64,000 bases of DNA, from contig NMRA01000046.1 of assembly GCA_002633005.1 (NCBI GenBank), positions 1,060,596 through 1,124,595 of the forward strand, given 5' to 3'. Shown one piece after another: positions 1 through 64,000 of this stretch (the stretch's first letter is position 1; every line of letters begins with the position of its first letter). Source of the DNA: Phoronis australis (Eukaryota; Animalia; Phoronida). The notes beneath the pieces are model-generated. The model made no database searches and had not been told where the DNA came from. It saw nothing but the letters and a program-made list of their open reading frames with translations. Position numbers and translations under genes: made by a program.

Positions 1-2812
1 AAGCATGTTTGTCTGAAAGCCCATACATTTTTTTACATTTTACCACTCTGTTAGGTCCCGTGATCACGTCTTTCATGAAAAATTTAGAAAAATGAGAATG
101 GTACTTTGATAGCAAAACAACACTGGTATCAAAACATGATCAAATTTTGTTTGATTTAAATGTTTAAGGACATCTCAAACCTTATTCACAAAAATTATCC
201 GTTGTTACAGTACACATATGTCTAACAAAATACCTTTTCTTCATTCTCGTGGAACTTCATATTCGAAATAATTAATGTTTTGCAAGAAAAAAAGATTTAG
301 CAGAACCATCTTGGATCTGCTCAAACCCGTGTGAAATGTTTAACTCAAATCAAATCAGCTCCGTATGTACTCTCAGTCCTGTCATTCACTAAGTTGCCAT
401 AATATTTGGTCAACGAGGTGTGCAAAACGTATTTGTGATCCTGAAGGAGTTGTGCATCTGCATGCATACGACTTGAGAACGAATGCTTGCCATGAACACA
501 GTGAGTTGTGAAAAAAGATAAATCCTCACCCAACCTCATGAATTTGATAAGTAATTTGACATTTTGCTGTTTCGATCTCATGCTCACAACGCACTCTAAC
601 CCGATTTCTGTTGTCCATTTCGTACTTGGTTTCATTTTAGTCTCCCGGCACATGGTATGTATAACAGTGAAATGTTGACCTACTTTTATTTAGGCCAACA
701 GTTAATCCTGCCTGTCACACTAGAGGCGTCACAAAAGTAAACATTTAGCAATTGTTAAGTATATTTCTCGTATTGCAAATTCAGTTGGCATTGCCAGTGA
801 ATGTTGAAAGAGCGAATATGGTTAAGGCATGTATAGGTTATAGAGACTGAAAACAAGTTTTCACTGAATTATTAACCAAGGACCTCGAGACTTTCATGTC
901 TCAAAACTTAATCGGCTTTTATTTTATTTCGGCAAATCAACTTAATTTGAATGTAGGAACTTGTATTCTCAAAAATGGCTGAGTGGATTTTTTTGAATCT
1001 CTCCAAACTTGATATTTAAATCTTGAATCTAAAAAATATACTTTTACCATTTTCGATATAAATGCCTAGTTTTTGTGTAATATAACAAATACGAATACGA
1101 CTGCTATTTTTTGCATACCCGGTAAATGCAATTGCATTTTGTGAGTTCATTTGTCATAGAAACCAAATTGAAAGACCAATAATTCCTAACAGTGTTTTTG
1201 AGGTAACTGGTGAAGTTTTCATTTAAAATCAACTGGGGGATATTTTGGTATGAATGTACCTTTCTCAAAAATTTAATTTTGTGTTTAAAACTAGCATTAA
1301 AATATTACATTAATAATTGCACATAAATACAAACTATCTATTACATGGAATGCATAGTTCACGCGATCTCGCTCTATGCTGCTCGATCTACAGACCTTAG
1401 TTGTGCCTCTATTTAGATTTGAGATGTTCTATTTTTCTTTCGCGGATGCGGAGGGAGGGTGCCTAGTTTAGTATTGGCCTTGGTGATGTCTTAACAGCCT
1501 GGGTCATGTTAGTCCGTCACCTTACTGTTTCTCCCTCCCGCTTCCACCTTGTATATACTTCTTCAGGCCTATCGTCGCCAAAATTAATGATGTCATTAAA
1601 AACTAAACTCTTCCTTGAGTAAACTAAATCATTTACCGAAAAATTTATGTTCGACTGTTATTTTACTACTAAATTTGTTGTGCGCTCTTGTGAGTCGGCT
1701 TCTGCACCATGAAATATTGTGTCACCTATTGGCCAATTTTTCTGATTCTTCAACCAGCTGTTTTTCTCTTCCACGGGGTTGTATGCATGTCATAACAATT
1801 GGAACTGGTTTCATTTCGTTACAAGTTTTTAGTATTTCAATGCCAGCAAACCTAATTTGCTGCGAAGCTGTCACCCATGTTGAGAGATATCTCAAAATTT
1901 CAGTTGGAAATAGCGCATCTTTGCCTCATGAGCTTATTGTTTTCAAAGTGATGAAATTCTTTTCTTTGTTACAAAAGGTGCTGAATTTCGCAAAAATGAC
2001 GTTTGTTAGATTGTTTCCTTTTTCACTTAAACAGATGTAATGGTCAACGTGAGTTTTGTTTTCCGGATTGTGCATGCACACCCGGTGGTCGTTAGCTCTA
2101 CATGTTGATGGAGCTCAACACACAGTAAGTTAGCTGTAAGTTGACCATAGTCTTCATACAGGTACATTTTTGATGTGACTTTTGTAAATGTATTACTATG
2201 TGTACAATGGCACTGTTTTTAAATGCTTCCTTATTTTTCACTTTAAAGAATACAGTTGCTTATTACAGTACATTATGTGAGGGCAGGGTCAAATATTCTG
2301 GAAAGGAAAAACGTTTTTACTCCCTAGGGAAAGAATCCCGTAACCACACACCCTGCCTACGATAAATCTGACACAATTTCTGATTGAAGCTTTAAAATAA
2401 AACGGTCTCTAGAAGAAATATTCCTGTCTGCTGTGATGAGCACCAATGTTCACTTGAAGGTTTCGCTATTTTCCTCTGCATTTCCCATGTACTTGCTGTT
2501 ATCCATGCTTAAGCACGGATAACGGCTAGTCTTTCTATAATCCCTGATCTTTTTGCTTTTAAAAATATATACTTAGTAACAAAGCCTGTTTTTTGATATT
2601 CGGCTTAGAATGAAGGCCACTAATTCAGGTTTGAGATAACCTTCAGATGAAATGTCAAAGAACAATTACAGTTTTCTGAATTATCATTTCATTTTAATTT
2701 TACACAACTTTTGGTACTGCATAACATTAATATGATTTTGAGGATACTTGGTAAAAGTGGCTGTTTTGTTCATGGAAGTAAAATTTGCTCATGTATGGGA
2801 GTTGGAGGTTAA

Positions 2813-3295
2813 AGCTCTTTCATGCTTACGTTGATGTGTTGATGTTTTGGTTGCGGTCAGTATGAACTTCGGTCCTGTATCGAAGTTAACAGTGCCAGTT
2901 AACTCTGCAGTAAACAGGGTAGTATTTAACAGCGAAGTGTTGACACTGCTGTGCGGTGTGAACAGGTCAACTTCAGTCTCATTGAAGATATCGCCAGGGA
3001 CCACTGTTATCGTCAACAATTAATAATTGCTTCTATTTTGCTCGAGTAATCACCAATCGAATTAGAAATAAGTTTTATGTCAATTAGCTCAAGTAAATGT
3101 TCTCAGATGGTTGCGTTAAAAAAGTCTTAGCGTCCTCGGGATGCGTGAGCATTACCTTGTGATTACTTCGATGACAACAGCGCCATCTACCGTTCACTTC
3201 GATGCCATTAACTCCTGAAGTTGCTGTGAACAAATCAATTAACTTCACAGTTTACATTGACACTCCATCCATACTGGAGTTAGTTAGTATGAAAA
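2813..3295. mobile_element. Diverged partial copy of the Harbinger-like element starting at 5073
   Basis: Colinear similarity with 5073-5550 (gttgcggtcagtatgaac, ccactgttatcgtca, ccattaactcctgaagttg, taacttcacagtttacattgac). Confidence 0.7.
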
Positions 3296-3392
3296 GGACT
3301 GTCTGCAATTTGCTGTTGATTCCGGTAGTAGACACTTATAGAAATCTGTATAGAAATCTGGATAACCATTTTTTCCACTGAATACCTCCCTG

Positions 3393-4434
3393 GGCTCGGT
3401 CTCCAATCTCCGTACTCAGACTCGAATCATGCTCAAACTCACACTTCATACTCAACTCGAGTACAGACTCAGCTTTGGTGTATTCAATGTCATACTCGAA
3501 AAATCTGTTCTCGAAATTTCGAGCATGTACTCAATTTTGGAGTGTACTCGAACTGAAGTGTATCTCATCTATATTTCGAGTACGATTTTGAGTAAAAATT
3601 CGGAGTCTATGCTCAAATTTCAAGTTTGGTATGGCAGTGTGCTTGAAATCGTACTCGAAAGTAAATACGAGCCAGAGAATAAAATATCGAAAGGGAACCA
3701 AGAAACACAGCAAATCTAAAAAATAAGTCCTCTTACCGTATCTCAGCACTTCAATTTCAGTTCAGAAATAATAGTTTTCATCTTAAATCTTCTTATTCTT
3801 CACCTTATTAACCCGCCGTATCACTGTATTTTATGGCCGCCCGTACCTCTACAATTCCTGGCAACAGGCGCATTGTAATCCCTTGTCGGCGAGTCATAAC
3901 AAGCGTCGAAAGCAGTTGTGGGAAAAGTCGTGTGAGAAGTTTGTGCTGCCCTTATTTCGGTATGTGTGCCTACGTTTTGTAGGGTTTCCAAAAGACGAGG
4001 AGGGGATGGAAGTTAAAAACAGTTCGCTTCCCTGTCAGGTACATTTCTCATCATAACTTNCTTGTCTAATAAAGACAGTCCTCATCTTGCTACTGCCAGT
4101 TGCTTTACTAGTGTAATTGAGTGTTCCACACTTAGTTACTGAATACAACCATCTCACTGACGGACCGAGACTGTCCACAACACAACACAACGCTGCTACT
4201 AAGTCGAGTTACTCTCCACTATTCTACTACAGCGGCTTTGCGTGATTTTGCACTTCACATCATAAAGAGTTCCATAGCAACTCGAGTATGAGTGTCAGAT
4301 TTGAGTACGTTTGGAGTCTACTCGAAATAAGACATTAGATACGCTTTTTTGAGTACGACTTCAGTGAGCACGATTTTGAGTATGAAATCTCGAGTATGAG
4401 TATGAGTCTGAGGACGGAGATTGGAGACCGGGCC
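3393..4434. mobile_element. Non-autonomous PIF/Harbinger-type element
   Basis: TIRs GGCTCGGTCTCCAATCTCCGT / ACGGAGATTGGAGACCGGGCC, CTG duplicated on both flanks (3-bp CWG TSD), many internal TACTCGA/TCGAGTA subrepeats. Confidence 0.8.
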
Positions 4435-5652
4435 CTGGTCGACTATTGCCCCAATTTCTATAACGGACCGTTGCAGTTTGATTACTGGGTAGGGAATTTA
4501 TTTGTCATGCCTTTTCCCCTTCTGAAGGTTGAAGGGTTGAAATTGGACTTATCCTCCATTGTTGTTTCTTGGATCTATTCCAGGTATTACTGTTCTTGCA
4601 TTACAGCCTAAGACACAGGTGTCAGCACTGTAGTGTTGGTATCCTCTACTAGCGTTAGCAAACTGTGAATGAACTCATATGTGACTGTGCCAAAAAGTAA
4701 CAGCTTGCTTCAGTAATCAAGAGGTTTTCCTCAAAGATTTATTTCTGTGAAACTTTTTGGTAGGTGTGAGTAGGGGGGCGGTGTACCGGTAGTCGGTTTG
4801 ATTATAGAACAGTCTACAGAGATACTTATATTAAGAATTCTAAATGGCAATACAACTGTTTCAACACGTGGTGGAAAATTTAACTGCCTAAAATCATAAC
4901 ATGGGCAATATAATCGACCTATCAAATGTAAGAAGTAGAAAGGAAATGACCAGTAGGAAGAATGAAATGAGAAGGCAAATGGGATCAAGTAAAATGGTCA
5001 GCAGAAGGATATAATGCCTCCCCCTGAGTGGTCCGTGGCTGGATAATGGCAGTACAGCTGCTTTAGCATTGAAGGCCTTTCATACTAACATCGAGGCGTC
5101 CATGTTTTGGGGAGTTGCGGTCAGTATGAACGGTTAACTTAGTCCTGGATCAAAGTTAACAGCGCCAGTTGATTTTGCAGTAAACTGGTGGATTTAACAT
5201 CAGAACGTTGACGCTGCGATTCAGTATGAATGGTCAACTTTGGTCCCATCGAAGTTATCGGCAGGTGCCACTGTTATCGTCAGCAATACAGGGTAGTGTC
5301 ATCGCTAATTGTTGCTTATATTTTGCTCGAATATTCAGTCGATTTAAAGTAAGTTTTATGTTGATTGGCACATGTAAATGTTCCCAAATTGTTACATGAA
5401 AAAAACCTTAGCGTGCAGTGCTACCTTGCGATTACTTTGATGACAACAGTGTCCCCTTCCGTTTACTTGGATGTCCATTAACTCCTGAAGTTGGTTTGGT
5501 TAACTTCACAGTTTACATTGACGATCTGCTCAGACTGGAGTAATCAGTAAAAAAGTGCCTTTAGATTTTGTCCCGACTTTTTCACGGTGGGAACATATTT
5601 TAAATCAGGTGATGAGCTGCGTACCAAGTTGTCACTTTTCTCACTTGACTGA

Positions 5653-5706
5653 ACTAACATGCCACTGTCCTAACATGCCACTGTCCTAACATGCCACTGT
5701 CCTAAC
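5653..5706. repeat. 16-bp tandem repeat x3
   Basis: ctaacatgccactgtc. Confidence 0.9.
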
Positions 5707-5974
5707 TTTAAAGTTTCGTTGTACTAAACACGAGATGTCACTACACTGTATCACAATATGGATCTGACCACAAATTGCCACTTCTAGTCTTATTTTGAGA
5801 TATTTTTAAGTATAAAATTGTACATTGAACAGTGTGTAGACAGAAATAGCAAGTGATGAGCAGTGAGTAGACAGAAGTAATAGCAACGTTGAGAGTGCGC
5901 GAAATGAACTCTTCCCATGTGTAAAGTGGGGAGATAATTTAGGACGGTGGTGCAATATAGTGCAGACCAAGCCT

Positions 5975-7918
5975 CTCAGATTGGGCTTGGGTAATCGGAC
6001 CAACTAAATTATAAAATTTTGCACAAAAACTGAAAAAAGGCTTTGAAAAATAGATTCACCCAGATCAGATGGTCGATTTATTGGTGAAAATGCCGGAACT
6101 CTTTATGACATTTTGCATTATACGGATTCAAGAAAACTTCCGGGTATTGCAACAGTGGTTGATTTTGAAAAAGCATTTGATTTACTATCCTGGAGTTTCG
6201 TGTTTGAGTTTGGAGATATTTTTTGTGAAAGGATAAAAATGTTAGTTAAAACTCACAACTTTGCTTCATTCAAACTGGCATTGCCTCTGGCTTTTTCAAA
6301 GTTGAAGGGGAGTGTAAACAATCTCACCTTATTTGGTTATGCTATGCTGAAAGTTTGAGCTACATGTTCAGCAATAATGAAGTAAAGGGAATTGACTGTG
6401 GAACTCTGGGTAAAAGCTTTACCGTATACAAAAGGTACTGGACCTTCTAAACCAATTTGCTAAGTATTCTTGTCTTAAACCTCATATTGAAAAAACCAAG
6501 TACATATGGATTGCTGGATCCTTTTTGGAAGGACGTGTTTGTTTTAACATCTGAGTTTGGTGTGACATTAAACAAGGTCAAAAAAGGGGATAGAATACTG
6601 TCCCTTCCTTTATTACATAACACAAAGGTTCATATTGAAAGAAAACCAATATTTTATCCTACTTTGAATGAAAAAGGTGCGAGATTCTTGTATGATTTAT
6701 TTGAAGAAGACCAGCTCACAACCTTTTTGCATGCAAACTTGGTTTCAGACCTTTTTGCACTCTGTTGTAGATTGAAAAATTGCTTGAAATCAACTTTCAA
6801 GAGTATAACGTTTTCAAGTGCATCTGTGTCACAACCAGTTATCGCATAACTTTGATAAATTTTGGTGGAAAATTCGAAAGGTACTCGCAATAGGTATATG
6901 TGACATTTTTCTGACAACTTTGTTTCAAAAACCGAAATGATTAGAAAATTGTGAAATACTTTTGGTTTTGCAAGGTCAATGACCGAAGGAAATTTGTGTT
7001 TCCAAACTTCACTGGACTTTTGTGTACTTCAAATGTTGGAGTCAGATGGATACAAATGAGAAATTACACAGAATTTTAGCAACTTCCCTAATAACTTTTT
7101 AATGCAAATTGGTATTTCTCCAACTGTCTGATGTTCCTTTTGTAGAATGAACCTGGGGCCCGTTCCTACAAAATTGACTTATCCAAGACAAATCATAAAT
7201 TTTAGTAAATTTTAAGATAAAACTTAAATTTGTCTCGGGGCAGTTTTAAGATAGAGATCCTAAGTTTGAAATAAGTGTTTGATTTAAGTTTTGTCTTAAT
7301 CCTAACAATATTACCGGATATGGAAGTTTCAAAGTATGGAAGATAAGACAAATCTTGGACTTAAGTCAAAAATGAACTTAAAAATTCATTTTTGACTTAA
7401 AAGTCAGTTTCTTGGAACAGGCCCCTGAAAGTTTAGAACAATTATTTTGGGATTGCACCTCTGTTAACTCTCTTTGGGAAAGAATAGCTGAATATTATAT
7501 AATGCAAAAGCTGGATATGTCTATATAGATTTTCAAACTGTTTTATTTGGTAAAACTAGAAAAGCAAAATGAATATTGTTGTTCAAAAAACATATACTCA
7601 GTAGAAAGCTGAAAGTAGAGCGTACATCTGTAACACTGTTCAAAAAAAGAATTAGCAATTTACTTCACATTCAAAAAATTTAATTATTAATAAAAATGGA
7701 TTAGACAACCTATTTTCTGAAGATGATCTTGTTTTTTACGCTTTAAAACGAGATGCAGATGAGAAAAGTACACTTGTTTTTTGTTTATGAAGTTGAGTTT
7801 TCAGTGAAATGTGTTTTTGCGCGCCTGTGTGTGTGTTTGTGTCATTGGGGATTTCTGTCTTTGTACTCTGTTATTTTGAACTTTGTCCTTTTATTTTTGC
7901 AATAAATGTTTAAAAAAA
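5975..7918 (+). mobile_element. Decayed, 5'-truncated L1/Tx1-clade LINE (RT and C-terminal zinc finger)
   Basis: IHPDQ..GRFIGEN and VDFEKAFD..SW RT motifs; CSFC..EPESLEQLFWDC knuckle split by a MITE; AATAAA plus A-rich tail at ~7900-7918; frameshifts and stops. Confidence 0.85.
7156..7424. mobile_element. Harbinger-type MITE inserted in the LINE zinc knuckle
   Basis: TIR GGGCCCGTTCC / GGAACAGGCCC, CTG TSD. Confidence 0.82.
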
Positions 7919-10477
7919 CTATCTGGTCCTCTTCAACCTTTTCGAGTGTACTAACTTTAATACCATAATAAATTTAATCCAGTCTNCCCAAACCATCGAC
8001 GCGTCGACGTTAGTATGAAAGGCCCTAAAATCACCTTTTGCATTGGGACTAAAATTTTTGTGGTCAAGAAAGAATGTTAGTCCACTGTTCTATCTGTAAT
8101 GCAAAAGGCAATTATGTGTGGCCTTACAAAACAGAGTGGAAGGAAACCATAAAAAATGCAAATAAACATGGTAATGGACTGTCTCACTATTGTCAAATCT
8201 ATATATTCCATGGCTAATGAGGCAAGGCCAATTAACAGGTTCTGACAGTAAGCTGATGACAGAATTTTGATACCTTTTTCATATCTTCAAGTCAGCACAT
8301 GGCATTCCATCAGTGAGGTCATGTCTGTCAACTTGACCAGTGTGGACTATTTCTTTTCAATGATATTGCAGTCTGAAGCAGTCGAACAGACTCCCTAAAT
8401 CAAATTCCCTCCCTTGATCAGGTCCCCAGGGCTGGGATTTCGAGACAATATATAATGTGCTCGCATTCTGAGAATCAGTTGATGCTCGTTATTCAGTGGA
8501 GAAAACTGGTTTTCAAAATTGCCGCAATTTCTGTAAAGAAGACAGATATTCTGTTTTAACGATGCTATGTCTCATTAAAACCGTAAATATTTAAATTTGT
8601 AGCAAGTAGTGAGTGCCACCTGACTTCCTGGAGAACTGTGTGTACAAGTATAATCAGGAAAAGAAGGAATTAATGTTTATAGAAAACACCACAACTGATC
8701 AACTTAAAAACCTTCATAAACAAATGAAAAACCACAGTAATGCCAAATATTAGGCAATAGTTCTTTGATAGTGAAATAAGCAAATAACAAAACTGTACCT
8801 TGTTTCATTTTGGTTAACGGCACTAAAAGTATTTATACCACAATATCAGCCTTGAATGGCCAATACAACCCTGTAATAACCCATTTAGTTATCTCACTGG
8901 TGAGATAACATTTTGCCGGAACCGAGGTCGGTTTCGAACATGGTCCGCAAGAGTTTTGGGTTGTCGACTTTGCCACTGCACCACTCAGTGGCTGACATCA
9001 TCGAACGTGAAAATAGAATACTTAAATGAACACACGCAACAATCGCATGTTCAACTAAGGGTAGTGTACCGACATTTATACGCAACGAAAATAAGACAAA
9101 TAATTTCTTTAAAAACGATATTTCAATTCAGTGAAATTTATCTCTCATTTTCTCTCACTTGTAAATCACGGATCTCCAATTTGAATGCTGGTATCCTGTC
9201 GTCGAGATCCTTCGACTTGAACATTATACTCAGTTACCAGTGGTAACTTACTTTAGCAGACGATACTTTCTCAGTCGAAGCTTAGCGTGATAAAATGTGT
9301 AGTAAGCTGGAATAGTTGCTAAACCTTAATTTATAGATTCACTTTCTTTTCATTTTGTTAAAATTTTCAGTAAAAGCATTATTTGACAAAAATAGATCGG
9401 TTTTTCTAAAAGGTCATGACCTCCAACCCCGGGCCTCTGACATAGAAAGTAGTTACAAGGCCGAGGCGAGTCGAGAAAAGTAGATCAATTCATTGCAGTG
9501 TTTCTCGTTCAGTCATGGATTTTGGAGAATTATCGCCTTCGTGGCTCACGCCCCTCTCCAAATGGTGACCAGGTCTTTGGTGGACAGGCGTGCAGCACCA
9601 CCTACAAATCGCATGTAATGCGGACGGGTGTTTTCAACGTACTTGCATAAACTGTGTTTTAACACCTAGTAAATTTCCACTGTTGTGTGGTGGGATGTAC
9701 CAGTGCCTTGCGAAAAAAGGCAAACCGTTAGAAATATCAGTTGATGAGCAAGGACGCCCTTTTCCACATGTTTCCATCTGCGAAGATGTATCTGCGACAA
9801 AGCCAATGGCTGTGACTGATAAAGCGGGAGAATTTCGATCCCAGATGGTGTCAGAAAACTAAAATTAATTTAACTTCAACTAATCAAACAATAGTAAAGG
9901 CTGACCATGGATTTTATTCTTCTGGTTTTATATGTTTATGATCTGTTATGTAGGAATTGAATTTCTGTCCACCAAATCTGACTCGGAAGTCATTTTCGTG
10001 CTCTCATTACTCTAGAGAGCGCCAATATGAAAAGTCCCCTATTTCGGAATATTGTTTTCTTAAAAGTGGGATTTTGCTGTAGTGTTTCCATTGGTCACAT
10101 GGTTGAAATTCTTGCTTTTAACATATCTCGACATATGTAGAATTCAAAAAAACCTTTTCTCACATGACCTGGAACGTGATACGACACAACTGGTTAATAA
10201 CACCAAGTACGTATTTTTTTTTTGATATTTCATGGGCGAATCGCAAAGAAGTGCAAAGTAGAAATTCATATGCTTTACATTTTATCGTCTGCAAAACACT
10301 GATACCAGCCATCAAGCCTCGGGATTTCGACGAAATTTCCTAGAGGTTTTGCCCGTGTCATAAACCTGAGACAAGTGTAGGATTTGTTTTCTCACATGAA
10401 CGATATTTTTTTGCCGAAAAACTCGTGTTGGATTCTCTATCTATAGATTTCCTTTTATGCCTAATAAATGGTGTCTG

Positions 10478-10581
10478 AATATTTGTTAGAATTGACAATA
10501 TTTGTTAGAATTGACAATATTTGTTAGAATTGACAATATTTGTTAGAATTGACAATATTTGTTAGAATTGACAATATTTGT
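10478..10581. repeat. 19-bp tandem repeat x5
   Basis: aatatttgttagaattgac. Confidence 0.92.
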
Positions 10582-12081
10582 GTGGGTTATATTGTGTATG
10601 GATAAAACCCGAGGTGGTTCGAAGAGAAAAATACTTGTGTTCGGTATGATGTATTAAAGGCTACTGGTGTGAACCTATTCGACCAATCAGAATGTGCGCC
10701 AAATACAAAACTAACCAATGGGGAAGATTAGCTTGGGCTGGGATGTTTTTAAATACATGTCAAGAAATAACAATAATAACTTTAAATTGAACATGTACAG
10801 GAAATACCTAAGCTAATAAATCATGAAAACCTTTCATAAACACATTCCAATAGTTTGAACTTGGCTTGATCTTATTTTAAGTAATTAAACACGTTTTTCC
10901 AATATTCTTTAACCAAATCAAGTAATTAAACATGTTTTTTCAATATTCTTTTTATCATATATGAGATAGTATTATGGAATATGTAATACTTTGTAACACA
11001 TTATGCAAAAATGATATTTTGTTACAAGTTGAGTTGTCTTTAGTCCAATCAGTCATCTGCCAATTGGCTAGCTTATGTCCATCTAGGACAAATAGCTGCT
11101 TTAAAAATTTGCGAATAATGATTAATGTGGTAGTGGTACTTATATAACATTTTATTCCCTATTTTTCTGAAGTGAAATACAGATTGTGATACTGGTGGCC
11201 ACATACTCGTGCTTTCATGCTTTGCTCATGTGTTTATGTCCTAGTACCAGATTAGACATGGTTGGATACACCTCGTTGAGCACTAGTTGCAGGTTTACAC
11301 ACCATTTAATGTTGATTGCTGTTAAATGGTTGACTTGTGTCTGGAGGCATGTGAGGCTCTCAGCCTCGTCCCCAAGCCACTAGATGGCACTGATCGGTTT
11401 AGCCATTTGAGGCTTTGGTTATGTGAATTACTTTCTCGGTGCGCAATGATTGGCTGCTTCCTCAAGTCATTAAAACAAAGACACATTTTATTTATTTTCA
11501 CAGGCGTTGTTGCTGCCATTCATGACGCAGAAGGCATTGTTTTGGTTATTGTTTGAAATAAAGGTTGTTTTTATTAATAGTATAGAAATTAATCTATTTT
11601 CGAATCAAAGTATATCAATATACCTTTAGTTTACATTATTATATTATATTTAAGAAAATTTCGAAGTTCGTATAACTTTATATGACTCGTGTTATTCCGG
11701 CAATGTCCGTAAAAATGTGTCAGAATTCCAACACATGTCATTTCCTATAACCAAGCCTCAAATGGCGATCTGCGTAATCTTGAAGCTTGGGATGAGGCTG
11801 GTGAAGCTCTTAGGTGTGCTGATTGACTAAACAGAAGACTGTCACTGTGAATACATTTGATGGCAATGTGCAATAAATTTTTTGGACAAGATCTACTTGC
11901 CTTTGATTGTGTTCTCTGAAGTTCACTTCCAGCATTTATTTAAGACTCCATTGAGCTATCTGGTTATGAAAACAATGGAGTGTGGTCATAAAATGAAATT
12001 CATTTGTCTGATTATTCCTAAAACTGCTCTGGTTGTGCTGCATCGTAGATACCGAATCACTAATGGGATGTTCCTTTACAG

Positions 12082-12293
12082 ATGTGTCCATTGGTGATGG
12101 ATCTTTGTCAGGGTCATCACGCAGACAGGCTAGTGAGCTCATCAAGCAATTACCCAGTCATCAACCTGAGATGGCACTGCTGTGTCGTGGACGTAGTTAT
12201 CAGGACAAGTCTTCAACCAGTGCGTCTACATTACAGCGTAACAGGTCCACGCAAAGAAAGAGAACAAAGAAGCAAAAAACTGAATTTGATGAG
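12082..12293 (+). CDS. TMC N-terminus A, internal exon (DVSIGDG...ELIKQLPSHQ...KTEFDE)
   Basis: Acceptor cctttacag|, donor gag|gtttgt, open frame, phase 1 to 0. LIKQLPSH resembles the TMC7 N-terminal FLQELPSY motif. Confidence 0.7.
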
Positions 12294-15200
12294 GTTTGTC
12301 TTCAAATCATCAATGGCCTTTCCGCTGCTTAGTGCTCATAAATATGAAAAAAATTTTTAGTGTGTCATCTTTGATTAAATTGCAATTTTCTTATCAAATT
12401 TCAAGTCAGTTAACTTCTGCCCCTGAGTTATTATTAATCATGTATACATCACTCCAGAAGTGACCTTTGCAGCCTGAAAACCATGTCCCTCTGCCCCCAA
12501 CATTGTGTACACACCCCCCCATATCTTGTTGCCCGTTCACGTTACGGTTAAAGCAGTTAAAAATTGTCGTGTGTGAGGCAAACATTGCAAAAATGACATG
12601 AAGGTGCCTGCTAAACATGCTCTGAAAAAGGATGGAATACCAGCGGTATTTCCCTTCTCTTTTTGGTTCTCAACTGTTGGTGCACGTTTTTGAAATGTGA
12701 AGCGTGGCAAGGTGCAATCACTGTAGTGACTTAAGGCTATCATGAAGTTGGTGTCACTCTGTTTGTGTAAAGTCACCCTAGCATCCAAGGCCAGCAACCT
12801 GCACAGTTTTACATCACCCTCCTCACTCATTTTCCATCCATTGCCTATCAAACTAAGGGTAAATCTCACTCAACTATGTTCTACATCACTTAATGACATG
12901 CTGAGACACAGCATACTTGTCCTAGGCAAATGTGTATACCAGTTTTTGGAAATATGCAATTAACTGATGAGCACAATGAATCGTCACACAAACACAGCTG
13001 GTTGGGAATGATTTGGGTGGCAAATGTCACTTCCAGAGTGATGCATGCCTAACCCGAGGGAATTACGACAAACCTTCCAAACTAGGTAATCTCTCAGTTC
13101 CGACAGTTTTTGGAGCCATTGCTATCATGAGAAGTAATTTTTTACATCTCATTTCTTAGGGTTAATAAGCACATTTCTTTATGTACGTAGAAAAAAGTGC
13201 AGCTTAACATTTTTTTCAGACCAGGTTTTATGTAAACATCAAATGATAAATAAGGCTTATGTGATTATTTTGTGGAAATCTTGGAGTGATTATGTCTAAA
13301 AAGCACCCAGGGGGTCTTTTGAAAAATGTGGTTGGTGATGTTGCAAGCTAAAGATCCTCACTTTGTCTGCAGCTTGGCTACTGTAACATAAGTCTAACTA
13401 TCCTTTTCTGCTACTGTAACACAAGTTTAACTATCCTTCTCTTGACAAGGAGTGATCAACTTGAAAAATTATAGCAGTCCTTTTAAAGATCAAAACTTGA
13501 AAATTATTGACGTCTTTCCCGCATCATACAAAAATAATCCTAAAGGAGATCCCATGTTTCCAAAAGAGCTTCCACAAGGGTTTTTTTGTTGGCAGGGCCC
13601 TTCTGAAAATCTCTTTAGTAAATCGTGAAATAATTGGGTTATAATCATGTATTTTAGATTGGTCATAAAGTGGTACTGTCTATGCACATGACTTTGTGCT
13701 GTGACTTATGTATTGTCTGTTATTTACCGTAATCGTTCGGGTTAACGCCCATGCTCAGTTAACCGCCCATCCCCGACTTTAAGTGGATTTTCGATTTAAC
13801 CGCCCACTGCTCGGTTAAGCGCCCCCCTGTGATTTTTGAAGATTTCCAGTTAAGCGCCCACCTCTCGGTTAAGCGCCCATCCCCGGCTTTTAAAGAATGA
13901 AGATTTAGCGCCTAGTGCTAAGGAAACGCGCGAGTCCCCGACTTTTAGAAAAAGATCGATGATCACAATGAGTGCAACGACGCCGGGACACCGAGACGGT
14001 GGTTTAGCAATCTGAATTACAATACAGGTAACGAGTTATTGTCTTGGGTCATGAACTCACTTCAAAACATATTACTTGAACCTTTTTGTCACTTTATTTT
14101 CTTCCCTTGTTTGCAAAGTTTAAGAACGCNNNNNNNNNNNNNNNNNNNNNNNNNNNNNNNNNNNNNNNNNNNNNNNNNNNNNNNNNNNNNNNNNNNNNNN
14201 NNNNNNNNNNNNNNNNNNNNNNNNNNNNNNNNNNNNNNNNNNNNNNNNNNNNNNNNNNNNNNNNNNNNNNNNNNNNNNNNNNNNNNNNNNNNNNNNNNNN
14301 NNNNNNNNNNNNNNNNNNNNNNNNNNNNNNNNNNNNNNNNNNNNNNNNNNNNNNNNNNNNNNNNNNNNNNNNNNNNNNNNNNNNNNNNNNNNNNNNNNNN
14401 NNNNNNNNNNNNNNNNNNNNNNNNNNNNNNNNNNNNNNNNNNNNNNNNNNNNNNNNNNNNNNNNNNNNNNNNNNNNNNNNNNNNNNNNNNNNNNNNNCAC
14501 GATAACCGCGGGACTGAACAGTGCCGCAGTGCGATATTACAAGTGATATAAATAGGATAATCTGGACATCTTGCATGAAAAATAAATGCTTTTCCACCAC
14601 AAAGTTTGGTAAGGTGATCGTTTAGAATAATGAATTGAAACATTGCTGTTTTCTGACATTTTGTAACATATTTATGCAGTTGCTTGAAATTTTATTTTTG
14701 ATCGACGACTGGCTCAACCACCCGTGATCCTTGTCTTACTTCTTTGCATAGCATGTTTGGCGCAACGGCAAGAGAGCAGGGCTGTCGAGATAAGACAGCT
14801 AGCCGCAGAACCATACGCTGAAAATGTCATTGAGTCACGGAGTGTCGACTATAACATCCCAAACACAAAAAACAGGAGAGTTAAGTTTTTCAAACTTTTA
14901 TTACAACCAATTTTAAAACTGCTCTCTGACTCAGAACTTGACAGCTACATATAGTACGAGACTGTAACCATAAATTTGATGTCTGACCTCTGCAACACGT
15001 GAAGCTTGCACGCGCGCACTTAAGCAGGGTCACATCTTGAAACAGTTTAATTCTAGTGGAGGCTGCGTGGTGACCGGTCGTCTGCGCACCGCAGGACGGC
15101 ACGGGCTATTACTCAGCAATTTTGTAAATTTAATTGTGAATGACTAATCTGAGGGCAAGAGAACCTTTGTTGGGATCATCCACTGTTCACAGTCATTTGG

Positions 15201-18200
15201 CGACCTGACGATAAAGCTCTTTGAAAAGGGCTACGCGTTCCGAGTATGATTGTCGTGTCGGGATTTAGATCGCCAGGTAGTTGTCTGTCGTAATAAGCGC
15301 CCATGTTCGGTTAACCGCCCATCCCCTACTTTAGGTGGATTTTTGATTTAACCGCCCACTGCTCAGTTAAGCGCCCTCCCCCGATGTTTTGGATTCGCCA
15401 ATTTAACCGCCCAGGGTGTTTACCCGAACGATTACGGTAGTATAAAATCATGCATTCTAGATATGTGGTTATGATTGCTCTTTGTGGTATCTTTTAAAGG
15501 CTGATTTTACCAGTGAAACAGAACGTGAGGCTTGGGAGCGCCTACAAGATGTCAAAAATCTCACCACATCCCTGGACCAGAAGCGCAAATACAGGTTCAT
15601 TCATTTGTTATTTCTCTTGCAAAGTGTACGTAATGCCTTTTGCCCTGAAAAACATGGCAGCTCCATCTTGAAGGGTGCTGATAGTTCTTCCCCTAAACAA
15701 AATGGCATTACAGAACTGAATTCATGTTGTAAGCAATATTTACACTTTTCATATCTTGGCCCTTTTCAGTTTAATTTCCCATGTGTTAGAAATTAATACT
15801 AATTGAAGATAAAATGGATATTCATGATGTGTCAGTCAGAAATTTTAAAACTACAATTTTAATACTCAAATGTACATACTCTCAGCTAACTTCAGCCAAG
15901 GGTTCATTGTATTTTCAAGAAGTACCTATACATGCAATTCCTAGTAAATTATTTGTGTATTTTGCAATTATGTGTCTCCAACAAATCTGGAGCTGTCTTG
16001 GTCTAATAAAATACTAGATTATGATATCTGCCACTTGCATCAAGTGGTCACACATGAACTAGTCTAGACACTTGTTTTATTTAGCCTTTCTTCAGTCAAT
16101 GGTAGTGAGTTAAATTTTTATCAAATTTGTGTACATGTGACATTTGTTTTATATATCGGGTATAAGGATAATATATAAGCATTTCATTTTAACATTTTGC
16201 TTTACTGCACAACTTTAGTTGTAATTCAGCAAAACGTGTCCTGTCTCAACATTATCTTTAATATTGTCTTAAATGTCCTGCAGTTGCCACTGTGAGGAGA
16301 GTGCCTCTCATCATGTGGCTAGACAGTGCTGCCCTCTTGTGTCTATAATGCTGGCAACAGGTGGTGTTGCTGTATGAACTGAACAAGAACTCCACTTCAT
16401 GATATAAAGTGTATGTTCAAGTGTTTCAGTTTGAAAATATTTTACTTTTATTTTCAGGAATGCAGTATGATATATTGATTCCTATAAATCAAACTTTTTT
16501 TGGAAATAATCCCTGACTTAATGTTTTTTAGCACAACCTAAAATTGTTTTTTGATCATGGTCTTTGAACGCATTCCTTTTCATTGTCATTTGGTACTTTC
16601 TTTAGTGTTGATGACTTAAGCCGCTGCACTGGCAATGATTTTTCTCTTTCTGACCTGAGCGTTATGAATTGATAAAATTTGCCATTAGTGTCACGTGTGA
16701 GAGATGGTCAGACATAAATACTGTAAATGACACATTGTGTGATTAATCTGTCACTGATAACGACTAATAATTTAAACAAGGAAATGAGAACCACTTATTC
16801 CTTGCTGATTGCCTGTAAAACTTTATTTTACACTATCTATATGTTAATCCCCTAAGTGCCATTCTGTAACTAACCTCTAAGGCTCTGAGACAACCGGACT
16901 GACTGTTCCAAAACTCTGTGTGGTGGGATTGACTTGACATTCAGCACAAAGCCACTGCTCCTTTATTTTTTGTGTGCCTTCAGAAACTCTTGAAAAAGTC
17001 CATTTTTTCAAACCCCTTGTCCTGACATTCAAGTCATGTGTCTCATCCTGGCTGATAAGTAACAAAATGTGGGGTGTTTTCTAATCTCCCTAGCCTTGCT
17101 CTAAACTTAGGGTGTTCTTGAGATGCATTTCAACATTGTTCTGTGTGCCAGCTTTGTGCATGATGCAGCATTGTGCCAGTTTCTTGCTCAAGACCGTATT
17201 GTCTTTGTAATTGCCCCCTTCTAATCATTTCCTCGTAAAATCGTTGAATGTTGTTTTCTCAACATTGTGAGTGTCTGATGCCAGGTCCAGCGGCAATGTT
17301 ACTATATAATGTGCACATAATTGCCATGTCTTTTATTTGGATCATCTTGAAAATTATGGAATCATTATAACCAATATTTTGAAATACAAAAATTTGTTTC
17401 TGGTTATCTGTGTCATTAACTTTAAATAGATTCCTTGTAAGTCAAAGAGAAGAATCTGATTCTAAAATTTTGTTTTCTCTCAATGTGGCTCAGTTTATTA
17501 CGCATGACAAATAAGTTACTGTCAGTGTTTGTACTATTTCATGGTATTATAGATTTCATTGCTGGTTATAATTGTGTTCTGTGTTATAACTCTGCATTCT
17601 ATAAACCTCTGCTATATATGTCACCATGACCTCAGCGCAGTTCATGAGTTCTAGTTTCATTCTAATAATATCGGACTATTCTCTGTCGCCTCCAACCACA
17701 GACTATCATATGACATCACCTGCCAACTCTTCATCTACATCAGCTTATGGTAAGTAGGTTTATTGCAACAATTATGAGACAGCAGCTAATTTAGTTCCTA
17801 GTCATAGTGAATCTGCGCCTGTGCTGTTACCTTCTGATGTTTTCCTTTTAATCATAAAAAATAGCGTTGAAATTTCTAAGTAGAACTATTATAAAGTTCA
17901 CAGTAAGTTTAAGGTATGATAGTAAGGTAAATACAGGAATTGTTTCTGGTCAAGTTGTTCAAAATAGATATATGCTGTTGAGTGGAGTCATTCAAATTGT
18001 TCACATTGCATGTCATACCAGGGTAAGCAACAATGAGGTTGTGATGTCTTTTTAATCCATTTTATACCACAGGGAACAAATAGGTAAGCCAACTTTAGCA
18101 TGTGTCATCTTACTAATGTCCTATCAGGAAATCTCTGCATGTAACAATATTCGCAATAATTTCAGAAGAAAAAAGAATGGCACTAGATTGTTATATCCAG

Positions 18201-21200
18201 CATCAAAAGCAATGCCAAGCGACCATTTCTGCTTTTGATAAATTCTGCTTTGTAAATTGTTTCTTTGCCAAACTATTGGTGAATAGACTCATGGAATGTT
18301 GATTTCCCCAACATTTTGTTTGACAGTTGTAAGTGAGGAGACACATGGACGAGTTAGTCTCGCCATCTAGTGACTGACGGAATGGGCATTTTGTCATATT
18401 TCACTACAAAAAGTTCAGCATGATTTGTACTGTAAAGCTGTCATGAAACATTTTTTGTTAGAATTTACGTGATCTGTAGCAAGGTATGTCGAGTGACGGT
18501 AATTGTAAATACATTTTGGAATGACGGAACTCAATAAAAATAAATCCGTATTTTCTTGTCAAAACAGTACGATGTCCTGGAGGGTAGGGGCAATGATATT
18601 GACGACTTTCATACATCGCACATGCGGTTTGGGTGATAATGGTTTGTTATGTTTGTTTTATAGCCTGCCATATTTTTTAAGTACTGTGAATATCAAAGAT
18701 TTATCAAGTACTATGAATGAAGTATTAAAAATTTCACAGCAGACAAATTTTATTATCAAGTTGCAAGGAATTTAATCCCGCTGTTACCAGGCTGAATGAG
18801 GATATTGAGAAAAGTCTTTTTGGTTACCCCAATAATTGCCTGATCGTTATCTACAGCCAAGTGCTAGATTTTAAGGGAAATGACCATATTTCCTACGTCC
18901 TATTGCCTATTTTTTCGACTCACCTACCAGATGCAAATGCTATTGAAAGAAATTGTGTTTTAAAAAAATAGTACTTCGGTGCACAGAGGACATGACATTA
19001 CTTTGAATTTCAGATGTCTGAAAAATGGTTTGGGAAAACATCTCCCTAGGCCTCATTGAAAACCTGTACGAATCCCATGGCAGGAAATTGCACAAATTTG
19101 TGAATGATACTAGAGCTTGGTGCAAGTCAATTTAAGACGCCAAGCTTGCGAATTAATTGTATAGTAATTGCTGAGATCACCCATTCCGGGAATCAAACCA
19201 GAGTCCCCTGACAAGTGTTCTAACTATTCGGCTAATAGACAAGTGCCCGTTAGGAAGTGATAAACATAGGTGCATTATATGATTCACTTTTTGAGTCTGC
19301 TCAGTGAGACCTCCGACTCGGTGCGTCTTTGGCTTCGTACTTTCGATAAAGTTATAACTACTTTTTCAATTTGTGGGTGACGGTTTGAAAATAAGATTTG
19401 TTTTTGTCAAGTTACTGTGTGAATTTTAAGTTTAGAATTGGTAAATACATTTTCTTTGTAAATGAATCATTGAGGATTGTCTGATTGTACTGTAACCTAT
19501 ATTCTGGAAAGTAGGTCACTCAAAGATCTAAATTATTGATAATTTTTAATCAGAAAGTACAAATATTTCTATTTTTCAGTTATAGTTTATTTTATTTGAT
19601 ATTGGGAATTGTAATTAGGTAAAACAGCTTATAAGATCTTGAGCATGCTAACATATTAAAAGTTGAGTAGCACTTTAATTCAATATAATTGTTACTAAAT
19701 ATACTGTATATATGTATGTATATAAGACAAGTGCTTTAATTTGCACATTGCTTTGTTTGTTGTCATTTTGGCAAGTAACCACTTCTGTGCCAATATTTTA
19801 TGTAAAATTATGGCCACTTGCTGTAGTGGAGTTTTGGAAATTGATAATTTTAGGTATTATTTAGTGTGAAATAACTGAAGAATTATTTTGTCTGTTGTAT
19901 TTCTGTGGACATGACATAAAAGCATCTTAATGTTTCTGTATCATGAGGACTAAAAATAGTGCACTGACTTATATTTCATAGCTTGTAATTATTTTACCAA
20001 TTTTTCTGTAACGACAACGCAAACAGTTTGGTGTCATTTTCAACCGTGCCCGGTACACATAGGTTGATCTACACAGAGGTTGTTCTAGTTAGAGGTTGAT
20101 CCAGTCAGAATTGTATTGGCAGCTTATTTGCTTTGTTCTCTTTCTGAAAGTTATTGTACAAGGTGTTAATTTATGTTCATCATTACCACAATCCGAAGTA
20201 TTTCATGTGATGATATTGACCATTTATGACAATGGATAACCTGTTATATTTTTCTAAAAGAACAAGCGTTTCTGATTTAAACAGAGCAAATCTTGTTAGA
20301 TTTGTGTAGGATGTTTACTCAAGACCCCTGGATTCATTTGTTAGAATTTGACCTGAAAATTCTTTTTACCAGGCATAACACATTCTTTTAGGCTGTTGCC
20401 ATTCATTTTTCTTTTGTTTGCTATTGGAGGTAACTTGCTTTTGATGTTTATCTGTGTAGACATTAGGACTAAAGCAAAAAGAAACCCTTGAATTGGGGAA
20501 GGGCATAACAGGAAATACTTTATGAAGCTCAGGTATCACCCTTTAAGCCCTGTCTAGAGGCCTGAATCTTAACCTGCCTGGAACTGATAATAGCCATGGC
20601 AATGTCGTCATAAGGTTCAATGGGAAGGGACTATATTTCAATCAAGAGTTTACCCAGTGGCTGATCTCATATTGAGTTAGTGAAACAAGTAGAAAGTAAG
20701 TATTGTCTACCTTCTACCTATTAGATTGAGTTACTTCATTTGATATAGATTCACACATACTGCATTGACTTGAAAACTAAGTTATATTATAAAGTTAATT
20801 TGCATGCATTACAGTGACTTGAAACTACAACGTATTGAGATAAATAGTAGAGTACTTATTGGTTAATAATCCTGTATGAATTTTTGTTGTTTCCTACTTA
20901 AGTTACAGATCTGTGGAAGTTATCACTTACGGTGATCCCTGATTATGTTTCCTCCACTGGGTAATAGGCGTTATTCAAAGACTGCTTGATTCTCAGATTT
21001 GGGACCATGGTCAGTAACAGGTGGTTCTGGGTTCTTATTTAAGGCCATCATCTACTTGTGTCTAAGGTCCCTATTTGTTGTTGAGATTCAACTGGTTGAG
21101 TTTGTTTAGTCACTGGGTGTATATTAGTACAGAACAAATAGGTCTGTGAATATTCTGAGGGCACTCCATGTGAAATCTCTTAAAGGGGTGAGGATATGGT

Positions 21201-24200
21201 AACACCGTGCCATTTTTGACATGACTCGCTCGTATGAATTGATCTTTGCTGTAGTTCGACATTTTGTTGTTATGTAAGACAGATTTTAAGATTTTGCACT
21301 TTGGTAGCGCAGTTCATGATCACTAATGCTAATTAAATTAGTAATTAAAATATGAATTATCAATTTCACGATTTGTGTCATGCTGTTTGTCAGTTTTAAT
21401 ATGTTAAGTTGATTCAGCTGTTTTTATAAAATTACATTTTTATTTGCTCTTTAAATGTAATTACAAAGGCTGAGTTCAAATTTGAAAGTATTTTTGTGGC
21501 AAGTGAAATTTTACTGTGGTTGGGTCAAAGTTCAATTACAGTGCTTAATTGTAATTTGTGGCAATTGACGTTAGGGGCATGATGTGGCAGCACCAATATC
21601 TTTTGCTCTAGGTGGCGATAATCCTACCAGGAACCCCCGACTGTATTTCTTCATCTTCTACCGATGTTGTGCTAATATTATACCTGAAGGTCGCGTACAT
21701 TTCCAGTCTCATGGGGAATCTCAGGCACATGATTTACAACTTTAAACTCTTTATGTAATGTGAATATTGATTAGGTGACAGTGTGCAGCAAAAATATTGG
21801 CAGTAAAATCTCACTGATTCAGGGCAAGTGCAGTGTTATTTTCTCATTTAGTTTTGATGTGGTAAAACAGAATGTATTTGATCACCCTTAAGAGAAATAA
21901 ACGTGTTTATCTACTAACTTAGGCAGAAATTGATATCTAAAATGTACTGCTTTGTACTGTTGTTATCAGAAGGTTTTGATCAGTGAGTGAAATTTTGCAC
22001 ATGACACAGTTTACTGAATACAGTTAATGGATCTAAGGTAAACATTAGAATGTAATTTGGCATTTAATTTCAAATGCTCTGCAAAAGTGTATGTCCTTAG
22101 TTTTAACTCAGGCAGATAAATAAGGATAAATTTAGGGTGCATACTTGGTTTTAGAAATAGCGTACTTGTCTGAATTTATGCCTAGGGTGGTAAAATTGGA
22201 GTACTAGAGTTTCTAAAAATTGGGTACTAAATTTGGAACAAGTTCCGACCTTGAGGAAAATAATTTTTCACTGTCCCAAATTGGATAATTTTTACCATAA
22301 AAGGTTATTTCTGTACCAGAAGGGGATGTGCTGCTTAGAAACTCTTAACTGTTCATTACTCAAAGGTAAGCAAGTTTCCTATATGTTGAGACTGGCTTTT
22401 ATAAAAGCATGATTGATTGATTGTATAATTCTCTTATTGCTCGGTGTCTAGTTTTTACAGTTGAAACGTTACATCTTTATATCATTTCATTTCCAGTTGG
22501 CATACTAAAAGATGGCTGACTTTGAGCCTGCTGCAGACTATGGGGATGACATGGTGTTGATGCACCACCAAAACATTCCCACAAGGGCTCACCGTAGACA
22601 CCAGTATGTGCACCCTGAAACTGACAACCATCGCCGTGTTAACGGGTACCATCCAAGTAATGAACGCCCTGTTGGTCTACGAAGGTGGGATAATGGCGAT
22701 GACTGGGTGGCTAGATCGGGATTACCAAATCAGCCGCATCTTCAATCTCCACAATATGCTTGGGCCTTTGATAACCAAGCTTTTGACGGCCATGTCACTG
22801 ATGGTGTACAGAGTTACCAGCAAAAGCAGCCCATTGATTACGGGCAGCACCCATCACACAGACCGAATGAGTTGGATTATGCACAACACCAAGTCAGTGA
22901 AGTGCCACCTTTGGGTCGTCACTACAAGAAGCACAATGTTCATGACTATAACAACGTGCAGCGAGGAATGCACAGTTTTAACCAGTCACAGCTACCATTG
23001 CGTCATCAGGAATCTGCATTTGAGAATGAGGCTTTTGAAGGTGACATGAGTGAAAGACCAGCACGTGTGATGAGAGCGCTAGGTGATGGTCACAGTGTTG
23101 AAGATTATCTTCCCAGCTATATGGAGCGTAGAAAGTCCAGACAGAGGCGCAAGTCTGTAAAGGCTGAAGAGCCTGAAATGGAGCTCATCAGGCACCTGTC
23201 AGCTCATCAACAGGCTGAGCTCTACAGGTATAAGGGTAGAGATATTGGCTAGCATTTTTCACATTTGGAGCTGTTTTTCTTGAATGTTTAACCGTGCATG
23301 CATTTGTTATATATTTTATCTTGTTTATAGAGTGTACGTATCTCTAAAGCAGTTGAGTGTTGTTATATGGCTTTATAGTTAGCCTGATAGGCTCTCTTTC
23401 AAAAAGCTTTCTGTTTGATCCCCAATTGCTTCAGTCACATCTATGTCATTTCATTTGCATTAATGCACTGAACATAGCTTTTTTAATGAGTACCGACCAT
23501 GGGAAGAGAACTGTAATGTTGCATCCACGAAAAAGTTTGGAATCTGTTGTCTGCTACAGAAAATGCACTTAGCTACCAAATGAATGAAGCTGATGGTTTG
23601 CAAAGATTTTTATGATTTGTAGATAAGGGGCCCATTCCAAGAAATTTACTCATTAAGTTCATTTTTGACTTCAAGTCTAAGATTTGCCTCAAATTTTAAA
23701 CTTTGAAACTTCCACATCCAGTAAGTCAAAATTAAGACAAGACTTGAGTCAAACTTAAGATTTCTTTCTTAAAACGGACTCGAGACAAAAGTTTTATCTT
23801 AAAATCGGCTGAAATTTAAGATTTGTCTTGGCTAAGTCAGTTTTGTTGGATTGGGCCCAAGAACTGTAAATATGTATAAATGTAGTAACTTCCCTCTCAT
23901 GTATAATTGATTTGACAGTGACTGTTGTGGAGGAATGTGAGGAACATTGTAATACTATGCATTTGTTTTACATTCAAGGAAAACTTTCTTGTAACATTTA
24001 AATCGAGGAAGCCAAGATAAAATATACAAGTCCAACTATCCCATTTTAGTGTCTTGTTGTCTTGTCATATCATCCACCTCACAGCTTTGGCCCCTGTGTA
24101 GTGCTTGAGCAAGTGTCACCCACTGATAGCGTTGAGACAGGATCCTTTGCTTGGAGTTGTTGGAGATATTTGCCTCAACTTTATTTAGTAATGTGAGACA

Positions 24201-27200
24201 TTGATTATTTTGTCAATGAATAGGTCCAACTTGATGAAAGCTCAAGTAACTGGCGGTGGCGATGAACTAGACGCTCTCAAGTACAAAAGCACAAAGGTGA
24301 GGGTTTGTGAAACATAATACTCTAAAGACAACTCTTATTTATAATCACTGAGGTTTGAAACTGAAAGTGAAAATAAAACAGTGTAGGCATTTTTGCCACT
24401 TGACTTTTAGGATGATGGGAGTTGCTTGAACTAAAGTATTATTCTAATGTTTCTTAGATTTTTTTATATGTGCCTTTTTAATGGTTTTCAAAGTTGTTAG
24501 CTTTTGTGCGTGACTTTTTATCTTTTTATTATGGGTTAACAAATTTGTTATCAGTGCAATTCACCCTCAGATGTTTGGTTTGTCATTAAATAAATTTATT
24601 CAGTCTCATAAATTGCAATCTACAGACTTAGTATCTAGTCTTGAGTTCACAGCTCAAAAGCTTGGTCATGATATTTATTGGGACTTTGATATTACATATT
24701 GCATATAATTTCATAAACCTTGTGAAATTGTTAAAATGTCACCTGTCATTGTTTACAATGTGTATGTTAAGGTGTAGATTGACATATATTAAAGATGCAT
24801 CACGAGTCAATTACACTTTACAAATGCAACTTTTTCCTTTCCACCAGTTGCACTGTTTAGTTAAGGAATATTCACAGCATATTTTGGAAAATTTGGCGAT
24901 AGTCACTTACAACAGTCCCGCATGAAAACCAGTTTTCTCTACTGAATAACGGGCATCTAACTGGTTCTCGAAATACAGACCCCTGTTAATGACTACTGCT
25001 GACAATTTAATAAAGTACGGCACAATATACCAAGAGTTCCTTTACAATTTTTAACTTTTTCAAGTTGTGAATCTTCTGTGTTGAGATGAAAGAGAGTGTG
25101 CAAACTCTTGATTGTTTTAAGAAAAGTTTAGGGCTGATCTATTGTTACCTTATTTGTAGGCATATCGCAACTTAAAGGTCAAAACAAATGAATTCCTCAG
25201 TCACTTAGAAATTTGGGGAGGATCATTTAAAGAAATAGAAGGTAAGCAGAGCCACTTTAAGTAGTAATCTTACCTCCAAGTTGGTATTGCATCTTTAATA
25301 ATGATCATGTAGCAAAATTAACACTACAGGTGTCAGCACTACTCATTTTTGCAGTTCACGTTGTTAATAAAATGCAGATTTACAACCATCGAGGAACTTC
25401 ATAATACATTGAAAGTAAGACTTGTATGGTGGATTGAATATTTACATATTCCTACTACACTGGAGACCTCTCATCACCTTTGATGGGTTGATGTAAAATC
25501 CTAGTGGTGGGAAGTCTGGTCACGTGGAAACTTGTTTGTCTTATAATACTGTACATGCATTCATCCCATGCTGAGAACAGGTTGTATCTGGCACCACCTA
25601 GCTTGCGAAGGGAAAGTCTCAGGGCTTGAATGTAGCTTTTGTGCTTCTCTTTCAAACTAGTTCTTTTTTTGTGAACAATATGTCTATATTTACATTGGCA
25701 AACCCATGTCCTGAGTCATGCAAGTGGTTGTACACAGCCGATGAAATACTCTCCCGAGTTGTATTGGTAGTGAAAAGTAGAAAAGACTAATTTTCTATAT
25801 ATCATTATTAATTGTTGAATAGATAAAAACATGTTTCAAAGCATAGCTGGAGTGTAACCCTTGAGCACTGTACGCTGATGGCAAAGCAACAAAGTGTACC
25901 CACGCACCTTAGAGTCTTTTATACTTTGCTGGGAAGTCTAGAATTAGCATGTTACTACTGCAGTAATAAATTGATGTTATTAACAACAAAATGTTAACTT
26001 TGTGTTCCTTTTAATGAACAATTATGCTACGTTTGACATTCTCAACATATTTGCAGGACATTTTGGAACGGGTGTGCTGCAGTTTTTCCGCTTCGTTAAA
26101 ATCATCTTTCACATCAACATCTGGGTGTCTCTCATCACATTCTTATGTATCTGCATACCCCAACTTGTACTTCCACCCTGGACTTTTGCCGATTCTACCA
26201 AGAACATTTCGACCAACTCTGCAGGTATCTTATGTTGCTGCTCTCTCCCTTGTTATAGCCACGTTGTCTTCTTTAAGAAAAACATCTGGATATTTGTCTC
26301 ATTTATGAGGCACTCATGATACAATGCAGTCTGTGTGACTGTGTACACAGAATTTGACCTGGTACAAATAGACACTGTATTTTGAGGTAGAGCATCATGT
26401 TGTTACTTGTTGACTGCAAATCCAAACAGAAAGTAGTGTCACGTTGGAAACAATCTTCTCGGTTGTGCCTTTGCTATACAATGCATTCATTTAGGATGTG
26501 GCAAGCTGAGCATGTACAAACTGATTTAAGAAAAAAGAGTTTAGGTGGCCTGATGTCATTTGTGGTGCATCAGACGTGTGCAGGCTTCTTTGTTGGGCCC
26601 ATTGCTACAAACACCTGAGCTAAGAACTCGAGAGCCCCCATTAAGGTTCTTTGTGAAGGAAGTTTTCAAGTATGCTTGTCTTCTTTAAGACAAAGCTTGG
26701 AATTTTCCGCATAAACACGGATTTCCCTTTTTTCTCTTGTCCCCTTCGTGTATTTTTGTTATATTTCTGTGGAAAAAATCGGATTTTGCCTTAAAATTTC
26801 TGCGGCAAATTGGTTTCTAACCGCTTTGAGGAACGAAAATCTTAATTGCCGGGGTACCTAGGATAGCATGGTTCATCAATGGCGTCTGAATATGGTAGTA
26901 AATTGTGGTGGCAAACAGTGCGATGCCTGCGGCCAAAAATGCGTGGAGTAGACTGAATATTTCGTGGAACAAGTGGATAACAGAAACCGTCAATGTGTTT
27001 TCAAACAACAAAAGTCAGAGTTTGCGCTCTGTAAACTTTGACAGAGGGACAATTACAGCATGCGTGGCAGAATTGCTTTGGAATTAGAGGACCACCTGAA
27101 AACGATGAAACACAAAAAATAAAAATGCTTTCTAAAAGGAAATTTAACCATAAGTGGTAATTTGTTGAATTCGGAATGTAATAGCATTGGAATCATTGGA

Positions 27201-30200
27201 TGTGAGTGATGTATGAAATTCTTTTGTTTGATCCCACGTGCAAGCGTGTGCAAGTACTTGCCAAGTTGCTAGGCCTGAGTCCCTTTTTCTATTTGACGCC
27301 AAAATGGGATACAAAGTGCTATTTGCGTTACTGCAAATGTTTTAACTTGCCATTGATGTATTCCAATTTATTTTGACATTTTTCATGTTTTATTTTGTTA
27401 AGGTAGGTGGATACACAAAAAAATTAATTTTGACTGTTTTTTTACATTTTTATGTCATCCTAATCTTTAATTCTTGATGCACAGTATACTGAAGAAAAAT
27501 AAAATCATTCTGAAAATCCAAAGTTGTTTTTTTAGCTATATTTGACCAAGCCTCAGTAAGTCATATGGCTCGAGTGCTCACCAGCTCAGTGATTGACAAC
27601 TGGGGCGGAGCTTATATACAAGGACACTAGCTCTAATCTAACCCTGTCAACAAGCATTGCGTAACCGGACAATCGAGAGTGATGTACCAGCTGATATTGG
27701 TGTTGTAGCAAGACCAAGAATAAAACAATTCTATTTTTGACCATGTGAAAGTTGGTAGTGAAATGGTGAACTAGCTCCTGTTCCGAGCCTGAGCCTGTTT
27801 GTNTTGTGTGGAAAAAATCGGATTTTGCCTTAAAATTTCTGCGGAAAATTCGTTTCTAACCGCTTTGAGGAACGAAAATCTTAATTGCCGGAGCACCTGG
27901 GATAGCATGGTTCATCAATGGCGTCTGAATATGGTAGTAAATTGTGGTGGCAAACAGTGCAATACCTGCGGCCAAAAATGCGTGGAGCTTGGAGTAGACT
28001 GAATATTTTGTGGAACAAGTGGATAACAGAAACCGTCAATGTGTTTTTCAAACAACAAAAATCAGAGTTTGCGCTCTGTAAACTTTGACAGAGGGAGAAT
28101 TACGGCATGCGTGGCAGAATCGCCTTGGAATTAGAGGACCACCTGAAAACGATGAAACACAAGAAATAAAAATGCTTTCTAAAAGAAAATTTAATCATAA
28201 GTGGTAATTTGTTGAATTCGGAATGTAATAGCATTGGAATCATTGGATGTGAGTGATGTATGAAATTCTTTTGTTTGATCCCACCTGCAAGCGTCTGCCA
28301 GTACTTGCCAGTTTGCTAGGCCTGAGTCCCATTTTCTATTTGACGCCAAAATGGGATACAAAGTGCTATTTGCGTTACTGCAAATGTTTTAACTTGCCGT
28401 TGATGTATTCCAATTTATTTTGACATTTTTCATGTTTTATTTTGTTAAAAAGTCTTATTGTGACTCACTCGAGTTTTGCAGTTCAACAGTGAAGTGGTCA
28501 CGTGACAGGTTTTGAATGATCTGATTGGTCTAAGCCATTGGTTCAATTGATGTGTTCATAGTTTAAAGTATGTTGTTTTTTGACACTTTTCCATGCTAAC
28601 CAGAGCCACAGGTTTTCGTCTTGACTTTTTTCCATTTGCGTTGGAAATAATTTTTTTGTTGGAATTAAATGTGTATGTATTCAGGCTTTCCAGATAATTT
28701 CTGGATCGATTTTCAATTTTTTTATAATTCTGTATCGTAATTATAAGAACTGAAAATAATTTTACAGGTCTCTGCAGCAAATCAAGAATAAACTTCTGTC
28801 ACTCACACTGCAAATGTTGCATCATTATCTTTATTGTTTTAATTTTTAAAAAATATCTTTTGTTGCATCTAATTGCCTTCATTATTGTTGCTGAAATAGA
28901 TGTCAGGTACTGCTGTTTGGTCATGATTGCAATCCCCCCCTGCTTAAGATGTCGTTTTGCGAACACGACACAGTTACAGGGCTTCTTGTGATAATGTTTA
29001 CTTTCGATCTGTTGAGGTATGGTTGTTTAGATTGCAATGTGTATTTGGAGCAGTAAAAAATTTCCTCTTTTTTGTCATGGGTCATTCCAAGCCCTGTTAA
29101 GACAACGGACAGACGTTTCCATTTGTTGGCATGCAGTATATATTGTAGGCATGTATTAGTGCCATCCAGTAGGTTGCTCCTTAGCCTATAAAAAGCTGGG
29201 CAATACTCAACTATTTGTTAAGGGGTTTCACCGGCAGTACCACACTTGAGATGCACTGGGCTCCCCATATGCCCAGTAATGTGTCTTCTGTCGGGCTAGG
29301 TTACAGTGGCCCGTCAAAATTGAAAGACGTATCGTATGCCCCATATACGTAGCAAGACTCAGACGACTTTTTGAATCTTTTGGTTTGATCATATTGGGAA
29401 TACTGACTTTCTGTTAGTGACATTGATTTGATACAATATGTGAAGGTGCCATACTAATGAGTAACGACATGAATCTACTCATATCATGTTAGTGTATAAT
29501 TATGTTTTAAGTGCTCTCCTGTAGTACCATAAATAGGTTAAGCAGGAAGGCAAATGTTCATTGACCTGCTTCAACTAGAATACTGCTGTTTACTGCCCCA
29601 TACAACAGTACTGCTGTTTACTGCCCCATATAACAATACTGCTGTTTACTGCCCCATACAACAATACTGCTGTTTACTGCCCCATACAACAGTACTGCTG
29701 TTTACTGCCCCATATAACAATACTGCTGTTTACTGCCCATACAACAATACTGCTGTTTACTGCCCCATACAACAATACTGCTGTTTACTGCCCCATACAA
29801 CAATACTGCTGTTTGTTTATGTGTAGCACTTGTCACAGAGAGTGATGTATGGTCATGAGTAACTTTAGTTGTTCTATTTACACTTTATTCTTACATCTTT
29901 TTTCTGAAAGACCATCGATGTCAGTCCAGTCAAAGACAAAAACTGTACTTCTTAGTTTGCCATTATTCTTTTTCAGCTTCATCATATGCCACAACTGTTG
30001 CACCCCTCAATAGTACCGCCAATCATTCATCAGCTCAGGCTCAAACAAAGTCTTTAGCAGACTATGTGACACAGGCTGAAGAATGCACAGTGAAGTACAT
30101 CGATAAAGTGGAGATAGACATAAACAAGACAGCTTATTCTATCAATGTATTGGTTGATTTTCTACAAGGGACAGTAAGTTTGTGCTTAAAACTAGACTTT

Positions 30201-33200
30201 AAATCGGACAAATGTTGGATGTTGTAAAATAGCTATGATGTTGACTATGCTATCTTTGCTTGTGTGTTTAGAAGATCTAGCAAATTGGTCCTGAGTATGT
30301 TGACTTATTTTGAGTAGTTACCAGCATGAAATATGACATTGTTTATTATAAATGTCTTTCCCACCATGAGAAGGTGTCTAAAGGCTTGATTGAACGTGAG
30401 ATAAGGCCATGGTACTCTGCACTATTAACCTTGGGTCAAGCTAGTCAAGCCTAAAACTGTTTAACTGGCACCCTCTTCAGTAAAAGCACTCTACAAAAAT
30501 GGAACATTCATGAGGTCTTATGTTGAATTTGGGACAGTTTCCATGTTTGCTTCAATACCACAGCGTTGAGTTTAAGTTCACAAGCATACAACTATTTTTA
30601 TGATGGTTTTAAAGCTAAGATCAGATGCTCAACCTTTAATAAATTGCTTGCCCTGTAGGGTTGGATGGAGAGAACTATTTTGTTCTACGGCTTCTACTTC
30701 AACAAGACTTACTACAGCGAGGTTGAACAAGGTGAAACTGTCTTCAATATGCCATTGGCATTTCTACTGTGTACGGGAGCTTACTTCTTTGTCAGCCTCG
30801 TCATAATGCTAAATAGGTAACAAGTGTTGTGAATTATGCAAGCTGTTGTCAGTTTGTGTATTTGGGGAATAGCTCCATTTAAAGCTGGCTTCATATGTTG
30901 CCTCATTCTTAGTTTGTTGCATTTCAATGTAGGAATAAACAATTGACATGTGGATTTAATCCAGTGTTTCTGTGTAAATTGCTAGATCAACTCTTGTGGT
31001 TGAAGTCCAGTGACTAACGCAATCAACTGAAGATTACGTTTGAATGCAATAACGTCTTGAATGAACTAGTTATTTTGTTGTAATCCAAATAATTGTTCTA
31101 GAGTACATTTATCAACAGTGCACTATCTTAGTCTAGAACTTACAGCTAGTTTTACAGTACCTTGAGACGAAACAAGTTTTAATAGTACTTCTGAATAAGA
31201 CGTTTTTGTTGCATTACAGTCAGTTCAATTAGTGACATGTCTGGATGAACAGTTTGCCTGCTACTTTAATTTAAAGCTTATTTTTCTGATATCAGCATGG
31301 CCAAAGGTTTGACTGAGAGTATCACGAGTACAAGTGACCGCAGTGTTAACTTCTGTAACAAAGTGTTTTGTGGCTGGGATTATGCACTGAGTGATTTGGC
31401 TATGGCCAAGCTGAAGAGAAAGAACTTACGGATTGAACTTGAGGTAAAACTATTATAGGAGCTGGCATTGTATTAGCAATGTGTTATGGTAAACTGTATG
31501 TTAGAAAAATAAAGTGAGAACACAGAAGTGCAGTATGTCGTAGAATGTGTTGAGGTGACTATAATCGAAGACACATTAAATTAAGAAAGAACTTTGAGTT
31601 AGAAATGAGATGTATCACAATTACCCACTTTCAGTTTTTTGAAGTTCCATGTACGGACTCAATCCTGAGTTGATTTTTTCATTAACTTTTGATTAAATTT
31701 GATTGATTTTCTGTGTTGTTGTCATTTTGCCAACATGCTATGATTTTTTCAGAGTGACCTGGCTGAAGAGAAGAGGAAAGAAGAGAGAAAAAATCGCACA
31801 GCCAGTACCAAGGCTCAGCTTTATGCCATTCGCATAGCGATCAATCTGTTGGTGATGGCAGTTCTAGGGGGGTCCTTCTACTTGATTGTTTTTGTGACAC
31901 AACAACAAAGTGTGGTTAGTAGTTCATAGTTGAAGATGCCCTCACCATATTTACAATGAGCACGTATACCTTCACCACATTTACAATGAGCACGTCTACC
32001 TTCTTCACGTTTACAATTAGCACGTCTACCTTCTTCACATTTACAATGAGCACGTATGCTTTCACCATTTTTTTGTTTCCCAGACCCATATAAAACTTAA
32101 AATACATACTCCAGGCATGCATTGGAGAAATTGCTAATTTTTATTTGCATGTGTAGGTCCAACCACGAAAGAGTGCCTGTGGAGCCATTCGGGAAACAGG
32201 GTGCAAGAACACCCTTGTGGGTTCTTTCAGACTTGAATTGCGTGCCACAGGGTACTTCCATAGCAAATATGGGCAAGATGTCAGTAATTTACAAATTTTG
32301 TGTGCGTAAAAATGATAAGACATTTTAAGTTGTTCATTTGTCAGTGAAATTATTCCTGAACTTTTCCTTGTTTTGCTAGACCTGGATAAACTACTAACAA
32401 AATGAATCCTAGGAAAACCAAAAGTTCAGTTCCTTGACCAATTAAAACCCGTAACCACCAAACTTTACTCAGAAATTTGATTGGCACTGTATTCTCTTAC
32501 TTAAGGAAATGGCAACCACCATTCTTTGCTCAAATCCTTTCAAGAAGTACTCATAGACTAGAACTATCTAGAGTTGCTGTGGAAGTCCATCTGTCTGTCC
32601 AGTTTCCAGCGTCCGCTGCTCTGTCTCCAAAACCCTGTGACTTATGTTCATGAAATTTTGTGTTCCTATCATGGATGGGACGGCATGAGCGAACTTTTGG
32701 ACGTATCTGAGTACCGATGTGCCTCCTAGTGGCAATTTTAGTTTTTTACGTTGTTAGATATGTTAGGTTTTCCCGCTAGTGGGGGCAGTGTTGAGTTTGA
32801 TCGGGGAGTTCTAGTTGGTTGGCAAGGGTATTCAGAGAATTCAGATCATGTCTGCTCACCATCCAAGAAGGACGCGCAACCGCTTTCTCCTCAGACAGCG
32901 CTCAGAACATCTGTTGAGATAATACGTATTAAGACAATACTGGAAGCATATGGACAATGGTGAAGCTAAACATTACAAAGGAGAACCACGGTGTTATTAT
33001 TACATGCACAGCGTCCAAAGAAAGACTAAAGTACCTCTCTGCTAACTTGTCTATTACACATCTCGTAGCTGCCGGACCGACAGAACTGAAATTTGCAATC
33101 TTGGAACCACTTCTCACTCACCTACCTGAACGACGGATGAGACAGCCTTGATTGTTGAGAACCATAACGTCAGTTGTTTTACTGATCATGTGTATTTTCG

Positions 33201-36200
33201 TTTATATTACCGTAACATATAAATTGGTGGCTTGTCCGGGATCTGTACTGTAGAAAAATTTAGACAGTGGGAATAGTTATGAGTTGAGTTAGTTCAGACT
33301 GTTAAGGTTAAGAGTTTAGTACAGACTGTTAGAGTCATGAGTTTAATTCATTCTGTTGGTAGTTTGAGTTCAGTCTGTTAGTGGTGACCCTCTTTTGCCA
33401 AGTGCAAGTGTGTGACGTATTCAATAGAAAGTGTATTCAGCATTGTCTTACTGAATTGGGTGGTATTGAAGTCGAATTGTGACGGGTGGATTTGAGATAT
33501 TATGCGCTACCTAGTGGCCATTCTTTCTGTTTTTGAGTATGTTTTTTGGCATCCGCCCCTCTATCAACCAAACCATTCTAAGAATAATTTTGAAAATTTG
33601 CATAAATGTTTTCAGTATGAAGAGGAAGATTGATGGTGATTACTTCAACTAATGTGGTGCCTCCTAGTGGTAGTTTTGTTTTGTTTTGTTTTGCACCCAT
33701 AGCTGTATCTCCTAAACCTACTGCAGAATCTAGCAGATTTAGTAAGTGTATTTATATGAAGTTATCAGATGACGACTTTCAGATTAGATGGATCCGACGA
33801 ACGCTGTGCTCCCTAGTGGCAATTTCATTTTTTTCTGTTTCCTTTGTTTCTCTGGAGTTCCGTGACAGATTTTTGTGAAATTAGTTAAGTAGCTCTCTAT
33901 TAATGAAACAATGGTATTTTGCCCGATTTCGGATGGATTCGACGTAATTTTCGTGGGCGCATTTCAACACTCCGCGTTGTCTTGTAGGGAATTTTTTGAA
34001 TGAGGGTAAATTCTCCCCTGTGGTCACTAAGCTGCCTCTGGTCATCACCAATTCCACACTTCCCTCAACACAGACCCTGGTCGTCACCCCTCATTGCCTA
34101 AAGTAGCCAGAACTATTATGTTTCAGCTGATTCCAAAGGAGTGCCTTATACTTTGCTTAGATTACACCAACCATCAATTCTGTGTCTTTCCTTAGAATTG
34201 TACTAGCCTAAGTTGTAGGGTGTCGAGTAAATGAATGCTATGAATTACTTTCTGTTCTCAATATGATATGATCACCCCAAAACTTACAATAAACTGAACC
34301 AGATTGTGTTCTCCACAGCAAAGTATGAGTATGAACAAGGTAGAGTCCCAGGTCAAGTGTAGGCCTTTTCTTCACTTGATGAAACCTTATGATTCAGGTG
34401 GTATGTTTGAGTTGAAGTGACTCTAATCTTTGAGCTTTTTTATCATTTGAAGGGAATTATTGGATCAGGAGTGGGGAATTTTTTGAATTTCAAATGTTTT
34501 CCAAAGGGAATGAAGGTTCAACATGCACGTATTGAGGTCTCATGCACGTATTGAGGTCTCATGCACGTATTGAGGTCTCATGCACGTATTGAGGTCTCAT
34601 GCACGTATTGAGGTCTCATGCATGTATTGAGGTCTGTAGGGGCTTGAGTGTCAAAACATTTGATGGATTGAATTTGCAAACATGACTTTAGAAAATTTTA
34701 TGAATTTCATAACTTTGTGCTTTGTAGAGGATACTGAATTAACAAACTAATTATTCAATTGTAATGTGCATCTGCTGTGGTTATTTCTATAGGAATACCA
34801 ATAGATTATTATTTGCTTGCTGTTTCTTTCAGTTGCTTAAAGATGTATCGGATGAATTCCTCACCTTGCTTGTACAGTTCTTACCATCTTTGACCATCAC
34901 AGTTCTCTACTTTATTCTGCCTCTTGGATTTGAATTTTTGATCCAATATGAACAGTACAGCCCTGAATTTGAGATTGAGATTTCGCTCTTCAGGTAGGAT
35001 GTTGTTATTGCTTGCTGTTGGCATTGATAATTAAGGTTTACGTAGAACAAAAGTAAACTCTGCAACTGAACTGATTTTGAACTGTTTCGTCTATGGAGGT
35101 CTTAACTCTGTCACTAGGTGGCGATAGTATTCCGTCCATGAGTCTGTTCACATAGAACTGCCAAGTAGCATATAATGGAAATGGATGACATTTCAAGAGT
35201 GCACTAAAAATAGTTTAGTAAAGATACAGTTTATGAGAAGTTGCTAAAGCAGAACTGGTTGCTTGACATTGTTTTTGATGTCCGATCTTACAAGATAGTG
35301 TCATTCTTTTTTCATTTGGAAATACCGTATCTGGTTCCATGTGATTTGGAGATAATCTGACTGGATCTAAGTAAAATATGCATTAGCATTGGATTATGGC
35401 GTAAATGGGTCTGCACTTTCTAGCCCAAAAAATTACCCACCTTTACGTACATTTGGCTGGAATTGTGTTGTTTCACAAGCCATTCTTATAATTCTTTTGT
35501 GAGTTTCTGTGTCCAATTCTTTTGTGTCGAGATATTTGAATTATAACTCTCTTATCAATGTTTCTGTTTTGTAACTAAGTGATTATGTGTAGTAATCACC
35601 TCACCTCTTAGGCCCATGCTCTGCTTTTGTTCCAGGATTGTGTTTGTGCGCCTTGCATCACTCGCTGTTCTCATAATAACAGCCTATGTGGAGATTGGCG
35701 GTGAAAAGTGTGGTGATGCACAAGAACAAAAAACGTGTGGCAACTGTCCGTCAGTGAACACCGGGGTGAGTGTAAGGCACAGTTTGCCACTATGCTTGGT
35801 TGTTTTGTAAACCTACCTAGACAATGGCCTAGGAAAGCAAGATGGATTTGTTTTTCTTTTTAATATAGTCACAAAATATGAAATTTGAGCTTTTTAAATC
35901 ATGCTGTGAACATTCCCATTAAACAAGATGACGTCACAACCCCACTGATCAGGGAAAACCGTGGGGTTTGGCCGATTGAACTAGATCGTATTTATCCACC
36001 TTGGCTGCGTTGCACTCGGCTCACGATCAAAGGGATCCCTCCTAGCTGTTCTCTTCATCAAGTCACAAGCGAGGATAATTGGCTTCGCTCATGCGGATAC
36101 GATCAGCTGATTACAATCTAGCCTAAATGACTGTACTTTTTAGGAAGAGCGTTTTAGGTTGTTTTGAGTGTAATTTGAAAAGAGGAGAGAAAAAAACGTT

Positions 36201-39200
36201 GGTACAACTTTGAATTTTTAAAATCGGTCCAGAATAAGAGATTTAGCAACACAGCAACACTCAAGATTACTTTCATTCGGCACGCGCGAATACAAAAATA
36301 TAGGACCCGTTATTTAGATTTTGGAACACATGCTTTGCAATATTCAAAATACGTTTATTATAGCTCTTCCAAGATGTAAAACGATGTTGTTCAATTTCAT
36401 TGTGGTCATTCATTGCTGGCTGACTATAGGTACCACTGTGTTAGACCCAGAAATTTCACACAGCCCGGGTAGCTCACCTCTTCCCCAACATGTAGATCGA
36501 GCTTAGGACCATTAATCTTTTACTCCACGGCAGAGGTAACGACCGTCGGCCTGTGCACACAAAATGTGTGAGTTAACTGGCACTTACCTTGCACGTTGCA
36601 GCCGTTTAAGTGAAATACAATCTAATAAATGCCATTTTCTTGCATAATCTTCCGCCTTTTGTAACAAAAGTCTGTCGTCAATGACCTGCAGGTGCTCTCA
36701 CTCTCATACGCAGACGAACTTCAAAACGAACGTCACGTGGAAACGACATGTGTGTTCATCCAGAGATTTTTCTTGTGTTCTGGGGTATGATGTAGTGCAG
36801 ATTTGGACTTAATCGCAATTAATCTGGACTCCACATTAACTTAAAAAAATGTAAAACATGAGGATTTCAAGTAATTTGTTGTGTCGAAACTGTATTTTTA
36901 TTCAAGAATTCAAGTTTTCCTGTCGACGATCGCGATTCAGTGACATATCAGTTGGCAAGTTTTCGCCCTGGGATTTCAGCACAATTTTTGAAAAATGATC
37001 GTAATTTAACTACGGAGTTTGATAGCAATGCACCACAATTTTGTAGAAAGACTGTCATAGGCTACAAATACGTCACAGAGCATAAATTTAATAAATCCTA
37101 GCTTCCGATTTTACCCATTTCGGAAACCGGGTTTCTGAACTGCCTTAGGCTACAATAAACGTCCACTCCCCGTGAAATAAATTTTTGTAAGCGCCCGGTA
37201 TACAGCTTTCCACCAAGGCTAGGTGATGCTACGACATATGCTTTGTTGCTTGTACGGATTGTTGCCAATTTTTTATTGTTTCCATAGCATAATGATGGCG
37301 GAAATGAAAACTTTGCATATTTGAATTTTAATGTTTGCATAATCCAGAAAATCAGAGGTCGGTAAACAAAGTTTTTTAAAACACTTTCGGTGAAAAACTA
37401 GCAGAAGATGCCCACTCTTTCAAAATTGCCATGAAGGTATTAACTATTCCATGCAGCGTTATTTAACTGGTCTTGGTTAACTATCATTTTATGGCCTGGT
37501 CATCCATTCAGCCAAAAGTAGTTCCATAGGTGGCTTATCAGCCAATTATTCATGCATGATGACTCACAATAGAAGCCTGAAAAGATTGAAAGTGGATAAA
37601 TGCAGTGTTCCTACAGTTTCTTGTGGTAGTGGATGTGTTCACGACATGATAAAGTTACATTTCTGAAACTCTGCATCTTGGTTTATCCTTTAGAAGGTGA
37701 ACAGTTGTCCATTAAATGTAATTTTACTCTGACTTTCTCCTAGAGTTACCGTAATCGTTCGGATTAACGCCCTGGGCGGTTAAATTGGCGAATCCAAAAA
37801 ATCGGGGGAGTGCGGTTAACCGAGCAGTGGGCGGTTAAATCGAAAATCCACCTAAAGTAGGGGATGGGCGGTTAACCGAACATGGGCGCTTATTACGACA
37901 GACAACCTCCCTGGGTGGTTAATCTTACCTGGTGATCTAAATCCCGACACGACAATCATACTCGGAACGCGTAGCCCTTTTCAAAGAGCTTTATCGTCAC
38001 GTCGCCAAATGATTGTGAAAACATCATAACAGCGCATGATCCCAACAAAGGTTCTCTTGCCCTCAGATTAGTCATTCACTATTAAATTTACAAAATTGCT
38101 GAGTAATAGTCCTGTGCCGTCCTGCGGTGCGCAGACGACCAGTGACCTCGCAGCCTCCACTAGAATTAAAACTGTTTCAAGATGTGACCCTGCTTAAGTG
38201 CGCGCGTGCAAGCTTCACGTGTTGCAGAGGTCAGACATCAAATTTATGGTTATAGCCTTGTACTATATGTAGCTGTCAAGTTCCGACTCAGAGAGCAGTT
38301 TTAAAATTGGTTGTACTAAAAGTTTGAAAAACTTAACTCTGTTGTTTTTTGTGTTTGGGATGTTATAGTCGACACTCCGTGACTCAATGACATTTTCTGC
38401 GTATGGTTCTGCGGCTAGCTGTCTTATCTCGACAGCCCGGCATTGCTCTCTTGCCGTTGCGCCAAGCATGCTATGCAAAGAAGTGAGACAAGGATCGGGG
38501 GTGGTCGAGCCAGTCGTCGATCAAGAATAAAATTTCAAGCAACTGCATAAATATGTTAAAAAATGTCAGAAAACAGTAATGTTTCAATTCATTAATCTAA
38601 ACGATCACCTTACCAAACTTCGTGGTGGAAAAACATTTATTTTTCATGGAAGATGTCCAGATTATCCTATTTATAACACTTGTAATATCGCACTGCGGCA
38701 CTGTTTGGTCCCGCTGTTATCAGTCGGCTGACAATCGTGACTTGGAAATGCCGTCAAGTAATATAACGGCCTTTTTCAATATGCATCTCGTTTTTTATGG
38801 CCAAAGATAGTGGCGGTATTCAGCACGCACGTAGGGCCTACGTGTGAGTCACCTGTCAATCACATGTTGGTGTCAAGGTAACATGCACTCCAAAGTGTGG
38901 GAACTTGCGCACGTGCACCACTACAAATCAGTCACACATAGCAACAGTCCGAAGTAACAAAAACGGGCGTGACTATGTGCTTTTAAGCTGTTGTTACGAA
39001 AGACCCAGTTCTTTACGATATTCCTCCGTTGCCAATGTTCCCCAAAACTGCGATGTCAAGTCTATTCCCATATTTCCTGGCTCGATGCTCCCTAAGCCCA
39101 TCCCTGTAACTAGCTGTGTGAATCTCCTACCCACTATAGTCAAGCAGACTACGTCGTAGATATTTCAGACTCGAATGGTAACAATTTTTGTTCAGGCTGA

Positions 39201-42200
39201 AAATGGCCAATGTATAAACAAAGTTATTCTGGATGGCTAAAAAGGGGATATAGAAACGATTTTTCACAGTCACGTTTACGTGCAGGCTGACGCAAGAATA
39301 GTAAAGAACAGCCAGCGACATTAGTTAAATCTGCTAACCAGTTTGACTGCGATGCAATAAGCGAAAAACAAAATTTGACTAGCCGTTTTTTTATTACTTC
39401 AAGATCATACACAAACATACATTATTGTCAACCTTTGAATTCAGAAATCGACAGGCAGCAACGAAATCGGTAACCCAGTAAGGCACTTGTACTGTCCCTT
39501 CGGTCGCCCCACATCCTCTATAACCCGGCAGTTATATTCATCAAAATATTGAGAATTTTACATCTTTCCGTGAGTTGTGATATTTGTTCAAAATACGAGA
39601 GCTTCCCACCTTAATAGAATTTGGAGGGTTGGCAAAACCATTGTCACATTTCTCTGGCCTGATTTTTTCGAATATATGTGTTATCTAGTGCACTGCAGAC
39701 AGAAGCTCAGCGCGGCAGACAAAGTCGCTGAAAGCGGAGGTTTTGACGCCGGCGGCATTCTTAAACTTTGCAAACAAGGGAAGAAAATAAAGTGACAAAA
39801 AGGTTCAAGTATTATATTTTGAAGTGAGTTCATGACCCAAGACAACTCGTTACTTGTATTGTAATTCAGATTGCTAAACCACCGTCTCGGAGTCCCGGAG
39901 TCGCTGCACTCATTGTGATCGTCGATCTTTTTCTAAAAGTCGGGGAATCGCGCGTTTCCTTAGCACTAGGCGCTAAATCTTTATTCTTTAAAAGTCGGGG
40001 ATGGGCGCTTAACCGAGAGGTGGGCGCTTAGCTGGAAATCTTCAAAAATCGCAGGGGGCGCTTAACCGAGCAGTGGGCGGTTAAATCGAAAATCCACTTA
40101 AAGTCGGGGATAGGCGGTTAACTGAGCATGGGCGTTAACCCGAACGATTACGGTATGTTAGGGTACATCTCCCATAGTTATGTTGGGGGACATCTCCCCT
40201 AGTTATGTTGGGGGACATCTCCCATAGTTATGTTGGGNCATCTCCCGTTGTCATGCCAGAGTACATCTGCCATGTTAGAGTGTTTTCTTGCGAAGCTTAG
40301 TGTTGGTTGTCCAGTTGTCCTTTTGATATGACTTCTCAAACATTTTTGAAACCTAACACAAGTAAGATATCTTTCAACCTTTTAGTGGTTCTATGTGTGT
40401 ATTTTATGCAGGGCGTTGGATACCCTTCGTTTTCACTATGGCACATTGGTCTTTATTTATGCATCTGAAAAAGACATTCCAAGGCCATTTGCGATGCCAC
40501 TAGTGTGTGTGTTGCCATGATCCATCTCAGCACTTCATTGTTGTAGTGCCTCTGAACATGAAGTTACTGCAGCATTCATCATTTTGATTTGCAGTCATGC
40601 AATGAGTTGTAGTGCAGACATTAAGAAACAGGGCAAGGTGGAAAATATTTGTGGTTGTGCGTCATCATTTTTTTGATTGTCACATTCAGCTCTGACTGAT
40701 GACTTGAAATGTGTGACATTTGGAGAATTTGGTCAGTCGTACTGTGCATGTTCTTTACGCTGTGAAATAGAACCTCTTGGGGGATGTGTCTGGTCAAGGC
40801 TTTTTGTTGCTCTAGGTTTTGATTGAATGAAATATGAAGGAAATTTTGCTGTAATCAAACGCTTCCTTAAAGCCATGACATATTTTCTGGTGTAAAAAAC
40901 TTTCTTCTTAGGCGTCATGTTTGAATAGATTTTTTTTCCAATAAAAGTCAAGGAATTCCCTTGATGGACAAACTACTTGGGCAGCTGAGGTGAACCCACT
41001 GCGACGTTCAAATTTGATTAGCCTGTTCACAATCAGTAATGAAAAATCAGTTCTTCCCAAAGCTAGAAATGATGTCTATACACCCACATTTGGTTGCTTA
41101 GTGCTGCATAATGTTGTCATATTGTTTAGTTGGTCGATTGTGTGCTTCATATCTCAAAAACACCTTTCCTGATTTTTATGAAATTTGTCACACGGATATG
41201 TGATGCTACTAGGGTGGCACATGTCACTGTACAATCTGCCCTGCTAGCAGAGGTCAGTTTTTGAACAGATTCAAACACAACAACACTCTTAGTGGCCATT
41301 TTAGTTTCGACAAGCAGATAGTTAAGTACTTTTGAGTGGAAGAACATTTACAGATGATATCTACAGAACTAATTAAAGAATTTCTAAAAAACTTATCACA
41401 TTGAAATTCGACAGCGATCTGTTACCACGGGATGATTTTTAGATGGATTCGGCTACCTCAGCAGGGGACTGTTTCAGTATTTTTTGGGAAGAGTTTGCGG
41501 AAAATACCTAGAGAACCATATGACATGCTGCTACTATGTGATGGCAATGTGCCAGCACCTGTCAATTTTTGGGCGGATGTGTCTGCGGCATTCCGGAGTA
41601 GCCATTGGAGCTTTACTTTTTAACGCAAATAGCAATTCCAGATGATATTCAGTGTACTGTTTGATGGATTTCAGTGAGACAGATCTGTATGACGGCATTG
41701 CCTCAGTGAATTTGTGGAGTCATTTTTTATTCTGCCTCACCAGGAGGCACTGATTTTCAAACTTCAATGAAACTTTATACAATGGCTTGTGGTGGCAATC
41801 AGACGGCACCAGTTGATTCAGCTTCTCCAGCACCCCTTAGTGGTCATGTTGTCTGATTTTGTAGCTGTCAGCTTGATATTTCAAACGTACCCTGGCAGAT
41901 TCTTTTAAAATTATAGTATCGTGTTGTGGCAGAATGTGATGTATGTTGTCATTAAAATTACTAAATTTTGAATGTTTCAGTGCTGGGAGACCTACATATT
42001 TAGAATGTTTCAGTGCTGGGAGACCTACATATTTTGAATGTTTCAGTGCTGGGAGACCTACATATTTTGAATGTCTCAGTGCTGGGAGACCTACAAATTT
42101 TGAATGTTTCAGTGCTGGGAGACCTACATTGGCCAGCAAATCTACAAGTTGGTTATACTGGACTTTCTGGTTCACGTTGGTGTCACCATTGTTGAGTTAA

Positions 42201-45200
42201 TTCGCAAGTAAGTTTGACTCATGCACGATATAATAAACTAACTAAGCCACTGTCACCTAGGTACTTAACTATGTTATGTTGATTTCAAACAATCCTCTTT
42301 GTCCTCTGCTAATCCACTGGCATCTCATTTGAGTGAGTGATAAAAATAGGATTCAACTTAAAGCTTTTCACTGTGTCACGGAGTGAATGTTATAGTTCAT
42401 GGTGGGTGGTCTTTCCTTGCAGTTGTCACCTATCTCACCGAAAGTGTAGGCCACCTCTACAGATTTAGCAAACTTTTTAAGGAATTTTCAACTTTGATCC
42501 AAATTTATGAGTCTTGACGAGGGTTACAGAGCATTGTTTTGTGAAAGTCATTCTTAATGGCTATTAATAGGGCAAAGTCATTCTTAATGGCTATTAATAG
42601 GGCAAAGTCATTCTTAATGGCTATTAATAGGGCAAAGTCATTCTTAACGGCTATTAATAGGGCAAAGTCATTCTTAACGGCTATTAATAGGGCAAAGTCA
42701 TTCTTAATGGTTATTAATAGGGCAAAGTCATTCTTAATGGCTATTAATAGGGCAAAGTTGATTTTTCAGTATGACAAATTATTAGCAGGAGTATTAAAAA
42801 CCATAAAACATGAATGTTTAACCATTTATACATGTTGAGTAGTAGCATAAATGCTAAATATGTTGGTGTTACGATGTCCCTTCAAAAAATAAATTTTAGG
42901 GCAGTGTTGAGGACTCAAGTTAATATATGTATTGTTCTTAAAAGGATGTACATTACGACTCTAGTGAACATGTATTATTTTTAAAGCATGTACTTTACGT
43001 GGTTATGGTATAGCTAATAAGTTAAAGGGTTTTTTTGCTGGATGCTGATTTCTCTCTCACTAATATTTTCAGAATTGTTTGAAAAATAATGAGATGTTTA
43101 AGTCGAAACATGTTTTGATGTGTCCAACATACGTCCCCAGAAACAAAAGAAGGTCATTTAATAGGCCAGAACAGTGTGGAGTGTGCTATATGCAGTGTAA
43201 TGTCGCATGAAGAGAGAAGGGAAGAAATGTCTTTACTCGAACACTATTTTATTGCATACTGACTTACTACTGTGCAACAACATGTTTTTGCAATACATAA
43301 GACCAGATGATTATGAGTTGCATTTCATAGAACTGTGTGGCAAGAGTTATATAAGAAACCATTCTAATTAATTGTGCCATATAAGGTATGTAGTTCCAGT
43401 ACAAATCACAATTATATACTATTACATACAGCATCGTAGTAAGAGGCCATCTAACAAGGCCAGAGAAGAGTGAGAGAGAGAGCTATATACGGCATCTTAG
43501 AGGCCATGTAACAAGGCCAGAGAAGAGTGTGTGAGAGAGAGCTATATACAGCATCAAAATAAGACACCATGTACCAAGCAAGTTCAGACAAGAGTATGAG
43601 AGTGTGCTATATACAGCAACATAGTAAAAGGCCGTCTAACAAGGCCAGAACTGTGCGAGAGTGAGCTGTATACAGCATCGTAGTAAGAGGTCATCTGACA
43701 AGGACAGAGAAGAGATAGTGAGAGTGACCTATATACACCATCATAGTAAGAGGCCAAAGGCTAGAACAGTGGAGAGTGAGCTATGTACACCATCATAGTA
43801 AGAGGCCAAAGGCTAGAACAGTGTGAGAGTGAGCTATGTACAGCATCATAGTAAGAGGGCCAAGGCCAGAACAGTGAGAGAGCTTTATACAGCATCAAAG
43901 TAAGAGGCCATATACCAAGGCAAGACAAGAGTATGAGAGCGTGGTATATACAGCATCGTAGTAAAAGGCCATGTAACAAGGCCAGAACTGTGCGAGAGTG
44001 AGCTGTATACAGCATCGCAGTAAAAGGTCATCTGACAAGGCCAGAGAAGAGAAAGAGTGAGCTATATACACCATCATAATAAGAGGCCAAAGGCCAGAAC
44101 AGTGTGAGAGTGAGCTGTGTACAGCATGGTAGTAAGAGGCCAAAGGCCAGAATAGTGTGAGAGAGCTACATACGGCATCATAATAAGAGGCCAAAGGACA
44201 GAACAGTGAGAGAGAGCTACATACGACATCATATTAACAGGCCATCTAACAAGGCCAGAACAGTGAGAAAGAGAGAGCTATGTGTGATGCCTCATAATGT
44301 TTTTAAGGATGATGTTGGACACATTAAAACTTGCCAAGACTTAAACATCTCGTTATTTTTCTAAACATTATAAGTTATTTGTCTTAAATAGGACCAACTG
44401 TTTAAAAGCGTGTCAACCATTTTAGCAAAACTTAGTTGAGGCTGGCAGAAATATCCTTGGCTGAGTTTTATGTATTTCAATTTGAATGGTCAAAACCACG
44501 ACAATTCAATATAGACTTTTGCCATTGTCTGTAAAAGCAGATGGGAATAGTAATATTGGAAAATGTCTCTTGTTTTAAAAATGTATTTCACATTAAGGGT
44601 ATTTATTCTAATTTATTATAGAATTGTCTGTCTCAAAATCTTTGCTAAGGACAACCCTAAATCGGAATTCAACATGCCTACGTGTATTGTGGAGCTCACT
44701 TTTCTACAAACCCTTTGCTGGCATGTATTCAGTTTATCACAATTTTGTAGTTTGGTGGAACTTTGAATGACTAACATCAGTTGTATCTTGAATGTCTAAC
44801 AACAGTTGCGTTGTAATCTTTGTTGCTTCCAGCTTCGTTTATTTGCTCTTATGGTTTCTTGAGGGAAACGAAAAGTGTTAAGTATTCAAAAAATCTTGTG
44901 CCAAACAAAATTGGTGTGTCAAAGTATCCCATTTTCATACAGATTGCTTCTGTGTGACAGGCTGCACTAAAATTGCATGACGATGAAATAGCATGTTAGC
45001 ACAATGGTTCAGATATCCAGTGTGTATATCTGAGAAGACATATACCTGAGCAGTTGTGTTAGGCGAGTCTCAGTACTGCTTCTGTTTCCCTCGTGAAACA
45101 GTTCAGCATATCCAGCAGTTACTTGTTGTGTTGATTACGTGCTGTTGTTCTGCTCATTTTCAGATTGGTTGTTCATCGTTGGAACCATGTCAAGTTGTTT

Positions 45201-48200
45201 AACTGGATTGGGTTTGCTGAATTTTTACTTCCAGTCAATGTTCTTGATATTGTCTACACTCAAACTTTATGCTGGTAATTTTTAAATTTTAAATTGGAAA
45301 TGCTTTTGTGCACTGTTTTTATGCAAAGGGCAATATCTTGTCCATAATTAGTTAGATTTTTTTACTCTCATTTGAGTTACATAATATGTTAGGTCAACAC
45401 GCACATTGTTTGCTGTGCCTCACTGTATTTAATTTTGTCTAAGTCAGAGGCCACTGTAGGCCATTCCTTTCTGCATTTGCTGAGTTATTATTGTTTAGTG
45501 AGGACATGTGCTGCAAAACATCCATGATCATCAGATTGGGAATTAAAGTCGAAGGCAACCTTTTTTCATATCATTTTTAGCAACAATAAGGTTCGTTGAT
45601 TATCCCAGACATATTTTTCACTTATTTACTGATTTTCGTAATTTAATTAATAACTCGTCGTCTACTCCGGAAGTAACGTTTTGGGAGGCAAGAATTGCGT
45701 GCCAATTTCTTTTCATATAGTCTGACTGTGAGAGCAGTCGAGTCACTCATTGTTCTACCTCGGTTGTGATAAGTTCAGTCGTCGTTTGCTTTTGCTTACG
45801 AGTCAGTCAACGTGCCACGCTGTTGCTGCATACTGGGGTGTACTCATTATCGTCTCGGGTACAGAGGAAGAGCTGTCCCACTTGCCCGAGTGTCCCGCGA
45901 CACACTCCCACTGGAGGGTGATCTGAGCACCAAACTGCTTACATCCCGCCATATGACTTCCTCGCCACACACCTGGCACCTTCCAAATAGCTCCAATACA
46001 AGTCCACAATAAACTTATCAAACTTAGGCTCACCGATCTGTTCATTGGATGACTAACTGCCCTCTCTGGGTGTCGAACTGGGCCTGTATTCACTCCCACT
46101 ACTCAACATCGCTGCAGGGCTGCTTACAGGCTCTGGGCTAGAGACAACAGCACAGGGCGAATCACTGCTAGTTCCCGGAATTGCAGGCAATGGGGTACGT
46201 TCGGAGGCACGGGTGACAGTAGATGAAGTGCCTCCAGTCACTGTATATAGTGGCCACAGCTCGCGAGGCTTCTCGCTTCAAAAACGCACTTCTCGGGGTT
46301 GGCGACGGGGCACTGCCGGGAATCAACAGCGACGTCATGGTACCCTTCTTCAGGCGTTGTTTCGCAGGGAGCTTCATCAATTCAGCATACATATCTGTCA
46401 TAACCTGACGGCAGAAAATGCTTGCCACATACTCGGTAACCCTCCATTGCTTTGTACGTTGTGTGGACGGCTAGCGCTGCGTTCTTCACATGAACCAGCT
46501 AGCCAAGTACGGCGAAGTGTGTCATCCTTCCGAATGCGACGCAAGATACCCAAAGCGCGTGTGAGATGATAATGAGTACATCCCGGCACACAGCAACAGC
46601 GTGGCATGTTGACTGACTTGTAAACAAAAGCAAACGACGACCGAACTTATTACAAACGAGGTAGAACAATGACTGACTCGACAGCTCTCACAGTCGGCCT
46701 ATGATGAAAAGAAATTGACGCGAAACTCTTGCCTCCCAAAACGTCACTTCCGGAGTAGATGATGAAAAATTAATCAAATTACGAAAAGCTGTAATTAAGT
46801 GAAAAATATGTCTGGGATAATCAACGAACCGTATTTTTGCTAAAAGTGGCATGAAAAAAGGTTGCCTTAGCCTTTAATCAATAAGTGTATGTTGTTTTGT
46901 GTTATGGCAGGATAAGTAATGTTGCAACTTTAGAGTTGTAAATAAATTGCTTGCACTCTATCATTTTTGAAAATATAGCTCTCAGATATTTGAATAAGTG
47001 AATTTAAAGACTCACCAAAAGTGCAACTTCTTTTTAAACACACCCCTTTGCTTGCCTCCTGATTTTACAAACATAATTCAGGTATAAGATGTATTTTTAT
47101 GCTTATGCACTGGTTGATGATGTTACAATCATCTGTTTCACTGTGTATATGACATGAGTGGTTTTTTACTTCTTATAATATGAATGCTTCATATTTATAA
47201 ATAGTTTTTTTTATATTGCAAGTCTTTATCATTTCAGGGTGGGTGCCTTTTACAGTCCTCTAATTCCCGTAATTACTCTGCTGAAGGTGTTCCTGATATT
47301 TTATTTAAAAAAGGTTTGTTTAGCCGCACATATCACCTATATGTGTAGCTGCTCGTATATTTGGAATTAGGCACATACATACATATGTTATAGTTGAGTA
47401 ACACCGAGAAGCAAGTCTCTGAAATATTGTGTGATTGAAGCTTCATATATCCATTATTAATTCGTAAAAAGTGACATGCATTAAATTTAACACAACTGTT
47501 TTGATGAAAAGTATTTAGAAATAACTGTGAATATTCGAAACATTCACCTTTTTGCTTAGCACTTGAGTATAAATATTTTTCTTTGAAATGTGCTCAATTT
47601 CAGATATAAGTGCATGAGTCTAAATGTGTGCAAATACGATAATTTAGAAGGTAATGTTTTACTGGTCATTGAGTTCCAAGTATGGCTCCAGGCATACGTC
47701 AGAGTAGTCTGGTGCCCACCTCCACTAGCACCTGCTTGGCGACCTCGTCGGGTTTACTAAAAATCTTTGAAAGTCATGTGACATTGAAAAATTGTAATTT
47801 ATGAGGTCAGAAGTTGAAAAGTTAAGCCCTGATTTTTAATAGAGTGCAATAACTTTTTTCATGGTATGCTGCCTTGTCATATTCTTGGGAAACGTTATTC
47901 ATAATGTAGTAGTTCTGTTTATTTTGTAAACAGTAAATATAGCTGAACTAAGAGTGTAAAAGATATCCTGCTTACAAAACAGTGAACCTTGAACATATCA
48001 AGCACCTAATCAGAGTTGTGTCTGTTTTAGTGGTCTCTGTTGATCAATCAGAAACCATCCAAGCGCCCCTACCGAGCCTCCAGCAGTTATCTCTTCTTCA
48101 CGGTGATTCTTATACTGGCATTTGCTGGCAGTGCCCTCCCTGTTGGTTGGGCTGTTGGTAGAATAAAGCCATCTCAGTCGTGTGGACCATTCCGAATCTA

Positions 48201-51200
48201 CAGCGAGGACAACTTCTTCATGTTTCTCACCTTGACTAACACAGTCTTGTCTTGGCCTGATGTACCTCAGGCAATCTTTACTACAATTGGCTCAGCTGCT
48301 GTCTATATACCATTGACCGTCATTCTGCTGTAAGTAGTCTATTAGTGTTTTTGCTGAAAAGAAATGTTAGCAAGTTTGTGAAATGTTTAAAATTTCAGTA
48401 CACCTAGTTTTATAATTTCACAGGCCTTTCTTCAGGGTGTCCCAAAAATGTTGTCCCATTTCCAGTGAGGATAACTGTGTTGTTTATGCACTTAATATGG
48501 CAACAACATTACTGGTGTTGTTCCATAAAGAGATAGTCAAACACGATTTGAGACTTTAAACCAAAATGCACCTATTATCTATTAACTTGTGAAGAATTTG
48601 CATTGCTTTGAAATAATTAACAAGTTTCCTGTATCATTGCATGGTATGAGTTGTTTGTTTGCAATTTTCATGCATACAGAGCAGTGTTGTCATCTTCAGT
48701 TTGCTCCCGTTCGAATTTGTTTCAAATGACCTTGAAAATTCTAGCTGTAGGTCAGAGAGAATGTAGACGTAGCCTTAGATCACATGTTCAGAGAAAAGTT
48801 GATGTAGGCTTAGATCTCAGGTTCACACCCTTTTTATGTGCCCTCAAAAAATCTGTGGTGGCATGTTGTCAGCGTGCCGTCTGGTGTCTGTCATTACCTT
48901 TGCATGTCCGTGGAGTTTTTCAAAAACTGCTTGATGGATCATCATGAAATTTGGCACTAAGTTATATAACAGGGTTTGCCAACACCAGTCAGGTGTTTGA
49001 TGGATTTGATCACCATGGCTCACCCTGTTGACATTTTTGTATTTTGGCAAGAAATTTTCCTTATCCGTCAATTTTTCGGGGAACCACATGATGAATTTTG
49101 CCGGAACTTGTTGTAGAGGTAAATCATGGCATAACATAGAGATATACAGCATGGATCGGGTGTTGACAGCAGTCGATTTTCACACAGATTTTACTGCAAT
49201 AGCACCTTTGTTGGCTAGTTTAGTATTTGGCTGGATTTTTCTTGTTCTTTGATTATTGTCAAAGTGGCTTGCCAGGTTTCAAGTTTATTTTCGAGGGGGG
49301 AATTGGACTACTATAGCCTCCCTGTTTAGATTTTGACAAGATAATGCTTGTCCTTTGATTATTGTCAAGTCTGTCTCACAGGTTTTGATGAAACTTGACA
49401 AGAATTTATTACTGGGACATTTTAGCAGCAGTAGATTATCGGACAAATCGGCCCACTGCAGTGCCTCTGTAGCTTCACGGTAGCTCCACTGTAGCTCCAC
49501 TGTAGCTCCACTGTAGCTCCTCTGTAGCTCCTCTGTAGCTCCTCTGTAGCTCCTCTGTAGCTCCTCTCTAATTCCTGTTTAACTCTACTGTAGCTCCTCT
49601 GTAGATCCACTGTAGCTCCTCTGTAGCTCCACTGTAGCTCCACTGTAGCTCCTCTGTAGCTCCTCTGTAGCTCCTCTGTAGCTCCTCTGTAGCTCCTCTG
49701 TAGCTCCTGTGTAGCTCCTGTGTAGCTCCACTGTAGCTCCTCTGTGGCTCCTCTGTGGCTCCTCTGTGGCTCCTGTGTAGCTCCTCTGTAGCTCCACTGT
49801 AGCTCCTCTGTAGCTCCACTGTAGCTCTGCTGTAGCTCCACTGTAGCTCCTCTGTAACTCCTCTGTATCTCCTCTCTAACTCCTCTCTAACTCCTCTGTA
49901 TCTCCTCTCTAACTCCACTGTAGCTCCTCTGTATCTCCTCTGTATCTCCTCTGTAGCTCCTCTGTAGCTCCTCTGTTCCTCTGTACCCCATTTTAAATGT
50001 TGAAAAGCTATTGATTGTCATTTGTAATTGTCAAAATGAATTGATATTTTTATGGACCTTGACATAGTTGTGTTGTACATTTCCAGTTACGGGCAAATTA
50101 GTCTATTACCTAATAATAAATTATGTACACTGCTAGAAGCATACTGTTTGTGGTGCAGTACACATTTTAACGCCTTGCATAGCTTTGTGAGTAATACTTA
50201 CTGAATTTTTAAAATATTTGCCTTACATGTGCTGCATTCAGACATGGTCTAAAAGCAAAAAAAATGAAATTTGAGGAGAAGCTCTTGCAAACAGAACTAC
50301 AGTAAAAGTTCTGTTCAGACAATATGGCAGACAGTTGAAACTTTTATTTGTCAACATTGATAAGCTCTAAGAAAGTTTGATGCTGTTGTTAGCACAGTTT
50401 GTGTAGATTTGTTGAGTTTGAGCTGTCATATGTGCAACATATTGAGTCTTTAAAAAGACTAAGCTATGCAACATTTTGAGACAGTTATCACTACTACTCT
50501 TTACGAAAAGTAGGTACAAGAGACAGTCTGAACATTAACTATTTTTGTTTACCATTTATCTCCATCCAAGAATAATGCCCTATGCACTGGTTACATAATG
50601 CCATATGCAGTGGTTACATAATGCTATATTTACAGGTTACATAATGCCACATGCACTGGTTACATAATGCTATTTGCAGTGATTACATAATGTTATATGC
50701 TGTGGTTACATATTGCTTTATGCACTGGTTACATAATGCTATATTTACTGGTTACATAATGTCATATGCACTGGTTACATAATGCTATATTTACTGGTTA
50801 CCTAATGCCATATGCACTGGTTACATAATGCCATATTTATTGGTTACATGATGCCATATGCACTGGTTACATAATGCCATATGCAGTGGTTACATATTGT
50901 CATATTTACTGGTTACTTAATGTCATAAGCACTGGTTACATAATGCCATATGCACTGGTTACATAATGCCATATGCAGTGGTTACATAATGCTATATTTA
51001 CTGGTTACATAATGTCATAGGCAGTGGTTACATAATGCCATATTTACTGGTTACATAATGCCATATGCACTGGTTACATAATGCCATGTGCAGTGGTTAC
51101 ATAATGCTATATTTACTAGTTACATAATGCCATATGCACTGGTTACATAATGCCATATGCACTGGTTACATAATGCTATATACCGTGGTTACATAACATT

Positions 51201-51506
51201 AGCTCCATTGATAACTTTATCTGTATTTAAATGATCAATTCCAACCAAAAATATGACGATATTGTGCAAGCTTTAAATGGCATCTGCAACAGATTATCAT
51301 GCTCCGCATCGTTGATGGGAATGTTATAGTAACAGCCTGATTCTTTTATTTGTTACAGGTTGTTAATCTTTTATTACTCAGCAGTGGCATCGGGTCATAA
51401 GAAGATGATCAAGTTGTTAGAATCACAACTTGGATTGGAGGGCAAAGACAAACAGTTCTTGTTATCCAGAGTGAACCATGCGCTGAAGAAGAAAGGGCGA
51501 GTGTAG
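12082..51506 (+). CDS. TMC7: TMC7/TMC5-like transmembrane channel-like protein (multi-exon; about 907 aa for the isoform starting at 22512 and using exon 45164-45274)
   Basis: Shared exons: 24224-24296, 25160-25241, 26057-26224, 29977-30173, 30659-30816, 31296-31443, 31753-31914, 34833-34993, 35636-35765, 42113-42207, 45164-45274 (or 44622-44720), 47238-47313, 48031-48329, 51359-51506 (TAG at 51504-51506). Boundaries are AG/GT except the GC donor of 44622-44720, and phases are compatible. Motifs LEIWGGSFKEIEGHFGTG, GWMERTILFYGFY, NKVFCGWDY, CWETYIGQQIYKL, PYRAS, PSQSCGPF and LEGKDKQFL are TMC-family hallmarks. The TMC7 subfamily call rests on recalled similarity. Confidence 0.93.
12568..12657 (+). 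pseudogene. THAP-domain C-terminal relic (transposon-derived)
   Basis: RV*GKH..NDMKVPAKHALKKDGIPAVFP, similar to the THAP at 46330-46607. Confidence 0.5.
13727..15437. mobile_element. Non-autonomous Tc1/mariner-pogo-type element, copy 1 (contains N gap 14130-14497)
   Basis: TA|CCGTAATCGTTCGGG ... CCCGAACGATTACGG|TA; subterminal TTAA(C/G)CGCCC repeats. Confidence 0.88.
15500..15594 (+). CDS. TMC N-terminus A, exon ADFTSETEREAWERLQDVKNLTTSLDQKRKYR
   Basis: Acceptor cttttaaag|, donor cag|gttcat, phase 0 to 2, fitting exons 12082-12293 and 24224. It resembles the TMC pre-TM1 helix (e.g. LRNYALNISEKRRLR). Confidence 0.78.
19180..19240 (-). mobile_element. Degenerate tRNA-derived SINE head
   Basis: Minus strand TAGCCGAATAGTTAGAAC...GGTTTGATTCCCGG resembles Pol III A/B boxes; no complete cloverleaf. 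Confidence 0.35.
22512..23227 (+). CDS. TMC N-terminus B: large first coding exon (238 aa, His/Gln/Asn-rich, likely disordered)
   Basis: Acceptor ttccag| at 22496, in-frame TAA at 22506 upstream of ATG 22512, long open frame, donor tacag|gtataa in phase 2 matching exon 24224. Confidence 0.85.
23628..23858. mobile_element. Second copy (opposite orientation) of the 7156 MITE family
   Basis: TIR GGGCCCATTCCAA / TTGGATTGGGCCC, AAG TSD; internal sequence is the reverse complement of 7156-7424. Confidence 0.8.
24224..24296 (+). CDS. TMC first shared exon (RSNLMKAQVTGGGDELDALKYKSTK)
   Basis: aatag|G...AAG|gtgagg; phase 2 to 0. Confidence 0.85.
25160..25241 (+). CDS. TMC exon (AYRNLKVKTNEFLSHLEIWGGSFKEIEG)
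   Basis: tgtag|...GAAG|gtaagc; conserved LELW...IEG motif. Confidence 0.92.
26057..26224 (+). CDS. TMC exon, TM1 (GHFGTGVLQFFRFVK...)
   Basis: ttgcag|...GCAG|gtatct; conserved FGTG..F.F motif. Confidence 0.93.
26768..28448. repeat. ~640-bp direct duplication (26768-27401 and 27807-28448) around a single N at 27803
   Basis: Near-identical copies with scattered SNPs. Confidence 0.85.
29579..29815. repeat. 28-bp minisatellite x~8
   Basis: aatactgctgtttactgccccatacaac. Confidence 0.92.
29977..30173 (+). CDS. TMC exon, extracellular loop ending DFLQGT
   Basis: tttcag|...ACA|gtaagt; phase 1 to 0. Confidence 0.9.
30659..30816 (+). CDS. TMC exon (GWMERTILFYGFY...NMPLAF, TM2)
   Basis: ctgtag|...AATAG|gtaaca. 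Confidence 0.93.
31296..31443 (+). CDS. TMC exon (NFCNKVFCGWDY)
   Basis: atcag|...GAG|gtaaaa. Confidence 0.93.
31753..31914 (+). CDS. TMC exon (DLAEEKRK...IRIAINLLV, TM3)
   Basis: ttttcag|...GTG|gttagt. Confidence 0.92.
31944..32068. repeat. 30-bp minisatellite x4
   Basis: ccttcttcacatttacaatgagcacgtcta variants. Confidence 0.85.
34522..34635. repeat. 19-bp tandem repeat x6
   Basis: catgcacgtattgaggtct. Confidence 0.92.
34833..34993 (+). CDS. TMC exon (FLPSLTIT...YEQYSPEFEI, TM4)
   Basis: ctttcag|...CAG|gtagga. Confidence 0.93.
35636..35765 (+). CDS. TMC exon (RIVFVRLASL, TM5, plus Cys loop)
   Basis: ttccag|...GGG|gtgagt. Confidence 0.92.
37749..40153. mobile_element. Non-autonomous Tc1/mariner-pogo-type element, copy 2 (2.4 kb, inverted relative to copy 1)
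   Basis: Same TIRs, TA TSD; high identity to the reverse complement of 13727-15437. Confidence 0.9.
41963..42128. repeat. 33-bp tandem repeat x5 spanning an intron/exon boundary
   Basis: attttgaatgtttcag|tgctgggagacctaca repeated. Confidence 0.95.
42113..42207 (+). CDS. TMC signature exon CWETYIGQQIYKLVILDFLVHVGVTIVELIRK (TM6)
   Basis: CWET TMC signature; donor CAA|gtaagt; the acceptor is the last unit of a 33-bp tandem repeat. Confidence 0.93.
42544..42757. repeat. 30-bp minisatellite x7
   Basis: aaagtcattcttaatggctattaatagggc. Confidence 0.93.
43075..44368. mobile_element. TIR-bounded element enclosing a ~55-62-bp minisatellite (43420-44283)
   Basis: 43075-43130 is the approximate reverse complement of 44310-44368; internal repeats of cagcatcatagtaagaggcc...ggccagaacagtgtgagagtgagctat. 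Confidence 0.6.
44622..44720 (+). CDS. Alternative (mutually exclusive) TM7 exon A: IVCLKIFAKDNPKSEFNMPTCIVELTFLQTLCW
   Basis: Acceptor tattatag|, 99 nt, phase 2/2, no stops. It ends QTLC-TG exactly like exon B; the donor is TG|gcatgt (GC). Confidence 0.65.
45164..45274 (+). CDS. Canonical TM7 exon B: LVVHRWNHVKLFNWIGFAEFLLPVNVLDIVYTQTLCW
   Basis: ttttcag|...CTG|gtaatt, 111 nt, phase 2/2; matches the TMC EF..P.NVL.IVY.QT.CW motif. Confidence 0.92.
45547..46873. mobile_element. Kolobok-like element with ~310-bp TIRs and decayed THAP domain
   Basis: TTAA TSD both sides, AG...CT termini. Minus strand reads MPRCCCVPGC...DDTLRRTWL...YRVCGKHF...RLKKG across frameshifts. Confidence 0.82.
47238..47313 (+). 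CDS. TMC exon (VGAFYSPLIP...FYLKK, TM8)
   Basis: tttcag|...AAG|gtttgt. Confidence 0.93.
48031..48329 (+). CDS. TMC exon (PYRASSS, TM9, PSQSCGPF)
   Basis: ttttag|...CT|gtaagt; overlaps ORF 48040-48333. Confidence 0.94.
49465..49985. repeat. 11-bp satellite
   Basis: tgtagctcctc / tgtagctccac. Confidence 0.93.
50573..51198. repeat. 23-bp minisatellite x~27
   Basis: ggttacataatgccatatgcact. Confidence 0.93.
51359..51506 (+). CDS. TMC terminal coding exon (...LESQLGLEGKDKQFLLSRVNHALKKKGRV*)
   Basis: ttacag| acceptor; conserved EGKDK.FL; TAG stop. Confidence 0.93.
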
Positions 51507-52284
51507 CTCTGGAACAGGTCTGGTACATGTAGCTTTATAATTGCTTGGTCACCGTATTGTGTGACATGGACGACCACTTAACTCTAGGAATGGTGAGCAT
51601 CTAATGAATTAACATTGATCAGTTTTTGTTGTAGTTTATAGGTCTTAAACCAAGCAGTATTGTATGAGCACAGGCAGCGTACCATTGGGGGCTGGGGGGT
51701 AGTCCCCCACTGTTTTCAGTGCTGCACCGCCCATTGTCTATAGGCGATGCACCACAGGGGGGCTGGGGGGGATAAAGCCCCTCACTTACCATTGCTGGGC
51801 CGCCCATGATGAGCAGCCTGTTGCTAGTGTATTGTCTTAAGTTACATTTGCCCAGAGTAATATTGGAGGCTCTGCTGAAAGCAGTGAACGTTGATTAGCT
51901 TTTCTTGTAGTTTGCAGTTCTTGAAACCAAGCAACATTGTATGAACACCTTGTTAGTTGTGCAAATTCTTGCAAGTTACATTTGCAGAGAGTAATACTTG
52001 GGTTCTGCTGAAAGGGTAGTTAATAATACCTGAAGTGTAGTATTGAGATGAAGAAACTTTATTTTCTGTTTTGACCATTGTTATTTGTCGATTGCTGGTC
52101 TCAAATGTTTGTATTTAACATATGGTTGAATTATTTAAATGTTTATTGAATGTTTCATATCACAAGCCACTAACAACATGTTTGTAACGGGTTATACTTC
52201 CTTTGAATGTTCTTTGTGACTTTAAAAATGGTTGTGACAGATTTTGTAATCATTCTACTAAATGTAAAATTACAAAGAAAGATG

Positions 52285-52290
52285 AATAAA
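52285..52290 (+). terminator. Candidate polyadenylation signal of the TMC gene
   Basis: AATAAA about 780 nt after the stop, followed by a T/GT-rich tract. Confidence 0.5.
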
Positions 52291-55200
52291 CAACTTGTTT
52301 TCATACATTTCTGCTTTGCTATTGTTAATGACAATGTTCTATGTTACAAAGATAAATACCTGTTTATAGGTAATTAAAAGTAACATTTCTTAGTCTATGG
52401 GAGTGATGTACTTGCATATGTAGTCTTTCAGATTCGAATTAGAAAAGGTTTTTGCACCTAGACATGTTCATTTCAGGAATTATTGGTGGCGAGATGGCGT
52501 GGAAGGTGGTGGAACTGGTCGTGACCCAAACAATGATGAAATTGGTCAAAATGACACATACTTTTACTTACTAGCTAACTAGAATTTATTCACCAGCAAA
52601 CGTTATAACCCCATGAAAACCCTTCTTTGAAAAGCAGTGTTTTGTTTCGTGATATTGGTGGGAATATTTTGTTGTGGGTTGTGTTGCAACCTTTAAGCAG
52701 TGCTACCTGCGATAACACTATGGTCGAATGGAGTTGACTGAGGGCTTCAGCGTTAAGGGCTCTGGCATACTTGGGTATGTTAAGTTTTTCAGAGTTTCTA
52801 CTAAAAATACAAGAAGACACCATGCGCGCAAAGTTTCGAAATGTGTCGATTACCTTGACTTATGTTTGTCGAACATATGGCATTTAGATAACGAATTATG
52901 CGTAATAAGATTTGCGAACGTGAATACAGTGCCTAACCTTTTTTGCTGGGAATAATGCGTATGCTGAGCGGACACCGATTGTATTCCGGGTGCTCGGAAC
53001 TGGTGACCGCACACCCGACGTTGGTGAGTATGCGGTGTCCATACGTGGTTCATAGTTCCTGCTGGGAGATCAGCGTTTTAGGAATTGTTTATCCCCCTCA
53101 CCTCGTCATGCTTTCATCATGCGCTTTTGGAATAATTAAAGCACAGAGAAGCCAATCAACAATATTGCTTTTTGCGAAACTGCAATGAAACGCGATATTT
53201 TATGAAAGAATTTGCGGCTGTCTCGAATGAGCGCCTGTTTCGAGTGAGCGCCTGTCTCGAGTGAGCGCCTGTCTCGAACGAGCGCCTGTCTCGAAAACCG
53301 CCTGTGTCTATGACTAGTCTCGAACAAGCTCCAGTCTCGAATAAACGTTGGGTTTCAAATAAACGCCGGGGGCGGTAATTCAAGACTAATATCCATGCAC
53401 GACCCCCCATTTGGCGGAGAGGGCAAAAAGATCCGCCCCTGAGAAACAAAAAGTACGAGAGAGTGAGATAAATGTCCACTAAACAGGCACAAACGCGCAA
53501 TTCACCAAAAGGTCCACAACGTCAGGAATTCGAGCCCCCCCCAAATCGAAGGCTGTGTGCGCGCATATGATATCGAAGAACATCTCTGACCGCAATACAT
53601 TGTTTTAGTGGACAGTCTAGTGCCTACTGTTAACTAAATGTAAATCAACATCACGCTCGAATAGATGCGTTGCTTTAAATATCATGAGTGACATAATAGT
53701 TGTTTTAAAACGTAAAGGACATGCTGTCAAGCCAGTCCCGCTCTCGCTTGGACGTGGTTGTCAAGCGAAACAATGTGTAAATAAGTTCATCTAAACAGCA
53801 GTGAGAAGTGAGCACCGGGTCTGAAAAACTGGCCTTGTTGAACAAGTGCCAAGTTTAAATAAACACTGGTTTTGAATTTTACGCATTTTTATAAGTCTTT
53901 AACCTTAACTGTTCACTGTTCAAATTGTTTTCACTCTTGTTACAATTTACTATGTATATGTGAATATCACTCCTTGCGCACGTTGGTGGCGCTGCAAAAA
54001 TGAATGTTGTGTATTGTTGTTTGAGACTCAATGCCTCGTTTTAGCATCAATTTTAACAACGCAAATGTGAAAGCGCGCGTGAAACAAACAGGCAAAACCA
54101 TAGATTGGACAGAAAAACTCGTTTGCAAGCATAATGACGAATTTGTGCAAGTGGTAAATAAACGTTTAGTATATCTATAAAATCAAACATAGTTTACCGG
54201 CGCGTGTCACTTTGTGCTGGCACGTGGGTTTTTTTTAGACGCTGCTTGTGCAGCATGGTGTTATTTTACATTACATTGTTTTCAAAGTTGGAAGACTAAA
54301 TGTGGCTCACACCTTTGTTTGGTAAGCAGCCCATTTAACGCTTGCGTTCTTTAAATCAGTAAACTTTTATACCTTACGTTTGACACCTATGCATGACCAA
54401 ACCATTGTAACTATTTCCTGTGCCGTGTGCGTTTACGTCGAACATTGCAACTGTATGGTAAGGTGGGGCAGCGCGCCTACCCTAAGAATTTTCCTTCGTA
54501 ATTTCCAAAACAAGAATTCTAGGAACTTCAAAACTTACACATGAGTGCATGTTGACACATACTACCGATGTGTAAAATTTGGGGGAACTGGGTCTCCCTC
54601 TTTTTGGTGCAGCTAGTTTCGAAAATATTTTTGAAAACGGGCGTTTTGCCCCAGGACCGAGGCAAAACACCCATTGGGTGGGCATAGTACCTCACACGTG
54701 TATTTTGGTAAATATAATTAAGTTTTAGTTGCCAATACTGCAATTCGTATCAAATGTAAAACATATTAATAATGAAGAACATGAGAACTGTTTTAATTTT
54801 TTGATGTAATAAGTCACAAATCAGAAATACAGATGATTCCAAATCTGGGCCTGTTTCACTAAAATGTAACTTTACGAATTTTTTCGCTGTCGGTTTAGAC
54901 TGAGGCTTAGGCAAAACTCCCGACTCTTTGATATAAAACGTCGTTAAGTTACAACATGTTAGTGTAAAACACTCATGGGTACAGTCCAAAAAATGTCAAC
55001 GTATCGAGAGTCGAAAATAAACCATTGCATGCAATCCAATACTAGTTGTTTGGGTTTCCTTACAGTTCCAAATTGAGAAACCAGTACAAACAAACGTCTT
55101 ATTATGATCAGCCACAGATCGGGCGTACAAATGATTTCGAACCTGGCGTACAGGCTGAATGGGCCCAATCAGAACAAATTTGACTCCGTATCCACATTTC

Positions 55201-55545
55201 CTCAGGTGCACTGTTCGAATATAAATCGCTGCATATCGGTTACGCACTGACAGTCCATTTCGTTGGCGTCAGCGGCAGTAAACGTTCTTTGCCCACAACG
55301 TTTTCTTTGTGGCGCTTTCTTTAACTTTAGTTTCACCAAACGTTTTGTTTCTCCGCAAGTTGTTTCTTTTTGGGTGACGAGGTCAGAATTGCTGATGACT
55401 CGGACCTATAGACCGGCAGCCCAGAGCACATAGCATAGATGAACGAGGTACCAACATCTGACCACGGGAGCATTTAAAGCCCACCTCAGTATGTACAGAA
55501 ATGGGCGTCTGCCGTTGTCTGCACTCTGGGTGTGACCCCTGGGGG

Positions 55546-56610
55546 CCTTACAAAGACCCCAAAAAATGAGCTAGCCTAGATATTCGAGGTACCAACCAAA
55601 ACTGATTTAAAACGAACAATAGTACCGCACTGAACACCGAATGACCCATGACAGACAAATTGCACTCTGGAATGGGTCCGGCAGAAACCAAAAAAGGACC
55701 CCCCAAAAATGAGCTAGCACATACATTCGAGGTACCACACAAAACCAATTCCATGTGATTCAATACATGTCACAGATCACTAAAACCCCTATGACAGACA
55801 AAATACACTCTGGGTTGTGCCCGGCAGAAACCCCCAAAAATCTCAACCATGGTATGCCATCAAAAATTTGAGCTAGACTAGATTTTCGAGGTACCGGCCA
55901 AAACTGATTTTAAACGAACAATAGTACCGCACTGAACACCAAATGACCCATGACAGACAAATTGCACTCTGGAATGGGTCCGGCAGAAACCAAAAAAGGA
56001 CCCCCCAAAAATGAGCTAGCACATACATTCGAGGTACCACACAAAACGAATTCCATATGATTCAATACATGTCACAGATCACTAAAACCCCTATGACAGA
56101 CAAAATACACTCTGGGTTGTGCCCGGCAGAAACCCCCAAAAATCTCAACCATGGTATGCCATCAAAAATTTGAGCTAGACTAGATTTTCGAGGTACCGGC
56201 CAAAACTGATTTTAAACGAACAATAGTACCGTACTGAACACCAAATGACCCATGACAGACAAATTGCACTCTGGAATGGGTCCGGCAGAAACCAAAAAAG
56301 GACCCCCCAAAAATGAGCTAGCACATACATTCGAGATACCACAAAAACAATTACATGAGATTCAATACATGTCACAGGTCACTAAATGCCCTATGACCGG
56401 CAGACAAAATACACTCTGGATTGTCCCTGGCAGAAACCCTCAAAAATCTCAACCACGGTTTGCCATTTTTGAGACAGTTAGATTTTCAAGGTATCTGCTT
56501 AAACTGATTTAAAACCAACAATCGTGCTGCACTGAAAACCCAATGACCCGTGAAAGACAAATTTTACTCGGAAATGGTCTGCCAAAAACCCAGAAAGGAC
56601 CTTAAAAATT
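55546..56610. repeat. ~301-bp tandem repeat, about 3.5 copies (each built of two related ~150-bp halves)
   Basis: gagctagactagattttcgaggtacc recurs at ~55569, 55870 and 56172. Confidence 0.9.
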
Positions 56611-57089
56611 GGAGGTACAATCGTTCATGCAGCTTTCCCCTGCTAGTTCAAGTACTCGGGTGGGAAATCCAAACAACTGGATAACAAGATATTAAAAATT
56701 GCACCACGAAAATCGAAGTACACAATTGGTGACAAAAGTTGTGTATTTAATAAGTTAACTGCAAAAAGCGGGACCGCAGGAAACAAAAACTAATTATAAA
56801 AAACTTTCGTTCACTAAAGCCTGTGTTTACTCTCATGATCACTACAAGCGAAAAGCAGACGGGTGTCAAGATGTAAGACAGTTAACTCGCCTAGTTGTAA
56901 CTTTTTGAAGAAATTTTTACATGATGTCGAAATTCAGTGTAGTGTATAGTGTTTGCAATGTTTTAGTTTCGTGGAGTCATTTGTCGATGGCCGACATAAT
57001 GTCTACCGTGATAAAATACAAATCACCCCTAATTTGGTGCGCAGCCACGCGGTGGAGTCCCAATGCTATTTAAATAAATATATAAACAA

Positions 57090-58170
57090 CGATGTGTTTC
57101 GGTAACAAGGGGTCTCGCTGCAGCATTGCCTGAAAATTGCATGCAATGACAGGGTGTGACGTCACAGCAGCACTGTTTAGGAAAGGGAAAGGGAGGCCTC
57201 TGGAAATCCTGACGAAAGACTCGTCTGGGACACTTATCAGCTTCTTCTCAGAGTTAATAAGCGTAGATGTCCCAGACGGAAGAAAGTTAGAAGAAGACAT
57301 ATGCCTCCTATTTAATGAAGGGAGGAGTCAAAGATGTCAATGAAGCGCCGATATCTGAAATTAATAGAGACGACCGGAAAAATGAACAAGGTAATAACTG
57401 TAATTGATAAAATATAGTTCATAAAAGCAACGAAAATAATTTCAAATGTTTTCATACTGTTAAACCAAAATGCCCAGTTTCACGTCAAAAAACAGTAAAT
57501 GGTGGTGAGATTTCATGCGCGCACCCGGGGGGGGGGCTCGAAGGAGCCCCCCATTAGGCGAAGTGGGCAAAAAGGTCAGCCTCAGAGTAAACAAACAGTC
57601 CGTGGAAACGAGACGAAAGTCCACTAAAAAGGCGCAGACGCACAGTTTACAGTACTGAAGGTGGTATCCCGTTTTTTTAGTCCTCCAGCTTTTCTGTTAG
57701 CAAAAGGTCCACTTGGTCAGAAATTTGAGCCCCTCAAAACTAGAGGCTGGGTGCGCGCATGGGTTTATGTTTTTGTTCGTCAGCTTTTAGACAATTGGTC
57801 CCTTGTCAATAAAATTTTCTCCGATGTCCAACATCAAGAAGATTGACTGCGCATTTTTCCTCCTTGCCGAAAGACACTATTGAACAAGCTCAAACGAGCC
57901 CATTATGTTGCCGTGCTCTGAGGCCAAGTGGATTCGGCCGATCCGGAAAACGGTTTGGATCCTCTTACCTATGGTTGGAAGGTACAAGATGGATACTACT
58001 TTCCCAAATGGTTTTGTGGATCTGCCGTTCCTGATGTCCTTTTTGAAGGTGCTGGTCTTTTACAAGAAAATCAAGCCGATCAAGAGGTAAAGGAAATGGG
58101 CTATGACGAAACAAGCGAGCCCGAATCAAGCTGGAGTAGCAGTGACGAATCTGATATTGAAACGTATTAA
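57090..58170 (+). pseudogene. AcademX-like transposase 3' fragment (XPG/H3TH-like region), spliced
   Basis: LHAMTGCDVTAALFRKGK, then after an intron (57391-57790) PPCRKTLLNKLKRAHYVA...DPLTYGWK...PKWF. The family assignment is from memory of the motif. Confidence 0.6.
57514..57761. mobile_element. Small TIR element (CATGCGCGCACCC...GGGTGCGCGCATG); related copy at ~53390-53570
   Basis: 13-bp inverted ends; shared internal aaaaggtccac and gagcccc motifs with 53390-53570. Confidence 0.6.
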
Positions 58171-60848
58171 AAACTAACAGGAAACTACTGTTGACATTAA
58201 ACATATAGTATGTAACTTGATGTTCTTGTCGATACAGTGATTTTGACTAGCTGTTTGAAAGTGTTGCTCTATTTCATGTACTTTATTTTGATTAAAGAAG
58301 GTTTTTGAAAACACGTTTGTTACTTTTCTTGTCGACGCTCAATCTCGCGAATTCCATCGGTTGTATTTCGAGGAACCTTTAAGTTCATCATACACCAAAG
58401 CGTCGACTTCGGCGGCTTCTTGACCCTCAATTTCTGGAATTTCATCCGTTGCATTTCGAGGAGCTGAAGGTTCATCGTACACCAAAGCATCGTAGTGTCC
58501 TACACCTTCTCCAAAGCTGTGAAACATAACAGATTTGGTGGTGTTGCTGTCATACTAGTCTTTTTCATACTGCCGTATGAGACCACGCACAGACATTGTT
58601 CATTACTTGAATTGGTCTGTTAAAGACATGACTTGTAGCAATAATCTCGAACTCCCCGGGCATGGTTGATGAAAGAGACGCTGCTTGAATACGCTGCCCA
58701 ACCGATGAGTATTTCATATGCTGGTTCCTGTTACCATTGAGCGTACTGTACTCGTTGTCACGATACTCGTGGATATTTGTACACATGTACTGAAAAGCCT
58801 GACAACGAATTGCATCAGCCTACGTTTGTTCTGAAAGAAAAAGAACAGGATCCAGCATTGTTCCATGGATATCGCTGTCTGCGTGCCGAAGTTTGTCGTC
58901 CATGGCAATAACAATGCTTCGAAAAAACCAACGTTCGTCATCTATGGTTTTTATAAACTTCACTCGGTAGCTTGGTTCACTGGCTGGTGTAGGAAGGACA
59001 TTGTCACCGTTAGTGGACGTTCTGCCGCTAGCACATGCCACATTTTCACCGCTAACGTCATCTGGCAAAAGGCACTCTGCGCTTGGTAGACTGTCTCCAA
59101 CGAACTCTTTACCACATTCAGTAGCTGTAGCGAACCTGGGGCCCACATTTACATCTCCATCGGTTTGCAATCTTTCTTCCATCGGTGGATCAGGGGTGGC
59201 ATGCGGAGCAGTAGACTGCATTTCGACGTCAACAGCTAAATCATGCTGATTGCTGAAAAATTGCCTTCAACTCCATCTGACTCACACACAAACTGGTCAG
59301 CTGTGAACACCTCAGGGTCATACAGTCGTAAATCACACGATCGAAACCCATTTATCGCCTGCAGTGGTGTTGCAGTACGCCTTGCCAAATAATTCTGCCA
59401 TTTGATGAATGGTGATTTTTGACCACGACAGGAAACCATCCAATTATCAGCAACGTTGTCGTATGCGCTTTTGAGCGACTTAAAATACGGCATATCCTGT
59501 GAGAGCATTTTTTGTATGCTGTGGGGTGTGAAGGTTAACATATGTATGCCGTTTGCTCTTGCATAATCGATAGCTTCTAATGACTTGTGGCTTTGGTGAC
59601 CATCTAACAGAAGGACACGATGACCTTGTTATTGCCACGAACTGCTCTAGCCACTTCACAAATAGGCCAGAATCAGGCCAACCACTTGGTGAAGCCTAAC
59701 CAATTGACACAGGGGAGTACCTGACGTCATGTGAGAAACCATTCGCTTCTGCGGGATTAAAACAAACATAAAGGACAATAACACTTCAACATCGTTCATA
59801 TGACAGTAACCATAAGACACTTTAATTTTCCAACTTGACGTGCTCCCTTCGTGGCAACAATCTTACAGGGTTTCTGGACACTGGTTACGCATGTTTCGTC
59901 CATATTCCAGACATTTGCTGTATCGATTTGGTGACTGTCGATTAATTCCTTGTACGCTGAGAAAAACTTGTCAACCTCTGTTCTGTTAAACGCAGACATC
60001 CTGGACAAACTGACTCCTTGTGGCTCTCTCAGACTTAATTCTAGCTGGCGTCTCTTAAACCCCAACGGCCAGTCTTTGCCAGCCATTCGGATGTTCTCGT
60101 TAAGTGGGTGACTGATTCCGGCTTTTTTAGCAACATCAAACGCCTAATGCCAAAAGTAGTCATGCCACACAGAGACCTCTCCATTTGTTTGATATGCTAC
60201 ATATTTCATTTTCCACATGTTCCGGTAAAGCTGGAATGTGGCAACCAAGCTTGAGTTGTTCTGGAGTAGTGAGAGATTTATCACTGTGTCTTCACAACGT
60301 CCTGGCGGGAACACCATACCCCTTATTCAAGGTTAACAATGGAGTACCATTGTTAACCAGAGCTTTTCCTAAAGCGTTATCTCCGTAACTGCCCCTGTTG
60401 TTTTTTTTTCTTATACGTTCTGACCAGTTGGTAATCTGTAAAATCAAAACAATAATTTGAATGTATCGATCATTTTAATTTTGAACATCAAGAAAGCTTT
60501 TAGTTGAAAAATAATGCGTTATACGACAGATTCACAGATGTACCGGAGTTTGTTTTATATGGGCCAAACGCCTGCCCCGTTCGGCACCAGGGTGTTTTGC
60601 CTCAAAATGACGTCAAACGAAAAATCCATGCCGCAATTTTTAGCAAGATTTCAAAGCACACTATTTGCGCTCACTCTATTAATGAAACTTTTCAAATGAA
60701 TGGCCAACGCAGATGCGATCGAAACCTTGACAACAGGAGCGTACAGACGAGTCGAAATCAGGTCAGACCGTCTCGTTTACTAGTTGGCTATCCTAGAACT
60801 GAGGAGTGAGTTCGCTCAACAAGCTTATTTATCCAAAATTATTCTCTT

Positions 60849-61018
60849 CTGAGTCTGTAAGGGGTACTAGGGAATTTGAGTTTGAGTCTGTGAGGGGTAC
60901 TGGGGTATTGGAGTTTGAGTCTGTGAGGGGTACTAGGATATTGGAGTTTGAGTCTGTGAGGGGTCCTGCTGGGGTATTGGAGTTTGAGTCTGTGAGGGGT
61001 ACTAGGGTATTAGAGTTT
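60849..61018. repeat. 33-bp minisatellite x5
   Basis: gagtttgagtctgtgaggggtactggggtattg. Confidence 0.9.
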
Positions 61019-61099
61019 CTCTATTATTTGAACAGAAAGATCTGGTAGATTACGGTGTTTGGAATTGAAATGATTACCTTTAGAATCAGAAATGTTTTT

Positions 61100-62110
61100 A
61101 TGTATTATGTTAAATCTATAATTGCGAAAAAAGCCTTCCATGTAGCCTTGCACTTAGAATTCGACGCATTTGTTCAGAAGAGTCTGCCTTTAATAACCGT
61201 TTAAAAGAACTCAAACATTACCTACTTCAACGTCATTTCCCTTACATTTTATACTCAAGCAGTTTGACAAAGTACGCTCAATCACAAGAAAATCTTTAAG
61301 AACTAAAACGAAAGATAATACTAATAATAGAATACCTTTCATAATCATGTTCGATCCATGTTTAAACGGAATTAGCCACCTCTTCAGAAAACACGTTTCC
61401 ACTATGCATAGTTCTCCTCAAATGAAACACTTATTTCCTCGTCCACCTATAATTTCTTGGAGAAAATGAAAAAGCCTAAAAATTCTATAGTTAGAGCAAA
61501 TATGGACAATAAAAACCAAACTGACAAACCTATTGACAACAGACAATGTAACAAATTTAGATACAAAATGTGTAACTTTATCAACGATAATTCTTTCTTC
61601 CAGTCTTCTCAAACCAATGAACACTTCGAAATAAAACAATATTCTGACTGCACCACCAACAATATCATTTACCTAATAACATGCAGAAAATGTTCCATTC
61701 AATATGTAGGACAAACTCAACATAATCTACTAACTCGGTTTCGCAACCATAGATTTAACAAAAAACATAAAAACATTTCTGATAGGCCTGCTATAGATAA
61801 TCATTTCGATACCAAAAACTTTAATCTTCAAGATCTTTCTGTACAAATAATAGAAAAACTCCAATACCCTAGTACCCCTCACAGGCTCAAAAGAGAACCA
61901 TTTTGGATAGATAAGCTTAACACACTTGAACCTAATGGATTAAACATAACGAGTTCTTAAATTATACCGTTTACTTTTTTGCACAGCAATCTATCATGTT
62001 CATTACGCTAAATATCAGACGTCATTTGTCATATCGTGTTTGATTTTACTTTTTTTCTGTTTCTGTTGACAAGGGATGTTATTTTATCTGAAAATTTCAG
62101 TTGATTCGTT
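61100..62110 (+). mobile_element. 5'-truncated Penelope-like retroelement (RT thumb relic plus GIY-YIG endonuclease ORF 61457-61960)
   Basis: SLALRIRRICS thumb motif; NIIYLITCRKCSIQYVGQT...RFRNH...REPFWIDKLNTLEPNGLN. Confidence 0.9.
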
Positions 62111-64000
62111 ATTGTTGTTTATTTACCGTGATGAAATTAGATTAGTATGTTATAGCACGGTTTGATACTATTTGTTTATTGTCTTGGCATTTAGCTAATA
62201 GTCTTGTTGAGTGAAACATCTGTTAGGCTGGTAATTTGTTTATTGTGGTTAGAATTTGTTTATTTAGGTTTGTTAGTGCTACTTTCTTTAGTTGTGTGGT
62301 TTTTGCTGGAAATACACTTATCTCATATGGAACAATTAATGGAGACTCCTCCGCTGCACCAATGAGCAGGCAAGTGACCGGAGTGTCCGGATTTCTGAAT
62401 CTGCGCTTGCTATCATCAGCAGTTTTGTAAGTGGTGTCGTTCGACAAAATGTTTCTTTGGAACTGATTTTGATGAAATTTAAAAGTTATTCAATTTGGTT
62501 TCGTGGTAGCATTGTACTGTCTGCTGCTGTGGGCATGCTTGTTGTTTCTTAAAGTTTATTTATTAGAGTGTCGATGGTGGATAACAGTGTCAACCAGAGG
62601 AAAAAATTAGCGCCCACTTGCCTTCGCAGAGGTGAGTTGTTTTTTCAACAAAAGAGGACTCATCTGTGAAAACGACAATTCATTCAAAACAAATTCACTG
62701 TTAAAATACATGGCGAGAACAGTCAAGGACTTCCGACTTCGATAGTGGTAAGAGACATGTTAAGTGCATATAATAACTGTCATGTCTTTCTTTTTCCATT
62801 GCAGGCATACTGTCTCTTGCAAAAATTCATGTTATCGGGTACAATTACGACAAAATACCAGGTAAGTGAAGGCTCACCATGCAGACGATTTGACTGAATA
62901 AACTTGGTCCTGAGGTACATGTGTTCATGTCCTCCACGTGTTACATTTTAATTGACGCACGTTAGTTAATTATTATGATTAATCACTTTTTGAAGCAATA
63001 AAACACGATTTGACTCTAGGGTGCCCGATTTTCAATGGTAATCGATAACGATATTGCTTATTGATACGATATTTAACGGTATTTTATAGATACGTGCAAA
63101 ATTTGCATTTTCGTGTTCGGTTCCTGCGCAAAAATCAACTTGGTTATTCTCTCAAGTGCTCCACTACGCAAACGTGGACGCGCTACGCATACTCAACACG
63201 AAACCATGGACTCGCATAAACTAGTTACGAAGCCACGTAAAACTGTTAAAAATGCACGTTCTTGATCATACTTCACGCAGTATAGTTTGTCAAGAACCGA
63301 TAAGAAAACCGGTACTTTTGTTATCGGCCGGTATTTTCTTAAAACTTCATTTCGCCCTGTTTAACTAGCCAAAAACGAAAGCCGAATTAAGCCTTTAACA
63401 CTCATGAAATCGGCGCAACAAGAACATCAAAACCAACAACAAATGAAAAACCCCGTCAGGGTTTAATATTGGGGTTGGCCAGCTCTAAACTAATTGTGAA
63501 TTCGAAAATGGCAAATGTACGCGTTGACTGTGAATTAAGTTAGTAATGGAAATAGAAACCTATCGCGGTGAGAAATATTATGAGACCATTTTAATGAAAG
63601 TAAAAGACCTACTGCTAATTCCATTTGCGATTTTTAGCCTTCTAAATATAGCGAATGCAGTTTTCATTATTATCGAAATGTACTGTACAACAACTCGCTT
63701 TCAGTAAAGAAAAGACAAAATCCCCCAAACCGATGTGGAAATATTAACAACCCACCAAAATAACGTTTTAAATAATGGGCCTTCATAGAGACCAAATCAA
63801 TTACTGTCACGGCAAGAGAAAAAATGACGATCAGCAGGACGCTCATATAAAAATAAAAAATGCCGACAGGGCTACTTTTTTCTTTCAGATAAAACGAATT
63901 GAAGCTATTCGTTATCTGAACTAAAAATTTGTAAGTTTCCGCCTCATACCAATAAAGTTCTCAAATTGGTGAACAAAGTACCCGACTGTTTTACAAATAA

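Follow-up and report, generated by a model that had tools for sequence, protein, structure and literature searches.

The host gene and its duplicated exon

The window, a stretch of 64,000 nucleotides from the Phoronis australis contig NMRA01000046.1, carries a TMC gene (Table 1), which sequence comparison places among the spiralian Tmc487/TMC7-like channels, nearest to that of Lingula. Each of three consecutive exons, namely the upstream exon with its CWET motif, exon B and the downstream exon, passes the curated cut-off of the Pfam TMC profile, and the matched exons are 53% identical to Lingula anatina XP_013380167.1. A quick tree (29 rows, C-terminal part, few outgroups, midpoint root) joined the host gene to Lingula (SH-aLRT 95) within a clade that includes Platynereis Tmc487a UYL70871.1 (support 99); the Tmc487/TMC7-like channels also include human TMC4, 7 and 8. 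Homologs for these comparisons were recovered by a HMMER search and by an alignment query. Word-indexed protein searches with single exons as queries gave no matches, nor did exon B alone against PDB sequences or exon A alone against Pfam, and none of the 595 pattern matches in a metagenome scan for related loci was confirmed.

Table 1. Features of the host gene in the window
Feature	Position	Strand	Basis and remarks
Host Tmc487/TMC7-like gene	12113..51507 (approx.)	+	tblastn of homologs and exon inspection; 5' exons less certain
Upstream exon (CWET, TM6), constitutive	42113..42207	+	Ends in phase 2; GT donor (AA/gtaagt); PF07810 1-30, E 8e-9
Exon A, diverged duplicate, likely minor alternative	44622..44720	+	99 nt, phase 2-2; short TM6-TM7 loop and most of TM7
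Exon A donor, non-canonical GC (gcatgt)	44721..44726	+	Use inferred from frame and zero depth in the following bin in X3
Exon B, canonical copy, major form	45164..45274	+	111 nt, phase 2-2; joint to 47238 in 4/4 runs; PF07810 39-69
Downstream exon (TM7 end, TM8), constitutive	47238..47313	+	RNA joint; Pfam (PF07810 70-94); frame
Next coding exon (TM9 region)	48031..48329	+	Part used as homolog-search query
Final coding exon with stop codon	51359..51507	+	tblastn of homologs; frame

Between one shared pair of flanking exons lie the two adjacent, homologous exons A and B, whose positions, lengths, equal phase and freedom from stops, first described in an earlier note, we confirmed on the sequence. 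Each begins after an AG acceptor and has TG as its last two letters. Their local alignment score of 59 was matched by 0 of 20,000 shuffles, and the runner-up to A among the 2,920 stop-free stretches of the window scored 37. The introns flanking A and B do not align with each other, and an inverted-repeat search of the three introns recovered only transposon arms and pairs of chance length, which give no basis for proposing docking/selector pairing. Over the last seven exons either copy leaves an open frame to the natural stop, giving 340 aa with B and 336 aa with A, the latter solely via the GC donor of A (TG/gcatgt). This donor, overlooked in the earlier note, is the only GC among the 16 donors listed for the host gene. 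Leaving out both exons also keeps the frame. Joining A to B reads TG/A, that is TGA, at the junction and stops the frame at residue 162. The earlier explanation of mutual exclusion, by which inclusion of both exons would flip the topology of the channel, is thus not supported, as the double-helix protein would not be made in full; message decay via the junction TGA is the likelier safeguard. Steric exclusion of A against B is ruled out, since the intervening intron of 443 nt is too long for it.

Predicted position of the duplicated segment in the pore

As a stand-in for the host protein we used a model of the Lingula homolog (pTM 0.79), which has a TMC/TMEM16-like multi-helix fold and finds its best matches in C. 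elegans TMC-1 and TMC-2 (7usw, 7usx, 7usy and 8tkp; Foldseek E 3e-24). In passages of PMC9605866 on these structures the putative pore is formed by TM4-TM8. The exon corresponds to residues 617-653 of the Lingula model, comprising the end of the helix at 585-621, a short helix at 626-631 and 16 of the 21 residues of the helix at 638-658. Hence, the proposal that the exchanged segment lines the pore holds in that the exon includes most of a predicted pore-lining helix, TM7, by alignment and by the model.

The residue assignment made earlier has to be corrected. The column at which both exons carry an acidic residue had been equated with mouse D569; counting along the 7usw alignment, with D683 and D695 falling on Asp as a check, it matches H731 of C. 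elegans TMC-1, the narrowest constriction of the pore in that structure, while in the mouse D569 column B has Leu and A has Asn. The nematode proteins are members of the Tmc123 subfamily with 23% identity, and residue roles are carried over from them by alignment alone. On this basis, form A is predicted to differ from form B as follows: 1) at the H731 column Asp would be replaced by Glu. 2) At other pore-facing columns Leu would become Asn (D569), Asn would become Cys (N573), Tyr would become Phe (F579) and Thr would become Leu (N580). 3) The short cytoplasmic helix before TM7 would give way to a more polar linker, 4 residues shorter. Such changes would tune permeation, gating or trafficking.

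That the loop carries the larger change could also mean that form A, instead of having a retuned pore, is a regulated non-conducting or retained subunit, which would act as an off-switch or, within the TMC dimer, as a dominant-negative partner. Its Asn at the D569 column recalls mouse D569N, which, like W554L and likewise on the intracellular side of TM7, lowers channel expression and leaves conductance unchanged in the experiments described in part of PMC9564823. However, 11 of 108 homolog cores also have Asn at this position, where B itself carries Leu, and we regard a dedicated off-switch as improbable.

Transcript evidence for the two exons

RNA data came from four runs, X1 as contigs and X2, X3 and X4 as read sets of which about 18-19% each was read. 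The joint 45274>47238, which the earlier note had named for checking, was found in all four runs, with 8, 4 and 6 joint reads in X2, X3 and X4, respectively, and the X1 contig crosses B with 0 mismatches. For X1, arithmetic on the depth bins recovers the depth (34.7) in all four exon bins. Sense depth on A was about 0.3 in X2, about 4 (3.77-4.04) in X3 and 0 in X4, and A is absent from the X1 contigs. In X3 the depth of about 4 on A compares with 6-10 on B, an apparent use of A of 30-40%. Both 105-nt bins beside A are at 0 in this run despite a mean read length of 145 nt, so that the reads must be clipped at or within the edges of A. The downstream acceptor collected 10, 11 and 7 reads in X2, X3 and X4, of which 2, 7 and 1 are unexplained by joints from B; this residue peaks in X3, where A too is covered (Fisher p 0.02). 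We infer that A is spliced, likely in place of B in some samples. A difference between samples in the use of A is suggestive, with p ranging from 0.01 to 0.11, the upper value coming from halved counts if the roughly 4 reads represent 2 fragments. Of the splice switch originally proposed, the splicing of B is thus directly seen, and that of A in its place is supported in one sample and indirectly, by depth bounded by the exon edges and by excess acceptor reads.

The reads on A might instead come from elsewhere, for instance from precursor RNA before splicing, from a transcript with an alternative end or from another locus with a near-identical copy, with A lying outside the full mRNA. Neither junction of A (42207>44622, 44720>47238) is among the 15 of 29 joints listed; sense depth of 1-2 also occurs in the A-B intron (44825-45034) in X2 and X3; and a second genomic copy is possible, the comparison having been limited to the window. 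Against this stand the empty bins on either side of A in X3, zero depth in all three bins of the upstream intron in every run, and the matching excess of reads at the downstream acceptor, and we consider such an origin very unlikely. A joint from A to B is likewise absent among the 15 of 29 joints listed. A GT at 44725 was considered as the donor of A and rejected: its use shifts the frame to a stop at residue 232/337, and X3 has no depth past 44719. The residual acceptor reads could also reflect skipping of A and B together.

Divergence of exon A and affinities of the pair

Exons A and B are identical at 8, 12 and 5 of 18 sites at the first, second and third codon positions, respectively. In simulations of neutral decay, 0 of 45,422 copies as diverged as A retained the frame, the splice sites and the profile score of A. 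The codon-position pattern and the simulations argue, at the level of sequence, against long neutral decay, and the selection on A earlier suspected from its conserved anchors is borne out as signs of purifying selection through most of its history. Sequence comparison also indicates that A is far more diverged than normal TMC7 sequences: the score of its 19-residue core is 21.8, with the homolog median at 59; at two columns it has residues found in 0 of 108 homologs (Met at one, and at the other Phe in place of the Tyr of 107 of 108); and it is without a Gly present in 144 of 159 segments.

These features could mean that A is a once-functional duplicate now under relaxed selection, leaking into transcripts via a donor decayed from GT to GC and giving a poorly folded or neutral product. 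The core of A scores below 106 of the 108 homolog cores (only 2 are lower), the near-invariant Tyr and Gly are lost, the donor is GC, the depth of A is near zero in X2, and neither X4 nor the X1 contigs contain it; the simulation leaves room for function having been lost recently, since 1.3% of copies still pass at 0.3 substitutions per site. However, the core changes are nearly all conservative, with Phe given as native at the same position in mouse TMC1 (F579), the frame, phase, acceptor and invariant Q and W are retained, and the apparent use in X3, 30-40%, is more than a leak would be expected to give. A relic of this kind is an unlikely account, if the most serious competitor.

We favor, with some confidence, an old tandem duplication in which B is the default and A likely a regulated minor alternative giving a channel with a relined inner pore. 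The duplicated unit would be the exon of a TMC7-like channel gene that encodes TM7 and the TM6-TM7 loop before it; the weak GC donor would hold A mostly skipped, some tissue or state would raise its use, and messages including both A and B would be cleared by nonsense-mediated decay. Only tentatively do we extend this to a regulated switch, the first of its kind in a TMC gene, by which the pore would receive a different lining at its narrowest point and the cytoplasmic loop ahead of TM7 a different build, with the GC donor and the junction stop as guards; this fuller version is possible, at somewhat below even chances.

Mutually exclusive homologous exons, or tandem duplicated exon substitutions, are enriched in ion channels and arise independently per lineage, examples in the portions of PMC9741552 consulted being Drosophila slowpoke and cockroach para. 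The A/B pair resembles these in that two homologous internal exons with the same phases lie side by side in an ion-channel gene and would exchange a homologous region. It differs in that those are voltage-gated families, whereas here the gene is a TMC, the donor of one copy is GC, and including both copies creates a stop at their junction. The splice variants of TMC1 named in parts of PMC12490864, namely exon 9 skipping, an alternative 3' site of exon 14 and alternative start exons, are also alternative splicing of a TMC gene, but involve no swap of homologous exons. Among 24 homolog clusters of Tmc487/TMC7-like genes no annotated isoforms differ by an alternative copy of the A/B exon, and a text search for 'TMC', run without a positive control, found none in the main text and supplement of PMC9741552 searched or in the supplement of PMC8373072; the statement that no pore-swapping exon pair had been described in TMC genes thus holds for these clusters and the literature searched. 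In the Mizuhopecten cluster the segment occurs in two types, but these most likely come from neighboring paralogs, one 1621-aa model containing both, and were not counted as an isoform pair. The A/B pair is probably a new, lineage-restricted example of the mutually exclusive duplicated exons known from ion channels.

The known distribution of the pair is narrow and the RNA support for exon A thin. What is known of TMC pores comes largely from point mutants of the mouse and from two structures of nematode channels, and mechanically gated cation currents have recently been reported for the TMC4/7/8 branch (bioRxiv 10.64898/2026.08.18.745354, preprint). If the switch is real, two natural isoforms differing only in TM7 and the preceding loop would offer a direct test of the role of TM7, making its share in selectivity, conductance, gating or trafficking testable, and tuning by duplicated exons, well known in voltage-gated channels, would reach the TMC/TMEM16/OSCA fold.

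A duplicated exon pair in a Tmc487-type gene

The host gene, delimited by tblastn of homologs, extends from ~12.1 kb to 51.5 kb of the window on the plus strand. Its best match among 240 proteins compared is the Lingula TMC7-like isoform X2 (53% over matched exons), and in a quick 29-row tree it clusters with Lingula TMC7-like (SH-aLRT 95), both lying in a wider clade that includes Platynereis Tmc487a (99). The accessible text of bioRxiv 10.64898/2026.07.31.741574 divides eumetazoan TMC proteins into three clades, of which Tmc487 is one. Inspection of the sequence upheld the coordinates that an earlier note had given for the upstream (CWET) exon, the diverged copy (exon A), the canonical copy (exon B) and the downstream exon. 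The homology it had claimed between A and B is likewise borne out by a local alignment score of 59, reached by none of 20,000 shuffles; the runner-up to A in alignment to B, among 2,920 stop-free stretches of the window, scores 37. Flanking sequence, taken as 200 bases to each side of A and of B, gave no alignment between the two. Pfam assigns PF07810 positions 1-30 to the upstream exon, 39-69 to exon B and 70-94 to the downstream exon, and exon A alone has no Pfam match. A and B are a real duplicated exon pair.

Exons at the duplicated site (window positions)
Feature	Position	Strand	Boundaries
Upstream exon	42113-42207	+	3' end AA|gtaagt
Exon A	44622-44720	+	AG acceptor before; first base A; last bases TG; donor TG|gcatgt
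Exon B	45164-45274	+	AG acceptor before; first base A; last bases TG
Downstream exon	start 47238	+	first base G

Transcripts and reading frames

Four runs were compared over 44300-47420: a contig set taken by guess to be RNA (X1) and, from a single study, three sets of raw reads (X2, X3 and X4), ~18-19% of each being sampled. The X1 contig matches exon B with no differing letter, and the RNA source is therefore the same or a very close species. The joint of B to the downstream exon is present in all four runs, with 8, 4 and 6 reads in X2, X3 and X4 and a contig depth of 34.7 in X1; the conversion of bins to depth was validated by returning 34.7 in all four X1 exon bins. Sense depth in the exon A bin is 0.3 in X2, 3.77 in X3 and 0 in both X4 and X1. 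In X3 both adjoining bins are at zero and the mean read is 145 nt against a bin of 105 nt, which implies that the reads do not run past the edges of A, being clipped there or further in, as spliced reads are. Further, 10, 11 and 7 reads cross the downstream acceptor in X2, X3 and X4, of which B joints explain 8, 4 and 6; the surplus of 7 thus falls in X3, the run that covers exon A (Fisher p 0.02). The four reads over A may, on the other hand, be two fragments, and with counts halved the difference between samples has p 0.11. The surplus fits A being joined to the downstream exon instead of B in roughly 30-40% of cases in X3, and it could also include transcripts that skip both exons; the 15 joints listed, out of 29 rows of which the others were crowded out by transposon-derived ones, contain no exon A junction on either side. 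Use of exon A in mRNA is likely, and there is a strong probability that it is spliced in place of B.

Among 33 intron cells (11 bins outside the transposon in three read sets) 4 are non-zero, all in the A-B intron. There, 44825-45034 has a sense depth of 1-2 in X2 and X3, which counts against the spliced use of A; a cryptic exon and an intron retained after the weak donor of A are candidates for it.

Frame tests took in the seven coding exons at the 3' end of the gene. In the B form they are open to the natural stop (340 aa), as they are in the A form via its GC donor (336 aa), the sole GC donor among 16 listed for the host gene and one that the earlier note overlooked; a GT at 44725, tried as the donor instead, gives a stop at residue 232. 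Skipping both exons also keeps the frame (303 aa). When A is joined to B, the junction TG|A creates a TGA, which ends the frame at residue 162. Double inclusion therefore places a premature stop ahead of three further exon junctions, and such a message would be expected to undergo nonsense-mediated decay. Steric exclusion was rejected, as the A-B intron of 443 nt is above the length limit for such exclusion of neighbouring exons, and the introns held no convincing RNA pairing. Splicing is probably either/or, with B the default and A a sample-dependent minor form.

Position in the channel and constraint on exon A

Modelled with AlphaFold (pLDDT 80, pTM 0.79), the Lingula homolog has TMC-1 and TMC-2 as its top fold matches. 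The exon covers its residues 617-653, taking in the last part of helix 585-621, all of helix 626-631 and 16 of the 21 residues of helix 638-658; by alignment we identify these helices with TM6, a short helix on the cytoplasmic side and TM7. Counted along the alignment, C. elegans TMC-1 H731 falls on the column with Asp in B and Glu in A, which is acidic in 102 of 108 homolog cores; D683 and D695 of TMC-1 fall on Asp. Available sections of PMC9605866 place the putative pore at TM4-TM8, its narrowest constriction partly defined by H404 and H731. We set the mouse register by E567, F568, D569, G572, N573, V574, L575, A576, F579, N580 and M583, as given in the accessible part of bioRxiv 10.1101/2024.03.05.583611; the acidic position thereby corresponds to A576/H731 and not to mouse D569, to which the earlier note had linked it. 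At columns that the same source names as pore-cavity contacts in docking, B and A differ at 569 (Leu in B, Asn in A), 572 (Val, Thr), 573 (Asn, Cys), 576 (Asp, Glu), 579 (Tyr, Phe) and 580 (Thr, Leu). Mouse D569N and W554L are described in PMC9564823, in the portion available, as lowering expression and not conductance, and hence an effect of A on trafficking is as plausible as one on permeation. In HEK293T cells, human TMC3-8 reportedly produced cation currents that were mechanically gated, the mutants in the accessible text being in TM6 and not TM7 (bioRxiv 10.64898/2026.08.18.745354).

Several features bear on selection: 1) The aligned cores of A and B span 18 codons, in which 8 first, 12 second and 5 third positions are identical, the profile of an ancient duplicate maintained by purifying selection. 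2) Neutral decay was simulated in 100,000 runs starting from B at five divergence levels, without indels. At most 29 of 56 bases stayed identical in 45,422 copies, and none of these keeps the frame, the splice sites and the profile score of A, which has 27 of 56 by this measure; at 0.3 substitutions per site 1.3% pass. These simulations exclude long neutral decay of A, but not its recent loss. 3) The core profile score of A is 21.8 (B, 55.3; homolog median 59), with only 2 of 108 distinct cores below it; two columns of A carry Met and Phe, residues that none of the 108 has there, and A lacks a Gly present in 144 of 159 homolog segments. These three traits speak against full constraint. The total segment length with A, 72, is rare, though shared by 3 of the 159 segments. 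We consider it somewhat less likely than not that form A yields a functional channel with altered tuning and regulated use. Exon B is itself unusual in having Leu at the mouse D569 column (45225-45227; 1 of 108 cores) and Val at that of G572 (0 of 108).

Other species and neighbouring features

Among the proteins listed for 24 homolog clusters (at least 170, of which 153 have the segment; five large clusters are represented in part), annotations show no alternative copy of the exon between isoforms, both Lingula isoforms lack one in annotation, and scanning metagenomes yielded no confirmed relative of the locus; to date the pair has been seen in a single lineage. Duplicated exons used in mutually exclusive fashion form a well-known class, with repeated origins and enrichment in ion channels (PMC9741552, available text), and TMC1 splice events described in accessible parts of PMC12490864 are exon 9 skipping, an exon 14 alternative 3' site and alternative starts. 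No duplicated-exon pair in TMC or anoctamin/TMEM16 genes was found in a mainly open-access literature, represented partly by titles and abstract starts, and 'TMC' is missing from the supplements seen of PMC8373072 and PMC9741552, a search without positive control to which further tables could add. This is apparently the first such pair in a TMC gene within the literature searched.

Upstream, 22512-23227 holds a 239-codon open frame from Met ending at a GT donor in the phase of the 15500-15594 exon. It is probably an alternative first exon giving a second N-terminus, versus 12113-12293 and 15500-15594; long isoforms of bivalve homologs match it only weakly (E 0.04-0.16). At 41965-42129 a 33-nt unit is repeated five times, each copy holding a splice acceptor and the first codons of the CWET exon and so offering starts at 41981, 42014, 42047, 42080 and 42113; the upstream copies meet an in-frame TGA, and only the last leaves the frame open. 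The region 43073-44369, ending ~250 nt before exon A, has 58-nt inverted arms (83%) around a tandem array of 15 59-nt units and may be a second inserted element. A non-coding transposon-like element with ~315-nt terminal inverted repeats (88-89%) occupies 45542-46878, in the intron that follows exon B; there read depth on both strands is in the hundreds, from other copies mostly 90-95% alike. The open frame at 58820-59628 looks like part of a DDE transposase, and that at 61412-61960 like the end of a GIY-YIG-type retroelement.
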